NCBI GenBank assembly: GCA_045546615.1
Contig: JAZQDD010000013.1
Span: forward strand, 2,879-66,878
Direction: 5' to 3'
Source: Eubacteriales bacterium
GTDB taxonomy: Bacteria > Bacillota > Clostridia > Oscillospirales > CAG-272
DNA length: 64,000 bases
Shown here: positions 1 to 64,000 of the stretch, piece after piece
How positions within the stretch are numbered: position 1 is the stretch's first letter
Layout of the letters: each line of letters opens with the position of its first letter
Made by a program: the position numbers and the translations under genes
The notes under the pieces: model-generated
The model's input: the letters and a program-made list of their open reading frames with translations, nothing else
Databases searched by the model: none
Told to the model about the DNA's origin: nothing

Positions 1-2
1 CA

Positions 3-158
3 TTAAAAGAATCCAATGAGACAAGTTATTGGTTAAAATTGATGTATGAAACCAGGAGAATAGATATTGCCACATACCAATATACCGAGAAGCTTTGTGG
101 CAATATTCGCAGATTGCTGATCGCTTCCTGCAAAACAGCGAAGGAGAATGCAAAATGA
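3..158 (+). CDS. four-helix-bundle protein (23S rRNA intervening-sequence protein family), C-terminal fragment cut by window edge
   Basis: Frame 3 is open from nt 3: LKESNETSYWLKLMYETRRIDIATYQYTEKLCGNIRRLLIASCKTAKENAK*. The E-x-ET-x-YWL helix is typical of this family. TGA 156-158 overlaps the next ATG (ATGA). Confidence 0.5.
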   Translation, partial: LKESNETSYWLKLMYETRRIDIATYQYTEKLCGNIRRLLIASCKTAKENAK

Positions 159-766
159 ATAAGATTATTTCGGATATTTCCGACTATATTTTTATTTCTG
201 ATGAGCCTGAAATGGTTGATGCAATCTTTCTGCCAGGAGGGTCACATCCTGAGCAACCTGAATATGCGGCCGAACTGTACCATAAAGGATATGCCAAGTG
301 GCTTATTCCCTCTGGTGGAGTTAGTGTTAAACGAGATAAATGGCCAGGTGTTCGTTCAAAAGCAGAAATATATAATGGTGATTATCAATCCGACTGCGCG
401 TTCTTTATCGATGTGTTTGTGAAAAACGGTGTGCCTATCGATGCAATTATTGGAGAGGATAAATCGGGGCATACTCGTGATAATGCTTTTCTTTCGCGAA
501 AAGCTGTTGACGAAAGTGGCATTGAGATAAAAACGGCATTAATTGTTTGCAAAGCGTTTCACGCCAGACGTTGCCTTATGCTTTATCAAATGGCTTTTCC
601 CAATGTTGAATTTAAGGTATGCCCTGTTCATTGCTACAATATAACAAAAGATAATTGGTTTACAACTGAAAAAGGCATTGACAGAGTATTGGGTGAACTC
701 GCGCGTTGTGGAAATCAATTTGTTGGGGATATGAAATCTTATTTATCCTCAATAACTAATAACTGA
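155..766 (+). CDS. DUF218 (YdcF/ElyC/SanA-like) family protein
   Basis: ORF 95..766 trimmed to ATG 155, with AAGGAGA at 141-147. The blocks AIFLPGGS, LIPSGG, GHTRDNA and CKAFHARR resemble DUF218 proteins. Confidence 0.7.
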   Translation: MNKIISDISDYIFISDEPEMVDAIFLPGGSHPEQPEYAAELYHKGYAKWLIPSGGVSVKRDKWPGVRSKAEIYNGDYQSDCAFFIDVFVKNGVPIDAIIGEDKSGHTRDNAFLSRKAVDESGIEIKTALIVCKAFHARRCLMLYQMAFPNVEFKVCPVHCYNITKDNWFTTEKGIDRVLGELARCGNQFVGDMKSYLSSITNN

Positions 767-853
767 CATATTCTAATCTATCTACCAGAGCAGTTACGCT
801 ACTTTTACTTACTTTTACCTCAATTCTGCTCCGTTTGGTTACTCTTTCGCAAC

Positions 854-893
854 AAAAAGCCCTCTTTTGTCTACCGGACAAAAGAGGTTTTTT
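854..893. terminator. bidirectional intrinsic terminator between convergent DUF218 gene and XRE operon
   Basis: Stem CCTCTTTTGTC (861-871) / GACAAAAGAGG (877-887), loop TACCG, flanked by an A-run (854-858) and a T-run (888-893). Confidence 0.7.
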
Positions 894-900
894 ACAATGA

Positions 901-1014
901 TATCCGTTCCTTGAGGAACGGGTGATAAAGCTGACGCTATGATATCTGCTTCGCAGATGATATACGCTTCGCGTATGAAAGGAACGGATATTATATCATA
1001 TTTGCGTAGCAAAT
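901..1014. repeat. array of short hairpins with 18-nt tandem periodicity (GCGAAGC-type mini-hairpins on minus strand)
   Basis: Hairpins: 904-921 (CCGTTCC/GGAACGG), 944-958 (ATCTGC-TTC-GCAGAT), 962-976 (ATACGC-TTC-GCGTAT), 1000-1014 (ATTTGC-GTA-GCAAAT). 901-910 is also complementary to 981-990. Tandem 18-mers at 939-956 and 957-974 (14/18 identical). Confidence 0.5.
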
Positions 1015-1079
1015 GCATCATGTCGCCATTTGCCTCCATCAACACCGCGAAAGAGAATAACAAATAACTACCAATAGGT

Positions 1080-1292
1080 TTAAAAATAAAAAAGCTCCTC
1101 GAATTTTTTATCCAATGCGATACATAAAATAAGCGCAAGCTTTGCCGTGGGACTAAATTGCCCCGTTTCTATGGAGCTTATCGTGTTTCTTGATACGCCA
1201 ACCGCTTCCGCAAGCTGTGATTGAGATAAGCCTGCCTGCGTGCGAGCTTCTTTCAGATTGTTTTTCAGAACCAATAAGGAATCGTCTTTCAT
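1080..1292 (-). CDS. short XRE-family helix-turn-helix transcriptional regulator
   Basis: ORF 1080..1445 trimmed to MKDDSLL (ATG 1290-1292). HTH LSQSQLAEAVGVSRNTISSIETGQ. 4-nt overlap with the upstream membrane-protein gene. Confidence 0.85.
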   Translation of the reverse strand: MKDDSLLVLKNNLKEARTQAGLSQSQLAEAVGVSRNTISSIETGQFSPTAKLALILCIALDKKFEELFYF

Positions 1293-1618
1293 TTCTGCAA
1301 CCCCAAAACTATCATTCCGATAAAGCAGGCGATACCAAACGAAATGCCTATCAGTGCTTGAACCAACCTGATTTTTTCCTTTGACTTCAGGAAATGGTAA
1401 AGATGACGGCTTCCAAATATACCAAAATATACCGCCCAGGCACAAAGTCCAAGCAATGGCTGGTCTACAATTCTTGAAAAAATAACGATTATTACAGATA
1501 TAATTCCGCCAACGGCGACCCCTATTTTAGAAGCGTTGGCGAATATTTGTAATTCGCGCTCGTCGGACTTGCCTTCGTTTTCTTTTCTGCTTTTTGCTAA
1601 AATTTCTTCTTTGTTCAT
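1289..1618 (-). CDS. small multi-pass membrane protein co-transcribed with XRE regulator
   Basis: ORF 1289..1636 trimmed to MNKEEIL (ATG 1616-1618; AAGGAGT RBS is the complement of 1624-1630). Hydrophobic helices VAVGGIISVIIVIF, AWAVYFGIFG, ISFGIACFIGMIVLGL. Confidence 0.7.
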   Translation of the reverse strand: MNKEEILAKSRKENEGKSDERELQIFANASKIGVAVGGIISVIIVIFSRIVDQPLLGLCAWAVYFGIFGSRHLYHFLKSKEKIRLVQALIGISFGIACFIGMIVLGLQK

Positions 1619-1631
1619 AATGAACTCCTTT

Positions 1632-1703
1632 GCCAAGTTTTGTTGGCTATATTATACATCTGACAAGTTTTCTTGTCAATAGCTTTTGCCAAGTTTTCTT
1701 GTC
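1632..1703. promoter_or_regulatory. three copies of a 16-bp palindromic operator-like motif G(A/C)CAAG-TTTT-(C/G)TTG(T/G)C
   Basis: GCCAAGTTTTGTTGGC 1632-1647; GACAAGTTTTCTTGTC 1662-1677 (perfect palindrome); GCCAAGTTTTCTTGTC 1688-1703. Confidence 0.6.
1651..1679 (-). promoter_or_regulatory. sigma-A-type promoter of membrane-protein/XRE operon
   Basis: On the minus strand: TTGACA (complement of 1674-1679), 17 nt, TATAAT (complement of 1651-1656). Confidence 0.6.
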
Positions 1704-1760
1704 TTTTTTGAAAAAATTGATTTAGTGATTTGTTTACGTTTTAAAATTATAAGGATAAAA

Positions 1761-2276
1761 ATGAAAATTGCAATTATCGGATACAGCGGATCGGGAAAAT
1801 CCACGCTTGCGAAAAGACTTTCCGAAGCCTATAAAACTGACGTTTTACACTTCGATACGGTTCAGTTCTTACCGAACTGGGAGATACGAAGCGAGGAAGA
1901 AAAGCTGAAAATAACAAAAGGGTTTTTGGATTCACACACCTCGTGGATCATCGACGGCACTTATTCAAAGCTGTATTACGATCGCCGTATGGAAGAGGCG
2001 GACGTGATAATTATGCTTTTGTTTAACCGCTTTTCCTGCTTGTTTCGTGCCTTTTGCAGATATCTTAATTACAAAAACACCACGCGCCCCGATATGGCGG
2101 AGGGCTGTAACGAAAAGTTTGATTTTGATTTCGCTTCGTGGATCTTATGGCGCGGCAGGTCAAGAAAAACTAAAGACAGACACAAGCGCTTGATTTCTCA
2201 ATACGCTGACAAAGTAGTGGTAATTAAAAATCAAAGACAGCTCGACAAATATATCAAAACTATAGAAAAAACGTAA
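1761..2276 (+). CDS. P-loop NTPase, adenylate-kinase-like (topology modulation protein FlaR-like)
   Basis: ORF 1686..2276 trimmed to ATG 1761 (AAGGAT 1751-1756). Walker A IIGYSGSGKST. Size and layout match the FlaR/AAA kinase family. Confidence 0.7.
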   Translation: MKIAIIGYSGSGKSTLAKRLSEAYKTDVLHFDTVQFLPNWEIRSEEEKLKITKGFLDSHTSWIIDGTYSKLYYDRRMEEADVIIMLLFNRFSCLFRAFCRYLNYKNTTRPDMAEGCNEKFDFDFASWILWRGRSRKTKDRHKRLISQYADKVVVIKNQRQLDKYIKTIEKT

Positions 2277-2386
2277 AAATATCGCAATTTTCACTCTACT
2301 GTCGGTAGAATTCCCCACACTCAACCGACGGTGTGTTGATATTTATCGCAAAAAGGGTTATGCTGATAGCGAAAGGAGGCGCGTCG

Positions 2387-2998
2387 ATGGACCAGACGAA
2401 GATCGGAAAATTCATATCTGAATGCAGAAAAAAGGCGGGACTTACGCAAGCACAGCTCGCCGAAAGGCTGAATATCACCGACAGGGCAGTATCGAAATGG
2501 GAAACGGGCAAGTCGCTACCGGACTCATCGATAATGCTTGAGCTTTGCGCTATTCTCGGTATCAGCGTAAATGATTTACTCAGTGGGGAGGTAGTTACAA
2601 TGGATAATTACAACAAAGAATTAGAAAAAAACCTGCTTGAAATGGTCAAGCAAAAAGAAGAATCCGACAAGAGATTGCTCAAGTTGGAAATCGTCCTGGG
2701 CATAATCGCCGTCTTGCCGCTTATCGCTGCAGCGGTAATCGCGAGTATTGTGCCAATGGAGGAATGGAAGGGGGGCTTGCTTGTCGGACTCAGTCTGCTC
2801 CCTCTTTTGATCGCAACTCCGTTTGCATTAAAAATCGAGCAAAAAGCAGGCTACTATGAGTGTCCAAAGTGCGGACACAAGCATATTCCTCGATACAGCA
2901 GCGTATTCTGGGCTATGCACGTAAACAGAACGCGATATATGCGCTGCCCCAATTGCAAGCGTCATTCGTGGCAGAAAAAGGTCATAAGCCGCGATTGA
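2387..2998 (+). CDS. membrane-anchored XRE-family HTH regulator with C-terminal zinc ribbon
   Basis: ORF 2333..2998 trimmed to ATG 2387 (GAAAGGAGG 2371-2379). HTH LTQAQLAERLNITDRAVSKWETGKS. Two hydrophobic helices. C-terminal CPKCGH...CPNCKRH. Confidence 0.8.
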   Translation: MDQTKIGKFISECRKKAGLTQAQLAERLNITDRAVSKWETGKSLPDSSIMLELCAILGISVNDLLSGEVVTMDNYNKELEKNLLEMVKQKEESDKRLLKLEIVLGIIAVLPLIAAAVIASIVPMEEWKGGLLVGLSLLPLLIATPFALKIEQKAGYYECPKCGHKHIPRYSSVFWAMHVNRTRYMRCPNCKRHSWQKKVISRD

Positions 2999-3010
2999 AC
3001 GTAATATCAA

Positions 3011-3056
3011 GTGCCGTGTTTTGCTCCGAAAGGCGCGAAACACGGCACTCTTTGTT
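3011..3056 (+). terminator. intrinsic terminator after XRE/zinc-ribbon gene
   Basis: GTGCCGTGTTT (3011-3021) pairs with AAACACGGCAC (3038-3048), followed by TCTTTGTT. Confidence 0.6.
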
Positions 3057-3126
3057 ATATTTTGTATATTTTTACGCAAAAATGCAAAAAAAATCATCGT
3101 CGTTGCAAAAAAAATCCAATTTTTTA

Positions 3127-3155
3127 TTTACAAATCGTTAAAAATGTGGTAAAAT
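3127..3155 (+). promoter_or_regulatory. promoter of amino acid permease gene
   Basis: TTTACA 3127-3132, 17 nt, TAAAAT 3150-3155 with upstream TG (3146-3147). A second TATAAT lies at 3155-3160. Confidence 0.45.
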
Positions 3156-3207
3156 ATAATTTATTACAGAGCTTTCTCTGAAAAAAACTAAAATTAGGAG
3201 CAAAATT

Positions 3208-4635
3208 ATGGAAAAACTTACAAGAAAGTACGGTCTTCTTACGGCTATTTGTATGGTTGTGGGTACCGTAATAGGTTCAGGCGTATTCTTTAAGGCACAG
3301 AACGTGCTTACAGCGACGGGCGGAAATATGCCTCTCGGTATTGCCGCGTGGGCTATCACCGGTCTTTTGATGATCCTTTGTTCGGCACAGTTCGCTGTAA
3401 TGGCAACAAAGTACGAGAAAGTCAGCGGCGTCGTTGACTACGCCGAGGCTACCTGCGGCAGGGGCTACGGCTACTATCTCGCATGGTTTATGGTAAACAT
3501 TTATTATCCCGGTATGACTTCTGTTCTTGCTTGGGTATCCGCAAGATACTTAGGCGTTCTTTTTGGTTGGAGTATGGTAGGGCCTGAGGTTCTTGCTCTT
3601 TCCGGTTTCTTCCTTGTCGCATCGTATACCATGAACGCACTTTCTCCGAAGCTGGCAGGAAAGTTTCAGGTCAGTGCAACCGTCATCAAGCTCATTCCCA
3701 TCGCGCTTATGGCTGTTGTTGGTACTATCGTCGGATTTGCGAACGGCACGCTGACACAGAACTTTACCACCGTCGTTGGTGAGGCAGTTGGCGGCACCGC
3801 CAGCAGCGGACTTTTTGCCGCTGTTGTAGCTACCGTATTTGCTTACGAGGGATGGATCGTTGCCACCTCTATCAACGCGGAGCTTAAAAATCCCAAGAAG
3901 AATCTGCCCTTGGCTCTTGTTATCGGAGCGTTTATCGTAGTTATTGCCTACATTATGTATTACATAGGAGTTGCGGGCGGAGCATCGAACGAGGTGCTGA
4001 TCAAAGAAGGCGCAACTACCGCGTTTTCCAATATTTTCGGTTTTGTGGGCGGCACGCTTCTCAATATCTGTATCGTTGTATCCTGCCTTGGCACGCTTAA
4101 CGGACTCATGGTTGGCGCAACCCGTGGTATGTATGCTATTGCCGCACGCGGCGAGGGGCCTGCTCCCCGTATGTTCGTTCAGATCGACAAGGCTACCAAT
4201 ATGACTACTAACTCGTCCATCTGGGGCTTGTTTATCTGTGCTATATGGCTCATTTACTTCTATGGAGCGAATCTGACAAGCGGTTGGTTCGGACTTTTTA
4301 ACTTTGACTCTTCCGAACTTCCCATCGTTACCATCTACGCAATGTATATTCCCATGTTCATCGCTTGGATGAAGAAGGAAAAGGACCTTGGCGTGTTCAA
4401 GCGCTTTGTTCTTCCCATACTTTCCCTTATTGCTTGTCTGTTCATGGTATTTGCGGCAGTTTACGCTCACGGTATCACCCCCTACCTCAAGGCAAGCGAA
4501 GCCGGTGAGTTTTCATTCCCCGTACTGTTCTACCTCATAGTTTTTGCAGTAGTCATGTTCTTGGGCTTTGTTTTCAGGCGCAGAGGCGGCAAAACTTCTG
4601 AAAAAGTGGACGGCGAAAACAATATCGAAGAATAA
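3208..4635 (+). CDS. APC-superfamily amino acid permease
   Basis: 475 aa with about 12 hydrophobic segments. N-terminal LLTAICMVVGTVIGSGVFF signature of amino-acid/polyamine/organocation permeases. AGGAG RBS at 3196-3200. Confidence 0.85.
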   Translation: MEKLTRKYGLLTAICMVVGTVIGSGVFFKAQNVLTATGGNMPLGIAAWAITGLLMILCSAQFAVMATKYEKVSGVVDYAEATCGRGYGYYLAWFMVNIYYPGMTSVLAWVSARYLGVLFGWSMVGPEVLALSGFFLVASYTMNALSPKLAGKFQVSATVIKLIPIALMAVVGTIVGFANGTLTQNFTTVVGEAVGGTASSGLFAAVVATVFAYEGWIVATSINAELKNPKKNLPLALVIGAFIVVIAYIMYYIGVAGGASNEVLIKEGATTAFSNIFGFVGGTLLNICIVVSCLGTLNGLMVGATRGMYAIAARGEGPAPRMFVQIDKATNMTTNSSIWGLFICAIWLIYFYGANLTSGWFGLFNFDSSELPIVTIYAMYIPMFIAWMKKEKDLGVFKRFVLPILSLIACLFMVFAAVYAHGITPYLKASEAGEFSFPVLFYLIVFAVVMFLGFVFRRRGGKTSEKVDGENNIEE

Positions 4636-4647
4636 TATTTTCATCCA

Positions 4648-4685
4648 AAGCCTCCGAAAAAAACGGGGGCTTTGTTTGTTTTTTG
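4648..4685 (+). terminator. intrinsic terminator after permease gene
   Basis: AAAGCCTCCG / CGGGGGCTTT stem (one G-U pair) with an A7 loop, followed by GTTTGTTTTTT. Confidence 0.7.
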
Positions 4686-4754
4686 AGATTTTAAGTTGAA
4701 TTTGGAAGATTTTGTGATATAATATTCTTAATCTCTGTGAAAGGATATCACCCA

Positions 4755-5960
4755 ATGAAGAAAAAGAACATCAGTGTTTTGTGTTGCTTATATGCAATCC
4801 TTATGCTCCTTGGCATAGCTTGTATTCCCGCTTGCGGCGGCGGCTCGAATGTTCCCGATACAACATCAACAGACGGCGATGCCAATACTTCGCCAAACTT
4901 TACTACTCCCGAGCCTCCCTCGTCTAACTCCTCCCCCAAAGATAATATTACAAGTGAGTACGTGGTTATTACCGACTATGTCAAGCCAAACACGGGCAAG
5001 GACGTAAAGGACGAGATACAGGCTGTGATCGATGCCAATCCCAACCGCACCATATTTTTCCCCGATGGCGAATATATAATCAGAACCCCCATACGCACCT
5101 CTGCCGATCCTAAAAAGAGCGTTTGCTTGTTGCTTTCTAACTATGCGACCATAAAAGCGGCGAATAATTGGAGCTCTAAATATGCTATGATCTCTCTTGG
5201 CGCAAATGATAAGGACGTTAATGATATCATCGCGGCGGGAAGCTACTATTCTCTCATTGGCGGCATAATCGACGGAAACGGCGTTGCTAAAGGCGTTGAT
5301 ATCGAGGGCGGAAGAGAGACGTATATTAATAATGTATCAATGAAAAACGTTACTATCGGCTTGCACATAAAATACGGTACAAACTCCGGTTCGTCCGACG
5401 CCGATATCGTTGACGTGAACATAGTCGGTACGGGGGCGAAAGATTCCATAGGAGTACTTGTTGAGGGGCACGACAATACTTTCACCAACATGAGGATAGG
5501 AAAAGTAAACGTTGGTGTTAAAGTCTTTGGAAATGCAAATATGTTCCGTAACATACACCCCCTCTATTTCAATTCAGGCTTTGGCGAGATATACAAGGAC
5601 AGTGTTGGATTTTGGGATGTGAACGGAAACAATTGGTACGATTATTGTTACAGCGATCAGTTTGCTACAGCGTTCAGACTTGGCAAAAATGCGGTGAGCA
5701 TTTTTGATAATTGTCAGTCCTTCTGGTACACGCCCGAGGGCGATAAGCAGATTCTGTTCGATGCGGAAGGTCAATTCTGTTCTGTTGTAACGAATGCAAG
5801 AGTTGACTTTAAGCACTCTGCCAAGCTTAAATCAATTCTTATCGTTGATGAAGATGGCGGAAAGGGCGTTATTACAAATCTTGTTATGCGCAACGGAGCC
5901 GAAGTATCGGATTTGAAATACAAGGATTATCTGACAAACGAGCCTATTTTGTTCGGATAA
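4755..5960 (+). CDS. lipoprotein with pectate-lyase-superfamily (right-handed beta-helix) domain
   Basis: ORF trimmed to MKKKNISVL (ATG 4755). Signal peptide plus lipobox IPAC-GGG and an S/T/P-rich linker. The block DYVKPNTGKDVKDEIQAVIDANPNRTIFFPDGEYII is typical of Pectate_lyase_3-type beta-helix proteins. Confidence 0.55.
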   Translation: MKKKNISVLCCLYAILMLLGIACIPACGGGSNVPDTTSTDGDANTSPNFTTPEPPSSNSSPKDNITSEYVVITDYVKPNTGKDVKDEIQAVIDANPNRTIFFPDGEYIIRTPIRTSADPKKSVCLLLSNYATIKAANNWSSKYAMISLGANDKDVNDIIAAGSYYSLIGGIIDGNGVAKGVDIEGGRETYINNVSMKNVTIGLHIKYGTNSGSSDADIVDVNIVGTGAKDSIGVLVEGHDNTFTNMRIGKVNVGVKVFGNANMFRNIHPLYFNSGFGEIYKDSVGFWDVNGNNWYDYCYSDQFATAFRLGKNAVSIFDNCQSFWYTPEGDKQILFDAEGQFCSVVTNARVDFKHSAKLKSILIVDEDGGKGVITNLVMRNGAEVSDLKYKDYLTNEPILFG

Positions 5961-6013
5961 AGCAAAACGGCGTATGCATTTGACTTAAAACGCAAGAAAA
6001 ATTTAATCTATTA

Positions 6014-6055
6014 AGCCGTCCTCTCCCAAAACGGGAGGGCGGCATCTTTATGTTT
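6014..6055 (+). terminator. intrinsic terminator after beta-helix lipoprotein gene
   Basis: GCCGTCCTCTCCC ... GGGAGGGCGGC stem, followed by ATCTTTATGTTTT. Confidence 0.55.
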
Positions 6056-6111
6056 TCATAAATTTTGACATAGTTTTTATATTTCTTTTACAGTTCATCT
6101 TTATATTTTGC

Positions 6112-6140
6112 TTGACCAATTGCACCTTTTGTGATATAAT
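6112..6140 (+). promoter_or_regulatory. promoter upstream of sugar transferase operon
   Basis: TTGACC 6112-6117, 17 nt, TATAAT 6135-6140 with extended TG 6132-6133. It leaves a leader of about 160 nt. Confidence 0.5.
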
Positions 6141-6304
6141 GCAAAATGAAAATCTATGATTTCATATACAGAGAGGAAATGTTGTAAGGTTTTGTTTTTT
6201 TAATGTAACCATGGGAAGTAAGCGAATTTTCCTCTCGCGTTTTGAAAATGCAAAATTATTGCTCCCAATTGTTTAAAACACTTTATAATTTAGGAACGGT
6301 AAGT

Positions 6305-7018
6305 ATGGTTATAAAAAAATTTGAAGAGCTTCCGAAAAATATGCAAAACGATGCGGTGAAGGCATATTATGACATCCTTCGCAAAAAAAACGCAGCTCTT
6401 GTATTTAAACGCATTTTTGACGTTGTGGTTTCGCTTGTTATACTTGTTTTTCTTTTGCCGATTTTTTTGATAATCGCAATTGCGATCAAATTGGACTCGC
6501 GTGGGCCTGTGTTCTACCGTCAGGTCAGGATAACTCAGTATGGAAAGAAATTCCGAATTTTTAAATTCAGAACGATGCGGGAGGATGCAGACAGAACGGG
6601 TGAGCTTGTTACGGTAAAGGGAGACGCGCGCATCACGCGCGTTGGACGTGTGATAAGGAAATGCCGCATTGATGAGCTTCCCCAGCTTCTTAACGTTCTC
6701 GGCGGTTCGATGACCTTTGTCGGAACACGCCCCGAGGTTGAAAAATACGTTGATAAGTATACATCGGAGATGTTGGCTACGCTTTTGTTACCCGCAGGTA
6801 TTACATCCGAAGCAAGCATCTGTTTTAAGGATGAGGATGTGTTGCTTGTTGATATTAATGATATCGATGACGTATATATAAACGATATACTGCCTCAAAA
6901 AATGAAATACAATCTTTGCGCACTTGAAAATTTTAGCTTTTTTGGAGATATAGTTCTGATGTTTAAAACAGTCTTTGCCGTTCTCGGTAAGGACTATTCT
7001 GAGAAGGAGACAAAATGA
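6305..7018 (+). CDS. polyprenyl-phosphate sugar-phosphate transferase (bacterial sugar transferase, WbaP/EpsL C-terminal type)
   Basis: KRIFDVVVSLVILVFLLPIF...DSRGPVFYRQVRITQYGKKFRIFKFRTM...DELPQLLNVLGGSMTFVGTRP are hallmark motifs. The start could also be 6248. Confidence 0.85.
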   Translation: MVIKKFEELPKNMQNDAVKAYYDILRKKNAALVFKRIFDVVVSLVILVFLLPIFLIIAIAIKLDSRGPVFYRQVRITQYGKKFRIFKFRTMREDADRTGELVTVKGDARITRVGRVIRKCRIDELPQLLNVLGGSMTFVGTRPEVEKYVDKYTSEMLATLLLPAGITSEASICFKDEDVLLVDINDIDDVYINDILPQKMKYNLCALENFSFFGDIVLMFKTVFAVLGKDYSEKETK

Positions 7019-7968
7019 AGCTTACGTTTGATCAGATCAAAAAAATAGCAGTAGGCACAGTAGAGATCGCCGAGAATGATGGGGTTTTGTATTTTTACCG
7101 CAGTACCGCGAAACAGCGTGAGGTGTGGAAGGGAATGGCGGGAAATTCAAGCGGTAGCACAGGTGTGCGCCTTGATTTTCATACCAATTCCAGAACTGTA
7201 GTTTTCAACGCACCGTACGGCGGAAAATTTGAGTTATATATCAATGGCTTGCTCCGCCGTCAGTATCCTGCTGACAGAGACAAGAGCGAGCCGATAATAG
7301 CTGAGGCAAAGGGAATTATCGGCGAAGAGCTTGATGAATACAGAGTAACGCTTTATTTCCCGAATCATGACGAGGGCGGGGCGATAAGCTCCGTTGAGGT
7401 CGATGACGGCGCATTTGTGCGTCCTCACGATTTCGATATGAAGATGCTTTTTATCGGTGACTCGATCACGCAAGGCTGGGAATCAAAGTACGATACGCTT
7501 GCATACGCACAGCGTGTATCGATGTTCTTTAATGCAGATAGTATCATTCAGGGCATCGGCGGCATCTATTTCCGCATTAAAGCCTATGATAAGATAGATT
7601 ACGAGCCTGATGCCGTTATCATTTCCCTCGGAACTAATGATTTCAATCATTTCCCGACACTTGACGATATGAGGGTGCAGGTTTCGGGATTTCTTGACCT
7701 GCTTTGCGAGGATTTTTCGGACAAGAAGATATTTGTCATTTCACCCATTTGGCGCGCGCTCAAGAGTGAGGAGTCGTATGCGCGTTTTGCCGCCTGCCGT
7801 GATGTGGTCATCAGCGAGGCGGAGAAGCGCGGACTTATACATATTGACGGACTTACACTCGTACCGCCGGTTCCTGCGCTCTTTGCGGATAAGGTGCTTC
7901 ATCCCAACGATCTCGGATTCTCTATCTATTCAGAAAATCTTATAAAGGCACTTCAAAAATATCTTTGA
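7015..7968 (+). CDS. SGNH/GDSL hydrolase with N-terminal beta-sandwich domain
   Basis: GDS block MLFIGDSITQGW, GTND block ISLGTNDF, DxxH block LHPNDLG. ATGA overlap with the upstream gene. Confidence 0.8.
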   Translation: MKLTFDQIKKIAVGTVEIAENDGVLYFYRSTAKQREVWKGMAGNSSGSTGVRLDFHTNSRTVVFNAPYGGKFELYINGLLRRQYPADRDKSEPIIAEAKGIIGEELDEYRVTLYFPNHDEGGAISSVEVDDGAFVRPHDFDMKMLFIGDSITQGWESKYDTLAYAQRVSMFFNADSIIQGIGGIYFRIKAYDKIDYEPDAVIISLGTNDFNHFPTLDDMRVQVSGFLDLLCEDFSDKKIFVISPIWRALKSEESYARFAACRDVVISEAEKRGLIHIDGLTLVPPVPALFADKVLHPNDLGFSIYSENLIKALQKYL

Positions 7969-7980
7969 TGGAGGTTGCCT

Positions 7981-8808
7981 ATGGATCTTTTAAAGTTAGC
8001 TAAAGAAAAGGGTATACTGCTTGCCGCGCATCGCGGTGCGTGCGGTGGCAACGTTCCCTGCAACTCGCTTGCCGCATTCAAGGCGGCTGTCAATGCGGGC
8101 GCGGATATAGTCGAGCTTGACGTGGAAAGCAGCTCCGATGGTGAGCTGTTCATTCAGCATCCCGGAATGGAAAGGGTGCATTTGCGCCTTGCCGATTCGA
8201 TAAAGAACTATCCTGCCTCGGTGGTCGAGCATTTTATGCTTTCCAACTCTGACCTTGCCCCTACGCAGTACGGTATAATGCGCTTTGCCGATGCACTCGA
8301 GTTTTTGCGTGGCAAATGTATCGTAAACATAGATAAATTCTGGGAACATCCGCGCGAGATAGCCGCAATCGTTCGCAGACTCGGCATGGAGGATCAGGTA
8401 TTCATTAAGACCGCCAATCGTCCTGAATATATCGACGACGTCGAAAGATACGCTCCCGATATTCCGTATCTCACTATTGCCTCAAGCATTGATACAACTC
8501 ACGAGGAGCTGAAAAAGCGTAGCATCAACTATCAGGGCGTCGAGGCGCTTTTCAAGACCGAGGACGATATGACGGCATCGAAGGAGTATATCGATATGCT
8601 CCACGCAGACGGAATGGTAGCTTTTGCTAACGCCATCGTGTTCAATTATAAAACGGTGCTTTCCGCAGGACATACGGACGATATTTCCGTTTCCGAGGAT
8701 CCCGCGCTCGGTTGGGGTTGGCTCGCCGACCGCGGCTTTGACGTGATACAGACCGACTATACGTATCAGTGCAACGATTACCTTATTAAAACGGGAAGAA
8801 GAAAATAA
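7981..8808 (+). CDS. glycerophosphodiester phosphodiesterase family protein
   Basis: ATG 7981 after GGAGG (7970-7974). LLAAHRGACGGNVPCNSLAAFKAAVNAGADIVELDV is the GDPD HR..E.D catalytic signature. Confidence 0.8.
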   Translation: MDLLKLAKEKGILLAAHRGACGGNVPCNSLAAFKAAVNAGADIVELDVESSSDGELFIQHPGMERVHLRLADSIKNYPASVVEHFMLSNSDLAPTQYGIMRFADALEFLRGKCIVNIDKFWEHPREIAAIVRRLGMEDQVFIKTANRPEYIDDVERYAPDIPYLTIASSIDTTHEELKKRSINYQGVEALFKTEDDMTASKEYIDMLHADGMVAFANAIVFNYKTVLSAGHTDDISVSEDPALGWGWLADRGFDVIQTDYTYQCNDYLIKTGRRK

Positions 8809-8810
8809 GA

Positions 8811-8840
8811 AAAGGCTGCAACCGCAGCCTTTTCTTATTT
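8811..8840. terminator. bidirectional terminator between convergent GDPD and zinc-ribbon genes
   Basis: AAAGGCTGC-AACC-GCAGCCTTT stem-loop, followed by TCTTATTTT. Confidence 0.7.
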
Positions 8841-8847
8841 TCTTCCC

Positions 8848-9249
8848 CTATATTTTTACCTCAAACCTCTTGTGACAGCAGGGGCAGTTTACCGTGTGTT
8901 TGCCTCTTTTCTTCGGAAGGCGCAGGTTGTTTTTGCAAGCGGGGCATTTTCGGTAGACGTGCGTTTTTCTGTCGCGGAAACGGTTGCGCATCATTTTGAA
9001 AAAGCCCGTAAATTTACCCCAAATCTTGAGCCAAGTGCGATTTTCTTTTTGTCTTGCGTATATATTTCGTGACATCATTCGGAATATCTCATATCCCATA
9101 AGCACGAAGACAAGAATGGAAATGATGGGTGAACCTATAAAAATATTCAATATGAATAAAGCGAAATAAAACACCATCAGCGCGTTTCCAAGTTGATCCG
9201 CACCGTATCTTCCGATCATAAATCTGTATAAGCGTTCTCTGAATCTCAT
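8848..9249 (-). CDS. zinc-ribbon membrane protein
   Basis: Two N-terminal hydrophobic helices. C-terminal CPACKNNLRLP...VNCPCCHKRF zinc ribbon. Confidence 0.6.
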   Translation of the reverse strand: MRFRERLYRFMIGRYGADQLGNALMVFYFALFILNIFIGSPIISILVFVLMGYEIFRMMSRNIYARQKENRTWLKIWGKFTGFFKMMRNRFRDRKTHVYRKCPACKNNLRLPKKRGKHTVNCPCCHKRFEVKI

Positions 9250-9329
9250 TTTAGCTCATCCTTTAGCACTTTGTTGATATTATTATATACCCAATTTCTT
9301 AACTGAAAATAAACAAATATGGTAAAATT

Positions 9330-9355
9330 TGAAAAAAGGGTGGATGACCACCCTT
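9330..9355 (-). terminator. intrinsic terminator after sugar-phosphate isomerase gene
   Basis: AAGGGTGG-ATGA-CCACCCTT stem-loop. On the minus strand it is followed by TTTTTTC (complement of 9331-9337). Confidence 0.7.
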
Positions 9356-10183
9356 TTATACGTTGAGCTTTGCGAAAATATCTTCAAGCATTTTCTTTGC
9401 GTTGATTATGTCGCGTATCTGCTCCTCGCCTTCTATCTCGCGCTCAATAGTGATCGGCCCGTCATAGCCTATCTCTTTGAGCTTTGCAACAAAAATGGGG
9501 AAGTTGACGCGCCCCTGTCCCATGGGTTTCTCCGCGCCGAGATGGCGTCCGTCGGTGGGATATTCGCCGTCCTTGCCGTGAACGCCTCTGACGTATTTGC
9601 CGAAAACGTCAAGCGCGTCTGTGGGGTTTGCCTTGCCGTACATAAGCAAGTTGGCGGGGTCAATGTTAATACCAAGGGTTCCCGTGCCAACGTCCTCGAT
9701 CGCACGAAGCAGGGTAACGGGCGTTTCCTGACCTGTTTCAAACAGGAAATACTGTCCGCGCTCCTTGAGCTGACGAGCTATGTATTTGAGCGCGGCAACA
9801 AGCTCGTGATATTCGGTAGTATAGCAGTTTTCGGGTATGAAGCCAACGTGTGTGATAACGTCACTTATTCCCATATAGTGCGCGATCCGGGCGCCCTTCA
9901 AAAGCATTTTCATTCTTGCATCGCGGTAATCTCGCGGAACTAAACCGAGGGTGAGCGGGCCGTCGTAGAAATTCCAGCTTGAAAGCCCGTCCCAGCCGCA
10001 CCAGAATGCAGAGGCGCTGACGCCGTATTCTTTCAAGGCGGCGAGCGCCTTATCTGCTATTTCGGTTGTAAGATCCTCGCTGTTCCAGCAACGAAGCTGA
10101 ACGGTAGGGATGCCAAGCTCGGCGGTTTTTTTGATATGCTCGTTAACGTTTTTATCAAAAGTAATGATTATGCCTGTTTTCAT
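9356..10183 (-). CDS. sugar phosphate isomerase/epimerase (xylose-isomerase-like TIM barrel)
   Basis: 275 aa. Pattern of AP-endonuclease-2/xylose-isomerase-like TIM barrel (GIPTVQL..., ITHVGFIP, FLFETGQE, INIDPANL). AGGAG RBS. Confidence 0.7.
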   Translation of the reverse strand: MKTGIIITFDKNVNEHIKKTAELGIPTVQLRCWNSEDLTTEIADKALAALKEYGVSASAFWCGWDGLSSWNFYDGPLTLGLVPRDYRDARMKMLLKGARIAHYMGISDVITHVGFIPENCYTTEYHELVAALKYIARQLKERGQYFLFETGQETPVTLLRAIEDVGTGTLGINIDPANLLMYGKANPTDALDVFGKYVRGVHGKDGEYPTDGRHLGAEKPMGQGRVNFPIFVAKLKEIGYDGPITIEREIEGEEQIRDIINAKKMLEDIFAKLNV

Positions 10184-10201
10184 GGCGTTGCTCCTGATTT
10201 T

Positions 10202-11044
10202 TTATTTAATGCTCCCCGAGTCTATTTTGGATTCAAGCTCACGAACTATCGCGGCAAGCGCGTGCTCGTGTACGGAAACTGTTATTCTGTCCGCAACTGC
10301 TTTTACGGCAGGGATAGCGTTTGATACCGCATAACCGATATCTGCGGCTTCTATCATATCGAGGTCGTTTTCGTAGTCACCTACGCAAACAAGGTGTTTA
10401 GCACCGACGTATTCCTTTGCAAAGAGTGCCGCCTGTCCCTTGGAAAAGGCTTTGTCAACTATTTCAATGCCGTTTATCCAACTGCGGGAGATGTAGTATC
10501 TGTCACCGAGTTGCTCGCGAACAAGCGCGGTGACTCTATCGCTATCCTCATCTGTAACGAGAATTATCATCTTCAGACACTTGTCGGGCATGGAGGACAA
10601 AAAAGCATCTTTGTCGGGTTCGTCTCCGTAAAGGGCGGAGAAGTGGTAGGAATTATTGTCCGCGCCGTAAAAATGACCGCCGACAACACCCTTGTCGGTC
10701 TTGTAAAGATTGTACATATATTCAAACATTTCAGGCGAGTCGATAGTTCCGCGGCGGATCTCCGAAAAATCATCGGGTGAGGCGAGAATAGCGCCGTTTA
10801 CGCTGATGACGGGCGCATTGAGCTTGATTTCGGGGACGGTTTCGCAGATCATTGAAACAAAACGTCCGCTTGCAAATGCAAACCGACCGCCGTTTTCTTG
10901 AAAATAGCGAATAGCGTCTATATTTTCTTTTGATATTTTGGATTTTGGCTTTTCCTCTACCGTTATCGCTTCACTGTATACCGTGCCGTCAAAATCGGAA
11001 TAAAAAAGCCAACCGTCAAATTTTCCTTTGTTATTGTTTTGCAT
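10202..11044 (-). CDS. Cof-type HAD-IIB family hydrolase (sugar phosphatase)
   Basis: Motif I FYSDFDGTV, motif II FAFASGR, motif IV VCVGDYENDLDM. Confidence 0.8.
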   Translation of the reverse strand: MQNNNKGKFDGWLFYSDFDGTVYSEAITVEEKPKSKISKENIDAIRYFQENGGRFAFASGRFVSMICETVPEIKLNAPVISVNGAILASPDDFSEIRRGTIDSPEMFEYMYNLYKTDKGVVGGHFYGADNNSYHFSALYGDEPDKDAFLSSMPDKCLKMIILVTDEDSDRVTALVREQLGDRYYISRSWINGIEIVDKAFSKGQAALFAKEYVGAKHLVCVGDYENDLDMIEAADIGYAVSNAIPAVKAVADRITVSVHEHALAAIVRELESKIDSGSIK

Positions 11045-11057
11045 GTTTCACCTTGTC

Positions 11058-11825
11058 TTATTGGGCAGTTATCATTTGTTTTATCGCGCCTATGGCAACG
11101 CGTATCGCGCGATCTGTGTCGTGACTTTCGTTTTCGTCCGTGTCGAGTCCGAGGTTTGCGCGCTCTTGATTCCATACAACGTGGAACACAGCACCGCAAC
11201 GCACGCCAAGCGTTGCGCCCACGGTAAAGAGAGTGGAAGCCTCCATCTCGCTTGCAAGCACGCCAAGGCGCTTGTATGCTTCCCACTTTGCCAAAAGCTC
11301 GGTCGAAATGGGCATTCTCTCGGGTGAGTGCTGACCGTAGAAAGAGTCCTTGCTTTGAACTACGCCCGCGTGGTAGGAGAATTTTTCATCTCTTGCCGCC
11401 GCGATAAGCGAAAAAAGCACGTCGGGATCGGGGACTGCGGGGAATTCAATCGGAGCGTATTCGCGGCTCGTGCCGTCTTGACGGACAGCTCCCGTTGCAA
11501 TAACCACGTCACCGGAACGCACGAGAGTGGATATGCCGCCGCAAGTGCCTACTCGGATAAACGTGTGAGCGCCGCAGGCCGCAAGCTCCTCTACCGCGAT
11601 GGCTGTCGAAGGGCCTCCGATTCCCGTGGAGCAAACAGTGACCTTTTCGCCGCACAAGAGACCTGTGTGGATGGTGTACTCTCTGTTTGCGGAGATGTGT
11701 CTTGACATATCGAGATAAGCAGATATCTTTGAAACTCTTGCAGGGTCACCCGGCAGTATACAATATCCGCCGATATCTCCCGGCTTGCATTTAAGGTGAT
11801 ACTGTTCGGCATCGGATTTGAGCAT
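11058..11825 (-). CDS. udp: uridine phosphorylase (PNP/UDP-1 family nucleoside phosphorylase)
   Basis: [34 protein letters not shown] and ASEMEAS blocks are typical of Udp. GGAGG RBS. Confidence 0.8.
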
Positions 11826-11887
11826 GGCGTACCTCCAAAACTATTATTATATATATTATTACAAAAATTAGAGAAGAAATCAAGTCC

Positions 11888-11921
11888 TTTGCGATAAAAA
11901 AGTGCGGTTTGCGATAAAAAA
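11888..11921. repeat. direct repeat TTTGCGATAAAAAA x2 spaced 20 bp, plus related GCGCATGAAAAA/CGCATAAAAG
   Basis: Copies at 11888-11901 and 11908-11921. Related units at 11929-11950. Located in the divergent udp / citrate synthase intergenic region. Confidence 0.5.
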
Positions 11922-12024
11922 TCATTCGGCGCATGAAAAACGCATAAAAGTATATCAAAACTTGCAATCGACAAGCGGTTTTTTAATTAAATATAGTAAA
12001 ATATGAAAAATATTCAAATATATC

Positions 12025-12053
12025 TTGCAAAATTGCAGAAAAAGTAGTATAAT
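12025..12053 (+). promoter_or_regulatory. promoter of citrate synthase-aconitase-IDH operon
   Basis: TTGCAA 12025-12030, 17 nt, TATAAT 12048-12053. Confidence 0.55.
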
Positions 12054-12095
12054 GATTGTGGTTTGTTATTTATTTCTTTAACGGAGGAAACAAAT

Positions 12096-13463
12096 ATGAT
12101 AGAAATCTCCAAAAAATCTAATTTATTAGAGCAAAAATCGTACAGATACTCGCTTCAGGACGTTAAAGAGCCAAATTTGTACCGCGAGATATATACGTAC
12201 AGTGAAGTTCCGATGGTGCCGTTCAACCACCGCCGCGTGCCGCTTAATATGCCCGAGGAAATATGGATAACCGACACCTCGTTCCGCGACGGTATGCAGT
12301 CACAAGCACCGTATACGGTAAAGCAGATAGTTGACCTTTACAAGATGATGTCGCGCCTCGGCGGTCCAAAGGGAATAATCCGCGCTACCGAGTTCTTCGT
12401 ATACAGCGAGAATGACCGCAAGGCGCTTAACTCCTGCATGGAGCTTGGACTTGAGTTCCCCGAGATAACCACGTGGATAAGAGCAAGTCTTAACGATTTC
12501 AAGCTTGTTAAGGACCTTGGCATCAAGGAGACGGGAATTCTCGTGTCGTGTTCTGACTATCACATATTCAAAAAGCTCGGAATGACGAGAAAGCAGGCAC
12601 TTGACCATTATCTCAAGACGATCTCCGCCGCTCTTGAAATGGGTATTCGTCCGCGTTGTCATTTTGAGGACATCACCCGTGCTGATTTTTACGGTTTTGT
12701 CGTTCCTTTTGTAAACGCTATTCAGGCGCTTTCCAAGGAGGCGGGCATCCCCGTTCGAATCAGAGCTTGCGATACCATGGGATACGGTGTGCCTTACAGC
12801 GAGGTCGCGCTTCCTCGAAGCGTTCCCGGTATCGTATACGGACTCCAGCATTACGCCGACGTTCCGAGTGAACAGCTTGAGTGGCACGGACATAACGATT
12901 TTTACAAAGCAGTCGCTAACGCATCGTGTGCTTGGCTCTACGGCGCGAGCGCTGTCAACACCTCGCTCCTCGGCATAGGCGAGAGAACGGGCAACGTTCC
13001 TCTTGAGGCAATGGTGTTTGAGTACGCTTCACTCAAGGGAACTTTGGACGGAATGGACCCCACTGTTATTACGGAGATCGCTGATTATTTCAAGAACGAG
13101 ATGGGCTACGTTATCCCGCCCATGACTCCCTTTGTAGGCGAGGACTTCAATACCACCCGTGCAGGTATTCACGCGGACGGAATGCTCAAGGACGAGGAGA
13201 TATACAACATCTTCGACACAGGCAAGATACTTGGCAGACCTGCTGGCGTTACGGTCAGCTCAACGTCGGGACTCGCAGGTATCGCATATTGGATAAACGC
13301 ACACTACCGTCTTTCTGATGGTGAGGCTGTTACCAAAAAAGACCCCATCGTTGTATACATTAAGGAATGGGTGGACGAGCAATATGCGTGCGGCAGACAG
13401 ACCGTTATATCCTCTCGTGAGCTTGAAAATTTGATTCAGAAATATAAAAAGGAGCATAACTGA
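12096..13463 (+). CDS. homocitrate/isopropylmalate-synthase-family enzyme, probable Re-citrate synthase
   Basis: ORF trimmed to MIEISKK (ATG 12096, GGAGGAAAC RBS). HMGL-like ITDTSFRDGMQS and EWHGHNDF metal-site motifs. Followed 1 nt later by aconitase, then isocitrate dehydrogenase. Confidence 0.7.
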   Translation: MIEISKKSNLLEQKSYRYSLQDVKEPNLYREIYTYSEVPMVPFNHRRVPLNMPEEIWITDTSFRDGMQSQAPYTVKQIVDLYKMMSRLGGPKGIIRATEFFVYSENDRKALNSCMELGLEFPEITTWIRASLNDFKLVKDLGIKETGILVSCSDYHIFKKLGMTRKQALDHYLKTISAALEMGIRPRCHFEDITRADFYGFVVPFVNAIQALSKEAGIPVRIRACDTMGYGVPYSEVALPRSVPGIVYGLQHYADVPSEQLEWHGHNDFYKAVANASCAWLYGASAVNTSLLGIGERTGNVPLEAMVFEYASLKGTLDGMDPTVITEIADYFKNEMGYVIPPMTPFVGEDFNTTRAGIHADGMLKDEEIYNIFDTGKILGRPAGVTVSSTSGLAGIAYWINAHYRLSDGEAVTKKDPIVVYIKEWVDEQYACGRQTVISSRELENLIQKYKKEHN

Positions 13464-13464
13464 T

Positions 13465-15396
13465 ATGGGACAGACCATTGCACAAAAAATAATCTCCGCG
13501 CATCTTGTCAGCGGAGATATGACACCGGGAAGTGAGATATCACTTCACATTGACCGCACTCTTACGCAGGATGCCACGGGAACTATGGCATACATAGAGT
13601 TTGAGGCTATCGGAATCGACAGGGTAAGAACCGAGCTTTCGGTTGCGTATATTGACCACAACACGCTTCAGTCGGGATTTATGAATGCCGACGACCACCG
13701 CTTTATCCGCACGGCGGCCGCCAAATACGGAATCCGCTATTCGCGCCCCGGTAACGGCATCTGCCACCAGGTAAACCTTGAGCGCTTTGGTGTCCCCGGA
13801 AAGACGCTCATTGGCTCTGACAGCCATACCCCCACTGCCGGCGGTATCGGTATGCTGGCATTTGGCGCGGGCGGGCTTGACGTTGCTGTTGCCATGGGCG
13901 GCGGCGCGTACTCTATGATAATGCCCAAGATGTTCCGTGTCAACCTTACGGGTAAGCTCTCTCCTTGGGTAACTGCCAAGGATGTCAGCCTTGAGATCCT
14001 TCGTATCCTCTCTGTAAAGGGCGGCGTTGGAGCTATCATCGAATGGGGTGGAGAGGGCGTTGCTTCTCTTACCGTTCCTCAACGTGCGACCATCACCAAT
14101 ATGGGTGCGGAGCTTGGCGCGACCACGTCCATCTTCCCGTCCGATGAGGTTACTCGTCAGTTCCTTATAGCGCAGGGCAGAGAGGCGGATTTCACGCCCA
14201 TAAGCGCAGATCCCGATGCGGTTTACGACAGAGTTATCGATATCAACCTGTCTGAGCTTGAGCCTATGGCAGCTTGCCCCCATAGCCCCGACAATATAAA
14301 GAAAATAAGCGAGCTTGCAGGTATGCCCGTAAGTCAGGTGTGCGTTGGTTCTTGTACCAACTCCTCGCTTGCAGATATGCTCGCTGTTGCCGCCGTACTT
14401 CGCGGCAAGACCGTTGCCCCCACCGTCGGTATGTCGGTTTCTCCCGGCTCCAAGCAGGTGCTTGCAATGCTTTCGTCCTGCGGTGCGCTCACCGATATTT
14501 TGAGTGCCAACGCACGTTTGCTTGAATGTGCTTGCGGACCTTGCATCGGCATGGGCTTCTCCCCCGAGAGCGAGGGAGTATCCCTTCGTACCTTCAACCG
14601 TAACTTCGAGGGCAGAAGCGGCACGCGTGACGCAAAGGTATTCCTCGTTTCCCCCGAGGTAGCCGCCGCATCCGCTATTACGGGCGTTATCACCGATCCG
14701 AGAACGCTTGGTGATTATCCCGCCATTACTCTCCCCGAGACCTTTGATATTGATGACAGCGGCATTATTGAGCCTCTCTCCGAAGAGGAGGCAAAGACAG
14801 CCGAGGTTCTCCGCGGTCCTAACATCAAGGGATATCCCGAGACCTATCCGCTGTCTGACAGCATAGATGCAACTCTCACTCTCAAGGTTGGTGATAATAT
14901 CACCACAGACCATATTATGCCTGCGGGAGCGGCTATTCTTCCTTACCGTTCCAATATTCCCAAGATGAGCGAATTCTGCTTCAACGTCTGCGATCCCGCG
15001 TTCCCCGAAAGAGCAAAGGCGGCGGGCAAGAGCATTATTGTCGGCGGCTCGAACTACGGTCAGGGCTCGTCCCGTGAGCATGCTGCACTTGTTCCTCTTT
15101 ACCTCGGCGTACGAGCAGTAGTTGCCAAGAGCTTTGCAAGAATTCACCGCGACAACCTCGTTAACGCGGGAATTCTTCCTCTTACCTTTGCCGACGCCGC
15201 AGATTATGATAAGCTCACCGAGGGCGATGCGATCACTATTGACGGACTTGATGCGGGCATCGTTAGCGGCAAGGTTATCCTCACTGACAAGACCACGGGC
15301 GATAAGATAGAACTTGTATGCGAGCTTTCCGAGCGTCAGCGTGAGATCATGCGCGCGGGCGGTCTGCTTGCTCTCACCGGAAAGAATGTTAAATAA
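13465..15396 (+). CDS. aconitate hydratase
   Basis: 643 aa. Aconitase-family Fe-S ligand regions IGSDSHT, VGSCTNS, CGPCIG. C-terminal swivel domain GSNYGQGSSREHAA. Confidence 0.85.
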   Translation: MGQTIAQKIISAHLVSGDMTPGSEISLHIDRTLTQDATGTMAYIEFEAIGIDRVRTELSVAYIDHNTLQSGFMNADDHRFIRTAAAKYGIRYSRPGNGICHQVNLERFGVPGKTLIGSDSHTPTAGGIGMLAFGAGGLDVAVAMGGGAYSMIMPKMFRVNLTGKLSPWVTAKDVSLEILRILSVKGGVGAIIEWGGEGVASLTVPQRATITNMGAELGATTSIFPSDEVTRQFLIAQGREADFTPISADPDAVYDRVIDINLSELEPMAACPHSPDNIKKISELAGMPVSQVCVGSCTNSSLADMLAVAAVLRGKTVAPTVGMSVSPGSKQVLAMLSSCGALTDILSANARLLECACGPCIGMGFSPESEGVSLRTFNRNFEGRSGTRDAKVFLVSPEVAAASAITGVITDPRTLGDYPAITLPETFDIDDSGIIEPLSEEEAKTAEVLRGPNIKGYPETYPLSDSIDATLTLKVGDNITTDHIMPAGAAILPYRSNIPKMSEFCFNVCDPAFPERAKAAGKSIIVGGSNYGQGSSREHAALVPLYLGVRAVVAKSFARIHRDNLVNAGILPLTFADAADYDKLTEGDAITIDGLDAGIVSGKVILTDKTTGDKIELVCELSERQREIMRAGGLLALTGKNVK

Positions 15397-15413
15397 GAAA
15401 GGAAATACCGAAA

Positions 15414-16583
15414 ATGAATCGTGAAGATTATATAAAAGAAGCGGTTGCGCAGTTTGAAACAATACTGCGCGAACAGTCGGCAAGAGCCGAAAAAATGAAG
15501 AACGCTCCCCCCGCAACCGATTTTGCAAAGCTTGATAAGATCATCATCGGCTGCTGCGGAGGCGATGGAATTGGCCCGATAATTACTGCAGAGGCTCGCC
15601 GTGTGCTGGAGTTCCTTCTCAAGGATGCTATCGCATCGGGCAGAATCGAGCTTCGTGATATCGAGGGACTTACCATTGAAAACAGAATAGCCTGCGGAAA
15701 GGCTATTCCCGATGACGTTCTTGCGGCTCTCAAGGAGTGCAACGTCATCCTCAAGGGCCCGACTACCACTCCCAAGGGTGGCACGGGTGCAAAGGAGCTT
15801 GAAAGCGCAAACGTTGCAATGCGCCGCGAGCTTGACCTTTTTGCTAACATTCGTCCCGTATCAGTTCCCGAGCAGGGAATTGACTGGACCTTCTTCCGCG
15901 AGAATACCGAGGGCGAGTACGTTCTCGGAAGCCGCGGTGTTGAGATCCCCGACGAGCTTTGCTGTGACTTTAAGGTAACTACCGATGCGGGTACAGAGCG
16001 CATCTGCCGCGCCGCTTACGATTTTGCCGTTAAGAACGGAAAGACTCGCGTTGCTTGTGTCACCAAGGCTAATATTATGAAAAAGACCGACGGTAAGTTC
16101 TCCCGCATAGCTCACGCTATCGCGGATGCCGAGTATCCCTCCCTTACCGTTGAGGATTGGTACATCGACATTATGACCGCAAAGCTCGTTGACGAAAGAG
16201 GCCGCGCGGACTTCCAGGTATTCCTGCTTCCCAACCTTTACGGTGACATCATCACCGATGAGGCGGCACAGATCCAAGGCGGCGTAGGTACTGCGGGCAG
16301 CTCCAATGCAGGTTCGCACTATGCAATGTTTGAGGCTATCCACGGCTCTGCTCCCCGTATGATTGAGCGCGGAGACGGCGCGTATGCAAATCCCGCAAGT
16401 ATGCTTCGCGCAACCGAGATGCTTCTCCGTCATATCGGATATATAGCAGAAGCTAACAAGCTCTCTCGTGCGCTTGATATCTGCACTGCTCCCGATGCCG
16501 AGCTTAAGATCACGGGCAGAAGCGACGGCGCATCCTGCTCCGAGTTTGGCAATTGGCTGATGAGTGTTTGCGAAACTATTTAA
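15414..16583 (+). CDS. icd: isocitrate dehydrogenase (isocitrate/isopropylmalate dehydrogenase family)
   Basis: Family motifs LKGPTTTP, NLYGDIITDEAAQIQGGVG, FEAIHGSAP. Last gene of the citrate synthase-aconitase-IDH triad. Confidence 0.8.
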   Translation: MNREDYIKEAVAQFETILREQSARAEKMKNAPPATDFAKLDKIIIGCCGGDGIGPIITAEARRVLEFLLKDAIASGRIELRDIEGLTIENRIACGKAIPDDVLAALKECNVILKGPTTTPKGGTGAKELESANVAMRRELDLFANIRPVSVPEQGIDWTFFRENTEGEYVLGSRGVEIPDELCCDFKVTTDAGTERICRAAYDFAVKNGKTRVACVTKANIMKKTDGKFSRIAHAIADAEYPSLTVEDWYIDIMTAKLVDERGRADFQVFLLPNLYGDIITDEAAQIQGGVGTAGSSNAGSHYAMFEAIHGSAPRMIERGDGAYANPASMLRATEMLLRHIGYIAEANKLSRALDICTAPDAELKITGRSDGASCSEFGNWLMSVCETI

Positions 16584-16586
16584 TTA

Positions 16587-16636
16587 AAACAAACAAACCG
16601 TTGGGCTTTCGCCCAACGGTTTGTTTGTTCTTTTTA
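16587..16636. terminator. long bidirectional terminator between convergent icd and membrane-protein gene
   Basis: AAACAAACAAACCGTTGGGC-TTTC-GCCCAACGGTTTGTTTGTT, followed by CTTTTT. Confidence 0.8.
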
Positions 16637-18331
16637 TTACTCAACAGTATCGGTTATTTCCTCGACAGGAGCATCATCTATGGGGTCTTCCTCGACAGGA
16701 GCATCATCTACGGGAACTTCTTCTATAGGTGCTTCCTCGGTGGGGACTTCTTCGGAAGATGCATCTTCGGCAGGAACTTCTTCGTCGATGTTTTCTTCAA
16801 TAGGAACTTCTTCAAAAGGAACTTCCAAAACGGGGGCGGCATCAATAGCGGCAGGTGTTGAAACCGAAGCCTCGCTTGCTGTCTTGGCGGCTACAACAGC
16901 GGCGGCAGTAGCGGCGGCAACAGTCGCGGCAACCGTGGTAGCGGTGTCCACAGCCTGCTGTACGCTATCCACTATGCGGTTAGCTTTTTCAAGCTCCTCA
17001 TCGGGAGTGGGGGCGGTGCAGGTAAGTATCTCGAGACATTCAAGCGGCTCAAGCTGGGGACAAAGCTTTTTGCCCAAAACTCGCATAAGGACTTCCGCAA
17101 CAATAAATACCAGCATTCCTGCAATAAGCATATATGCATAAATTTGCCCATCACCGAGATCAATAAATGGAACGGAGATGGAAGAAGTCAAGTTTTCAAG
17201 GGAGAGAAGCATGGGAATGCAAGCAAATATCAAGCCAATGACGGCGGGGCAAATAAATGTAGGAATCTTCGCCTTTCTGTCGTTTACACCGCAAGCAATA
17301 CGGGATAACAACAATGGGAAATAATTGATGCCAAGCAGTCCAACTACAAGCCCCACGATGTATACTGCCAAAATTGCAATGAACGAAACGAGCGCGGAAT
17401 CTGATGTCTCGACAAACGCAAGAATGGGCTCTCTTATCAATGCGGGATATCCGATCTTCAATACAGAGTAAAGTGCAAGTACCGCACCCGCAAGCGAAAC
17501 GAGAGATGTCAGTTGAGCGATCAAGCGATATTTTCTCTTTTCGGGCGAAGTGGGGGTGAGCCACGCAAGAGCCGTAAGGAGAGCGATACAAACTATGTAA
17601 CACGCATACAATACTTTCCAGCCCGAACCTGCGCCGAATTGAGGGAAGAGAAGTTGCAAAATGGGCAGGGCGAGAGCGTATGTTGCGGCAGACATAACCG
17701 AATAAACAATCGGGTATTCGCTTTTTCTGAGGTGTGTGATGTTAACAATGGCTCTTATGAGGATTACAAGCGAATAAATGGGGAGTGCAAACACTGCCAA
17801 TATTAACCAAACAACAGCGAAAAGAAGCTGGATAAGCGGTGTGGATTGGAGCAGTACCGAAACGGCAGAACCGTAGTCCTTGTAGCTTTCAGCATCTGCA
17901 GGAGTAGGGAGTACCATTTCTGCGGCTGAAATGATAAACAGACAGTAATCGCGCTTTCCCTCGTCCTCGAAGCTTGAGAGATCACGTTCATCCTTGGGGG
18001 TGATATCTGGCATTTCGGGTGTCGTTCCCGAAGGAATCGCGAAGAAATAATCGTTCATCGCGCAATAATCTGAATAAAGGCTAAAGGTGTTGGGGATCTC
18101 AAAAAGCATAAGAATAAAATCCGTAAGTGAAAATTCGTACGTATCGGGTGCTTTTTTGATCTCGTCATCCATTTCGATAAATTCGACGAATTCATCAACA
18201 CCGTCAGTAACGCTTGAGGCGTCAAAGGTGAAGATCGGAGTAAAGAAGCACGAAAGGAGAGCCGCGAGCATGATGATGCTGACAAGCACTCTGAATTTAG
18301 AGACTATCTCTCTTTTGGTAGCTTGAGTCAT
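16637..18331 (-). CDS. polytopic membrane protein with Ala/Thr-rich and acidic decapeptide-repeat C-terminal tail
   Basis: 564 aa with GGAGG RBS and at least 8 hydrophobic helices. The C-terminus reads ...LEVPFEEVPIEENIDEEVPAEDASSEEVPTEEAPIEEVPVDDAPVEEDPIDDAPVEE. I recognise no family. Confidence 0.7.
   Translation of the reverse strand: MTQATKREIVSKFRVLVSIIMLAALLSCFFTPIFTFDASSVTDGVDEFVEFIEMDDEIKKAPDTYEFSLTDFILMLFEIPNTFSLYSDYCAMNDYFFAIPSGTTPEMPDITPKDERDLSSFEDEGKRDYCLFIISAAEMVLPTPADAESYKDYGSAVSVLLQSTPLIQLLFAVVWLILAVFALPIYSLVILIRAIVNITHLRKSEYPIVYSVMSAATYALALPILQLLFPQFGAGSGWKVLYACYIVCIALLTALAWLTPTSPEKRKYRLIAQLTSLVSLAGAVLALYSVLKIGYPALIREPILAFVETSDSALVSFIAILAVYIVGLVVGLLGINYFPLLLSRIACGVNDRKAKIPTFICPAVIGLIFACIPMLLSLENLTSSISVPFIDLGDGQIYAYMLIAGMLVFIVAEVLMRVLGKKLCPQLEPLECLEILTCTAPTPDEELEKANRIVDSVQQAVDTATTVAATVAAATAAAVVAAKTASEASVSTPAAIDAAPVLEVPFEEVPIEENIDEEVPAEDASSEEVPTEEAPIEEVPVDDAPVEEDPIDDAPVEEITDTVE
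16655..16830 (-). repeat. about 30-bp periodic tandem repeats inside CDS encoding acidic decapeptide repeats
   Basis: 16661-16690 and 16691-16720 are 27/30 identical (CTCGACAGGAGCATCATCTA...CTTC). Degenerate copies ending in ACTTC continue to about 16826. Confidence 0.8.
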
Positions 18332-18361
18332 GATTATCCTCCATATAATTTAGATAGATTA

Positions 18362-18390
18362 ATTTTAACATCTAAAATGAATTTTGTCAA
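18362..18390 (-). promoter_or_regulatory. promoter of acidic-tail membrane protein gene
   Basis: On the minus strand: TTGACA (complement of 18385-18390), 17 nt, TAAAAT (complement of 18362-18367). Confidence 0.5.
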
Positions 18391-18397
18391 CCTTTAT

Positions 18398-18432
18398 GCA
18401 AAAAAGCGGCGAAGATCGCCGCTTTTTTTGCA
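18398..18432 (-). terminator. intrinsic terminator after gdhA
   Basis: GCGGCG-AAGAT-CGCCGC stem-loop flanked by A7/T7 runs (GCAAAAAAAGCGGCG...CGCCGCTTTTTTTGC). Confidence 0.8.
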
Positions 18433-18443
18433 TAAATGATTTA

Positions 18444-19852
<1,409 letters not shown>

Positions 19853-19874
19853 TAGAAAATTGCATCTATTGGCT

Positions 19875-22313
19875 TTAATTTTCCGCATTTGTATAAAAAT
19901 TAAGCTTTTTTTCGGTATTGTCAAGTCGGATGGATATCTTGTTTGGCGCATCATTGCCCATTTCGACAAGCATCGCCGCCAGCGGATTTTCCACAAGAAT
20001 TGCTATTTGCCTGCGAAGCTCACGCGCCCCCTTGTTTTGTGTACTTGCGCAAACGTGTTCAATTGCGTCGGGGGAGAAAGTTAATTCAATTCCTCGCATT
20101 GCGGCGCGGTGTATCACTTCCTTAAGCATCCCATTGCATATTTTTATCAGGCTGTCGTTGGCAAGAGGGGGGAAGTAAATTATTTCATCAACTCTATCAA
20201 GAAATTCGGGACGGAACAAGTCTTCGACGGAACGCCGCGCGATCTTCTCGTTTTCCGCATCAGCCGCATCGTTCACAAATCCTATCCCGTTTCTTTTTTC
20301 CTGTCTGCTTCCGAGATTTGAAGTCATTATCACCACCGTGTTGCGAAAGCTCACCTTGCGCCCCTGTGAGTCGGTCAGTTGCCCATCCTCGAGTAATTGG
20401 AGAAGAAGATTCATTATCTCGGGGTGCGCCTTTTCTATTTCATCGAACAGCACCACAGAGTACGGTTTTCGGCGTACTTTTTCGGTAAGCTGTCCGCCGT
20501 CGTCATATCCGACGTAACCGGGCGGCGAGCCGATAAGGCGCGAAATGCTGTGCTTTTCCATATATTCCGACATATCAATACGCAAAAGCGCGTTTTCTGT
20601 ACCGAAAAGTTCGCGCGCAAGCGCGTGGCAAAGCGCGGTCTTGCCAACGCCGCTATTTCCGCAGAAAATAAAAGAACCTATCGGGCGGTTGGGTGAACCG
20701 ATAGCGGAGCGCCCGCGTATTATCGCTGATACGACTGCATCTACAGCTTTGTCTTGTCCGACTATCTCATCCTTTAGATCCGAGGAGAGCTGTTTTAGTC
20801 TCTCGCCCTCTTTTTCCGTTACCTTGCTGACGGGGATGCCGGTCCAATCTGTCACCGCCTCTGCTATCTCCGCGTATCCTATCACGGTGTCCCCCTCGGA
20901 TTTTCTCTCGTCATTGTGAGAAATGATCAGCTTTTCATACTCTGTTCTTATTAGCTTTTCTTCATCCCGAAGAGCAGCGGCTCGCTCGAAGTTTTGGCTT
21001 CCTATCGCTTCTTCCTTTTCGTGAACGACTGCGTGAAGTCTGTTTTCGATCTCCTTTATATCTCTTGGAGTGTAATTTGTCTGTATTCGCTTTCTTGCGG
21101 CGGCTTCATCAATTAGATCTATCGCTTTGTCGGGTAGGAATCTATCGTTGACATATCTCACGGAGAGCGAAACTGCGGCTTTTAGCGCTTCATCACTTAT
21201 TTTCAAGCGATGATGAGCCTCGTATTTGTCGCGCAAGCCACGAAGGATATTTAGCGTTTCATCTTCGGTCGGTTCACTTACAAAGACGGGTTGGAAACGT
21301 CTTTCGAGTGCCGCGTCCTTTTCGATGTGCTTTCGATATTCCTCGAGAGTTGTTGCGCCGATCAACTGTATCTCTCCGCGTGCAAGTGCGGGCTTTAAAA
21401 TGTTTGAAGCATCTACTGCCCCCTCCGCCGCACCCGCGCCTATCATTGTGTGTATTTCGTCGATAAAAAGTATCACGTCACGGTCTTTATCTATCTCGTC
21501 CATAACGGAGCGCATTCGTTCCTCAAACTCTCCGCGATATTTTGCCCCCGCTATCATAGAGGAGATGTCAAGACTTATTATCCGCTTGGATTCAAGCATA
21601 TCGGGCACGTTGCCCTCTATTATTCTTTGGGCAAGGCCTTCGGCAACTGCGGTTTTACCGACACCCGGCTCGCCAATGAGGCAGGGGTTGTTTTTGCGTC
21701 TCCTGCAAACTATCTGTATAACTCGCTCCGTCTCGCTATCACGCCCGATAACGGGATCTATCTTTCCTTGCATAGCGGCGGCGGTGAGGTCTCTGCCGTA
21801 TTTCATTAAGGTCGGCAGTGTACCGTCTTGCTTGTGCCGCGCTTTGCGTGTTGGCAGACGCGATGCCCCCGGGAGATTTGAAATGCTTTCCAAAAAAGCC
21901 GCAATATCCCCTCGCACGTCCTGTGTGTTCACTCCGATGGATTCAAGTAAGCGCACTGCGACACAGTCGCGTTCTTCTATTATAGCAAGGAGCAAATGCT
22001 CTGTGCCGATATATCCATGTGAATAGCGCGCGGAAATATCGGATGATGCCTCGATTATTTTTTTGGTACGAGGTGTCATATCTGACGGAATGAGAGCTGT
22101 TGCCCCGCCGCCGCCAAGCTCGGCGGCGGCGTTTTGGAGTTTGTCTATATCTGCTCCGCGCGCATAAAGCAGTTTATATGCCGCAGAATCCGTTTCGCGC
22201 AAAAGGCCGAGCAGTAAATGCTCCGAACCGATATAACCGTGCTTTAGCTCCTTGGCGATCAGCAGTGCGTTATTCAATGTGTTCTGCGCTTTTTGTGTGA
22301 ACTTGCTTTTCAT
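19875..22313 (-). CDS. clpC: ATP-dependent Clp protease ATP-binding subunit ClpC
   Basis: Two Clp_N repeats (GYIGSEHLLLGLL / GYIGTEHLLLAII). Walker A motifs GEPGVGKTA and GNSGVGKT. UVR-like QNFERAAALRDEE. Confidence 0.9.
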   Translation of the reverse strand: MKSKFTQKAQNTLNNALLIAKELKHGYIGSEHLLLGLLRETDSAAYKLLYARGADIDKLQNAAAELGGGGATALIPSDMTPRTKKIIEASSDISARYSHGYIGTEHLLLAIIEERDCVAVRLLESIGVNTQDVRGDIAAFLESISNLPGASRLPTRKARHKQDGTLPTLMKYGRDLTAAAMQGKIDPVIGRDSETERVIQIVCRRRKNNPCLIGEPGVGKTAVAEGLAQRIIEGNVPDMLESKRIISLDISSMIAGAKYRGEFEERMRSVMDEIDKDRDVILFIDEIHTMIGAGAAEGAVDASNILKPALARGEIQLIGATTLEEYRKHIEKDAALERRFQPVFVSEPTEDETLNILRGLRDKYEAHHRLKISDEALKAAVSLSVRYVNDRFLPDKAIDLIDEAAARKRIQTNYTPRDIKEIENRLHAVVHEKEEAIGSQNFERAAALRDEEKLIRTEYEKLIISHNDERKSEGDTVIGYAEIAEAVTDWTGIPVSKVTEKEGERLKQLSSDLKDEIVGQDKAVDAVVSAIIRGRSAIGSPNRPIGSFIFCGNSGVGKTALCHALARELFGTENALLRIDMSEYMEKHSISRLIGSPPGYVGYDDGGQLTEKVRRKPYSVVLFDEIEKAHPEIMNLLLQLLEDGQLTDSQGRKVSFRNTVVIMTSNLGSRQEKRNGIGFVNDAADAENEKIARRSVEDLFRPEFLDRVDEIIYFPPLANDSLIKICNGMLKEVIHRAAMRGIELTFSPDAIEHVCASTQNKGARELRRQIAILVENPLAAMLVEMGNDAPNKISIRLDNTEKKLNFYTNAEN

Positions 22314-22366
22314 ATATTACCGTCCCAAAATAGTATTATACTATTTTATGACGCCCCAAAGAAATT

Positions 22367-22900
22367 TTATTCCTTTGAATACAGTCCGCGTTTCTCATAT
22401 TGACGTATTAGAGCATTCCAAGTTCTGCGGTCGACCTTTCCCGTTTCATCAAGGGAAGAACCGCGCTGTATTACCTTGACGGCGTTTTCGGTTGCCGCGT
22501 CAAAGATACCGCTTTGCTCAACCTCGGGCAAAAAGCTGTAGATCAATGATATTTCCGCCAGAATATGCTGTATTGCCTCAACTAAAAAGCCGCTGTCTCC
22601 CATTTGCGCCGAGTAATCTGTCGGTGTCACGGGAAAGGGCGAGAACGACATTGGTAAAAGGTTTTTTTCGAGTGATAAAAGGTATTCGCCGTATATTCTG
22701 TCCCACGTTTGCTTGTCGGCTATCCCCGTGATTCCAAGACCGTTCAGACGTTGAAATTCCCGTATTGCGGCTGTTGTATCACTGCCGATGACTCCGTCTA
22801 TTGGGGGAAGGGGTATTTCAGGCTCGAAATATGCAAGCTGGCGCAGATACCGTTGAAGATTTTGCCTTGCTATTCTATCAGTTATCTCATTTTTAGCCAT
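22367..22900 (-). CDS. peptidoglycan-binding (PG_binding_1) domain protein
   Basis: Two repeats of the G(V/I)xGxxTxxA(I/V)xxFQ pattern (DGVIGSDTTAAIREFQRLNGL; GIFDAATENAVKVIQ). GGAGG RBS. Confidence 0.75.
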   Translation of the reverse strand: MAKNEITDRIARQNLQRYLRQLAYFEPEIPLPPIDGVIGSDTTAAIREFQRLNGLGITGIADKQTWDRIYGEYLLSLEKNLLPMSFSPFPVTPTDYSAQMGDSGFLVEAIQHILAEISLIYSFLPEVEQSGIFDAATENAVKVIQRGSSLDETGKVDRRTWNALIRQYEKRGLYSKE

Positions 22901-22913
22901 AGTATCCTCCTTG

Positions 22914-24341
22914 TTATTCTACGGGGAAGCCCGGGTACTGTCCCTCGCCTAAACGCTCACTCGCCGTAACGTCATCAAAGACTTTTCCTATCTCGTTCCA
23001 CGTTACCGCGTCAACCACTCCATTTGTCAGAGTAAGCCCAAACAGCTCCTGAAACGCGCTGACTGCGCTTTCTGTTTGATTGCCGAAATACCCCGTTACA
23101 TTGACCTGCGGTATCTCGCCGTAAACCTCGCCTATTCTGTTAAGATACCGTTGCAGAATGCTGACGTCCTCGCCTTCCGCACCGATTCGCAGTATTACGC
23201 CGGGAAAGGGAATTGCCGCACTTTCGGAGTACTCGGGCGGGATAGTTGAAATTATACCAAGATATGCGTTATACATTCTGTTCCATGTATCCTCTCCTAC
23301 AATGCCGTCGGGTGTAAGGCCGAAGGTGTTTTGCATATCTATAACCGCCGCCTCTGTAGAAGGGCCGAAAATGCCGTCGCGGTCGACACGGGGAATGGAG
23401 CTGTAAAATTCGGCAAGGTAGTTTATATAATATTGAAGATTCTCCACGGGATTGCCGCGCGAGCCGCTGCGCAGTACCTCGGGAAGCTCCTGCGATACCT
23501 CTGAAAGAGTGACTCCTTCGGAATCAAGCTCATTGAGGCGTTTTACCGCGTTGTAGTAAAACAGTATAGCATACCAAGTGGCTTTGCCTACGATACCGTC
23601 CTCGGTTATACCCACGATACGCTGAAATTCCCGCACGGATTCCTCGGTGTCAAACGAGAAAATGCCGTCGGTCACGGATATTTTGGGGATCGAAGGATAA
23701 TTGTCCGCTATTCTGTTGAGGCGCACTTGGATGGTGCGCACATCGTTGTTTCGTGCGCCGAGGCGCAAGGGGATGGATGGCGCAGATTCCTCGGCGTTAC
23801 CGAGGGGAGCATTGATAACGATATCAATGTCGTTTCCGTAGTAGTTTTGCAGGATGTCGTACGGCGTATAGCCTCGCTCTGCGAGAGTTACGCTTCCCCA
23901 TTGCGAAAGTCCCGGACAGGTCACCTCAATACCGTCGCAGTAGGTGGCGAACAATGGCTCGACAAAGCCTTGTCGCACAATGTAATTGTCAAAAATATCG
24001 CCGGTTATATCGTTAATATTATCGAATATCTCGCGTCCGTCAACGTATGATTGGTCGTTTGCTATAGAATTGGTAATATCAAAATCATATCCGCGTGACG
24101 GATAAAATTCCGTATATATTCTATTCAAAGCAAAGCTTATTTGGGCAAGTATATTTGCCCGAAGTGCCGATTCGGGCCAGGTTGGGTATATTTCACTTGA
24201 GGCAACGTTGGCAATATACTCGCGAAAAGGAACAGTTACGTTGCGTGCGTTTGATTGCGGTGGGCCGAGGTGGACTGTGATATACTCGGGAATGATCGGC
24301 AGGATAGCGCCGCCGCTATCGGGTGTAATCGGGGAATTCAT
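22914..24341 (-). CDS. cell-wall protein: SpoIID/LytB-like N-terminal domain plus four PG_binding_1 repeats
   Basis: The N-terminal 180 aa (YIANVASSEIYPTWPESALRANILAQISFALNR...LSQWGS) resemble amidase-enhancer/SpoIID-like domains. Four DG(I/Y)FGxxTxxAVxxFQ repeats follow. 4-nt overlap with the upstream gene. Confidence 0.7.
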   Translation of the reverse strand: MNSPITPDSGGAILPIIPEYITVHLGPPQSNARNVTVPFREYIANVASSEIYPTWPESALRANILAQISFALNRIYTEFYPSRGYDFDITNSIANDQSYVDGREIFDNINDITGDIFDNYIVRQGFVEPLFATYCDGIEVTCPGLSQWGSVTLAERGYTPYDILQNYYGNDIDIVINAPLGNAEESAPSIPLRLGARNNDVRTIQVRLNRIADNYPSIPKISVTDGIFSFDTEESVREFQRIVGITEDGIVGKATWYAILFYYNAVKRLNELDSEGVTLSEVSQELPEVLRSGSRGNPVENLQYYINYLAEFYSSIPRVDRDGIFGPSTEAAVIDMQNTFGLTPDGIVGEDTWNRMYNAYLGIISTIPPEYSESAAIPFPGVILRIGAEGEDVSILQRYLNRIGEVYGEIPQVNVTGYFGNQTESAVSAFQELFGLTLTNGVVDAVTWNEIGKVFDDVTASERLGEGQYPGFPVE

Positions 24342-24790
24342 TCTTCACCTCCGTTTCCGTTAATACGGGAAAAACTCGACTCATCAAAGATCAATACGTC
24401 ATCGGGCACTTGTGTTCCCGACGTTCCGTTTTCGGGCAGGGGAATCAGATTTGCTGATTGTATTGACGTTATGCCGTCGAATATCGGGATATTTGTGTAT
24501 AGATTGCTGTGATACCCTTGGCGGCTCACGTCAACGCTGTACGTCGCATACGGTACGTCATACCCCGGTGTAGTAGATTGCTCGCGCGGCACGGTAGGAA
24601 GATAAATGCGCGGTGTAAGACCGCTGTTGTCGGTGATAAAGGATGCAATAGCATCGCCCTCGCCTTCATTTTCGTTCCGTACGGTCACGAGCGCCCCCTC
24701 GATCGGGATCGCCCCCTCGGCGGTTCTTACTGCGACTAACAGATACCCCGTAGCCGTCATATCGCTGTTGTTGGTTGGATTACCGTTCAT
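24338..24790 (-). CDS. carboxypeptidase-regulatory-like (CarboxypepD_reg) domain protein
   Basis: GYLLVAVRTAEGAIPIEGALVTV...TDNSGLTPRIYLP is the typical Ig-like carboxypeptidase-regulatory fold signature. GGAGG RBS. Confidence 0.6.
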   Translation of the reverse strand: MNGNPTNNSDMTATGYLLVAVRTAEGAIPIEGALVTVRNENEGEGDAIASFITDNSGLTPRIYLPTVPREQSTTPGYDVPYATYSVDVSRQGYHSNLYTNIPIFDGITSIQSANLIPLPENGTSGTQVPDDVLIFDESSFSRINGNGGEE

Positions 24791-24932
24791 AAAACACCTC
24801 CTAAATCACTATCTCTAAAATGTTATGCGGCAACGGCGCTTTTGTTGAAAATCTATATTTTTCAAAAATAATATTGATAAACGCAAAATATTGTGTTATA
24901 ATTGAGAAAACCCGATTGAAAGGAAGAAAACA

Positions 24933-25820
24933 ATGATCTACACTATCAAAAATGACCGCCTCTCGGTAAACGTTTCCGATTTCAAGGCGGAGCTTCATTC
25001 TATCGTATCCGTAAAGAATGGCAGAGAGTATCTCTGGCAGGGTGATGAACAGTTCTGGCGTGATCGCGCTATCATTCCGTTCCCTGTTTGTTGCCGCCTT
25101 ACCGATAATAAATATATCTACAACGGCAATACTTACGAAATGCGCCCCCACGGCTTTTTGCAGGCAAGCACTCCCGTTGTAGCCCAAAAGACCGATACAT
25201 CCATCACTCTCCGTCTTGAGAGCAACGATGAGCTGAAGGCTATCTACCCCTTTGATTTTACGCTTGACGTAAAGTACACCCTTGTAGGCAATGCAGTAAG
25301 AAACGAGATCACCGTATACAACAAGGGAGAGGGAATGATGTACTTCTCAACGGGTGGACACCCCGGACTTAACATCCCCTTCTGCGGCGGTAAGTTCGAG
25401 GATTACTACATCGAGTTCCCCGAGGCTGAGGACGTAAAGATGGTATACCTCACCGACGAGAGATTCAGAACGGGTGAGTACGTTGATTTCCCGCTTCGCG
25501 ACGGTAAGTATCTTGATATGGTACATAGCCTCTTTGACAGAGACGCCGTTTTCCTTGTAGGTACGGGAAGCAAGGCTATCCTTCGTAATAAAAACAACGC
25601 AAGCGAGGCTGTTATTGTTGACCATTCCGCTTCTCGTTGCCCCTACCTCGGTCTGTGGCACAAGCCCCTTACCGAAGCCCCCTATTGCTGCGTAGAGCCT
25701 TTCTTTGGCACTCCCTCGCTTGACGGCGTGGTAGATGATATCGCAAAGAAGGACGACATCGTTGCACTTTCCGCAGGCGAGAGCTTCCGCCTTGCTTTTG
25801 ATATCGTTATCGAGGACTAA
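24933..25820 (+). CDS. aldose 1-epimerase family protein (LacX-like)
   Basis: 295 aa. Galactose-mutarotase-like blocks (YLWQGD..FW...IPFPVCCRL, MRPHGF, TGGHPG). Confidence 0.75.
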   Translation: MIYTIKNDRLSVNVSDFKAELHSIVSVKNGREYLWQGDEQFWRDRAIIPFPVCCRLTDNKYIYNGNTYEMRPHGFLQASTPVVAQKTDTSITLRLESNDELKAIYPFDFTLDVKYTLVGNAVRNEITVYNKGEGMMYFSTGGHPGLNIPFCGGKFEDYYIEFPEAEDVKMVYLTDERFRTGEYVDFPLRDGKYLDMVHSLFDRDAVFLVGTGSKAILRNKNNASEAVIVDHSASRCPYLGLWHKPLTEAPYCCVEPFFGTPSLDGVVDDIAKKDDIVALSAGESFRLAFDIVIED

Positions 25821-25897
25821 AAAACCACTCGCAAACCGCGCAAAAGCGCGGTTTGCGAAAAAAAGAGAAAAAATTCGAAATTTTTTTAAAAAAGGTA

Positions 25898-25926
25898 TTG
25901 ACAATTCTACTTTGATTTGATATAAT
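25898..25926 (+). promoter_or_regulatory. consensus extended -10 promoter of tRNA-Thr
   Basis: TTGACA 25898-25903, 17 nt, TGATATAAT with TATAAT at 25921-25926. The tRNA starts at 25940. Confidence 0.7.
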
Positions 25927-25939
25927 ATCATCTGTTGAC

Positions 25940-26015
25940 GCTGCTATGGCTCAGTTGGTAGAGCACATGCTTGGTAAGCATGAGGTCATCAGTTCGACTC
26001 TGATTAGCAGCTCCA
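25940..26015 (+). tRNA. tRNA-Thr (anticodon GGT), CCA encoded
   Basis: Cloverleaf read by hand: acceptor GCTGCTA/TAGCAGC, D arm GCTC-AGTTGGTA-GAGC, anticodon arm CATGC-TTGGTAA-GCATG, T arm ATCAG-TTCGACT-CTGAT, then TCCA. Confidence 0.9.
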
Positions 26016-26017
26016 AA

Positions 26018-26044
26018 ACCCAAGTCTTTTGGCTTGGGTTTTTG
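26018..26044 (+). terminator. intrinsic terminator after tRNA-Thr
   Basis: ACCCAAG-TCTTTTGG-CTTGGGT stem-loop, followed by TTTTGCTTTG. Confidence 0.7.
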
Positions 26045-26057
26045 CTTTGTATAGAAA

Positions 26058-26092
26058 ACCAGCGCAGCGACATCTTGCATCACTGCGCTGGT
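26058..26092. terminator. bidirectional terminator (end of THUMP methyltransferase operon)
   Basis: ACCAGCGCAG (26058-26067) pairs with CTGCGCTGGT (26083-26092), flanked by AAAA and TTTTT. Confidence 0.7.
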
Positions 26093-26094
26093 TT

Positions 26095-27225
26095 TTATCT
26101 CTGCGGTTTGAAAAATTGATATAAGTACGCGGGTATAGTTCCGTTGTATAGCTTGCGAACCTTGTCGGCGCGTCTGCCGTAGAGCCTTTCAAAATATTCG
26201 CACGAGGTCAGCACGTATACCTGCCACGGCTCCATGGCGCGAAATGTTGTGCCCATATCGCGGTATAGCCGTTCCGCGTCGCGCATCGACATCATTCTCT
26301 CGCCGTATGGAGGATTGCAAATGAGCGTTCCTTTGCAATCGGGAGAAGGCTTTTTTATTTTGCGCATATCGCCGTGAGCAAGCTCTATGTGAGATGATAC
26401 TCCCGCGCGCCGTGCGTTTTCTCTTGCTACGGTTATGCAATCGGGATCAATGTCACTGCCGCGTGCGACGAAATGTGAGTTACTTACAATGGCGCACCGC
26501 GCTTCCTCTCTCGCGTTTTCCCAAAGCTCATTCGGCAGGAAACCAAAGCTCTCTCCTGCAAATGAGCGTTCAAGTCCGGGTGCGCGGCGTGTGGCGATCA
26601 TCGCTCCCTCTATCACTATTGTTCCCGAGCCGCAGCAGGGGTCCCAAAGCATAATGTCCTCGCGCACTCTTGCAGTCAACGCTATTGCCGCCGCGAGCGT
26701 TTCACGAAGCGGCGCGGCGTTCGCGACAGGTCGGTATCCGCGCTTGTGCAGCGCAATACCCGATGTATCTATCATAAGGTACGCCTCGTCCTTGAAAATG
26801 AAAAACTCAATTTTCATCACGGCATCAGTCTCGGGCAGGACGGAAAGACCGTATTTTTCGCCAAGCCGTGTTGCGATGGATTTTTTTAGTATCTTCTGAC
26901 AATCGGGAATGGAAGTCAGTTGGCTTTTTATCGAATGTCCCGATACGGGAAAAGCGTTGTCTTTTTCGATATAGTTCTCCCATGGTAAAGCTCGGCATCC
27001 TTCAAAAAGAGCATCAAAGCTTGGAGCGGGGAACGGATCTCCAACGAGAACGTAAACACGCTCCGCAACGCGCAGATTTACGTTTGCGCGCGCGCAATCT
27101 ATGGGTTCGCCCGAAAACAGCACTCTGCCGTCCATCGTCATTATTCTTTTGAGTCCGAGGGCGTCGATCTCCTCGCCAAGGAGCTTCTCAAGCCCAAACA
27201 TGCAGGTAGCTACGTAAGTCAACAT
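26095..27225 (-). CDS. THUMP-domain class I SAM-dependent RNA methyltransferase (UPF0020/RlmL-YpsC-like)
   Basis: N-terminal ferredoxin-like/THUMP region, DPCCGSGT SAM motif, catalytic NPPYG. Its ATG overlaps the upstream stop (TAATG). Confidence 0.85.
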   Translation of the reverse strand: MLTYVATCMFGLEKLLGEEIDALGLKRIMTMDGRVLFSGEPIDCARANVNLRVAERVYVLVGDPFPAPSFDALFEGCRALPWENYIEKDNAFPVSGHSIKSQLTSIPDCQKILKKSIATRLGEKYGLSVLPETDAVMKIEFFIFKDEAYLMIDTSGIALHKRGYRPVANAAPLRETLAAAIALTARVREDIMLWDPCCGSGTIVIEGAMIATRRAPGLERSFAGESFGFLPNELWENAREEARCAIVSNSHFVARGSDIDPDCITVARENARRAGVSSHIELAHGDMRKIKKPSPDCKGTLICNPPYGERMMSMRDAERLYRDMGTTFRAMEPWQVYVLTSCEYFERLYGRRADKVRKLYNGTIPAYLYQFFKPQR

Positions 27226-27422
27226 TATTTTTTATCCTTATAATAAAGCTTGCAGTGGCAGTAGCCCTCAAAATTCGGATCTGCAATCTGCTCTCTGAAT
27301 TCTTTGCATAGACATTTATTGTCCTCGGTCATCTCAAGGCGGCAGGGGCAATATCCGCCTCGTGCCTTGAGTCCTTCTTTAATTATTTTTACTATTTCTT
27401 TATCCTCGTTCAATCTTACCAT
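27225..27422 (-). CDS. minimal ferredoxin-thioredoxin-reductase catalytic-subunit-like protein
   Basis: 65 aa carrying the three CxC motifs of the FTR catalytic chain: CPCR, CLC, CHC. Its ATG overlaps the thioredoxin stop (TGATG); an alternative GTG lies at 27425. Confidence 0.65.
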   Translation of the reverse strand: MVRLNEDKEIVKIIKEGLKARGGYCPCRLEMTEDNKCLCKEFREQIADPNFEGYCHCKLYYKDKK

Positions 27423-27730
27423 CACAAAAACCTCTCTATGATCTCTTCTATTTCTTCTTTGCTAAGTACGCCCGTAGTACGATGTACCTCAACGCCGCCT
27501 TTGATGAAAAGAAGTGTAGGGATAAGGCTTATGCGGAATTTTATGGCAAGCGCACCTTCCTCGTCTACGTTGCATTTATATATATCAGCCGCCGATGATT
27601 CGGACAGCGCGTCTATAGTGGGGGCGAGCATTCTGCAAGGACCGCACCAAGGCGCCCAAAAATCTATTATGCATAGCTTGTCGCTTTTTTCTATTTGGTC
27701 AAATGTTGCACTTGTGATGTTTTTTGCCAT
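27422..27730 (-). CDS. trxA: thioredoxin
   Basis: FWAPWCGPCRMLAP active site. 102 aa. Confidence 0.9.
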   Translation of the reverse strand: MAKNITSATFDQIEKSDKLCIIDFWAPWCGPCRMLAPTIDALSESSAADIYKCNVDEEGALAIKFRISLIPTLLFIKGGVEVHRTTGVLSKEEIEEIIERFL

Positions 27731-27768
27731 TTTTCTTTCCTCCTTTTCGCACTATGTGCTACATTGAT

Positions 27769-27797
27769 ATTTTAATATATTTGTTTGCAACTGTCAA
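27769..27797 (-). promoter_or_regulatory. promoter of trxA-FTR-methyltransferase operon
   Basis: On the minus strand: TTGACA (complement of 27792-27797), 17 nt, TAAAAT (complement of 27769-27774). Confidence 0.55.
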
Positions 27798-27978
27798 TAG
27801 ACAAGAAATGTATTTTTTACTGTTTTTCTTGAAATATTTTCTAGCCGCAAATTAGGTAGTATTTTACCTAAAGGAAAATGAAAATCGCAAAAAACAGCTC
27901 TAATGCGATAGCTTTAGTCATTTTGACTAATTGAGCTTATGGTTTTTAGGAAAATTTATTTAATATTATTTGAAACGA

Positions 27979-27996
27979 TTGTTGAAATTTTAACAA
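27979..27996. promoter_or_regulatory. Rex-like operator (TTGTTGA-AATT-TTAACAA)
   Basis: 18-bp site, one mismatch from the clostridial Rex box TTGTTAA-N4-TTAACAA. It sits within a longer inverted repeat, ACGATTGTT (27975-27983) / AACAATCGT (27992-28000), and overlaps the -35 hexamer. Confidence 0.5.
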
Positions 27997-28010
27997 TCGT
28001 GTAGTATAAT
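27982..28010 (+). promoter_or_regulatory. promoter of the 13-gene yfcE-mdh-fumC-hdr-flx-frd-transporter operon
   Basis: TTGAAA 27982-27987, 17 nt, TATAAT 28005-28010. The ATG at 28059 is preceded by GGAGATG. Confidence 0.55.
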
Positions 28011-28058
28011 GTAATAGATAAATTTTATCATAATAAATTAATTTGCTGGAGATGCATT

Positions 28059-28625
28059 ATGAAGTGGCTTATCGCATCGGACATTCACGGTTCTGCATAT
28101 TGGTGTAAAAAGCTCGTTGAGGCGTACAAGCGCGAAGGGGCAGACAGATTGCTTTTGCTTGGCGACGTGCTGTATCACGGTCCACGCAACGATCTTCCGC
28201 GCGACTACGACCCCAAGGCTGTTATTTCAATGCTCAATCCCCTCGCATCGGAGATAGTCTGTGTCAGGGGCAATTGCGAGAGCGAGGTAGATGCCATGGT
28301 GCTTGATTTCCCCGTGCTTGCCGACTACGCCATCATCTGCGAGGAGGCATTGGGTAAAAATCTCATTTTTGCAACACACGGGCATCTTTTTAATGCATCA
28401 AAGCTCCCGCCGCTCAATCACGGAGACATTTTGATACACGGACACACACATGTGCCGTGCTTTGAACAAACCAACGGTATTACTATTCTCAATCCCGGAT
28501 CTGTGTCTATTCCCAAGGAGGGAAGTGAGCATAGTTACCTTGTGCTTAACGGCGCTGTTTTCACAAGACGCTCTCTTGATGGAGACATTTTGTCGGTACA
28601 CAGCTTTATTAAAACTAAAAAGTGA
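28059..28625 (+). CDS. YfcE-type metallophosphoesterase (MJ0936 family phosphodiesterase)
   Basis: Metallophosphatase motifs SDIHG, LLGDVLYHGPRN, GNCE, GHTH. First gene of the long operon. Confidence 0.8.
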   Translation: MKWLIASDIHGSAYWCKKLVEAYKREGADRLLLLGDVLYHGPRNDLPRDYDPKAVISMLNPLASEIVCVRGNCESEVDAMVLDFPVLADYAIICEEALGKNLIFATHGHLFNASKLPPLNHGDILIHGHTHVPCFEQTNGITILNPGSVSIPKEGSEHSYLVLNGAVFTRRSLDGDILSVHSFIKTKK

Positions 28626-28635
28626 GGTCTGATCG

Positions 28636-29580
28636 ATGAATAAGATCACCATAATCGGCACTGGCAACGTTGGCTCGACTATTGCCTACACAATAGCCCT
28701 TACGGGCATTGCGTCGGAGATAATTATGATAGACGTCAATCACGAAAAGGCACTCGGCGAGGCACTCGACATCAGACAGGGAACGCCCTTTTTGTCGTCC
28801 TGCTCTATCTACGCGGGAAACTATCGCGATGCCGCAGACTCAAGTATTGTTATTTTCACCTGCGGAGTGGCAAGAAAGCCGGGACAGACAAGGCTTGATC
28901 TTGCGCAGGTCAATGTAAATATCCTGAAGAGCATTATTCCGCAGATAACAAAATATGCTCCAAAGGCTAAATACCTTATCGTAAGCAATCCCGTTGACAT
29001 TCTTACCTACACCTTCTGCAAGCTATCCGACCTGCCAAACAGACGCATAATAGGTTCAGGAACTATCCTTGACACCTCCAGATTGCGCGCAAGGCTGTCG
29101 GAGTATTACTCCATAAACCAAAAAAACGTTCATGCATACGTTATGGGTGAGCATGGAGATTCAGCATTCATCCCGTGGTCACTCGCTAATATATCGAACG
29201 TCCCCATTCGCGAATGTCATAAATCCATCTCTATCGGCGGCGAGCTTGTTCCCGAGCCTAATTACGCGGAGATAGAGGATTACGTCAGAAAGTCGGGAGC
29301 GCGCGTCATCGAACGCAAGGGCGCAACGTTTTTTGCAGTTTCCGCGTCCGTTGTGCATCTTTGCAGATGCTTGCTCGGCGGAACTGACACGATCACTACC
29401 GTGTCGACCATGATGAACGGAGAGTACGGTATTGAGGACGTTTGCTTGAGCATACTGAACATCATCGGTTCTGCCGGTGCGCATTCAAAGATGTTAGCTC
29501 CGCTCAATTCAGAGGAGATAGGAAAGCTCCACAACAGTGCCGCCGTTCTTAAAGAAATTATTGCGGCACTTGAAATATAA
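28636..29580 (+). CDS. L-lactate/malate dehydrogenase family enzyme; Arg at the substrate-specificity position suggests malate dehydrogenase
   Basis: IIGTGNVGST Rossmann motif, catalytic GEHGDS. The loop GVARKPGQTRLDL has R (codon 28873-28875) where canonical LDH has Q102. Confidence 0.85.
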   Translation: MNKITIIGTGNVGSTIAYTIALTGIASEIIMIDVNHEKALGEALDIRQGTPFLSSCSIYAGNYRDAADSSIVIFTCGVARKPGQTRLDLAQVNVNILKSIIPQITKYAPKAKYLIVSNPVDILTYTFCKLSDLPNRRIIGSGTILDTSRLRARLSEYYSINQKNVHAYVMGEHGDSAFIPWSLANISNVPIRECHKSISIGGELVPEPNYAEIEDYVRKSGARVIERKGATFFAVSASVVHLCRCLLGGTDTITTVSTMMNGEYGIEDVCLSILNIIGSAGAHSKMLAPLNSEEIGKLHNSAAVLKEIIAALEI

Positions 29581-29606
29581 AATACAAAATTTTGGAGGTC
29601 AATATT

Positions 29607-30983
29607 ATGGAATACCGCATTGAACACGACTCTATGGGCGAAATGAAAGTTCCCGCCGACAAGCTTTGGGCGGCACAGACGCAGCGTAGCTGTGAGAATT
29701 TTCAGATAGGCGTGGGCATCGAAACGATGCCGCGAGAGATAGTCCATGCTTTTGGCATACTGAAAAAAGCCGCAGCACAGGCAAACCACGAGCTGAAGCC
29801 CGAAAAAATGACGGACGAAAAGCTCGCCGCCATCGAAAAGGCGTGCGACGAGGTCATTTCCGGTGAGCTCATTTCAAACTTCCCCCTCGTAGTATGGCAG
29901 ACCGGCTCGGGAACTCAATCCAATATGAACTCCAATGAGGTTATAGCCAACCGAGGCAATCAACTTGCCGGCAAGAAAATGCTCCATCCCAACGATGATA
30001 TAAATATGAGCCAATCCTCAAACGACACTTTCCCTACGGCAATGCACATTTCTGCCGTAATCGCCATAGAGGATAAGCTTATTCCCGCCGCAGAGACTCT
30101 CATCGCCACCTTCAAACGCCTTGAGGCGGAGAATGAGGGCGTTGTAAAGAGCGGACGTACGCATCTGCAGGATGCAACTCCCATCACCTTCCCGCAGGAG
30201 ATCTCCGGCTGGAGAAGCAGTATTGAGCGTGACGTTGAGCTGCTCAAACTTTCTCTCAAGCCTCTCAAGGAGCTTGCCCTCGGCGGCACTGCCGTAGGAA
30301 CGGGGCTTAACGCGCCTAAAGGTTTTGCAGAGCTTGTAGCAAGCAAGGTGTCCGCACTTACGGGTAAGGAGTTTGTTACTGCATCCAATAAATTCCATGC
30401 ACTCACCTCAAAGGACGAGATAGTTTTTGCACACGGCGCGATAAAGGCACTTGCGTGTGACCTTATGAAAATAGCAAATGACGTAAGATGGCTCGCATCA
30501 GGTCCTCGTGACGGTCTTGGCGAGATATTCATTCCCGAAAACGAGCCCGGCTCGTCCATTATGCCCGGTAAGGTCAACCCCACACAGTGTGAGGCGCTTA
30601 CCATGGTGGCAGTTCAGGTAATGGGCAATGACGTTGCCGTTGGTATGGCGGCATCGCAGGGTAATTTCGAGCTTAACGTATTTATGCCCGTATGTGCGTA
30701 TAATTTCCTGCAGTCCGCACGTCTGCTTGCTGAGGCTATCGTTTCCTTTGACAAGAACTGTGCATCGGGTATTAAGGCAAACCGCGAAAAGATGCACCAC
30801 AACCTGCACAATTCGCTTATGCTCGTCACCGCGCTTAACCCCTACATCGGATATGAGAACGCCGCAAAGACGGTGAAAAAAGCGTTCAAGGATAATATCT
30901 CTATCCGTCAGGCGTGTGTTGAACTCGGCTTTTTGACCGAGGAAAAATTCGACGAGGTATTCCATCCCGAAGAGATGGTATAA
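29607..30983 (+). CDS. fumC: class II fumarate hydratase
   Basis: ORF trimmed to MEYRIEHDSMGE (ATG 29607, GGAGG RBS). GSSIMPGKVNPTQCEA signature. TGSGTQSNMN. Confidence 0.95.
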   Translation: MEYRIEHDSMGEMKVPADKLWAAQTQRSCENFQIGVGIETMPREIVHAFGILKKAAAQANHELKPEKMTDEKLAAIEKACDEVISGELISNFPLVVWQTGSGTQSNMNSNEVIANRGNQLAGKKMLHPNDDINMSQSSNDTFPTAMHISAVIAIEDKLIPAAETLIATFKRLEAENEGVVKSGRTHLQDATPITFPQEISGWRSSIERDVELLKLSLKPLKELALGGTAVGTGLNAPKGFAELVASKVSALTGKEFVTASNKFHALTSKDEIVFAHGAIKALACDLMKIANDVRWLASGPRDGLGEIFIPENEPGSSIMPGKVNPTQCEALTMVAVQVMGNDVAVGMAASQGNFELNVFMPVCAYNFLQSARLLAEAIVSFDKNCASGIKANREKMHHNLHNSLMLVTALNPYIGYENAAKTVKKAFKDNISIRQACVELGFLTEEKFDEVFHPEEMV

Positions 30984-31004
30984 AAATTAAGGAGGAATTC
31001 TCAG

Positions 31005-31814
31005 ATGAAGGTTAGCTATTTTCCGGGCTGTACCTTAAAAACAACGGCAAAAGAGCTTGACGTTTATACACGTGCCTCCGCTAAGGCACTTGGTGTCACG
31101 CTTGAGGAAATAGAAAATTGGCAATGCTGTGGCGGCGTGTTCACAACCGCCAATGACGAGATAGCAACAAAGCTGTCGTCCGTACGCGCACTCGTTGAGG
31201 CGAGAGATAAGGAGCAGGCGCTTGTCAGCGTTTGTTCCGCTTGCCATAACGTGATCAAGCAGACGAACCACGCAATGCAGACTGACGAGGGCTTTGCTTT
31301 GCGCGTAAACAATTATATGCGCATGCAGGATCCCGAGCATGCCGAATATCACGGCGAGACACGCGTTATGCATTTCCTTGAGCTGCTGCGCGATGAGGTA
31401 GGCTTTGACAAGGTCGCCGCCGCCGTTAAAAATTCGCTTAAGGGCAAAAAAATCGCCCCATATTACGGTTGCTTGCTTCTGCGCCCCGCCAAAACCATGC
31501 AAATGGATGACGTAGAGAATCCGAGAATAATCGAGGATCTTATACGCGCACTCGGCGCGGAGCCCGCCATTTACGCATACAGAAATGAATGTTGCGGCGG
31601 ATACGTTGCGCTTGATGATCCTGATGCTGCCGCGAAACAAAGCGGCAGAGTTCTTGAGGGGGCAAAGTCAGCGGGTGCAGATCTTATTGTGACCGCTTGC
31701 CCGCTTTGCCGATATAATCTTATAAAGAACGGTAAGAGCGATATTCCCGTAGTATATTTTACGGAGCTTCTTGCGGAGGCTCTCGGAGTTAAGGAGACAG
31801 AAAATGCGCAATAA
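31005..31814 (+). CDS. hdrB: HdrB-like subunit with two CCG cysteine-rich domains
   Basis: YFPGC...NWQCCGG...CSACHN and YYGC...NECCGG...CPLCRYN: two complete CCG motifs. Confidence 0.85.
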   Translation: MKVSYFPGCTLKTTAKELDVYTRASAKALGVTLEEIENWQCCGGVFTTANDEIATKLSSVRALVEARDKEQALVSVCSACHNVIKQTNHAMQTDEGFALRVNNYMRMQDPEHAEYHGETRVMHFLELLRDEVGFDKVAAAVKNSLKGKKIAPYYGCLLLRPAKTMQMDDVENPRIIEDLIRALGAEPAIYAYRNECCGGYVALDDPDAAAKQSGRVLEGAKSAGADLIVTACPLCRYNLIKNGKSDIPVVYFTELLAEALGVKETENAQ

Positions 31815-32193
31815 TGAAAACGTTACACAGCGCGTTCTCCGCATAAGCGGAGTCAACGCACGCCGTTGCATGAAATGCGGAAAATGCAGCGCAAGCTGTC
31901 CCTCGTACGATGAGATGGAGTATCATCCCCATCAGTTCGTATATATGATCGAAAGCGGAGATATAGAGCCTTTGTTGAATTCTACCTCTATCTATAAGTG
32001 CCTGACCTGCTTTGCGTGCGTGGATAGGTGTCCGCGCGGTGTTGAGCCTGCAAAGCTTGTTGAGGCGATAAGGCTTGAGGTCATAAGAGAGCAGGGAGCT
32101 AATCATCTGCGCGCGGATGATGTTCCCGCACTTGTCACGGACGGCGTACCTCAGCAGTTGCTGGTAAGCGCGTTCAGAAAATACGCGAAATAA
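31804..32193 (+). CDS. hdrC: HdrC-like 2x[4Fe-4S] ferredoxin subunit
   Basis: ORF trimmed to MRNNEN (ATG 31804, AAGGAGA RBS). CMKCGKCSASCP and CLTCFACVDRCP. 11-nt overlap with hdrB. Confidence 0.8.
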   Translation: MRNNENVTQRVLRISGVNARRCMKCGKCSASCPSYDEMEYHPHQFVYMIESGDIEPLLNSTSIYKCLTCFACVDRCPRGVEPAKLVEAIRLEVIREQGANHLRADDVPALVTDGVPQQLLVSAFRKYAK

Positions 32194-32210
32194 CGAAAGG
32201 AGAGAGCTAA

Positions 32211-34202
32211 ATGCCAAGAATTGGAGTATTCGTATGCTGGTGCGGCACTAATATTGCGGGCACGGTTGACGTAGCCGCGGTTGCCGAGGCTGTTAAAAAT
32301 GAGCAAGGCGTGGTTTTCTCCACCGATTACCAATATATGTGCTCGCAATCGGGACAGGACATAATCAAAAATGCTATCAGAAAGTATGATCTTACGGGTA
32401 TAGTTGTATGCTCCTGCTCGCCCCGAATGCATGAGGCGACTTTCCGCAAGACAGCATCCGCGGCAGGACTCAATCCATATATGGTTGAGATAGCAAATAT
32501 CCGTGAGCAATGCTCGTGGGTACATAAGGATATGCTTACGGGAACGCAAAAGGCGATAGTTCTTGCAAAGGCGGCTATCGCAAAGGTCAATCTTAACGCG
32601 CCTCTCACCCCCGGAGAGAGTCCTGTGACCAAGCGCGCCCTCGTTATCGGCGGCGGAATTGCAGGAATTCAGACGGCGCTTGATATAGCCGATGCGGGAT
32701 TCCCCGTGGATATCGTGGAGACAAAACCCACTATCGGCGGAAAGATGGCACAGCTCGACAAGACCTTCCCCACACTTGACTGCGCCGCTTGTATCCTGAC
32801 GCCTAAGATGGTCGATGCATCGCAGCACGAAAAGATTAGGGTTTTTGCGTATAGCGAGATAGATGAGGTCAAAGGCTTTGTCGGAAACTTCGACGTTAAG
32901 ATAAGAAGAAAAGCAAGATACGTAAAGGAAGAGCTTTGCACAGGTTGCGGTCTTTGTACCGAAAAATGCCCGCAAAAGAAAGTTCCCAACGAATTTAACA
33001 TGGGCATGGATAACCGCCGTGCTATCTACATTCCGTTTGCACAGGCAGTGCCGAAGGTTGCAACCATCGACGCGGATTACTGCACGATGCTCAAAACGGG
33101 CAAGTGCGGCGTATGTTCAAAGGTCTGTTCTGTGGGTGCTATTGACTATAAGCAGAAGGATGAGATCATTACTGAACGTTACGGCGCGATAGTTGCCGCA
33201 ACGGGCTTTAATCCCATTAGTATGGATAAATTTGATGAGTATGCGTACAGTCAGTCAAAGGACGTTATTACCTCTCTTGAGTTTGAACGTCTGACCAACG
33301 CCGCAGGCCCTACCGCAGGTAAGCTTCTGCGTCCCTCGGATGGAAAGCATCCTCACACCATAGTTTTTGTACAATGCGTAGGCTCTCGTTGCGCCGCCGC
33401 CGAAAAGGGCAAGGAGTATTGTTCCAAGATCTGCTGTATGTATACCGCAAAGCACGCAATGCTCGTGCGCGATAAATATCCCGATACCGAGGTGTATGTT
33501 TTCTATATCGATGTTCGTACCCCCGGCAAGAATTTCGACGAATTCTACCGCAGAGCCGTTGAGGAATATGGCGTACATTATATTAAAGGAATGGTGGGCA
33601 AGGTATCACCCGAGGGTGATGTACTAAAGGTTCAGGCGTCTGACCTTATTGCAAACAAGCAGCTTCATATTGATGCCGATCTCGTTGTACTTGCCGCCGC
33701 CATTGAGCCTGATAAGTCAGCAAGAAGCCTCGCTACGATGCTTACCGCATCTATGGACACGAACGATTTCTTTACCGAAGCTCACCCGAAGCTCCGTCCC
33801 GTGGAAAGCCCCACGGCAGGTGTATTTTTGTCGGGAGCGTGCCAAGGACCGAAGGATATTCCGGAAACGGTCTCGCAGGCGGGTGCCGCCGCTTCAAAGG
33901 TCATTGGACTTCTTGCCAAGGATAAGCTTATCGGTAACCCCTGCATTTCTCATTCCGATGAGATGATGTGTAACGGCTGTTCCTCTTGCGAGAGGGTGTG
34001 CCCATACGGTGCTATTACTTACGTTAACAAGGAATTCAGAATGCCCGACAGAACAACGCTCGTCCGCCGTGTCGCATCTGTCAACGAGGCAGTATGTCAG
34101 GGCTGTGGCGCTTGTACTGTGGCTTGTCCGTCGGGCGCTATGGATCTTCGCGGATTTACCGCACAGCAAATTATGTCGGAGGTGGATGCAATATGCAAGT
34201 AA
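32211..34202 (+). CDS. hdrA: HdrA-like FAD- and Fe-S-containing subunit
   Basis: 663 aa. FAD fold ALVIGGGIAGIQTALDIADAG. Ferredoxin motifs CTGCGLCTEKCP, CGVCSKVCS, CNGCSSCERVCP, CQGCGACTVACP. N-terminal CWCGTN...CSCSPR domain. Confidence 0.9.
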   Translation: MPRIGVFVCWCGTNIAGTVDVAAVAEAVKNEQGVVFSTDYQYMCSQSGQDIIKNAIRKYDLTGIVVCSCSPRMHEATFRKTASAAGLNPYMVEIANIREQCSWVHKDMLTGTQKAIVLAKAAIAKVNLNAPLTPGESPVTKRALVIGGGIAGIQTALDIADAGFPVDIVETKPTIGGKMAQLDKTFPTLDCAACILTPKMVDASQHEKIRVFAYSEIDEVKGFVGNFDVKIRRKARYVKEELCTGCGLCTEKCPQKKVPNEFNMGMDNRRAIYIPFAQAVPKVATIDADYCTMLKTGKCGVCSKVCSVGAIDYKQKDEIITERYGAIVAATGFNPISMDKFDEYAYSQSKDVITSLEFERLTNAAGPTAGKLLRPSDGKHPHTIVFVQCVGSRCAAAEKGKEYCSKICCMYTAKHAMLVRDKYPDTEVYVFYIDVRTPGKNFDEFYRRAVEEYGVHYIKGMVGKVSPEGDVLKVQASDLIANKQLHIDADLVVLAAAIEPDKSARSLATMLTASMDTNDFFTEAHPKLRPVESPTAGVFLSGACQGPKDIPETVSQAGAAASKVIGLLAKDKLIGNPCISHSDEMMCNGCSSCERVCPYGAITYVNKEFRMPDRTTLVRRVASVNEAVCQGCGACTVACPSGAMDLRGFTAQQIMSEVDAICK

Positions 34203-34627
34203 GTGAATACAAGCCCCTCATCGTTGCATTTTGTTGCAATTGGTGCTCCTATGCGGGCGCCGATCTTGCGGGTAACAACCGACTCAACTACCCCGCGGAG
34301 GTAAAGATCATCCGCGTGCCCTGCTCGTGCAGAGTTAATCCATCGTTTGTACTTCGTGCATTCCAGCGCGGAGCAGACGGCGTTATCATCTGCGGCTGTC
34401 ACCCCGGCGACTGCCACTATACCTCGGGTAACTATTATACCCGCCGCAGAATGGCGATGCTTTTCTCAATGCTTGAGTATCTCGGCATCGAGAAGGAGCG
34501 TACGCGCGTAGAATGGGTGTCTGCCGCGGAAGGGGCAAAATTTGCCGCCACAATGAATGATTTTGTCGAGACTGTGGCTTCTCTTGGCGAGAATAAAAGA
34601 TTGGAGGACCTCAGATGCAAGCGATAA
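34193..34627 (+). CDS. mvhD: MvhD/FlxD-like (methyl-viologen-reducing hydrogenase delta subunit family) protein
   Basis: ORF trimmed to MQVSEYKP (ATG 34193, GGAGGTGGA RBS). AFCCNWCSYAGADLAG...VPCSCRV...CGCHPGDCHY. 10-nt overlap with hdrA. Confidence 0.85.
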   Translation: MQVSEYKPLIVAFCCNWCSYAGADLAGNNRLNYPAEVKIIRVPCSCRVNPSFVLRAFQRGADGVIICGCHPGDCHYTSGNYYTRRRMAMLFSMLEYLGIEKERTRVEWVSAAEGAKFAATMNDFVETVASLGENKRLEDLRCKR

Positions 34628-35520
34628 GCAGTAAAACCCTCGTGGATATAGCCGCAAAAAAACTCGCGGACGGTGAGGTATCTGCCGTCCTCGGTTGGAA
34701 AAAAGGACTTTTCAATTACGATGTGACTCCTGCCGTGTTTACTAATGCGGATGAGCTTGCAGATGGCTTTGTTTATACCGATTTTTGTGCGGCAAATCTT
34801 TCAAAATATCTTGTAAATGAAACTAAAAAGCCGGAATATCGCTCCGACGATAGAAAAATTCTCGTTTTCTTGAAGCCTTGCGATACATATAGTTTTAACC
34901 AGCTTCTCACCGAGCATCGAATTCACAGAGACCGCGTTTGCGTTGTTGCAGTACCGTGCAACGGTATGATAGACCTCACGGGCGCACCGTATGAAAAATG
35001 CGTGAACTGCAAGAGTAAAAAGGCTGTTGTCTATGACGAGCTTGTGGGCGAAAACGGCGACGTTATCGACTCCAATCGTTTTGACGAGGTCGAACGCATT
35101 GAGGCTATGTCGTCTGATGAAAAATTTGAGTTTTGGCAGAACGAGCTTTCCCGTTGCATCAGGTGCAATGCCTGCCGCAACGTATGCCCCGCCTGCACAT
35201 GCGAAAAATGTGTTTTTGACAATCCCGCGTCGGGACTTGAAAACAAAGCGATATCGGACAGCTTTGAAGAAAAAATGTTCCACATCATCCGCGCGTTTCA
35301 CGTTGCGGGCAGATGCACGGACTGTGGTGAATGCTCAAGAGTGTGCCCACAGCACATTCCGCTTCACCTGCTTAACAGAAAGCTCATTAAGGATATGAAT
35401 GAGGCTTACGGCGAATATCAGGCAGGTGCTGTGGAGGGTAGCCGTGCGCCCCTCGTTGATTATTCCGTAAACGACATAGAGCCTGCAGAGGCTGTCGGAA
35501 AGGGAGGCAACAATGCGTAA
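34615..35520 (+). CDS. Fe-S protein, AsrA/HydB/FlxC-like (2x[4Fe-4S])
   Basis: CIRCNACRNVCPACTC and CTDCGECSRVCP. N-terminal FLKPCDTYSFNQLL region. 13-nt overlap with the upstream gene. GGAGGA RBS. Confidence 0.7.
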   Translation: MQAISSKTLVDIAAKKLADGEVSAVLGWKKGLFNYDVTPAVFTNADELADGFVYTDFCAANLSKYLVNETKKPEYRSDDRKILVFLKPCDTYSFNQLLTEHRIHRDRVCVVAVPCNGMIDLTGAPYEKCVNCKSKKAVVYDELVGENGDVIDSNRFDEVERIEAMSSDEKFEFWQNELSRCIRCNACRNVCPACTCEKCVFDNPASGLENKAISDSFEEKMFHIIRAFHVAGRCTDCGECSRVCPQHIPLHLLNRKLIKDMNEAYGEYQAGAVEGSRAPLVDYSVNDIEPAEAVGKGGNNA

Positions 35521-36538
35521 ATGTAACATAAATAAAATAGAGGAATTGTTTGCCGCCATTTCCGAAAAGGCAAGTCTTTACGTTCCCGTAGATACTGCAA
35601 AAACGGGCGCAAAATTTAAAAAATGGCAAAAGGGTGTTGAGCTTTCAAAGGCTCTTAACACCGCAAACAGCGTAAAGGATTTCTTCTTCCCGCAAAGCGA
35701 GAGCATTGTGGATTTTAAAATGGAAGGAAAAAATATCGAGGTAATCGATATTCGCAGCGAGAGCGAGGACTTTGTGCTTTTCGGTGTTCGCGCGTGTGAC
35801 GTCAAGAGCTTTGATATTCTTGACCGCGTTTTTCTTGCTGATACACCTGACAGCTATTATGCAAACCGCCGCGAGCATTGTACCGTCATTTCGCTCGCTT
35901 GCGCCAACCCCGGATACACCTGCTTTTGCTCGACGTTCGGCATAGATGCCGCAGAGCCCGGAGCGGATATTTCGGCATGGATGTGCGTTGATGCTTTGTA
36001 TCTGCAGGCGAATACAGAAAAGGGAAGTGCGCTCCTTGCGCGTGTTTCGGATGTCACCGAGGATGCGGACCCTGCCGCTGTTGAAGGCATGAAGGCTGTT
36101 ATCAGAGAGAAGATATCAAAACTTCCTTTGTCTGACCTCAAAGCCGATGCCTTTGGCGCTGACAAAACCAAAAAGTTTTTTGACTCTCCCGAATGGAAGT
36201 CGCTTTCCGAGTCCTGCCTTGGTTGCGGAACGTGTACCTTCGTTTGCCCCACTTGTCAATGCTATGACATAAAGGATTTTGATACGGGACATGGTATTAA
36301 GCGTTTCCGTTGCTGGGATTCTTGTATGTATTCGGATTTTACGAAGATGGCACACGGAAATCCCAGACTTACTCAAGTAGAGCGCTTCCGTCAGCGATTT
36401 ATGCATAAGCTCGTGTATTTCCCGAGCAACCACGACGGTATGTTCAGTTGCGTAGGATGCGGCAGATGTATTTCAAGCTGTCCTGTGTCGATGAACATCG
36501 TAAAAGTAATGAAATCACTTGGAGGTAAGGAAGAATGA
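35513..36538 (+). CDS. Fe-S protein, anaerobic-sulfite-reductase-subunit-A / sulfhydrogenase-beta / FlxB-like
   Basis: FGVRACDVKSF, CLGCGTCTFVCPTCQC, CVGCGRCISSCP. 8-nt overlap with the upstream gene. Confidence 0.7.
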   Translation: MRKCNINKIEELFAAISEKASLYVPVDTAKTGAKFKKWQKGVELSKALNTANSVKDFFFPQSESIVDFKMEGKNIEVIDIRSESEDFVLFGVRACDVKSFDILDRVFLADTPDSYYANRREHCTVISLACANPGYTCFCSTFGIDAAEPGADISAWMCVDALYLQANTEKGSALLARVSDVTEDADPAAVEGMKAVIREKISKLPLSDLKADAFGADKTKKFFDSPEWKSLSESCLGCGTCTFVCPTCQCYDIKDFDTGHGIKRFRCWDSCMYSDFTKMAHGNPRLTQVERFRQRFMHKLVYFPSNHDGMFSCVGCGRCISSCPVSMNIVKVMKSLGGKEE

Positions 36539-37368
36539 ACACAAGACAGGAAATGCTTATCCCAAGCGTAGGAGTCGTTACGGACGTAAGAATAGACACG
36601 CCCGACGTTAAGACCTTTCGTGTCGTAAATACAGACGGTAAAAAGCATTTTGAGCATATGCCGGGACAATGCGCTATGCTTTCCATCCCCGGCGTGGGTG
36701 AGGCTATGTTTTCGATCACGTCCTCACCGACAAATACCGAATTTATGGAATTTTCCATCAAAAAATGCGGTTGCCTTACCGAATGGCTTCATAGGCTCGA
36801 CGTCGGTCAGCAGATAACCATTCGCGGACCGTACGGCAACGCCTTCCCCGTAGACACGGAGTTTGTCGGCAAGGATCTGCTGTTTATCGCGGGCGGTATA
36901 GGACTTGCTCCTTTGCGCTCTGTTATAAATTACACACGCCACTACCGCGACAGATACGGAAAGATAGACATCGTATACGGTGCGCGCTCCAAGGAAGATC
37001 TCGTTGACTATAAGGAGATCGTAGGCGAATGGTGCGGAGACAGCGGTATTAATGTCCACCTCACGATCGATAATCCCCATGACGATTGGGATGGACACGT
37101 TGGATTTGTTCCGAATTACGTCAAGGAGCTTAATTTTTCCACAGATAAGACCGTTATTCTCTGCGGTCCGCCAATAATGATAAAATTTACGCTTGCGGGG
37201 CTTCTTGAGCAGGGCTTTGATAAAACGAGCGTATATACCACTCTTGAGCTTCGTATGAAGTGCGGCATCGGAAAATGCGGAAGATGCAACGTCGGCTCAA
37301 AATACGTCTGCAAGGACGGACCTGTTTTCCGTTTCGACGAAATTGACGAGCTTCCCGACGAGTATTGA
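36535..37368 (+). CDS. FAD/NAD(P)-binding oxidoreductase with C-terminal [2Fe-2S] (AsrB/PyrK/HydG/FlxA-like)
   Basis: FNR-like fold: MFSITSSP (FAD), LLFIAGGIGLAPL (NAD(P)). C-terminal CGIGKCGRCNVG cluster. ATGA overlap with the upstream gene. Confidence 0.8.
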   Translation: MNTRQEMLIPSVGVVTDVRIDTPDVKTFRVVNTDGKKHFEHMPGQCAMLSIPGVGEAMFSITSSPTNTEFMEFSIKKCGCLTEWLHRLDVGQQITIRGPYGNAFPVDTEFVGKDLLFIAGGIGLAPLRSVINYTRHYRDRYGKIDIVYGARSKEDLVDYKEIVGEWCGDSGINVHLTIDNPHDDWDGHVGFVPNYVKELNFSTDKTVILCGPPIMIKFTLAGLLEQGFDKTSVYTTLELRMKCGIGKCGRCNVGSKYVCKDGPVFRFDEIDELPDEY

Positions 37369-37385
37369 TAAAAGGAGAAACTCTT

Positions 37386-38060
37386 ATGCAAGAGACAGTA
37401 AGTATATATCTATTTGGAAAGAAATATGACGTTCCGTCCGACCTTACCATTATGTGTGCTATGGAGTATGCGGGATATCAGCTTGTGAGAGGCTGCGGAT
37501 GCCGTAACGGCTTTTGCGGCGCTTGTGCAACAATATACCGTATAAAGGGCGACAGAGACCTTAAGGTTTGTCTTGCCTGCAAAACGCAGGTAAAGGACGG
37601 TATGTATATCGCAACTCTGCCTTTCTTCCCGCTGGTAAAGCAGGTATACGATATAGAAAAGGTAAGCCCCACCGAGCAGATAATGATGCAGCTCTATCCC
37701 GAAATATACGCCTGCATTGGATGCAACGCCTGCACCAAGGCGTGCGCGCAAAAGCTCAACGTTATGCAGTATATAGCATACGCCCAGCGCGGTGAGTATG
37801 AAAAATGCGCCGAGGAGTCCTTTGACTGTGTTATGTGCGGTATTTGTTCATCTCGCTGTCCCGCAGGCATCTCCCATCCGCAGGTTGCGATGCTTGCTCG
37901 CAGACTTAACGGTAAGTATCTTGCGCCCGAATCCAAGCATCTCAAGAATAGGGTTATGGAGATAAAGGACGGCACTTTCGAGGAGCTTCTTGAATCTCTT
38001 ATGCAAAAGCCCATCGAGGAGATGAAAGAGCTTTACAATAACCGCGAGATAGAAAAGTAA
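37386..38060 (+). CDS. succinate dehydrogenase/fumarate reductase iron-sulfur subunit-like protein
   Basis: ORF trimmed to MQETVSIY (ATG 37386, AAGGAGA RBS). N-terminal 2Fe-2S CGCRNGFCGACATIY...C. CIGCNACTKAC and CVMCGICSSRCP clusters. Confidence 0.75.
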   Translation: MQETVSIYLFGKKYDVPSDLTIMCAMEYAGYQLVRGCGCRNGFCGACATIYRIKGDRDLKVCLACKTQVKDGMYIATLPFFPLVKQVYDIEKVSPTEQIMMQLYPEIYACIGCNACTKACAQKLNVMQYIAYAQRGEYEKCAEESFDCVMCGICSSRCPAGISHPQVAMLARRLNGKYLAPESKHLKNRVMEIKDGTFEELLESLMQKPIEEMKELYNNREIEK

Positions 38061-38073
38061 GGAGGTAGCGACA

Positions 38074-39669
38074 ATGTATTCCGAAAAATTTACAGCATCC
38101 ATTGCGGCAGTCGAGGCGGCACGCGAGGCAAATATAGCCTACGAGCCTGCCCGAATGAGCGCCAAGGAAAAGGAAGAGCTTCTTGCCGCATACCACCCAG
38201 ACTATAAAAAGAGTGAGTTCGTTGCGCTCAAAGTTGGCGCAAATAAGGGTGACATAGTTCCTCACGAGCTCGCAGAGACGCTTCAGGCGAATAGTCGTAT
38301 AAAGGCAGATGACGTGGATCTCGCTTCTCCCGCGTACGACGTTGACGTTCTCGTCATCGGCGGCGGCGGCGCGGGTACTTCTGCTGCTATCGAGGCGCAC
38401 AGAGCAGGAGCGAATACTATGATAGTAACCAAGCTCCGCATGGGCGATGCCAACACAATGATGGCAGAGGGCGGTATCCAAGCGGCTGATAAGCCCAACG
38501 ACTCGCCCGCGATTCATTATCTTGATGCTTTTGGCGGCGGACATTTTGCCGCAAAGCCCGAGCTTCTTTATAAGCTTGTAAACGATGCTCCCGAGTCGCT
38601 TTTGTGGCTCAATGAGCTTGGCGTTGAATTTGATAAGACCGAGGATGGTACGATGATCACCACCCACGGCGGCGGAACTTCAAGAAAGCGTATGCATGCG
38701 GCAAAGGACTACACGGGTGCGGAGATAATGCGCACGCTCCGCGACGAGGTGCTTAATAGCGGCATCACCGTTGTGGATTTTACGTCAGCCGTTGAGCTTA
38801 TTCTTGACGATGCAGGCAACGCCGCAGGCGCGGTTCTTATGAATATGGAAACGGGCGAGCTTATGGTGGCTCGCGCAAAGACCGTTATTATAGCAACGGG
38901 CGGCGCGGGAAGAATGCATTATCAAGGCTTCCCGACCTCTAACCACTACGGCGCTACCGCGGACGGACTTGTGCTTGGATATCGTGTAGGAGCAAAGCTC
39001 CTTTATGCGGACACCCTGCAGTATCACCCCACGGGTGCGGCGTACCCTTCGCAGATCTTTGGTGCGCTCGTTACCGAAAAGGTGCGTTCTCTCGGCGCGA
39101 AGCTTGTCAACGCGGACGGCAAGGTATTCATGCATCCGCTTGAAACTCGCGACGTAGCCGCCGCCTCCATCATTCGCGAATGCTCCGACAGGAAAAACGG
39201 AGTTGATACGGGAAACGGCACGGCTGTATGGCTTGACACACCCATGATCGAGAAGATAGGCGGAGAGGGAACTATCGAAAAGCGAATCCCTGCCATGATG
39301 CGTATGTTTGGCGAGTACGGCATTGATATTCGCAAAGAGCCTATACTCGTATATCCCACGCTTCATTATCAGAACGGCGGACTTGATATCAACGCTGACG
39401 GAATGACCACGGCGGTGAAGAATCTTTACGTTGCGGGTGAGGCTGTCGGCGGTATTCACGGCAGAAACCGTCTTATGGGTAACTCGCTTCTCGACATCAT
39501 CGTTTTCGGTAGAAGCGCAGGTAAGAATGCGGCAGCCAAGAGCCGCGAGGTGAATGTTGGCAAGCTCACCCTTGACCACATCGATGCATTTGCCAAGGAG
39601 TGCAAGGAGGCAGGCATCGTTACCGATGAGGTATCTCCCAAGCTCCTGCCCGACTACAGGCGCAAATAA
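38074..39669 (+). CDS. fumarate reductase/succinate dehydrogenase flavoprotein-family subunit (soluble type)
   Basis: DVLVIGGGGAGTSAAIEA dinucleotide fold, MAEGGIQAA, LQYHPTG, PTLHYQNGGL, VAGEAVGGIHGRNRLMGNSL. About 95-aa N-terminal extension. Confidence 0.8.
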   Translation: MYSEKFTASIAAVEAAREANIAYEPARMSAKEKEELLAAYHPDYKKSEFVALKVGANKGDIVPHELAETLQANSRIKADDVDLASPAYDVDVLVIGGGGAGTSAAIEAHRAGANTMIVTKLRMGDANTMMAEGGIQAADKPNDSPAIHYLDAFGGGHFAAKPELLYKLVNDAPESLLWLNELGVEFDKTEDGTMITTHGGGTSRKRMHAAKDYTGAEIMRTLRDEVLNSGITVVDFTSAVELILDDAGNAAGAVLMNMETGELMVARAKTVIIATGGAGRMHYQGFPTSNHYGATADGLVLGYRVGAKLLYADTLQYHPTGAAYPSQIFGALVTEKVRSLGAKLVNADGKVFMHPLETRDVAAASIIRECSDRKNGVDTGNGTAVWLDTPMIEKIGGEGTIEKRIPAMMRMFGEYGIDIRKEPILVYPTLHYQNGGLDINADGMTTAVKNLYVAGEAVGGIHGRNRLMGNSLLDIIVFGRSAGKNAAAKSREVNVGKLTLDHIDAFAKECKEAGIVTDEVSPKLLPDYRRK

Positions 39670-39683
39670 GGAGAATTTAGACA

Positions 39684-40904
39684 ATGAATCTTTTTGACGG
39701 ACTTGTTTCAATAAACGGAGTGACGTTCCTTTTGTTTTGTGTAATGGCTATTGCAGCCGTAGGCTATGCCCTCGGCAGAATAACCATAAAGGGCGTGTCG
39801 CTCGGCACTGCGGGAGTATTTATCGTGGCGCTCCTCTTCGGATGCTTTTTCCACGATGAGCTTTCCGCCCAGCTCGTGACTTCGGGCGCAAATTATACGG
39901 GCAGCGCACTTAAAATAGTTGAGTCTTTGGGACTTATCCTTTTTGTGACCGCAGTTGGATTTATCGCAGGCCCGAAATTCTTTGGAAATATGAAAAAGAA
40001 TTTCAAATCCTACGTTCTTCTCGGCCTCATTATCATAATCGCAGGTGGACTTGCCGCTATCGGTTGTATATACGTCGGAAGAATGATAGGCGGTGTTGGA
40101 AACGATTATCTGACCGCTATGATCGTCGGTCTGCTTTCAGGCTCGCTGACGTCAACCCCCGCATTTTCCGCGGCAAAGGATACCGTAGCCGCAGACCTCC
40201 AAAGTGTGGTTTCGGTAGGACACGGTATTGCCTACATCTTTGGCGTTATCGGAGTTGTACTTTTCGTTCAGCTTATGCCGAAGCTCACACGCGCCAACAT
40301 GGATGAAGAAAGAAAAAAACTCACTCAAGTTTCTGACGGAGAAGAAAAGAAGTATAGCGGAAAGCTCATAGAAATGGATCCGTTCGGATTTATGGTATTC
40401 GCGCTTGCCGCCGTTCTCGGTGTTTTTGTTGGAGCTATCAAGGTTCCCGGAACAACGTTTTCGCTTACCACTACCGGCGGATGCCTTCTCGTAGCGCTCA
40501 TTCTCGGACATTTCGGCAGAATCGGTAAAATAAGCCTTATGCCCAAGGAAACTACGCTCAAGGTTTTCCGTGAGCTTGGACTTATGCTGTTCCTTATAGG
40601 CGCAGGTATTGACGGTGGAGCGGAATTCGTTGCAAACTTTGACGTAATGTATTTTGTTTACGGCGTGTTTATGACCATAGTTCCGATGATCATCGGTTAT
40701 ATTTTTGCGAGATACGTGCTGAAGCTCAGCTTACTCAACAATCTCGGTTCTATCACGGGCGGAATGACGTCTACTCCCGCGCTTGGTACGCTTATTAACG
40801 TAGCCGGAACAGAGGATGTAGCATCCGCGTATGCGGCGACGTATCCCATCGCTCTTATATCCGTGGTACTCGTATCACAATTTTTAATAATTTTCTTCTC
40901 ATAA
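39684..40904 (+). CDS. AAE-family (aspartate:alanine exchanger / YidE-YbjL-SucE-like) transporter without TrkA-C domains
   Basis: Two internal repeats ending in GLLSGSLTSTPAF and SITGGMTSTPALG. N-terminal GRITIKGVSLGTAGVFIVALLFG. 406 aa. Confidence 0.75.
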   Translation: MNLFDGLVSINGVTFLLFCVMAIAAVGYALGRITIKGVSLGTAGVFIVALLFGCFFHDELSAQLVTSGANYTGSALKIVESLGLILFVTAVGFIAGPKFFGNMKKNFKSYVLLGLIIIIAGGLAAIGCIYVGRMIGGVGNDYLTAMIVGLLSGSLTSTPAFSAAKDTVAADLQSVVSVGHGIAYIFGVIGVVLFVQLMPKLTRANMDEERKKLTQVSDGEEKKYSGKLIEMDPFGFMVFALAAVLGVFVGAIKVPGTTFSLTTTGGCLLVALILGHFGRIGKISLMPKETTLKVFRELGLMLFLIGAGIDGGAEFVANFDVMYFVYGVFMTIVPMIIGYIFARYVLKLSLLNNLGSITGGMTSTPALGTLINVAGTEDVASAYAATYPIALISVVLVSQFLIIFFS

Positions 40905-40911
40905 AAGAATG

Positions 40912-40948
40912 GGCGCGGCTCAAAAATCATGAGTCGCGTCTGTTTTTT
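40912..40948 (+). terminator. intrinsic terminator at end of the 13-gene operon
   Basis: GGCGCGGCTC (40912-40921) pairs with GAGTCGCGTC (40931-40940) with two G-U pairs, followed by TGTTTTTT. Confidence 0.65.
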
Positions 40949-40980
40949 ACTCTAAACTCTGTCTTTTTTCAATATAAGTA

Positions 40981-41009
40981 TTGACAAACTACCAAAAATA
41001 TGTTAATAT
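40981..41009 (+). promoter_or_regulatory. promoter of amino acid ABC transporter operon
   Basis: TTGACA 40981-40986, 17 nt, TAATAT 41004-41009 with upstream TG. Confidence 0.55.
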
Positions 41010-41062
41010 ATTATCACTTTAGCAAAGTAAAATGCTAAAATACATTGTTAGGAGATTTACTT

Positions 41063-41851
41063 ATGAAAAAAACACTTGCACTTATTCTTGCACTTGTAAT
41101 GTGCACCATCTGCTTTGCGTCTTGCGCTAAAAGCGATGACGTTCTTACCTGCGGCGTTACCATTTTCGCCAACATGAACGAGCAGGATGCTGACGGCAAC
41201 TGGACGGGCTTTGAGTCCGAGTTTGCTATGGAAGTCGGCAAGATCCTCGATATGAAGGTTGAATTCCAGATCATCGACTGGGCTCAGAAATACAACGAGC
41301 TTAATTCCGGTGCAATTGATTGCATTTGGAACGGCTTTACTGCTAACTCCAGCGACGACGGTATTAAGAGAAGCGACCTTGTTGACTTCTCCTACGGCTA
41401 TATGCTCAACCAGCAGTGCATCGTTGTAAAAGCGGCAGACGTTGCTAATTACACAAGTGCGGCAGCTCTCGCAGGCAAGAAGGCTTGTGTTGAGGGCGGA
41501 AGCGCAGGTGAAGCCTATGCCAAGACCGTTACCGACGAGGATAAGATCGTTAAGGGCGCTGCACAGATAAACGCTTTCACCGAGCTTAATTCCGGCGCCG
41601 TTGATTTCATCGTTGTTGATATTCTTCTTGCTCAGAACCTCTGCGGCAAGGGTGACTATGCCGGACTCGCTATCGTTGACGCTATCGAACTTGAGTCCGA
41701 GATCTATGCTATCGGCTTCAAGAAGGGAAGCGACCTTACCGCTAAGGTAAACGCCGCTATCAAGGAGCTTGAGGAAAATGGCAAGCTTATGGAGCTCGCA
41801 AAGAAGTACGGCTTTGAGAACGTTCTCAAGGTTAGCGAGACCATCGAATAA
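41063..41851 (+). CDS. amino acid ABC transporter substrate-binding lipoprotein
   Basis: ORF trimmed to MKKTLALILALVMCTICFASC (lipobox). SBP_bac_3-like DCIWNGFT..., followed by permease and ATPase genes. Confidence 0.85.
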   Translation: MKKTLALILALVMCTICFASCAKSDDVLTCGVTIFANMNEQDADGNWTGFESEFAMEVGKILDMKVEFQIIDWAQKYNELNSGAIDCIWNGFTANSSDDGIKRSDLVDFSYGYMLNQQCIVVKAADVANYTSAAALAGKKACVEGGSAGEAYAKTVTDEDKIVKGAAQINAFTELNSGAVDFIVVDILLAQNLCGKGDYAGLAIVDAIELESEIYAIGFKKGSDLTAKVNAAIKELEENGKLMELAKKYGFENVLKVSETIE

Positions 41852-41890
41852 TAATTATCGCTTCAATTCATTTTACAAAGGAATATAATA

Positions 41891-42535
41891 ATGGGTTTTT
41901 GGGAAGTTACCTTAACCTTGTTAAGGGGACTTGAACAGACCGGATTGATATTTGCGCTAACACTTGTGTTAGCGCTTCCTTTGGGTCTGGTCATTTCCTT
42001 TGGCTCAATGTCAAAGTTCAAGCCCCTTTCGTATATCACAAAAATATTTGTCTGGATCATACGCGGTGTTCCGCTCATGCTTCAGGTCATCATAGTCTTT
42101 TATGTGCCCGGAATCCTTTTTGGCGGTCCCATCTTTTCCCGTCTCGGCTCGGTTGTGGCGGCGTTCGTTATCAACTACGCTTGCTATTTTTCCGAGATAT
42201 ATCGCGGCGGTATCGAGAGCATCTCCAAAGGGCAGTACGAGGCAGGACAAGTGCTTGGAATGACCAAGACACAGATCTTTTTTAAGGTCGTGCTCATGCA
42301 GGTAGTTAAGCGCATCATTCCGCCCATGTCCAATGAAATAATCACGCTTGTCAAGGACACGGCACTCGCAAGAGTTATTATGGTCGTTGAGATCATTAAG
42401 GCGGCAGAGAACTATGCCGCATACGGTCTTATGTGGCCATTGTTTTATACGGCGGTATTTTATCTCATACTTGTTGGTCTGCTCTCTCTTCTTTTTGGGT
42501 ATATCGAGAAGAAGCTCGACTACTATAAAGCATAA
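41891..42535 (+). CDS. amino acid ABC transporter permease (HisMQ family)
   Basis: 214 aa. IRGVPLMLQ and [24 protein letters not shown]-loop motifs. Confidence 0.9.
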
Positions 42536-42546
42536 GGAGGTCTGCT

Positions 42547-43347
42547 ATGGCTTTGCTTGAAGTAAAGAATATCAAAAAGAGCTTTGGTAAGACCGAGGTA
42601 CTAAAGGGAATAAGCTTTGAGCTGAATCGAGGCGAGGTGCTTGCTATCATCGGCTCGTCGGGAAGCGGCAAGACAACGCTTCTTCGTTGCCTCAATTACC
42701 TCGAAGTACCCGATACGGGAAAAATACTCGTTAACGGCACAGCGGTGTACGACTCGGACTCTGCTCAAAAATATACCGACAAAATGATACGCGAGTTAAG
42801 GCTTCATTTTGGTCTCGTTTTTCAGTCCTTTAACCTTTTTCCGCAGTATACTGTGTTTGAAAATATCACGCTTGCACCGACTCTCAAGATAAAAGAGTCG
42901 ATAAAAAACAAGACCTTGGAGTCTGGGATGAAGGCAAGGGAGCTTGAAAAAGTCAACCAAAAGGCGATTGAGCTTCTTTCCATGGTGGGGCTTTCCGAAA
43001 AGAAGGACTCGTATCCCTGCCAGCTTTCGGGCGGTCAGCAACAGCGTGTGGCAATCGCGCGCGCACTCGCGTTGCAACCCGACATACTCTGCTTTGATGA
43101 ACCCACATCGGCGCTCGACCCCGAGCTTACGGGAGAGGTGCTTAAGGTCATAAAGGCGCTTGCCGTCGAGGACAGAACTATGATAGTTGTGACGCATGAG
43201 ATGGAGTTTGCCAAGAACGTAGCCGACAAGGTCATATTTATGGCGGACGGCGTTATCGAGGAAATGGGAACTCCCGAGGAGGTATTTGATCATCCCGCCT
43301 CGCCAAAAACCAAAGCATTTTTAAGCAAATCGCTTGAAAGCATATAA
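42547..43347 (+). CDS. amino acid ABC transporter ATP-binding protein
   Basis: Walker [10 protein letters not shown], signature [15 protein letters not shown], Walker [13 protein letters not shown]. Confidence 0.9.
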
Positions 43348-43351
43348 CAAA

Positions 43352-43384
43352 AGCTGCGACGCAAGCGTGCGTCGGGGCTTTTGT
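43352..43384. terminator. bidirectional terminator between convergent ABC ATPase and ruvAB-operon genes
   Basis: CGACGCA-AGCG-TGCGTCG core with outer AGC/GCT pairs, flanked by AAAA and TTTTGTT. Confidence 0.6.
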
Positions 43385-44157
43385 TATTCGATCTTATCGT
43401 TTTGAGCAAACAAAAATATTGCGCTGAAATAGCAAAGAACGTAACAAAGCGCTCCTGTCAGAATATCACCTGTGTATCCGAATATGATAGAGAACACTTC
43501 AGCCACCCCGTCGGGCGTGCCGAAGGAAAAATCATAGTATATTCTTGAAATAATAAGGAAAACAGTGTAGAGCGCGCTTCCGATCAGCAACGGGAACAGC
43601 ACGGGATTTGTCGATGACAAAAAGCTGTTGAAAGGATAGACTTCTGCTCGCTCGTCGTATTCAATGCCCGAAAGACGGCGTTTAGCCCGCTTTAGAGTTT
43701 CTGCACGCTCATAATGTTTTCTGCACAATACAGTTGCAATGATATATACAACGGATATAAGCGCAATGTCGAGCAGTGCATAGGCAATGGTCACGCCAAG
43801 CTCCTTTAGAAAATTGACGACTCCCGAAAATATTGCGGATGCAATAAAATTAAGTATCCATCTAAGGCAAGCCACGCTTCCCGCAAGAGCAAGAAAAGCA
43901 TTTCGGCGGGACTTGTTGCTATGCCAAAAATATTCAGAAAAGGAAACAAGAGAAAAAAGCAAAAATAAGTATATCGTTTCAAGTATTTTTCTCAAATAGT
44001 AGAAAAGCGCGGGCAGGGGAGAATCCTTGTATAAAATATTCGTCACCGTAGACATTTCAAGCGGCGCGAATACAAATGTACAAAGGACAATACAAAGGGT
44101 TGCGATGGCAAGAAGAATAAAAGCGCGTATCACACTCTTATCGTAAGAACGGGACAT
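43384..44157 (-). CDS. polytopic membrane protein of unknown function
   Basis: 257 aa, 6-7 hydrophobic helices, no motif recognised. 21 nt downstream of ruvB, so likely co-transcribed. Confidence 0.55.
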   Translation of the reverse strand: MSRSYDKSVIRAFILLAIATLCIVLCTFVFAPLEMSTVTNILYKDSPLPALFYYLRKILETIYLFLLFSLVSFSEYFWHSNKSRRNAFLALAGSVACLRWILNFIASAIFSGVVNFLKELGVTIAYALLDIALISVVYIIATVLCRKHYERAETLKRAKRRLSGIEYDERAEVYPFNSFLSSTNPVLFPLLIGSALYTVFLIISRIYYDFSFGTPDGVAEVFSIIFGYTGDILTGALCYVLCYFSAIFLFAQNDKIE

Positions 44158-44178
44158 TATATTTCCTCCGTGGGAAGG

Positions 44179-45252
44179 TTATTGATTTGACGTGTCAACA
44201 CAGTCAATATTAAGTTGCTCGGCGCTCGCAAGAGTTATCTCGGGATATTTCTTGTCCAGATGCTCATAGGCGAGTTTGGTCGCCACTCTGCCGCGAGGTG
44301 TACGGGCAAGAAAACCTATCTGAATAAGATAAGGCTCGTAAACATCCTCAAGCGTTACAGACTCTTCACCGACCGTCGCGGCGAGTGTATCAAGTCCAAC
44401 GGGGCCGCCGCCGTAGAAATCGATTATCGCCTCAAGCATTCGTCTGTCGGTGTTGTCAAGACCAAGTTCATCTATCTCGAGTTTGCCGAGAGCATAGGCG
44501 GCAACCTCGTCATCGATAGTATCTTTCCCCGCGACCTGTGCAAAATCCCGAACACGTTTGAGAAGCCTGTTGGCGATACGCGGCGTACCGCGAGAGCGCG
44601 AGGCGATTTCAAGCGCGCCGTCCTCGTTTATGGGCAGGCCGAGTATCCCTGCGCTTCTTGTGACTATTCTCGCAAGCTCCTCGGGGGTGTAAAGCTCAAG
44701 GCGCGAAATAACGCCGAATCGGTCACGCAAAGGAGTGGATAGCTGTCCTGCGCGGGTGGTCGCACCAATAAGGGTAAATGGCGCAAGATCGATGCGGATG
44801 CTGCGTGCGGCAGGGCCTTTTCCAATAATTATATCAATAGCGTGATCTTCCATGGCGGGATAGAGAATCTCCTCAACAGATCGCTGCATACGGTGTATCT
44901 CGTCAATGAACAGCACGTCTCCCGCTTGAAGATTAGTGAGCAGTGCGGCAAGATCACCCTGCTTTTCTATTGCGGGCCCCGACGTCACGCGGAAGTTGAC
45001 GCCCATTTCGGCGGCAATGATCGCGGCAAGCGTAGTCTTTCCAAGACCGGGAGGCCCGTAGAGAAGCACGTGGTCGAGGGTGTCTCCGCGCATCTTTGCG
45101 GCTTCAATATATACCCTCAGATTTTCCTTAACCTTTTCTTGACCGATGTATTCCTCAAGTCTGTGCGGGCGAAGGGAGTTATCCGGTTCATCTGCTACGG
45201 CATCATAGCTTGCGCTCATTATGCGGTTTTCAAAATCAAAATCATTGTTCAT
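44179..45252 (-). CDS. ruvB: Holliday junction branch migration DNA helicase RuvB
   Basis: [12 protein letters not shown], Walker [29 protein letters not shown] trimmed to ATG 45250-45252. Confidence 0.95.
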
Positions 45253-45265
45253 TTCAAACTCCAAG

Positions 45266-45874
45266 CTATCTCATAAGCTTTTTTAGTGCCTCGCGGATAA
45301 TATCCTCAAGTTCAGCCGCAGGATCGATGCCTTTGAGCGCATCGAGGGCGGCGGAACGGTTGAAGCCAAGCACCATAAGCGCATCAAGCGCCTCCGTGGA
45401 ATGATTGGCAGAGGCGTTGTTGTTAGCGGGGATAAAACTCTCGCCCTCATCCAACGCGCCATCCGCATGTAGCTTGTCCTTTAGTTCAAGTATTATCCTT
45501 GCCGCGGTTTTAGGGCCGATACCGGGGGCTTTGGCAATCAGTTTTTTGTCCTCGGAGCAGACCGCGAGAGCTATTTTTTCGGGTGAGAGAAAAGACAGAA
45601 GCGACAGTGCCGCTTTCGGGCCTATTCCGGACACCGAGATGAGGAGTTTATAGATATTCAGCTCCTCAAGTGAGGCAAATCCAAAAAGCTCAACTCCATC
45701 CTCGCGAACCGAAAGATAAGTGTAAAGGGTAACGTTTTTTTGTTTTTCGGGTGAACGGGGGAGCGAGGCGTGGGTGTGACCGCTGACGGTCAGCTTGTAC
45801 CCGACGCCCGCCGCATCAATAACGGCAAAATTTTGTTCGATGAGGACAAGCTCACCTCTGATAAAGTAAAACAT
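45266..45874 (-). CDS. ruvA: Holliday junction branch migration complex subunit RuvA
   Basis: [10 protein letters not shown]..., HhH motifs [15 protein letters not shown] and [14 protein letters not shown]. Confidence 0.9.
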
Positions 45875-45901
45875 TAATTTTTGTCTCCGTTACATTTGCG
45901 T

Positions 45902-48853
45902 TTATTTGTGTTTCTTTTGTTCTTTTTGAGCAGAACTATTTTGCGTCGCACCGCTTTTTGAGTTAGCCTTTTGTTGGATGCGATTCTTTCCGCCATGGAG
46001 TCCTGCGGCGATTTCGTCATTCTTTTCTGCGATCGATGCAAGAAACAGGCGTATCTTTTGGTCAAAAATGATCATGAGAGCGAATATTACAACAGATGAA
46101 ATAGAGATCGTCAGTCCAAGTACAAATGGCGTCGGGCGGTATTTCATGACTATCTGATGATATCCCGCATCTTCTACTTCGAAGCATACAAGTGCATCCA
46201 GCGTTTCCTTGGTCTCGACTTCCTCGCCGTCGACAGTGATCTTCCAGCCTTTGTCATACGGGATGGTAGTAAGGATGAGCTGATCGTCCTTCGTTGTTGT
46301 CACAGTTCCGGGCAGATAGTCGCTTGACCAGTCCCCGCGTATATCTACTTGTGTTTTTGAAAGACGAGCCATGGCGTCCTCAAATGCGGGCTTGTCGAAC
46401 ATATAGATTATATCAACGTTATTTTTAACGTAGAGAACGTCATTTTCAAGCTTGACGTTGACCTTTACTTCTTCTCCCTCGGAATAAAAACCGATGGATA
46501 TTATTCTGTTGTTCTCATTCGTTCCGTATGATTTTCCGTTAGCGGTGATAGCTATACGGCGGTTATAATCCGAAGGCATATAGAAGAAAGCCTCGCCTGA
46601 ACGTTGAGCGGTAAAATGATAGGTAACGCTTGCGTTTTGGCTTGAATCGGACGGTTCATATTTCGTATGCCCCGCAATTGTCGACGGGCCTTTGCAGTTG
46701 CTCTCCTCGGTCTTGGTGACCACTACGGGATCAAATGCGGTTATCTCCTCCTCGCCGAGCATCGCGCCGAGAAGCTCATTAAGTCTGAGCATCGGGGATT
46801 TGCTCGTGGAAGCAGAACCGGGTGTCATATCGTAATCAAGCACCATATCGTCTACGCCATACGCGATAGAGAGCGCATACGGATTAAGATATGCGGAATA
46901 ATTTGCGCCGCCTTGCGAGATAGTGCGAAAATCCGTGGCTTCGTAATACGAAAGGAGGGATTCATCACTCGTCTTTCCTATGATGTATTTCAGTCCAAGC
47001 AAGGAATCCGAAACGGGGTTTCCGCCCTGATATTGCGTCCAATGCGAAACGGCTGTATATCCCATCCTGTTAAGGAAGTCTATCGTATCTCTGTTAAGAG
47101 TAGACGTAGAGTTCGTAAGTCCTCGGATGCGGAGAGCCATATTATCTCCCGTTTTTCTTGTTGATGTTTTCTCAAATCTGTAAAACGAGGTGTCCTCTTC
47201 AAGAATTTCGTTTGCGAGAGGTCTGAATGCGCCGATATAGTCGTTGTATGAGCTATACGATGAATAAATAACGTCATCACCGAGTTCTACACAGCAAACA
47301 AGTCCGCTTCCAAACGCTTCAAGGCAAACAAGTATACAAAGCACCAAGGATGCGTTTGCTCGGCGCTTGGATCTTGTGCAAACGCAAAGCGCCGCGCCAA
47401 TGGCGATGATGGCAATTATTGAAAGCCACACGTTCTCAAGTTCTTTGAGATATTGTCCCTCGACGATTCCCGAACTTTCACGCTCAACGTATGAGCTGAA
47501 CTCAAATTTTTGGGCAACGGCGATAAAGCCGATAAGGGCGGCTCCGATAGCGCCGATAAAGCGCGTTGATGCCCGACGTATCTCGCCAAATCCCTTGTAA
47601 GCCAGCACGAGCAAAAAGAAACAAAGCATAAAGCTGTAGCGATAGTTAAGCCAGTTAGGTTTCTGGAAACCGTGCCAGATCATATCAAGGGTATTAACAA
47701 AAAAGCTGAGAACAAAAACGGAAATAAGAACAACAGATGCTACTTTTTCGGAAACGCTGAATTTTTTGGAGCAGAAAAACAGCGGAACACAGAAAAGCGT
47801 AAGGACACCGCAATAAACGAACGGCAGTCCTTCGGGACGCACGGTATCATACGATCCGGGGAAGAATTTTGTTAAAAAGTCAAAAATATCAAAGCGGAAG
47901 GTAAGATCAAAGTTTGGATCTGAAAAGGTGCTTTTTCCAAATTGCAGAGCATAGTAAGCGGAAAAAACAATTATTGCAGAAATTCCGACACCCAAAGCGG
48001 CAGAGCCGAACATGCGGAAAAGGGAACGGCGAAAATGAGATTTTTCTTCGTGGGGATTGTTGCGACCGTCTTCGTTGTGTGCGAAGTAATAGTAAAAGAA
48101 GTAAAGGGCAGTGTATATGCACACCATGTATCCAATATAGAAATTGGACAGCAGGGACATTGCCAACGATACGACAAGAAGCTTGTACTTGTAGTTTTTG
48201 ATAAGCTGCTCAATACCGAGAGTAAGCAAGGGAAGCCAGATGAGCGCATCTATCCACATCGAGTTGTGCTGTTGCACCACGGCGTAAGCACAAAGCGCAT
48301 AGAGGATCGAAAAAGTTACTATCGGAATCTTTTTTGCCTTGGATGATATTTTGTGAAGATAGTATCCAAACGAAAGTCCGCAAAGTCCTGTTTTAAGCAA
48401 AAAGATGAAAAGGAGTGCTTCAAGTATCCTCTCCTGCGGGAAAAGGCAGACTATATATGACAGGGGGCTTGCGACATAATATGCGTATATGCCGCCAAAT
48501 TCTCCGCCGAGCGAGCGGCAAAATGAATACAGAAAAGATTCTTCCCCAAGCGCGGCGTTACGCAAGGCTTCGTAGAAATAAACGTATTGACCGTTAAGGT
48601 CAAGCACAAGCACAGAACCGTCTCCGAAGGGGTGTATCTTCATAGCGACGTATATGAGATAATTCAGGATAACGGGTATGAGGAAGGCATATATCAAATA
48701 TGAGTATTCGCGCGGGAAAAAGCGCGCCTTGAAGCGCTCCCAACGCGTTTTTGGGATCTTGTTTTTAAAACGATTGTTTGCGCCGGCCTTGGAAAAAGCC
48801 GCCTCGTCGATTTCAAAGGATCGTTCCTTGCTTATAGCGTTTTTTTCTTTCAT
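45902..48853 (-). CDS. YfhO-family polytopic membrane protein (putative glycosyltransferase)
   Basis: About 980 aa. More than 12 N-terminal helices plus a large extracytoplasmic C-terminal domain and a final TM, as in YfhO. ATG 48851-48853 with AAGGAT RBS. Confidence 0.75.
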   Translation of the reverse strand: MKEKNAISKERSFEIDEAAFSKAGANNRFKNKIPKTRWERFKARFFPREYSYLIYAFLIPVILNYLIYVAMKIHPFGDGSVLVLDLNGQYVYFYEALRNAALGEESFLYSFCRSLGGEFGGIYAYYVASPLSYIVCLFPQERILEALLFIFLLKTGLCGLSFGYYLHKISSKAKKIPIVTFSILYALCAYAVVQQHNSMWIDALIWLPLLTLGIEQLIKNYKYKLLVVSLAMSLLSNFYIGYMVCIYTALYFFYYYFAHNEDGRNNPHEEKSHFRRSLFRMFGSAALGVGISAIIVFSAYYALQFGKSTFSDPNFDLTFRFDIFDFLTKFFPGSYDTVRPEGLPFVYCGVLTLFCVPLFFCSKKFSVSEKVASVVLISVFVLSFFVNTLDMIWHGFQKPNWLNYRYSFMLCFFLLVLAYKGFGEIRRASTRFIGAIGAALIGFIAVAQKFEFSSYVERESSGIVEGQYLKELENVWLSIIAIIAIGAALCVCTRSKRRANASLVLCILVCLEAFGSGLVCCVELGDDVIYSSYSSYNDYIGAFRPLANEILEEDTSFYRFEKTSTRKTGDNMALRIRGLTNSTSTLNRDTIDFLNRMGYTAVSHWTQYQGGNPVSDSLLGLKYIIGKTSDESLLSYYEATDFRTISQGGANYSAYLNPYALSIAYGVDDMVLDYDMTPGSASTSKSPMLRLNELLGAMLGEEEITAFDPVVVTKTEESNCKGPSTIAGHTKYEPSDSSQNASVTYHFTAQRSGEAFFYMPSDYNRRIAITANGKSYGTNENNRIISIGFYSEGEEVKVNVKLENDVLYVKNNVDIIYMFDKPAFEDAMARLSKTQVDIRGDWSSDYLPGTVTTTKDDQLILTTIPYDKGWKITVDGEEVETKETLDALVCFEVEDAGYHQIVMKYRPTPFVLGLTISISSVVIFALMIIFDQKIRLFLASIAEKNDEIAAGLHGGKNRIQQKANSKSGATQNSSAQKEQKKHK

Positions 48854-48872
48854 GATCAATATCCTTAATTTT

Positions 48873-49076
48873 TTAAATGTTATTTTCTTCGTTGGAAATG
48901 ACTTTTTTTATTAACCCGTCGAGTTTCTCTCGGCCGAGTGTCATATCGCGCCCGCAACCCGAGCAGATCACGCGGACCTCGCTTCCCGTGCGAAGCACCT
49001 TGAAGCGATTTTCGCCGCAGGGGTGATTTTTTTTAAAAACCAACGTGTCTCCGACATTAAATTTTACGATTTTCAT
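48873..49076 (-). CDS. DUF951 family small protein
   Basis: 67 aa. HPCGENRFKVLRTG...VICSGCGR pattern characteristic of DUF951. Confidence 0.7.
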   Translation of the reverse strand: MKIVKFNVGDTLVFKKNHPCGENRFKVLRTGSEVRVICSGCGRDMTLGREKLDGLIKKVISNEENNI

Positions 49077-49188
49077 AAATAGATTTTCCTTGGAAACATA
49101 AATTTAATATATTATACCATAAATAATCTTAAGAGTAAACAAAAAAATTGTAAAAAATAAAAATATTAGAAAATATATAGGAAAATAT

Positions 49189-49217
49189 TTGACTTTATAG
49201 TTGTTTAGTGTTATAAT
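49189..49217 (+). promoter_or_regulatory. promoter of ruvC-methyltransferase-ecf-truA operon
   Basis: TTGACT 49189-49194, 17 nt, TGTTATAAT with TATAAT at 49212-49217. Confidence 0.55.
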
Positions 49218-49252
49218 ATAAATTGGTTTATTATTTTTGAAAGAGGCTATTT

Positions 49253-49756
49253 ATGAGGATTTTGGGAATAGACCCCGGACTTGCAACGATTGGTTGGGGT
49301 GTGATAGATACCACGGGTACAAGGCATAAGGCTGTCGCGTACGGAGCTATCATAACTCCTGCGGGTATTCCGACCGAAAAAAGACTTGCTCAAATTTTTT
49401 CAGAGCTTGAAGCGATAATTAAAAAATATCAGCCCGAGGTCATGTCGGTGGAAGAGCTTTTCTTCAACACCAACATTACAACGGGCATCCGCGTGGCTGA
49501 GGCGAGAGGCGTTATACTCCTTTGCGCTGAAAAATGCGGACTGGAATTTGCTGAGTACACACCCTTGCAAGTAAAGCAGGCTGTTGTCGGCTACGGCAGA
49601 GCAGAAAAAAAGCAGGTCATTACAATGGTCACTATGCTTTTGTCGCTTCCCAAGCCCCCAACACCCGACGACACGGCGGATGCGCTTGCCATCGCCGTAT
49701 GTCACGCTCACACGGGCGGCTCTCGGATAGCAAAATATTATAACGGACGGATTTAA
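49253..49756 (+). CDS. ruvC: crossover junction endodeoxyribonuclease RuvC
   Basis: MRILGIDPGLATIGWGV..., EELFFNTN, DTADALAIAVCH catalytic acidic residues. Confidence 0.9.
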   Translation: MRILGIDPGLATIGWGVIDTTGTRHKAVAYGAIITPAGIPTEKRLAQIFSELEAIIKKYQPEVMSVEELFFNTNITTGIRVAEARGVILLCAEKCGLEFAEYTPLQVKQAVVGYGRAEKKQVITMVTMLLSLPKPPTPDDTADALAIAVCHAHTGGSRIAKYYNGRI

Positions 49757-49758
49757 AA

Positions 49759-50637
49759 ATGTGGATTGCAGATAAATGGAATGACTATGAGCTTATAGAT
49801 ACAGCAGATGGCGAAAAACTTGAAAGATGGGGCAAATACGTTCTTATTCGCCCCGATCCGCAGGTGATTTGGCATACCGATAAAAAGCACAAGGGGTGGA
49901 GAAGCGCGGATGCTGTTTACAGCAGATCCTCGTCCGGCGGCGGCTCATGGCGCGTAAACAAGCTCCCCAAAGAATGGAATATCTCCTACCGTGATTTGAG
50001 ATTTGTTATTCGTCCTATGGGATTTAAACACACAGGTCTTTTTCCGGAGCAGGCGGCGAATTGGGATTGGTTTTCCAAACTCATCAAGGAAAGTGCCGGA
50101 CCTATAAAGGTGCTTAACCTTTTTGCATATACGGGCGGAGCAACGATTGCCGCGGCTGCCGCAGGCGCGTCTGTGTGCCATGTTGATGCATCAAAGGGAA
50201 TGGTGGCGCAGGCAAAGGAAAATGCCGCGCTGTCGGGACTTGCCGATGCCCCCATAAGATATATCGTCGATGACTGTAAAAAATTTGTCGAGCGCGAATT
50301 GCGCCGCGGAAATAAATATGATGCGGTGATCATGGATCCGCCCTCTTACGGAAGAGGTCCGTCGGGAGAGGTCTGGAAAATCGAGGACTCCATTGATTCT
50401 CTCGTAACGCTCACCGCGGGACTTTTGTCGGACAAGCCTTTGTTTTTCCTTATAAACTCATACACAACGGGGCTTTCCCCTCTCACGATGAAGTACATTA
50501 TTGACGCCCGCATCACCTCGGTGCGCGGCGGAAGCTGTCTTGCGGGTGAGCTTGCGCTTCCCGTGAGCGCATCGGGAGGACTTTTGCCCTGCGGATCGTC
50601 GGCTCGCTGGTGCGCCGTGGGAGGTGAACCGCAATGA
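49759..50637 (+). CDS. class I SAM-dependent methyltransferase (RlmI/RlmK-like rRNA methyltransferase core)
   Basis: VLNLFAYTGGATIAAA SAM motif I, IMDPPSYGRG motif IV. Confidence 0.75.
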   Translation: MWIADKWNDYELIDTADGEKLERWGKYVLIRPDPQVIWHTDKKHKGWRSADAVYSRSSSGGGSWRVNKLPKEWNISYRDLRFVIRPMGFKHTGLFPEQAANWDWFSKLIKESAGPIKVLNLFAYTGGATIAAAAAGASVCHVDASKGMVAQAKENAALSGLADAPIRYIVDDCKKFVERELRRGNKYDAVIMDPPSYGRGPSGEVWKIEDSIDSLVTLTAGLLSDKPLFFLINSYTTGLSPLTMKYIIDARITSVRGGSCLAGELALPVSASGGLLPCGSSARWCAVGGEPQ

Positions 50638-51521
50638 GTCATCTAATAGAAACCAAGGATCTTTGCTTTTCCTATGATGACGAGGAAAACGTGGATTCGG
50701 GAAGCAGACTTGAGGGTAAATATGCTCTTTGCGGGGTAAATATCGCCATCGACAAGGGTGAGTTCGTAGCCATCGTCGGACGAAACGGCTCGGGAAAATC
50801 CACCTTTGCAAAGTTATTGAATCTTGTGCTTGAGGCGACATCGGGTGAGGTATATATCGACGGCAAACTTGTGTCTGCGGATATGAGCGACGAGGAGTTG
50901 CTTGACCTGCGCCGCAGGGTTGGAATGGTGTTTCAGAACCCCGATAACCAGCTTGTCGCGACCATTGTGGAGGAGGACGTTGCCTTCGGCCCCGAAAATC
51001 TCGGAATTCCTTCAAAAGAAATCAGGGAGCGAGTGGATGCCGCGCTTGAGCTTGTAGGAATGACCGAATACGCGCGGCATGAGCCGCACAGACTATCGGG
51101 CGGTCAAAAACAGCGAGTAGCCATAGCCGGCATTATCGCAATGATGCCCGAATGTATGATTTTTGACGAGTCTACCGCAATGCTTGATCCTTCCGGACGC
51201 GCAGAGGTAGTGAATGTCATGGAAAAGCTCGTCAGAGAAAAAGGGATCACCGTTATAAATATCACTCACCTCATGAATGAAGCGGCTCGCGCAGATCGCG
51301 TTATCGTTATAAACGAGGGCAAGGTTATCGGTGAGGGAACGCCCGCGGAGATCTTTACAAACACCGCCCTTGTGCGCGAGGCGGGGCTTGAGCTTCCGCA
51401 ATGCGCCGCGCTCCTCGGAGAGCTTCGCGCAAGGGGGCTTCGAATTGACGGCGCGGGAATAACCCCAGACGAATGCGCCGATATAATCATGAAAAAACTT
51501 AAAAACAGAGAAGAAGAATGA
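50634..51521 (+). CDS. ecfA1: energy-coupling factor (ECF) transporter ATPase EcfA1
   Basis: GRNGSGKST, LSGGQKQRVAIAGI, IFDESTAMLD. ATGA overlap with the upstream gene. Confidence 0.9.
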   Translation: MSHLIETKDLCFSYDDEENVDSGSRLEGKYALCGVNIAIDKGEFVAIVGRNGSGKSTFAKLLNLVLEATSGEVYIDGKLVSADMSDEELLDLRRRVGMVFQNPDNQLVATIVEEDVAFGPENLGIPSKEIRERVDAALELVGMTEYARHEPHRLSGGQKQRVAIAGIIAMMPECMIFDESTAMLDPSGRAEVVNVMEKLVREKGITVINITHLMNEAARADRVIVINEGKVIGEGTPAEIFTNTALVREAGLELPQCAALLGELRARGLRIDGAGITPDECADIIMKKLKNREEE

Positions 51522-52384
51522 ACAAAAAAATCGAGCTCAGGGACGTTTCCTACGTTTACGGAGAAAGAACTCCGTTTGAGATAACGGCTCTGAAAAATGT
51601 TAATCTGAATATAGAAGCAGGCTCGGTTACGGGAATAATCGGACATACCGGTTCCGGCAAATCTACGCTTGTGCGTCTTTTCAACGGTCTTGAAAGACCT
51701 GCCTCGGGCAGTGTTTTGCTCGATGGTGAGGACATTTGGGCAAATCCGAAGGAGATCGGAAAGATACGTTTTCGGGTTGGGCTTGTAATGCAATATCCCG
51801 AGTATCAGCTTTTCGAGGAGACCGTCGCCGCTGATATCGCATACGGACCGAAAAATATGGGACTTGATGACGATGCTGTCAAGGCAAGAGTTAAAAAGTA
51901 TGCCTCGCTTGTAGGACTTTCCGAGGATGACCTTCAAAAATCGCCCTTTGAACTTTCGGGCGGACAAAAGCGCCGCGCCGCTATAGCGGGAATAATGGCA
52001 ATGAAGCCCGAGGTGCTTGTTCTTGACGAGCCTGCGGCAGGACTTGATCCCGTGGGTAGAAACCTCATTTTTGACGCCATCGAGGAATATCGCACCGTAG
52101 AGGGAGCTACTGTTATCGTCGTATCGCACAGCATGGAGGATATGGCTGTGCGTTGCCATCGCGTGATAGTAATGTCAGACGGTGAGGTCGTTGCCGAGGG
52201 GACTCGTGACGAGGTCTTTTCAGACGCGGATAAGCTTGTCTCCGTCGGTCTTGACGTTCCCGAGATAACAAGGCTTGCAATGCTTTTGTCCGCGCGCGGA
52301 TTTGACTTCGGTAAAACCGTATATACTGTTTCCGATGCCGCAGACGTTCTCTGCCGCGCTCTTTCGGGAGGTGACGGAAAATGA
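51518..52384 (+). CDS. ecfA2: ECF transporter ATPase EcfA2
   Basis: GHTGSGKST, LSGGQKRRAAIAGI, VLDEPAAGLD. Confidence 0.9.
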   Translation: MNKKIELRDVSYVYGERTPFEITALKNVNLNIEAGSVTGIIGHTGSGKSTLVRLFNGLERPASGSVLLDGEDIWANPKEIGKIRFRVGLVMQYPEYQLFEETVAADIAYGPKNMGLDDDAVKARVKKYASLVGLSEDDLQKSPFELSGGQKRRAAIAGIMAMKPEVLVLDEPAAGLDPVGRNLIFDAIEEYRTVEGATVIVVSHSMEDMAVRCHRVIVMSDGEVVAEGTRDEVFSDADKLVSVGLDVPEITRLAMLLSARGFDFGKTVYTVSDAADVLCRALSGGDGK

Positions 52385-53205
52385 AAAATATATCACTCGG
52401 TCAGTATTATCCTACAGGCTCCGTTATACACAGGCTTGACGGCAGGATAAAGCTGATACTTGCCATTATACACATAGTTTCCTCATTTCTTTGCAGGAGT
52501 CTTGCTTCATTTGTATTTCTTTTTGCGGGAACTCTTGTTCTTGTTTTGATAACAAAGATACCGCTTGGTGTTATAATGCGCTCGGTCAAGGCTATCATAT
52601 ATATCCTCATGATCACCTTTATGCTTAACGCGTTTTTCACCGTTGGCAGTGGCGAGCCGCTGTTTTCGGTATGGATATTCACGCTTTATACCGAGGGCAT
52701 CTGGAATGCGGCATTTATGGCGTTGCGCATACTCTCGCTCATACTCGGAACAAGTCTTTTTATATCTTATACAACAACGCCTATTCAGCTTACGGATTCG
52801 ATAGAATCGCTCCTTTCTCCGCTGAAAAAAATAAAGGTTCCCGTCCACGATTTTGCAATGATGATGTCGATTGCGCTCAGATTTATTCCTACGCTTTCTG
52901 ACGAGACCGAGAGGATAATGACCGCACAAAAGGCGAGGGGAGCTGATTTTACGACCGGCTCGCTCGTCAAGCGCGCAAAGGCGCTCATTCCTGTTCTTGT
53001 TCCGCTGTTCGTTTCGGCATTCAGACGTGCCGATGAGCTTGCAACGGCAATGGAATGCCGCTGTTACCACGGAGGAGAGGGAAGAACCAAAATGACTGTC
53101 CCCCATCTCCACGCAGCAGACTTTGCGGCTCTCGGTCTTATGATAGCTTTCAGCGCAGGGCTGGTGTTGTTGAATAACGTTGATTTCATTTATAAAATGG
53201 CATGA
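52381..53205 (+). CDS. ecfT: ECF transporter transmembrane component EcfT
   Basis: 274 aa, 5-6 TM. ARGADF / RRADELATAMECR signature of EcfT (CbiQ family). Confidence 0.9.
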   Translation: MKNISLGQYYPTGSVIHRLDGRIKLILAIIHIVSSFLCRSLASFVFLFAGTLVLVLITKIPLGVIMRSVKAIIYILMITFMLNAFFTVGSGEPLFSVWIFTLYTEGIWNAAFMALRILSLILGTSLFISYTTTPIQLTDSIESLLSPLKKIKVPVHDFAMMMSIALRFIPTLSDETERIMTAQKARGADFTTGSLVKRAKALIPVLVPLFVSAFRRADELATAMECRCYHGGEGRTKMTVPHLHAADFAALGLMIAFSAGLVLLNNVDFIYKMA

Positions 53206-53960
53206 AGATCTTTTTGAAAATAAAGTATGACGGAAGCGCATACGGCGGATATCAGGTACAAAAAAATTGCCCGACGATTCAGAAAAAGCTGAATGATGCA
53301 GCAGAGTCGCTTTTTGGGTATGAATGTGACGTTACGGGATGTAGCCGCACTGATGCGGGCGTTCACGCCGAATGCTTTTGCGCGACCATCTCAAAAAAAG
53401 GAGAAGCAGGGCTTACGACTTCTATCCCCGTTGAAAAGCTCCCATTCGCACTAAATGTCAGATTGCCGGATGATATTGCTGTTTTTTTTGCGGAGTGGGT
53501 TGATGAGAGCTTTCACGCAAGATACGGCGTAAAGGAAAAAACTTATATTTATAAGATCCACAATGCTCCCGCGAGAGATCCGTTTTTGCGCAATAGGGCG
53601 TGGCATGTTCCAAAACGCTTTTCCGACGAGGCTGTTGCGGCGGCGGATAAAGCCGCAAGGCTGTTTTGCGGCAGGCACGATTTCACGTCCTATATGGCTG
53701 CAGGCTCAAAGGTCACGGATGCTGTTCGCAACGTAAAAAGCGCTTCTGTGACAAGGTGCGGTGATATCATCACCTTTACCGTTACCGCCGATGGTTTCCT
53801 CTATAACATGGTACGCATTATGTGTGGCACGCTTGTGGAGGTCATGGAAGGCGCACGCAGTGCAGAAGATATACCACAGGTCACCGCCGCCGCCGACCGT
53901 CGCGCGGCAGGACGTACCGCACCCGCACACGGACTTTATCTTTACGATGTGAAATATTGA
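53202..53960 (+). CDS. truA: tRNA pseudouridine(38-40) synthase TruA
   Basis: YDGSAYGGYQVQ, catalytic GCSRTDAGVHA, FLYNMVRIM. Confidence 0.9.
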   Translation: MKIFLKIKYDGSAYGGYQVQKNCPTIQKKLNDAAESLFGYECDVTGCSRTDAGVHAECFCATISKKGEAGLTTSIPVEKLPFALNVRLPDDIAVFFAEWVDESFHARYGVKEKTYIYKIHNAPARDPFLRNRAWHVPKRFSDEAVAAADKAARLFCGRHDFTSYMAAGSKVTDAVRNVKSASVTRCGDIITFTVTADGFLYNMVRIMCGTLVEVMEGARSAEDIPQVTAAADRRAAGRTAPAHGLYLYDVKY

Positions 53961-53975
53961 TTTTAAGGAGTTTTT

Positions 53976-55211
53976 ATGGCACTTATCGCTTGGAAAAAGA
54001 AAAAGACCGTCTCCGAGGCTGAAAAGAAAGAGGCTATACGCAACATTTTTGGCGAGGAGGGGGAATATAATAAATTTTATGACACCGTTTCCGCCGCTTA
54101 CCGTGTTGCGGAGTTTGCGCTTTTGGCTGTGTTTCTTTTCTACGTAATTTATTCCGCGATCTCAAACGTCGGCAATATAACATACGAGAAGTTTGATTAT
54201 ATAATCAGAAATTTTGCCGTTTCTTTGGATGAAAATTCCGATTATACGTCATCGATCTTCTATAATCCCGATGACGAGGCTGTTTTTTCTCTTTTTGGCG
54301 GGGGTATCGTTGTTTGTTCTGACTCGGAGGTCGAGATATTTTCCGCCACGGGACGAAAGACTTGCGCGGAGCGCCACGGATACGTTTCTCCGCGTCTTGC
54401 GGTTTCCGATAAATACGTTATCGCTTACGAGGAAAATGGCACCGAATATTCCGTGTACAATACCTTCTCAAAGGTGTATTCGGAAACGCTTCAATATCCG
54501 ATAAAGGGAATTTGTGTTTCGGATGACGGTTATTATGCGATAATAACCCGCACGGATGAATATATCGGCGCGGTGGCTCTTTACGACTCATCTTTTAAAA
54601 TGATAAACCGATATCTTAAAAATGCACATATCGTATCGGTCGATATTTCCGATGACGGCAGAGTGGCTGTTACAACACTTGGGGTAGATTCTTTGGGTGG
54701 ATTTGTTACCGAGGTAACTACCTCTGTGATCGGAGAGAAGGATGTGGTTTCCACCGTACAGTATAGCGGAGCGCTTCCGTTGCGTTCTGTCTTTACTGAC
54801 AACGGTTTGATGCTTGTTTGCGAGGATCGCGTTGTGTTTTTTGATCAAAACGCAACAAAGGTCGCAGAGTATAGCTATCCGCAAGGCGAGCTTGCAAAGC
54901 TTGAGATATCCCGAAGTGCGGTTCTTGTTATTATAAAGGGCGATGCTATGAAGAAAGAGAATACCGCGCTCGTGATAGATTCAAGCGGAAAGCGTGCGGA
55001 ATGTAAAACCGAAGGTACTGTTATATCAGCAGCTCTTTATGGGAGCAGCGGTTATGTTCTCACAGAAACGGGTATATATACTTTAGGTGAAGACAAATAC
55101 GGCTTTACTGAAATACAAGGAGCGTTGTCGGGTGACGAGATCATTGCCTATGCTCAAAACAAACTTTACTATTGCGGTGCATCGAGCGCCAAAGTTATAG
55201 AAACAGAATAA
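53976..55211 (+). CDS. membrane-anchored protein with beta-propeller-like repeats (DUF5711-like)
   Basis: Single N-terminal TM (FALLAVFLFYVIYSAI). A repetitive beta-rich ectodomain follows. Family assignment is from memory only. Confidence 0.5.
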   Translation: MALIAWKKKKTVSEAEKKEAIRNIFGEEGEYNKFYDTVSAAYRVAEFALLAVFLFYVIYSAISNVGNITYEKFDYIIRNFAVSLDENSDYTSSIFYNPDDEAVFSLFGGGIVVCSDSEVEIFSATGRKTCAERHGYVSPRLAVSDKYVIAYEENGTEYSVYNTFSKVYSETLQYPIKGICVSDDGYYAIITRTDEYIGAVALYDSSFKMINRYLKNAHIVSVDISDDGRVAVTTLGVDSLGGFVTEVTTSVIGEKDVVSTVQYSGALPLRSVFTDNGLMLVCEDRVVFFDQNATKVAEYSYPQGELAKLEISRSAVLVIIKGDAMKKENTALVIDSSGKRAECKTEGTVISAALYGSSGYVLTETGIYTLGEDKYGFTEIQGALSGDEIIAYAQNKLYYCGASSAKVIETE

Positions 55212-55225
55212 AAGAGAGGTTTACT

Positions 55226-55945
55226 ATGAATTGGATTTTTGATATTCTTTTAGTCGTTATTTTCGCTCTGATCGTTTTTGTTGATACAAAACGCGGTTTT
55301 GTCAAGGCTGTTTGGGGATTCGCGAGAGCCGCGGCGTCCGTTATACTGTCTTTAATGTTCGGAAGCGCAGTAGGTTTGCTTTTTAACAAGATATTCGTCC
55401 TTAATACCGTTACGAATACAGTCTACGCTGCTCTTGAACCGGTAATCGGTCTTACCAACGGTTCATATAATATTTCGGCGGCATTTGAAGGAAACGCGGG
55501 TTTTGCAGATCTTTTGTCGCGCTTTGGCGTTACTGCTGAGAGTCTGCAGGCAAAATACGGCGAGGTTGCTAACGCTACACAGGACACTCTCCGTGAGATG
55601 GCTGAGTTTATTGCCAAGCCCATAGCTGATACGCTTTCCACTATCCTTGGATTCGTCGTTGTCTTTTTCGTTTCTATGATAGCTCTTTATATAGTCGGCA
55701 AGGTTGTTGACTTGCTTGCAAAGCTCCCTGTTATAAAGACTCTCAACTCATTCCTCGGAGCTGTTTTTGGCGCGGCAAGCGGCTTTATCTACATATGGAT
55801 AATTTGTCTTGTTCTCAGCATGGTTATTGAATATAGAGTCGCAGGTCAAACAACGGACAGCCTTGTGCTTATGGTAAGAGATTCACATTTGTTTAACTTC
55901 TTTTGCAAGTTTTCGCCGGTCGATTTTATCCATATAGGTTTATGA
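55226..55945 (+). CDS. cvpA: CvpA family membrane protein
   Basis: ORF trimmed to MNWIFDILLVVIFALIVFVDTKRGF (ATG 55226). 4 TM helices, typical CvpA N-terminus. Confidence 0.7.
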   Translation: MNWIFDILLVVIFALIVFVDTKRGFVKAVWGFARAAASVILSLMFGSAVGLLFNKIFVLNTVTNTVYAALEPVIGLTNGSYNISAAFEGNAGFADLLSRFGVTAESLQAKYGEVANATQDTLREMAEFIAKPIADTLSTILGFVVVFFVSMIALYIVGKVVDLLAKLPVIKTLNSFLGAVFGAASGFIYIWIICLVLSMVIEYRVAGQTTDSLVLMVRDSHLFNFFCKFSPVDFIHIGL

Positions 55946-55984
55946 TGATTTGATCCCGAGTGGGAAAGGAAAGTGTTTTAAGTA

Positions 55985-58300
55985 ATGATCAAATGTTCAA
56001 GATGCAAGAAACGTCTTGCAATGATTTTCGTGACAAAAATGGAGGGCGGAGAAAAAAAGACGGAGGGGCTTTGTATGCACTGCGCCCGAGAGCTGGGGCT
56101 CCCTATCGAGGATATGATGGGGGATCACCTCAAAAAAATGGGACTCACTCCGGAGCAGATGGAGGAGCTTGAGGATAATGTTACCGAGTATTCTGATAAT
56201 ATAGAGGAGCTGACATCCGACGACGAGGCACCCGTGCTCGGTGATGATGGCGGCGCTACTTCCATCGATATGCAAAAGCTGTTTTCCTCTGCTTTTGGTT
56301 CTCTCGATGAGAAAAAAGAGCCTGAAAAAAAGGATAAGGAAAAGAAAAACGGCAAAAAGGAAAAGGACGGGAAAAACGGTAGGGAATTTCTTGATAAATA
56401 TTGCAAGAATCTTACCGAGATAGCCCGTCGCGGCGGACTTGACCGCATAGTGGGCAGAAAGAATGAGCTTGCCCGCGTTATTCAGATACTTTGCCGCCGT
56501 CAGAAGAATAACCCCTGCCTTATCGGTGAGCCGGGCGTAGGTAAAACCGCCGTAGCTGAGGCTCTGGCGCAAAAGATCGCGGCGGGAGACGTTCCTTACC
56601 GCCTCAAGGGAATGGAGCTGTATCTTGTCGACCTTACCGCCATTGTTGCAGGTACGCAGTTCAGAGGTCAGTTTGAACAAAGAATGCTTACTCTTATCAA
56701 CGAGGTAAAGGCGGCGGGAAATATCATTCTCGTTATTGATGAGGTTCATAATATTGTCGGTGCGGGTGATGCCGAGGGTAGCATAAACGCCGCCAATATT
56801 CTAAAGCCCGCACTCTCGCGCGGAGAAATAAGGGTCGTCGGCGCAACTACGCTCAAGGAGTATCGAAAGTATATCGAGAAGGACTCTGCGCTCGAGAGGC
56901 GTTTTCAGCCCGTTATGATAAACGAACCGTCCGTTGAGGAAGCGGTAGAGATGCTTCGCGGAATCAAGCATTACTACGAGGAATATCACCGCATCAGCGT
57001 TCCCGATGACGTGCTTCGCCGCACCGTCACGCTTTCCGAGCGTTATATTACCGACAGATATCTCCCCGACAAGGCAATAGACCTGCTTGACGAGGCGGCA
57101 TCACAGCTTTCGCTTTCAAGTGCGGTCATTAATGAATCGTACGAGATCCGCGCAGAGCTTCTCAAGCTGAAAAAACAGCGCGAGGAAGCAGAGGCGGAGG
57201 TTGATAATAACGAAAATAAAAAGTATGAGATAATAGCTACGCTTCGTTCAAAGGAGCTTTCGCTTTCCGACCGCCTTGCTTTGCTTGAATCCGATGGCAA
57301 CAAGGTCGTAATGACTCTGGAAAATCTTGCCGGCGTTATAGAGATATGGACGGGAATTCCAGCCACTTCCATTAAGGAAAACGAGTTTGAGAGAATAAAC
57401 CGCCTTGACGAAAGATTGAAAGCGCGTATTGTTGGACAGGATGCGGCGGTAGATGCCGTCAGCCGTGCCATCAAACGCAGCCGCGCTGGCATTTCCTATA
57501 AGAGAAAGCCTGTTTCGTTTATTTTTGCAGGGCCTACGGGCGTTGGTAAGACCGAGCTTGTAAAGGTGCTTGCGGCAGACCTTTTCAGTACCCCCGAAAC
57601 GCTTATTCGCTTTGATATGTCGGAGTTTATGGAAAAGCACACGGTGTCAAGGCTCATCGGATCGCCCCCCGGATACGTCGGCTACGATGAGGCAGGTCAG
57701 CTTACCGAAAAGATCAGGCGCAGACCTTATTCCGTGGTTTTGTTTGACGAAATAGAAAAAGCCCATCCCGACGTGCTTAACATCCTGCTCCAGATACTTG
57801 ATGACGGCAGAATAACAGATGCGCAGGGACGTACCGTAAACTTTGAAAATACAGTCATCGTTATGACCACAAACGCAGGCTCAACAGGCTCTGCCGCCGC
57901 ACTCGGCTTTACTGCATCCGCCAAGGAAGCGGAGAAGAACAAGACCGAAAAGGCTCTGCTTTCGTTTTTACGCCCTGAATTTGTGAACCGTGTTGACGAA
58001 GTCATAACCTTCAATGCGCTGTCTCGCGAAAACTTTACGGAGATCGCCGCAATTATGCTTTCTGACCTTGCGGGTGTTTTAAGAGATAAGGGCATAGCAC
58101 TGACCTTCACGCGCCCCGCCGCCGAGCTTGTGGCTGAAAGCTCCTATTCAGTCAAGTACGGCGCGCGCAATATGCGCCGTTTCATCAGCCGCGAGATCGA
58201 GGATAAGATCGCGAACGAGATCATCTCGGGCTATGGTAAACAGATAACAAACGTAAAGGTGTCTGTTTTTGAGGGCGCAATAAAAGTAGAATGTAATTAA
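55985..58300 (+). CDS. clpE: ClpE-like Clp/Hsp100 ATPase with N-terminal zinc ribbon instead of Clp_N repeats
   Basis: CSRCKK...CMHCAREL zinc ribbon, then acidic and K/E-rich linker. GEPGVGKTA and GPTGVGKT Walker A motifs. [10 protein letters not shown]-terminus. Confidence 0.8.
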
Positions 58301-58316
58301 ATTTTAAGGAATCAAA

Positions 58317-60998
58317 ATGGAGTCTTGGCAGCGTTTTACCGCCGAGGAGGCGGCACGAAAACTGAATACAGATATTTCGCTGGGACGCACATCAGAGAAG
58401 AAGCGACCGCCGCGCAAGCGCAGAGAATCGGTCTTTCTTTTGCCGCGCGCGGATATTCGTGAATGCGTTATGTCAACTATGACGGATGCGGCGGTTATGA
58501 TATTTTTTATCACCGCCGTTGTGTCTATGCTTGTCGGAGAATTGCGCGAGTCAGCGATGGCGCTCGCGGTGCTTTTGACGGCATGCATGATTGCGGGATA
58601 TATGAAATTTTCATCTCGCATCAAGCTCTTTCGCCTTGCGGAGAAAATGCTCCCTACGGTGAATCTGCTGTCAGAGGGCAATGTTAGAACTGCTGATTCT
58701 CGCGATATTTCAGTCGGAGACGTGATCATTCTTTTACGTGGTGACGTAGTTCCCGCGGATTGCCGACTCATTCGCTCGTCTCACCTTAAAACAATTGAGT
58801 ATTTTACCGATGTGGCAACGGCAAAACGCCGCGCGCGAGTGCTCGAAAAAAATGCCAACACCGTGTATGGCGACTCTGACGAGCGCGAGAGCTATGATAA
58901 CATGATATACGCAGGCTCTACGATCGTCTCGGGTAAATGCAAGGCTTTAGTCGTTGCTATCGGAAAGGATACTCGCGCGGCCATGATCGATTCGGGGATA
59001 CCGCTTACACCTGACGAGCCAATGCCGCCGTCGGTTGTTGCGTTCTCGAAGCGCGGTCGCGGCTTTGCCACGGCTATGCTCATAGCGGTATTGCCCATTA
59101 CCATAATCGGTACGGTTTGCCAGCCGCAGGATGGGCTCGGTATAGTAAGTGTGTTTTTTCTTGCTGTCGCTCTGTCGCTTACATCATTCAGTGAAATTTC
59201 TGCCTCTGCCGCAGAAAGCATAGTTTTGGGCAGTCTGTCCGAAATCGAGGACGGGGCGCGTATTGCCATCGCCTCAAGATCTGATGCGCTCGCGCAGACG
59301 GATACTTTGCTTATACTATGCGAATCAGCAGTTCTCGATACGGAGCGGCATATTCGCCGTATTTTTTGGAACGGTGCGGACAAGAGAGGTTCTTTGACAT
59401 CGGGGGCAATGAAGCCGCTTGCCGAGAAGCTTGATAAATTGATCGCCGCCGCAGAACTTATGAGGGCAAATGCGCCCATCGCGGATGCGGATGCTTTTTC
59501 CGCTTATGTAAAAAGCATGGGGATAAGCCGCAAATGGAATATAAGCGAGGGAAAAAGTTCTACTCCTCGTATTGATTTCCCATCCGCAGGCGCATTTTCC
59601 GCCGTTGTTATTGATGAAAAGACAGCCCCCGTCAGCAAAGAAATAATTTCCTGCGCGCAGAATGCGGCATTGATACGTAATTGCCGCAAATACCGTTCGT
59701 CAAAGGGCGATATCAAGCCGCTGGATCAGCCCACGGCGCTGAAGGCTGTGGCGGAGTTTAACAAGTATCGCAGTCTCGGTCTGTCTCCGTATACTATTGC
59801 ATCAACAGTATCATCATCAGAGGGAATGGTGTTTGAGGGGATCATTGCCGTTGGTATCGCTGTTCCCGAACACAACAAAGCGTCTGTTGATGCACTCAGA
59901 AGCGTAGGAGTGCGCCCTATCTTCATTATGCCCGAAGAAAATGAGGAAAGCGTTTTTGCGGCTCAATCATGCGGTATAGCTGATCCTTCATTCGCAGACG
60001 GCGGTATCGCTATAGCGAGCCAATTTCCCGACGGCGCGAACATGGAACAGCTCGTCGCTTCCTGCTCGGTTTTTGTTGGATTTGGTAAAAAAGGTACTGC
60101 GGAAATATCCCGTGTCCTTGCCGAAAAGGGCGCAAAGTCTGCGGCAATAGTGCTTGATTCGTTTGATCTGCGCGATGTTGCTCCGAATACTTCTGCTATT
60201 TCAATCGATGGCGAGTCTCCCGATTCAGCGCGTCTTTCCGCATCTGCCGCCGTAAGATCGGCGGACCGCAATAATAAAAAAAGCGGGTTCGGAATGTTTT
60301 TTGCCATCGTAAGTGCGACGCGAAACGCCAAAGCAAGGCTAAAAGCCTGCGGAGAATATTTTACCACCTGCGCCGCGTTCAGAGCGGTGTTTGCCCTGTT
60401 GCCCGTCGTCTCCGGCTTGCCGACGGCTGTGCCGTCCGTTCCGTTGATTTTGTTGACGGGGCTGTTTGGCGATATTGCCGCTGTGTGCGTTCTTGCCGGT
60501 GCGGCGAATGCTCCGACGCCGAGATACAATGTGCCTCAAACTAATGAAAAGACGGATGTGATATCCCGTCTGCTTTCTGTATGCGGAGGTCTTTTTGTCG
60601 GCTCGGCAACAAGCGGTATAGGTATGATCCTTGCCGCAAACGGGGTATTATGGACGGAATCATACGCTTCGTATGCTTTGCCCACCGTTTGCTTTGTTCA
60701 GCTATCGGTTCTCGGCGTTTCTCTTTACAAATCACGTGCCAAAGTTTTCGGAACTCCGTTTGTAGTTTATGCCATTGTAAATTCACTCGTGTGTGTAATC
60801 CCATATACTATTGCATATTTCACCGCGCCGTCTGCAATGTTATCGCTCATTTCAATATTCTTCGGCTTGGCTTCGGCGCACAAGCTGGTTATGCTTTGCG
60901 CACCCGTAAGTGCGCTCTTCACCGCCGCAGTTCTGCTGTTTGCTCAAAAACTGATAAGCGGAGCTGTAAAGTCAGGTTTTATTAAGGATCAAGCCTAA
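58317..60998 (+). CDS. P-type ATPase homologue lacking all catalytic motifs (degenerate / pseudo-enzyme)
   Basis: Cation_ATPase_N-like start and the VGDVIILLRGDVVPADCRLI block. The DKTGT site reads CESAVLD (Ser codon 59325-59327). No TGES, PEGL, TGD or GDGxND. 10-TM layout retained. Confidence 0.7.
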   Translation: MESWQRFTAEEAARKLNTDISLGRTSEKKRPPRKRRESVFLLPRADIRECVMSTMTDAAVMIFFITAVVSMLVGELRESAMALAVLLTACMIAGYMKFSSRIKLFRLAEKMLPTVNLLSEGNVRTADSRDISVGDVIILLRGDVVPADCRLIRSSHLKTIEYFTDVATAKRRARVLEKNANTVYGDSDERESYDNMIYAGSTIVSGKCKALVVAIGKDTRAAMIDSGIPLTPDEPMPPSVVAFSKRGRGFATAMLIAVLPITIIGTVCQPQDGLGIVSVFFLAVALSLTSFSEISASAAESIVLGSLSEIEDGARIAIASRSDALAQTDTLLILCESAVLDTERHIRRIFWNGADKRGSLTSGAMKPLAEKLDKLIAAAELMRANAPIADADAFSAYVKSMGISRKWNISEGKSSTPRIDFPSAGAFSAVVIDEKTAPVSKEIISCAQNAALIRNCRKYRSSKGDIKPLDQPTALKAVAEFNKYRSLGLSPYTIASTVSSSEGMVFEGIIAVGIAVPEHNKASVDALRSVGVRPIFIMPEENEESVFAAQSCGIADPSFADGGIAIASQFPDGANMEQLVASCSVFVGFGKKGTAEISRVLAEKGAKSAAIVLDSFDLRDVAPNTSAISIDGESPDSARLSASAAVRSADRNNKKSGFGMFFAIVSATRNAKARLKACGEYFTTCAAFRAVFALLPVVSGLPTAVPSVPLILLTGLFGDIAAVCVLAGAANAPTPRYNVPQTNEKTDVISRLLSVCGGLFVGSATSGIGMILAANGVLWTESYASYALPTVCFVQLSVLGVSLYKSRAKVFGTPFVVYAIVNSLVCVIPYTIAYFTAPSAMLSLISIFFGLASAHKLVMLCAPVSALFTAAVLLFAQKLISGAVKSGFIKDQA

Positions 60999-61039
60999 TA
61001 TTTGTATTGCCGCCATATAATTCTTGTGGAGGTGATACG

Positions 61040-61345
61040 GTGAAGAGAATGAACACGGCGTGCCTTAGGGAAAAGGACGTAATAAATCTTTGCGGAGGTG
61101 TTGTGCTCGGCAACGTGTGCGACATTGAGTTTGACGCTTGTGACGGAAAAATATGCGCTTTGCTCGTAGGGAAGGAGCGCGGACTTTTTTGCTTTGGTAA
61201 AGATTCTATGTATGTGATTCCATGGTGCAGGATCGAATGCATCGGTGAAGATGCCGTGCTTGTAAGAGTGCCCGAGGGGGAGCTTTGCGCACTTTCCGAT
61301 GAAAAAAAACGCTCGGGAGACAGTGACGGCTTTTTCAAAATGTAA
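61040..61345 (+). CDS. YlmC/YmxH family sporulation protein (PRC-barrel)
   Basis: LREKDVINLCGGVVLGNVCDIEFDACDGKICALLV...VIPWCRIECIGEDAVLV. GTG 61040 lies after GGAGGTGA; an alternative ATG is at 61049. Confidence 0.75.
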   Translation: MKRMNTACLREKDVINLCGGVVLGNVCDIEFDACDGKICALLVGKERGLFCFGKDSMYVIPWCRIECIGEDAVLVRVPEGELCALSDEKKRSGDSDGFFKM

Positions 61346-61372
61346 ATTTTTTGTTAACACGCAAAAAGTATC

Positions 61373-61401
61373 TTGCAATATTGTAAATATTGTGGTATAA
61401 T
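61373..61401 (+). promoter_or_regulatory. promoter of rpsB-tsf
   Basis: TTGCAA 61373-61378, 17 nt, TGGTATAAT with TATAAT at 61396-61401. Confidence 0.6.
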
Positions 61402-61540
61402 CCCAATGTTTGCGTCGGACTTAATGGTGGACGGCGCAATAAAAAACACACACGGTGACCGCAGGGGTCACGGTGCCTGCCGCGCGGCAGGTCGGTCTCT
61501 TTTTCACCGTGGTGGAAAAACCAAAAAGGAGGACATTAAA
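61402..61540 (+). promoter_or_regulatory. GC-rich structured 5' leader of rpsB
   Basis: Hairpins GTGACC/GGTCAC (61455-61471) and CCTGC...GCAGG (61476-61491) are followed by a T5 run (61499-61503). CACGGTG occurs twice (61451-57 and 61469-75), with its complement CACCGTG at 61505-61511. Confidence 0.35.
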
Positions 61541-62281
61541 ATGTCAGTTATCACCATCAAGCAGCTGCTTGAAGCAGGCGTCCATTTCGGACACCACACA
61601 AGAAGATGGAACCCTAAAATGCAGGAGTACATCTACACCGAGAGAAACGGTATCTACATCATCGACCTTCAGAAGACCGTTAAGAAGTTTGAGGAGGCTT
61701 ATATGTTCATTCGTGACGTAGCGGCTTCCGGTAAGAACGTTCTTTTTGTAGGCACCAAGAAGCAGGCTGCCGACGCCATCAAGGAAGAGGCAGAGAGATG
61801 CGGCATGTACTACGTTAACGTACGTTGGCCCGGCGGAATGATGACCAACTTCAAGACCATCAAGAAGTCCATCAGTCGTCTTAACAGCCTTGCTAAGATG
61901 AGCGAGGACGGAACGTTCGATATGCTCCCCAAGAAGGAAGCTGCCGCACGCCAGAAGGAAATGCTCGACCTCGAGAAGAACTACGGCGGTATCAGAACCA
62001 TGACCGAACTTCCTGCTGCTGTTTTCATCGTTGACCCCAAGAAGGAAGCTAATGCCGTTAAGGAAGCTAAGAAGCTCGGTATCCCCGTTGTTGCTATCGT
62101 TGATACCAACTGCGATCCCGATGATGCTGATTACATCATTCCCGGTAACGATGACGCTATTCGCGCTATCAAGCTCATCTCCCACGTTCTCGCTGATGCT
62201 GTTATCGAGGGCAATCAGGGTGAGCAGACCGCTCCCGAGGCAGAGGAAGCAGTAGAGGCTGCTGAGGCTGACGCAGAGTAA
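61541..62281 (+). CDS. rpsB: 30S ribosomal protein S2
   Basis: ORF 61373..62281 trimmed to [27 protein letters not shown] (ATG 61541, AAAGGAGG RBS). Confidence 0.95.
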
Positions 62282-62308
62282 TTAAAATAAATTCACAGGA
62301 GAAATAAA

Positions 62309-63229
62309 ATGGCTAATATTACCGCAAAAGACGTTGCCGAGCTTCGCGCAAAGACCGGTATCGGTATGATGGAGTGCAAGAAAGCACTTGTTGAGGCTGA
62401 TGGCGATATGGATAAGGCTCTGAAGATCCTTCGCGAAAGAGGACTTGCAGTTGCCGCTAAGAAGGAAGGCAGAATCGCCGCTGACGGTGTTGTTGCTATC
62501 CTTAAGAATGGAACTACTACCGCTATGATCGAGGTTAACTCCGAGACTGACTTCGTTGCAAAGAACGAGACTTTCCGCGCATTCGTTAACACTCTTCTTG
62601 AGGTTATCGTTGCCAGCAAGCCCGCCAACATTGACGAGCTTCTTGCCGCTGATTGCGGCGGCGTTACCGTTGATGCAAAGCTCAAGGAAATGATCTTCAC
62701 CATCGGTGAAAAGATCAGCATCCGCCGCTTTGTTATCAAAGAGGGTATCACCAGCACTTACGTACACGGAAATGGTGTAGCAGGCGTTATCGTTCGTTTT
62801 GAGACCGATGCTGATACCACTTCTGATGCTTTCGCGAAGCTCTCCAAGAACATCGCTCTCCAGATCGCAGCAGGAAGCCCTCCCACCTACGTAAGCCGCG
62901 AGGACGTTCCCGCAGCAGTTCTCGAGGAAGAGAAGAACATTCAAGTTGCAGCTCTTAAGAACGATCCTAAGAACGCAGGTAAGCCCGACAACATTCTCGA
63001 GAAGATAGTTCTCGGTAGAATGGGCAAGTTCTACGAGGCAGCATGTCTGCTTGATCAGTCCTACATTCTTGACGATGATCTTTCCGTTGGCAAGTACATC
63101 GATGTAGCATCCAAGGAACTCGGCGCATCCGTTAAGGTTGTTGACTTCGTTCTTTACGAGAAGGGTGAAGGCATCGAAAAGAGAGAGGACAATTTCGCAG
63201 AAGAGATTGCTAAACTCACCGGCAAATAA
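62309..63229 (+). CDS. tsf: translation elongation factor Ts
   Basis: ITAKDVAELRAKTGIGMMECKKALVEADGDMDKALKILRERG UBA-like N-terminus. Confidence 0.95.
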   Translation: MANITAKDVAELRAKTGIGMMECKKALVEADGDMDKALKILRERGLAVAAKKEGRIAADGVVAILKNGTTTAMIEVNSETDFVAKNETFRAFVNTLLEVIVASKPANIDELLAADCGGVTVDAKLKEMIFTIGEKISIRRFVIKEGITSTYVHGNGVAGVIVRFETDADTTSDAFAKLSKNIALQIAAGSPPTYVSREDVPAAVLEEEKNIQVAALKNDPKNAGKPDNILEKIVLGRMGKFYEAACLLDQSYILDDDLSVGKYIDVASKELGASVKVVDFVLYEKGEGIEKREDNFAEEIAKLTGK

Positions 63230-63239
63230 TAAAAATACA

Positions 63240-63278
63240 GCCGCCAAAGCAAAAAAAATGCTTTGGCGGCGATTTTTT
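63240..63278 (+). terminator. intrinsic terminator after tsf
   Basis: GCCGCCAAAGC (63240-63250) pairs with GCTTTGGCGGC (63260-63270), followed by GATTTTTT. Confidence 0.8.
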
Positions 63279-63310
63279 GTACAAAAATCGCCAAAAATTT
63301 AAAATTAGTG

Positions 63311-63339
63311 TTTACAAATCGCTTAAAATATTATAAAAT
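63311..63339 (+). promoter_or_regulatory. promoter of pyrH
   Basis: TTTACA 63311-63316, 17 nt, TAAAAT 63334-63339. It shares TTTACAAATCG..TTAAAA with the promoter at 3127. Confidence 0.45.
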
Positions 63340-63372
63340 ATATAAAGTAATATAATACGAAAGGATCGGATC

Positions 63373-64000
63373 ATGATAAAGAGTAAATATAAAAGAATTT
63401 TGCTGAAACTTTCCGGTGAGGCTATCTCCGGTGAAAACGGTATAATCGATTTTGATTTTCTTGATCGCATTGCCAAAACTCTCATTGAGGCAGTTGAGTC
63501 CGGCGTTGAGGTAGCAGTTATCTTTGGTGCGGGAAATATCTGGCGCGGAAGAAGCGGCGGTGATATGGACAGGGTGACGGCAGACCGAATGGGAATGCTC
63601 GCCACCGTTATAAACTCCCTCGCCGCAAAGGATGCGATAATCCGCGCGGGTGGAAAAGCACTTGTGTTGACTTCTACAATGATGGAGCCATACGCGGAGC
63701 ATTACACCACAGACAGAGCGAATGAAGCGCTTTCTGACGGTAAAATAGTTATTTTTGCGGGCGGAACAGGCAGCCCCTATTTCTCGACTGATACGGCGGG
63801 CATCCTTCGCGCTATTGAGATAAAGGCAGACGTATTCTTGCTTGCCAAGAATATTGATGGTATTTATGACAGTGATCCGAGGCTCGGTGCGGCAAATTTC
63901 CTTGAAAGCGTTTCGTATAGCGAAATGATGAGAATGAATCTCAAGGGAATAGACCTTACCGCTTCTGCAATGGGTTCTGAATTCGGCCCCGAGGCATTTG
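63373..64000 (+). CDS. pyrH: UMP kinase, 3' end cut by window edge
   Basis: My own translation from ATG 63373: MIKSKYKRILLKLSGEAISGE...VIFGAGNIWRG...DRMGMLATVINSLA...FAGGTGSPYFSTDTA. It is absent from the ORF track because no stop codon falls inside the window. Confidence 0.9.
   Translation, partial: MIKSKYKRILLKLSGEAISGENGIIDFDFLDRIAKTLIEAVESGVEVAVIFGAGNIWRGRSGGDMDRVTADRMGMLATVINSLAAKDAIIRAGGKALVLTSTMMEPYAEHYTTDRANEALSDGKIVIFAGGTGSPYFSTDTAGILRAIEIKADVFLLAKNIDGIYDSDPRLGAANFLESVSYSEMMRMNLKGIDLTASAMGSEFGPEAF

Follow-up and report, generated by a model that had tools for sequence, protein, structure and literature searches.

A predicted Rex-type operator box at the promoter of a Flx-Hdr-linked fumarate reductase operon

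What controls a 13-gene cluster that appears to carry malate through to succinate, and is the palindrome lying across the −35 hexamer of its promoter an operator for the redox repressor Rex? We addressed this question in a 64-kb stretch of DNA (the window, by which we mean the whole stretch that was analysed) and in the orthologous loci of related bacteria. The Rex protein consists of a winged-helix N-domain and a Rossmann NADH-binding domain, and an earlier note on this DNA had proposed that the palindrome contains a Rex-type motif. That proposal is supported by a documented consensus, by enrichment of the box upstream of orthologous operons and by linkage of rex to the operon in 10 species. 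We conclude that the box at positions 27979–27996 is most probably the operator of a Rex-family, NADH/NAD+-sensing repressor, which is predicted to act by promoter occlusion.

The operon, its promoter and the box

The cluster comprises 13 tightly packed genes, all on the plus strand behind the promoter; we assigned them using Pfam and NCBIfam models with the starts of the open-reading frames set mechanically. The first gene (28059–28625) encodes a YfcE-type metallophosphoesterase/phosphodiesterase (NF006988, 216 bits, cutoff 117), and is followed by an LDH-like malate dehydrogenase (28636–29580) and a class II fumarate hydratase, FumC (29592–30983; Lyase_1 at 357 bits, plus FumaraseC_C). Despite also passing the L-LDH model TIGR01771 on whole-sequence score, the dehydrogenase is a malate dehydrogenase by the arginine in its specificity loop: the loop, GVARKPGQTR, aligns with ANRKPGETR of 1Y6J from C. 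thermocellum, the closest solved structure, which has Arg in the loop too, as against AAQKPGETR in a true LDH. Domain models identify an HdrB-like subunit with CCG domains (31005–31814), an HdrC-like subunit (about 31771–32193) and an HdrA-like subunit (32211–34202; HdrA2 model, 790 bits), behind which lies a Flx-like module (34094–37368) made up of MvhD/FlxD (34094–34627), a 4Fe-4S protein (34615–35520), a Fer4_22 protein (35513–36538) and an FAD/NAD(P)H-binding FlxA-like subunit (36535–37368). The fumarate reductase pair (37365–39669) consists of a 2Fe-2S/4Fe-4S protein (37365–38060), again assigned by domain models, and a TfrA/FrdA-like flavoprotein (38074–39669), for which the best model is the thiol:fumarate reductase TfrA at 337 bits, a score under the equivalog cutoff. 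The last gene of the operon (39684–40904) encodes, by family match, an AspT/YidE/YbjL-family permease, a putative succinate exporter.

Judged by these assignments, the cluster is predicted to encode a route from malate through fumarate to succinate, together with a Flx-Hdr module that binds NAD(P)H. The label of fumarate-reduction operon given to it earlier is fair by gene content, in view of the gene-for-gene match to the succinate operon of P. thermosuccinogenes, although it does not fit the first gene, a YfcE-type phosphodiesterase, which is not a fumarate-reduction enzyme. No gene for a transcription factor lies beside the operon in the window.

A sigma-70-type promoter is present at 27982–28010 on the plus strand, with a −35 hexamer TTGAAA (27982–27987), a 17-nt spacer and a −10 hexamer TATAAT (28005–28010), and is the best promoter-like match (11/12) between 27300 and 28700. 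The end of the −10 is separated by 49 nt from the first ATG at 28059, and a ribosome-binding site, GGAG, can be read from the sequence 7 nt before this ATG (28048–28051, plus strand). The divergent thioredoxin gene has its own promoter on the minus strand (27797–27769), ~190 bp away. With the transcription start predicted at ~28017, the box would span about −38 to −21 and so include the −35 hexamer together with half of the spacer.

The box itself, TTGTTGAAATTTTAACAA (27979–27996), forms the inner part of an extended 26-bp palindrome, ACGATTGTTgAAATTTtAACAATCGT (27975–28000), whose arms ACGATTGTT (27975–27983) and AACAATCGT (27992–28000) surround a gAAATTTt centre, with 12 of 13 half-positions symmetric; the 26-bp palindrome was also reported by a repeat search of the window. 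Compared with the clostridial form TTGTTAA-N4-TTAACAA the box has one mismatch, at position 6, which is G and not A, and compared with the general Rex form TTGTGAA-N4-TTCACAA it has three. The G at position 6 is the same G that makes the TTG of the −35 hexamer. When coordinates and sequence were checked, the 9-bp inverted repeat, its single mismatch to the clostridial variant, the overlap with the −35 of a TTGAAA-17-TATAAT promoter and the 49-nt distance from promoter to ATG, all of them claims of the earlier note, were borne out.

Such a site is rare in the window. The 20-bp form ATTGTTA-N6-TAACAAT, which Pei et al. reportedly gave in 2011 as the RSP box of T. ethanolicus, has a single match at ≤1 mismatch in the 64 kb, where 0.01 would be expected, and for the 18-bp form at ≤2 mismatches 0.37 matches would be expected by chance. 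A position weight matrix built from the sites of other species alone (n = 18), with the window site left out, ranked the window 18-mer first of ~64,000, at 23.4 bits vs. 13.2 for the runner-up at 41000, a ranking which is partly circular at the 14 specified positions, as the sites were picked by consensus similarity. The symmetrised consensus of the 18 sites, TTGTTAAAATTTTAACAA, differs from the window site at position 6 alone, where A is found in all 18, which suggests that one half-site in the window may be weakened. No credible weaker Rex-like sites were found elsewhere in the window (the citrate-synthase-like/aconitase/Icd cluster, gdh and other genes were checked), and its other promoters gave no comparable box matches. 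By inspection, an FNR/CRP-type or TnrA-type site was ruled out by half-site sequence and spacing. An RNA element or terminator was likewise ruled out, as no Rfam family matched the box/promoter region and transcription is predicted to start downstream of the palindrome.

Conservation of the box and linkage to rex

To place the box among relatives we used the HdrB-like protein to scan a single genome from each GTDB species, which yielded 80 loci and 1.29 Mb of DNA, ~10 kb either side of the operon being sampled per locus. The 80 loci all belong to Clostridia of the gut or rumen that have not been cultured (Oscillospiraceae, Acutalibacteraceae, ‘Ca. Fimenecus’ and unclassified Eubacteriales). 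A 12-gene core, from mdh to the permease, is kept in nearly all of them, and in the same order in 70 or more. Only the window, L001, L002 and L056 have the phosphodiesterase as first gene; in other lineages this gene is found directly upstream of rex.

The window forms a clade with L001 (95–98% amino acid identity) and L002 (about 90%), and the box is invariant in both. In the alignment with L002 the intergenic region has diverged save for a 41-bp island, which runs from the first T of the box through the −10. The outer arms, ACGA/TCGT in the window, are ATGA/TCAT in L001 (symmetric) and ATGT/TCGT in L002 (asymmetric), and this drift implies that the unit under constraint is the 18–20-bp box plus promoter and not the 26-bp palindrome. 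A function for the outer 4 bp at either end is improbable. Thus the palindrome described earlier as a 9-bp repeat is present, but does not hold as a unit, its outer ACGA/TCGT bases being unconserved in L002. We also ruled out that these arms are a piece of the ATCGAT element considered below, as they are unconserved in L001 and L002 and have the wrong spacing.

Across the wider set, the box occurs at ≤1 mismatch in 12 of 69 orthologous 300-nt upstream regions, where 0.063 would be expected (~190-fold enrichment), and at ≤2 mismatches in 20 of 69, where 1.0 would be expected; expectations were taken from 300 dinucleotide shuffles of the same 69 regions, in which the maximum at ≤1 mismatch was 2. 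The whole 1.29 Mb contains 14 matches at ≤1 mismatch, 13 of them directly upstream of the operon, and a perfect TTGTTAAATATTTAACAA lies upstream of the operon in L074. Similarly, of the 26 non-coding matches at ≤2 mismatches, at least 22 precede the operon or hydrogenase genes that are fused ahead of it. In other species the register of the box varies, with positions over the −35, over the −10, or 20–40 nt downstream of a −10, which argues for a protein-binding site and not a promoter by-product. For about two-thirds of the orthologous operons no box can be recognised within 300 nt, and some of these box-less operons are fused behind hydrogenase or rex genes.

No rex gene was found in the 64-kb window by tblastn with a B. 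subtilis Rex sequence as query. Among the 80 loci, tblastn found rex adjoining the operon in ten: it directly precedes mdh/fumC, in the same orientation, in L076, L037, L050, L045 and L069, lies ~5 kb upstream in L058, L052 and L055, where it heads a cluster of rex, 2Fe-2S, HydS, PP2C and HydA genes abutting mdh, and is downstream of the permease in L006 and L011. This synteny ties Rex to the operon independently of the motif. The operon-linked proteins are true Rex (NCBIfam NF003994, 224–262 bits, cutoff 130), with T. ethanolicus Rex (3WG9, E = 5e-32) as the closest solved structure. The Rex proteins of Thermoanaerobacter and Clostridium, which recognise boxes of the TTGTTAA type, fall in another subfamily (NF003990, 362–375 bits), and a homologue search with T. 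ethanolicus RSP matched only Thermoanaerobacter, Peptostreptococcaceae and similar relatives. In the linked Rex the recognition helix, QVRKDL, is classical, with a wing of SGxGKPRxGY instead of FGxFGxxGxGY.

The rex-adjacent copies of the operon do not carry the canonical box. A metagenome scan with an alignment of the ten linked Rex proteins yielded 80 further loci (567 kb), and around these NF003994-type rex genes no canonical box was found at ≤1 mismatch. At ≤2 mismatches there were six canonical-like boxes, all ≤100 nt upstream of rex and overlapping the −10 (L081, L084/86/87, L136 and L160), a confinement to rex promoters that fits autoregulation of rex.

A different palindrome, ATCGATA-N7-TATCGAT, is carried by the rex-adjacent operon copies 60–110 nt upstream of rex, and the ATCGAT palindrome is also found upstream of mdh in L056, L067 and L070; every phased ATCGAT pair in the operon loci is upstream of either rex or mdh. 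In the metagenome loci the ATCGAT element (≤1 mismatch) is present 50–130 nt upstream of rex in ~35 of 80, often as two or three copies in a 15-bp phase. Its density is 7.1 per kb in the 200 nt upstream of rex vs. 0.21 per kb elsewhere, and 42 of 44 phased pairs lie within 220 nt upstream of rex, with the other two just downstream of it.

In a tree of HdrA, box-bearing and rex-linked loci are interleaved, with L046 grouping as sister to L045/L050, for example, and L074 to L055; homology is visible between the promoter of rex in L045/L050 and that of mdh in L046. This suggests that the canonical box and the ATCGAT element replace one another at the same promoter within a lineage, and in our reading both are parts of one Rex-centred circuit. 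It is conceivable, and we put it forward only tentatively, that two Rex-linked cis-elements, the canonical box and ATCGAT hexamers ~15 bp apart, control the succinate operon in related gut Oscillospirales, the ATCGAT array being the operator of NF003994 Rex. If this were true, NF003994 would represent a Rex lineage with changed DNA specificity, and in the window promoter we would see one side of an exchange, during evolution, of one redox regulator for another. The more novel lead to come from this analysis is the previously undescribed ATCGAT array of the NF003994 subfamily.

The proposed switch and its rivals

The window site combines the hallmarks of a Rex operator, namely an 18-bp inverted repeat, a position at the promoter of an NAD(H)-linked fermentation pathway and conservation upstream of orthologues. 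We infer that this genome has a rex gene, whose product binds the box and is released from it by NADH, and the enzymology of the reductase is inferred likewise. At a low NADH/NAD+ ratio a Rex dimer would occupy the box and, as this spans −38 to −21 and covers the −35 and half of the spacer, RNA polymerase would be kept off the promoter. When NADH builds up, Rex would leave the DNA and the 13-gene operon would be transcribed, and its products would re-oxidise NADH by reducing oxaloacetate/malate to succinate.

The same TTGTTA-N6-TAACAA palindrome might instead be the operator of a regulator outside the Rex family, for example a dedicated succinate-operon regulator encoded elsewhere. All strong boxes in the 1.29 Mb are at one operon or supercluster, as a local regulator would give, the operon-linked Rex subfamily is mainly associated with ATCGAT repeats, and rex is absent from the window. 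However, with only ~10 kb sampled on each flank of the operon, little weight can be put on the lack of other targets, and neither the box-bearing loci nor the window has a conserved transcription factor gene beside the operon. Furthermore, the motif is that of the validated clostridial Rex box, including its spacing and A/T-rich centre (PMC8457756), box-like elements are found on rex promoters too, and the logic of the regulon fits Rex; a non-Rex regulator is therefore unlikely. We give very little credence to the idea that there is no operator here and that the palindrome arose incidentally from an A/T-rich core promoter and is conserved together with that promoter in close relatives. The box overlaps the −35 and spacer, so that promoter function alone could explain the 41-bp island, and several 3-mismatch ‘boxes’ elsewhere are TTGAxx −35 hexamers with A/T-rich spacers, yet boxes with 0–1 mismatches keep both half-sites at differing promoter positions, the ~190-fold enrichment is over shuffles of equally A/T-rich sequence, and the other promoters of the window have nothing comparable.

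If, as we favour, the box belongs to Rex, it may be read by either of two paralogues acting by the same mechanism, and a reader of the NF003994 type (hydS-linked) in place of the NF003990 type is a possible, if doubtful, sub-variant of the Rex reading. NF003994 is the sole Rex type seen in the related loci, it has box-like elements over the −10 of its own gene in the metagenome loci named above, and its recognition helix is as in classical Rex. On the other hand, operons adjacent to this rex have ATCGAT repeats instead of a canonical box, and the linked Rex have RKD in the helix, whereas boxes of the TTGTTAA type go with IRQD. Ravcheev in 2012 and Zhang in 2014 reportedly found that such boxes correlate with Gln replacing Lys in the helix.

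Comparison with known Rex regulons and succinate operons

A Rex operator at this promoter would be a well-supported but ordinary case of a known type of switch. As in clostridial Rex operators, an 18–20-bp palindrome with the same half-sites, spacing and A/T-rich centre lies at a core promoter, and the target is an NADH-consuming fermentative pathway; unlike in them, one half-site in the window has a G at position 6, a base that also belongs to the −35. PMC8457756 and PMC9600882 attribute the documented clostridial consensus, TTGTTAANNNNTTAACAA, to Ravcheev 2012. The motif obtained by DAP-seq for Rex_2471 of C. thermocellum agrees with this consensus and was confirmed by EMSA, and the Rex targets in that species include a lactate/malate dehydrogenase gene, malic enzyme and Fe-only hydrogenases (PMC8457756); the window operon shares with this regulon an orthologous LDH-like malate dehydrogenase gene. 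The same Rex motif has been used in silico in Caproicibacterium, a related chain-elongating bacterium.

Control of a fumarate reductase by Rex has a precedent in S. mutans, where Rex binds the promoter of frdC (SMU.1410) and a rex mutation derepresses the gene 3.5-fold (PMC3441419). The window is alike in that Rex-type control is predicted at a fumarate reductase promoter, but frdC is a single soluble flavoprotein gene with a TTGTGAA-type box in a lactic-acid bacterium, whereas the window encodes a multi-subunit, Flx-Hdr-linked enzyme. An operon of the Flx-Hdr/fumarate reductase type is absent from the published Rex regulons accessible for comparison, and we found no link between Rex and a Flx-Hdr succinate operon in the accessible literature. 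The window site adds a well-conserved predicted target to the clostridial Rex regulons, and places a Flx-Hdr-linked, possibly electron-bifurcating fumarate reductase operon, which is widespread in uncultured gut and rumen Oscillospirales, under predicted NADH/NAD+ control. The understanding of how Rex works stays unchanged by this; what would be gained is a rule for when these bacteria produce succinate, namely under redox surplus.

A second parallel concerns gene order. The rex-hydS-PP2C-hydA2 cluster of R. albus was described by Zheng et al. 2014, as cited in PMC5707799 and PMC10084766, and in many relatives of the window the operon lies directly behind the same cluster (e.g. L055), which ties Rex, H2 sensing and fumarate reduction together in one locus. 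Unlike R. albus, the window has no rex or hyd genes beside the operon, only the Rex-type box. Together, box and rex synteny make a useful annotation marker of the operon.

The closest counterpart of the operon as a whole is the ‘succinate operon’ of P. thermosuccinogenes (Pseudoclostridium), which consists of a fumarate hydratase, a seven-gene Flx-Hdr set, a two-gene fumarate reductase and a putative transporter (PMC7282089; Koendjbiharie & van Kranenburg 2019 preprint). The window has the same order of fumarase, seven Hdr/Flx genes, two fumarate-reductase genes and transporter, and differs in having mdh ahead of these genes and, within this clade, the YfcE-type phosphodiesterase as well. For P. 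thermosuccinogenes, oxidation of NADH coupled to the reduction of fumarate and ferredoxin, possibly by electron bifurcation, has been proposed (PMC7282089), and the window reductase is a putative NADH-dependent (bifurcating) enzyme. The P. thermosuccinogenes operon is induced about 4-fold under redox surplus (PMC7282089), as a Rex target should be. So far it has no proposed regulator, and control of the kind predicted at the window promoter offers a regulatory explanation for this induction.

A second element upstream of rex and mdh

Besides the predicted Rex operator (the box), some operon-linked loci of related gut and rumen Clostridia carry a second, very specific cis-element, consisting of phased ATCGAT hexamers at a spacing of ~13–16 bp with the core ATCGATA-N7-TATCGAT. 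It lies 5′ of rex genes of the NF003994 type, the Rex subfamily linked to the operon in these relatives (L037, 7840–7875; L045, 6814–6834; L050, 6825–6845; L055, 2064–2099; L058, 2047–2082; L069, 6875–6895; L076, 6774–6794), and in a few species directly 5′ of mdh (L056, 7486–7506; L067, 2739–2759; L070, 3514–3534). Among the 80 further rex loci from the metagenome scan (L081–L160), about half have the element before rex, and across these 567 kb 42 of the 44 phased ATCGAT pairs fall within 220 nt upstream of rex; ATCGAT density in front of rex is 33-fold over background. The element may serve as operator for this subfamily of Rex or else for a partner regulator; none of the papers searched describes it.

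Many rex promoters (L084–L087, L112, L128, L129, L136 and L145, among others) also conserve a AATTCCCAA motif ~40–60 nt upstream of rex, at the −35 position, placed between the ATCGAT repeats and a −10 of the TGnTAAAAT type. This suggests that the motif may serve as a non-canonical −35 or as an extra binding site.

Surroundings of the predicted Rex box in the window

A third half-site-like sequence, AAATTTTATCA (28020–28030), lies around the predicted transcription start, ~30 nt downstream of the box, whose TGTTGAAATTT it complements. Of the two loci that form a clade with the window, L001 keeps it and L002 does not, so it probably has no significance. Divergent from the operon lie a thioredoxin gene, with its own promoter ~190 bp from the Rex box, and then a short ORF that weakly resembles the catalytic chain of ferredoxin:thioredoxin reductase (27225–27730, minus strand for both), a second redox-related pair that thus shares the same intergenic region.

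The operon's first gene in the window encodes a YfcE-type phosphodiesterase (28059–28625). Such a gene heads the operon here and in other lineages stands directly 5′ of rex, ~710–720 nt upstream (L112, L113, L118, L129, L130, L143 and L151), making it a conserved neighbour of the regulatory region, whatever comes next. The malate dehydrogenase that follows (28636–29580) scores 325 bits against TIGR01771, above the NCBIfam L-lactate dehydrogenase equivalog cutoff of 303.55, yet has the MDH-type Arg in its specificity loop. An automatic pipeline would probably call it LDH by mistake.

Comparison with known rex-linked clusters

In Caproicibacterium, the acn-icd operon has rex as its last gene and is a predicted Rex target. 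The equivalent cluster in the window (HMGL-like, citrate-synthase-type gene, aconitase and isocitrate dehydrogenase; 12063–16583) differs in having neither a rex behind it nor a Rex box ahead of it, and is followed by a strong terminator-like hairpin (~16590–16625).

Many related species have the mdh-fumC-FlxHdr-frd operon directly 3′ of a rex/hydrogenase cluster in the order rex, 2Fe-2S protein, HydS-like sensory hydrogenase, PP2C phosphatase and [FeFe]-hydrogenase (L055, 2154–7610; also L058, L052, L091, L094, L095, L113, L129, L143, L145–L147 and others), so that a single supercluster joins fumarate reduction to the sensing of both H2 and NADH. The same cluster arrangement occurs in Ruminococcus albus, where, as cited in PMC5707799 and PMC10084766, it has been proposed to serve H2 sensing.

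Follow-up and report, generated by a model that had tools for sequence, protein, structure and literature searches.

Gene content and layout of the locus

The window analysed here, a stretch of 64,000 nucleotides, contains nine consecutive plus-strand genes with predicted products that resemble, in order, HdrB, HdrC, HdrA and MvhD, three Flx-like proteins, FrdB and FrdA (Table 1). The ORF listing bears out the arrangement described in the sequence-only reading, with overlaps of 11 (hdrB/hdrC), 10, 13, 8 and 4 nt and gaps of 17, 17 and 13 nt, and the motifs quoted there were all found in the translations. These junctions are too tight to hold an frdC/D or cytochrome b anchor gene, and none occurs within the nine-gene run, as that reading had also stated. 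The frdB gene starts at an ATG (37386) with an AGGAG element 8 nt upstream. The unit extends beyond the nine genes, with an LDH-family malate dehydrogenase-like (mdh-like) gene and the class II fumarase gene fumC preceding hdrB and an AspT/YidE-type transporter gene following frdA on the same strand.

Table 1. Predicted features of the gene run; positions are those of the window.
Feature	Position	Strand	Basis
Promoter-like site TTGAAA-17-TATAAT, ahead of the gene run	27982..28010	+	consensus match only, 11/12
YfcE-family phosphodiesterase, first gene of the run	28059..28625	+	PRK09453, 216 bits
LDH-family dehydrogenase, predicted malate dehydrogenase (oxaloacetate to malate)	28636..29580	+	L-LDH profile; specificity-loop Arg
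Class II fumarate hydratase, fumC (malate to fumarate)	29592..30983	+	TIGR00979
HdrB-like, two CCG domains	31005..31814	+	CCG x2, 74 bits
HdrC-like, two [4Fe-4S] motifs	31804..32193	+	Fer4 dicluster profile
HdrA-like flavoprotein, four ferredoxin-type motifs; proposed bifurcation site	32211..34202	+	HdrA2 profile
MvhD/FlxD-like [2Fe-2S] electron-entry subunit	34193..34627	+	FlpD, 189.5 bits
Fe-S subunit, FlxC/FlxB-like	34615..35520	+	dicluster domain; AsrA similarity weak
Fe-S subunit, HydB/ShyB/AsrA type (FlxB/FlxC-like)	35513..36538	+	Fer4_22, ShyB profiles
FlxA-like FAD/NAD(P)H subunit, C-terminal [2Fe-2S] motif	36535..37368	+	FAD_binding_6 + NAD_binding_1 + DHODB_Fe-S_bind
Small FrdB-like, N-terminal [2Fe-2S] and two CxxCxxCxxxC	37386..38060	+	Fer2_4 + dicluster domain
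FrdA-like flavoprotein	38074..39669	+	FAD_binding_2, 234 bits
AspT/YidE/YbjL-family permease, candidate succinate exporter	39684..40904	+	Asp-Al_Ex, 204.5 bits

The mdh-like gene, which passes the L-LDH profile and carries in its specificity loop (VARKPGQTR) an Arg that we take to be the mark of a malate dehydrogenase, is kept in 45 of 50 related loci, and fumC, which scores 705.5 bits against the TIGR00979 equivalog (cutoff 664.75), adjoins hdrB in 48 of 50, as it does here directly upstream. In 52 of 75 loci, a permease homologue follows frdA at a distance of 400 nt or less. The YfcE-family phosphodiesterase probably stands outside the system, with a homologue in just 2 of 80 related loci, most of which end before reaching upstream of mdh, and in both it lies downstream of frdA rather than in the upstream position. 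The promoter-like site ahead of the run is the top-scoring plus-strand site of the region.

Subunits and their conservation

Profile searches, together with an alignment of HdrB, upheld the subunit assignments originally made for the nine genes, apart from one qualification. Both Flx-like Fe-S proteins carry the CxxCxxCxxxCPxCxC motif and had been called AsrA/HydB-type; this stands for the second (Fer4_22, 107 bits; ShyB, 182 bits), whereas the first resembles AsrA weakly and is the least conserved across related loci (mean identity 61%). The FlxA-like protein is of the HydG/AsrB/PyrK type and bears the motif CGIGKCGRC. The HdrB-like protein (NWQCCGG and NECCGG) can be aligned over its whole length with methanogen HdrB (E = 4e-36) and keeps all ten cluster-binding cysteines, while its profile scores are nearly tied between HdrB (147 bits) and SdhE (141 bits). 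HdrC carries two CxxCxxCxxxCP motifs. The HdrA translation, which contains GGGIAGIQTALDIADAG and four Cys motifs, matches the HdrA2 profile over residues 3-662 (790 bits), the C-terminal portion of this same profile being matched by the MvhD-like protein (CCNWCSY, CSCRV and CHPGDCHY). These two are the most conserved subunits, with mean identities across related loci of 86% and 90%, respectively.

The FrdB-like protein is a distant relative of FrdB in which profile searches detected no CCG domain. The FrdA-like protein (YHPTG and HYQNGG) begins with a conserved extension of 88 residues and is without the usual C-terminal domain; its predicted structure (pLDDT 88) has SdhA/FrdA as top matches, with a TM score of 0.71 to E. 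coli FrdA. The fumarate-site residues H318, T334, R359, H431 and R466 do not vary among the 62 family members compared, bacterial and archaeal. The position of the covalent-FAD His is occupied by Asn127, which is what a low-potential flavin suited to the reductase direction would lead one to expect; by established flavin chemistry, the loss of this His favours reduction over succinate oxidation. Every NCBIfam score for the protein falls below its cutoff. TfrA is the top-scoring profile (337 bits), and a true TfrA is 42% identical. Members of the family are annotated just as "FAD-binding protein" and some as "L-aspartate oxidase". The latter identity was rejected, given the TfrA match and a bipartition of NadB against all others with 99.5% bootstrap support, and the protein branches outside NadB.

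The nine genes are colinear and in the same order in 53 of 53 related loci, a count that covers the related species genomes with sufficient upstream sequence, and the expectation that frdBA-like genes would stay beside hdr/flx in relatives was thereby confirmed. Such an arrangement is not one of chance, but the loci belong to close relatives (FrdA identity 78-97%) and their synteny is partly inherited, not independent evidence. A more distant comparison is offered by archaeal homologues (53-59% identical, with FrdB partners at 48-55% and Frd-linked HdrA proteins at 40-52%), six of seven loci of which have frdBA beside hdrC-hdrB and hdrA; in the seventh, from a Bathyarchaeon, frdBA follows genes for malic enzyme and fumarase. 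An Asgard homologue unites mvhDGA-hdrCB-frdBA and hdrA in one cluster. The donor module differs among the six, being Mvh hydrogenase, FrhB-like or an HdrA-MvhD fusion, while hdrCB-frdBA is constant, which argues that Hdr and FrdBA act together. In a gammaproteobacterial clade of the FrdA family, frdBA is instead followed by a NuoF-like gene, with no hdr gene within 10 kb in the two loci examined, which suggests that the FrdBA module can also work without an adjacent Hdr.

Proposed electron path and competing explanations

The conserved residues, the synteny and the co-occurrence of hdrCB with frdBA make an NAD(P)H-dependent, ferredoxin-reducing soluble fumarate reductase, encoded in a fermentative succinate operon, the best reading, one that we favour with some reserve. 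The LDH-family dehydrogenase and FumC would convert oxaloacetate to malate and malate to fumarate, and a soluble enzyme independent of quinones would then reduce fumarate to succinate, with the AspT-family permease probably exporting the product. NAD(P)H, whether NADH or NADPH, would be oxidised at the FlxA-like flavoprotein, from which electrons may reach the HdrA FAD by way of the two Fe-S subunits and then the MvhD-like [2Fe-2S] protein. HdrA would split the pair, one electron moving uphill through its ferredoxin-type clusters to ferredoxin, and the other downhill through HdrC, HdrB and FrdB to the non-covalent FAD at which FrdA would reduce fumarate. The two non-cubane clusters of HdrB would then serve as a relay to FrdB rather than as reducers of a free disulfide. 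The net reaction of this predicted complex, 2 NAD(P)H + fumarate + Fd(ox, two-electron) -> 2 NAD(P)+ + succinate + Fd(red), is calculated at about -33 to -49 kJ/mol for ferredoxin at -500 to -420 mV, and fumarate reduction in this operon would probably yield reduced ferredoxin as well.

The two halves of the system might instead be linked through a thiol, such that Flx-HdrABC bifurcates electrons from NAD(P)H to ferredoxin and a disulfide, carried by a small thiol or by a DsrC- or thioredoxin-like protein, and the reduced thiol is re-oxidised with fumarate, as in the methanogen thiol:fumarate reductase. The ten cysteines kept in HdrB are those of a disulfide-reducing site, a thioredoxin gene lies just upstream of the run on the opposite strand, and published Flx-Hdr and Endoriftia models permit a DsrC-like carrier. 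Yet there is no DsrC-like gene among the translated ORFs of the operon, and FrdB, which has no CCG domain, could not oxidise thiols by itself; with a single HdrB in the operon, nothing is left for this reaction on the Frd side. The tight archaeal hdrC-hdrB-frdB-frdA adjacency also suits direct contact better, and we regard a thiol link as unlikely.

It is similarly improbable that Hdr and Flx do no more than carry electrons from NAD(P)H to FrdBA, with no ferredoxin reduced. Soluble NADH-dependent fumarate reductases do exist, the five-subunit Hydrogenobacter enzyme among them, and the gammaproteobacterial branch has its NuoF-like gene in the place of Hdr. Here, however, HdrA retains the full set of ferredoxin-type domains and is surpassed in conservation by MvhD alone, and a waste of about 350 mV would be unusual for a fermenter. 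In those characterised HdrA complexes that are known to us, HdrA is the bifurcating flavoprotein, and in the presence of H2 succinate formation was suppressed in Pseudoclostridium thermosuccinogenes (see below). Least credible of all are a substrate other than fumarate for the FrdBA-like pair (L-aspartate, urocanate or another enoate) and a whole complex working backwards to oxidise succinate by confurcation, for while the family's annotations and sub-cutoff NCBIfam scores leave room for such readings, the C4-dicarboxylate-binding residues are all invariant, the tree excludes NadB, the bacterial loci have fumC and mdh as neighbours (the Bathyarchaeon has fumarase and malic enzyme), and the missing covalent-FAD His speaks against the reverse direction.

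Relation to known systems

The favoured ferredoxin-reducing fumarate reductase has precedents, and the idea of such an enzyme linked to Hdr/Flx is already published and not new. The "succinate operon" of P. thermosuccinogenes (Koendjbiharie and van Kranenburg 2019, preprint; Koendjbiharie et al. 2020, BMC Microbiol, PMC7282089), likened here by its published description rather than by sequence, has the same layout in print, namely fumarate hydratase, seven Flx-Hdr genes, two fumarate reductase genes and a putative succinate transporter, and the same proposed function. The operon is co-expressed, and succinate was no longer formed once H2 had been added, an effect that the authors took as a sign of ferredoxin coupling. 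That organism is a thermophile, whereas the present locus comes from an uncultured ruminant-gut Clostridium and includes an mdh-like gene.

FlxABCD-HdrABC of Desulfovibrio vulgaris comprises the same seven subunit types (HdrA, HdrB, HdrC, the MvhD-like FlxD, two Fe-S proteins and the NAD(P)H/FAD protein FlxA), but its proposed high-potential acceptor is the DsrC disulfide rather than FrdBA. Its genes, said to have been described by Ramos et al. in 2015, reportedly run flxABCD-hdrABC, as opposed to hdrBCA-flxDCBA here. The methanogen MvhADG-HdrABC complex (solved structures include 5odc and 8rvv) has the HdrABC-MvhD core in common, with HdrB aligning over its full length, but takes electrons from a hydrogenase in place of an NAD(P)H module and passes them to CoM-S-S-CoB in place of fumarate. 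In Methanothermobacter TfrAB, the domain layout of TfrB is spanned by FrdB, HdrC and HdrB together; the CCG module here is a separate HdrB, the FrdA differs in its two termini, and HdrA, rather than the CoM and CoB thiols, is the proposed source of electrons. Butyryl-CoA dehydrogenase/EtfAB is alike in outline, NADH reducing ferredoxin together with an enoate-type acceptor near 0 mV, but its proteins are not related to those here and the flavin that bifurcates belongs to Etf.

A soluble fumarate reductase fed by Hdr-Flx has also been proposed for tubeworm symbionts (Rubin-Blum 2019, mSphere 2019; Mitchell 2024), in which the FrdA belongs to the same family (47% identical, with an N-terminal HPDY extension) and the Hdr-Flx/tfrAB/korABCD rTCA cluster serves autotrophic carbon fixation, not fermentation; the two gammaproteobacterial loci described above represent this system. 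FrdABCDE of Hydrogenobacter thermophilus is a characterised, cytoplasmic, quinone-independent and NADH-dependent fumarate reductase with five subunits, the A subunit being a homologue of the FrdA found in quinol-dependent fumarate reductase (Miura et al. 2008, as reviewed); the review consulted mentions no ferredoxin coupling. As far as literature searches reach, the original statement that no bacterial enzyme of the present composition has been biochemically characterised holds. To these precedents are added here the breadth of the operon, found in at least 589 species genomes, the hdrCB-frdBA unit shared across domains, and a natural FrdB-FrdA fusion (P0122).

Gene content and extent of the operon

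The run of nine consecutive plus-strand genes described in the sequence-only reading is confirmed by the ORF list and translations, together with its junctions (overlaps of 11, 10, 13, 8 and 4 nt; gaps of 17, 17 and 13 nt) and all of the motifs quoted for it. The frdB gene starts at an ATG at position 37386 with AGGAG ahead of it. The absence of a membrane anchor gene likewise stands, since the spaces between the genes are overlaps or measure at most 17 nt, too small for any gene. The operon unit is larger than that reading reported, being joined on the same strand by genes for an LDH-family dehydrogenase, a class II fumarate hydratase (fumC) and an AspT/YidE/YbjL-family permease, with one promoter-like site ahead of the gene run and a second 3′ of the permease gene.

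The Arg in the specificity loop of the dehydrogenase is a change known to switch LDH to malate dehydrogenase; on this basis a malate dehydrogenase is predicted, and an LDH annotation would probably be wrong. The permease, the sole membrane protein of the operon, is short, with 406 residues compared to the 553-562 positions of full-length profiles, and both membrane halves are matched. Because a homologue is found after frdA in 52 of 75 related loci, it is a candidate succinate exporter. Of 50 related loci, 48 have fumC next to the nine genes and 45 contain mdh. From this gene content, the operon would lead from oxaloacetate through malate and fumarate to succinate, which would then be exported.

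Features of the window and of homologous loci (L handles; coordinates are those of each locus)
Locus	Feature	Coordinates	Strand	Remarks
Window	564-residue ORF	16637-18331	-	No Pfam match at E <= 1e-8
Window	Thioredoxin gene	27422-27730	-	Divergent, upstream of the operon promoter-like site
Window	Strong promoter-like site	27982-28010		Ahead of the gene run
Window	LDH-family dehydrogenase, predicted malate dehydrogenase	28636-29580	+	Passes L-lactate dehydrogenase profile; Arg in 'VARKPGQTR' specificity loop
Window	Class II fumarate hydratase (fumC)		+	After the dehydrogenase; passes equivalog cutoff
Window	Nine-gene run, hdrB to frdA	31005-39669	+	
Window	frdB	37386-38060	+	
Window	frdA	38074-39669	+	
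Window	AspT/YidE/YbjL-family permease	39684-40904	+	Downstream of frdA; Pfam/NCBIfam
L082 (Asgard)	hdrA-mvhD-mvhG-mvhA-hycI-hdrC-hdrB-frdB-frdA			hdrA at 2563-4590
L083, L086 (archaeal)	hdrC-hdrB-hdrA, ~1000-residue protein, mvhD, FrhB-like gene, frdB-frdA			~1000-residue protein at 4612-7611 (L083) and 4820-7753 (L086)
Three archaeal loci	hdrC-hdrB-frdB-frdA			Beside HdrA-MvhD fusion
One Bathyarchaeon locus	Malic enzyme, fumarase, frdB-frdA			
L088 (Ridgeia symbiont)	frdBA, then NuoF-like NADH-binding gene	9354-12877		
L089 (Thiorhodococcus)	frdBA, then NuoF-like NADH-binding gene	9350-12890		

The Hdr, Flx and fumarate reductase subunits

Each subunit assignment made from the sequence alone agrees with Pfam and NCBIfam profile searches. 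HdrB bears two CCG domains and aligns end to end with the solved methanogen HdrB, with all ten cluster cysteines present, HdrC is a dicluster protein with two [4Fe-4S] motifs, and HdrA matches the HdrA2 profile with 790 bits and has the FAD site and ferredoxin-type clusters. The HdrA, HdrB and HdrC features of FlxABCD-HdrABC are thus all found in the window proteins, and encoded alongside them are a MvhD/FlxD-like protein (189.5 bits on FlpD), two Fe-S subunits, the second of the HydB/ShyB/AsrA type (Fer4_22), and a FlxA-like NAD(P)H/FAD/[2Fe-2S] protein composed of FAD_binding_6, NAD_binding_1 and DHODB_Fe-S_bind domains. The activity proposed for FlxABCD-HdrABC is the NADH-dependent reduction of ferredoxin together with a disulfide (DsrC). 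The translations of the window operon include no DsrC-like protein. In HdrA-type flavin-based electron bifurcation, one donor reduces a high- and a low-potential acceptor at once with obligatory coupling, and the prerequisites for this that can be read from sequence are present.

The FrdB-like protein (224 residues) combines a [2Fe-2S] with a dicluster domain and carries no CCG domain. FAD_binding_2 (234 bits) is the sole Pfam domain of the FrdA-like protein, which has no Succ_DH_flav_C domain, carries an N-terminal extension of 88 residues and retains in alignment the dicarboxylate site of FrdA/SdhA, namely HPTG, the Thr-Glu pair, the proton-donor Arg, HYxxGG and NRL. Across 62 aligned sequences spanning Clostridia, Archaea and Gammaproteobacteria, H318, T334, R359, H431 and R466 are invariant, as are an N-terminal HPD...G.N.G motif and Asn127, which aligns with the covalent-FAD histidine of E. 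coli SdhA. A model built from this alignment (pLDDT 88) replaced one from a shallow 14-sequence alignment (pLDDT 58), which was discarded; its best matches are SdhA and FrdA structures, with a TM of 0.71 over about 448 residues against E. coli FrdA.

Three known enzymes were considered and rejected for this protein pair. Genuine TfrAB comes nearest by profile, in that TfrA is the top match of the FrdA-like protein, but its score of 336.8 bits falls short of the 718-bit cutoff, with only positions 6-415 of 546 matched, and a true TfrA is 42% identical. TfrB fuses FrdB-like Fe-S domains to two CCG domains, whereas in the window the CCG domains reside in a separate HdrB, so that neither of the two defining architectures is present. 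Membrane-bound complex II shares the catalytic His, Arg and Thr residues of the dicarboxylate site and the FrdA/SdhA fold, but the operon has no anchor gene and the FrdA-like protein has neither the covalent-FAD histidine nor the C-terminal domain. L-Aspartate oxidase (NadB) is dismissed on a score of 266.8 bits against a cutoff of 452.75, the Fe-S partner subunit of the FrdA-like protein and its position outside NadB in a neighbour-joining tree.

This tree comprises 43 sequences labelled by NCBIfam, with support computed as bipartitions, and splits NadB from all other sequences at 99.5% support. Placement within the L-aspartate oxidase clade had been named in the sequence-only reading as grounds for giving up its proposal, which therefore withstands this phylogenetic test. 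The FrdA family with the N-terminal extension and a sister family of about 400 residues form one clade at 100% support. The sister proteins (P0154, P0170, P0172, P0181, P0182, P0184 and P0192) bear FAD_binding_2 only and have neither the N-terminal extension nor a C-terminal domain. Another homologue, P0122 (727 residues), is a natural FrdB-FrdA fusion, FrdB-like over residues 1-224 (38% identical) and FrdA-like over residues 230-727 (57% identical).

Proposed electron route and its precedents

On the most likely reading, the operon products would form one soluble, NAD(P)H-driven and ferredoxin-reducing fumarate reductase complex. NAD(P)H would enter at FlxA, and the Fe-S subunits and MvhD would carry electrons to the HdrA flavin, where the pair would be split, one electron passing to ferredoxin and the other through HdrC, HdrB, FrdB and FrdA to fumarate. 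If fumarate/succinate is placed at +33 mV and NAD at -320 mV (standard potentials), and ferredoxin at -420 to -500 mV, the net reaction is calculated to release about 33 to 49 kJ per fumarate (-33 to -49 kJ).

A thiol shuttle operating between Flx-Hdr and FrdBA is an unlikely arrangement. The complete disulfide-site cysteine set of HdrB would suit it, as would the divergent thioredoxin gene upstream of the operon, which could bear on a thiol intermediate or be a coincidence, but FrdB lacks CCG domains and the operon encodes just one HdrB, such that a shuttle would find no oxidising site on the Frd side and direct wiring is favoured. The other serious rival, a plain NAD(P)H:fumarate reductase that does not bifurcate, also seems improbable.

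The hypothesis of a bifurcating fumarate reductase is already in print, and the window operon is a new case of a system proposed there. Koendjbiharie and colleagues described in Pseudoclostridium thermosuccinogenes a 'succinate operon' that combines genes for fumarate hydratase and a putative succinate transporter with seven Flx-Hdr and two fumarate reductase genes and is co-induced about four-fold under CO2 limitation (Koendjbiharie and van Kranenburg 2019, preprint; Koendjbiharie et al. 2020, PMC7282089). One co-directional cluster in the window holds this same gene set, from fumarate hydratase through the seven Flx-Hdr and two fumarate reductase genes to a putative transporter, as compared with the published description, the P. 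thermosuccinogenes genome being absent from the best 80 loci. Hdr-Flx has also been proposed to feed a soluble 'thiol:fumarate reductase' in tubeworm symbionts (Rubin-Blum et al. 2019; Mitchell et al. 2024), whose FrdA belongs to the same N-extension family as that of the window. A 2024 preprint mentions in passing an 'unusual' association of HdrA with succinate dehydrogenase/fumarate reductase in Ruminococcus champanellensis, and in Asgard papers the cytoplasmic fumarate reductase is taken for an enzyme that uses the CoM/CoB thiols. Literature searches returned no biochemically characterised bifurcating fumarate reductase, in keeping with the earlier statement that no characterised bacterial enzyme of this composition was known. 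The observation made in the sequence-only reading is confirmed, and its interpretation as a candidate electron-bifurcating cytoplasmic enzyme is supported by comparative evidence. Beyond these precedents, the present analysis defines the FrdA variant, shows how very widely it occurs among gut and rumen Clostridia, and describes an hdrCB-frdBA unit found across domains in combination with exchangeable donor modules.

Should the mechanism hold, fumarate would be a new acceptor for HdrA-type electron bifurcation, and quinone-free Clostridia would conserve energy at fumarate reduction through reduced ferredoxin, which could drive Rnf or hydrogen production. It would also account for how the very many carriers among gut and rumen Clostridia could form succinate; in rumen and colon, the flows of succinate and hydrogen are relevant to the formation of propionate and the output of methane.

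Distribution and donor modules in Bacteria and Archaea

With at least 8000 matches below 1e-30, the FrdA family is a very large one. In a scan that covered one genome per species, the FrdA-like gene turned up in at least 589 species genomes, almost all of which annotate it just as 'FAD-binding protein', with 'FAD-dependent oxidoreductase' also in use. The best 80 of these carriers (78-97% identical) comprise Yeguia hominis NSJ-40 and MAGs of gut and rumen Clostridia, the closest being a sheep-rectum MAG at 97%. The retention of frdBA next to hdr/flx expected from the sequence-only reading is complete, in that the nine genes are colinear on one strand in all 53 loci with enough upstream DNA; these loci are from close relatives, and the synteny thus demonstrates stability rather than many independent origins. 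Since cultured carriers exist, Y. hominis NSJ-40 here and P. thermosuccinogenes in the literature, the idea is directly testable.

A third FrdA clade, 47% identical, is found in gammaproteobacterial sulfur oxidisers, including a tubeworm symbiont. No hdr gene lies within 10 kb of frdBA at the two loci L088 and L089, and in the former frdBA and the NuoF-like gene are flanked by mdh and 2-oxoacid:ferredoxin oxidoreductase. From this gene order, FrdBA and the NuoF-like protein may form a different soluble NADH:fumarate reductase.

Archaeal sequences (Bathyarchaeota, Asgard) make up the 50%-identity cluster nearest to the FrdA-like protein. Seven archaeal loci were read, with identities to the window proteins of 53-59% for FrdA, 48-55% for FrdB, 40-52% for HdrA and 34-40% for HdrB. 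In six of the seven, frdBA remains beside hdrCB and hdrA although the donor module differs from locus to locus, which suggests that the two work together and is the strongest comparative evidence of their joint function. It may be proposed, tentatively and at somewhat less than even chances, that HdrABC-FrdBA is an old modular family common to Bacteria and Archaea with swappable donors, and the main unrecognised succinate and energy route of quinone-free gut Clostridia. It would be recognised by a FrdA that bears the 'HPDY' N-terminal extension but lacks a C-terminal domain, by a small FrdB, and by an HdrB in which the non-cubane clusters serve as a relay to FrdB rather than in disulfide reduction. 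The fumarate-reducing, ferredoxin-generating core would then accept interchangeable donors: NAD(P)H via Flx in gut and rumen Clostridia, H2 via Mvh in the Asgard archaeon, and an FrhB-like module or an HdrA-MvhD fusion in other Archaea. Through the archaeal versions, the HdrABC of non-methanogens (Asgard and Bathyarchaeia genomes) would gain a concrete acceptor.

Two archaeal proteins display further peculiarities. The alignment of the Asgard hdrA of L082 keeps a single frame through an in-frame stop codon near position 4143 that is probably selenocysteine, a residue reportedly found in Asgard Hdr-Mvh complexes. The protein of about 1000 residues encoded between hdrA and mvhD in L083 and L086 is partly HdrA-like and contains two Pyr_redox_2 regions and several Fe-S domains.
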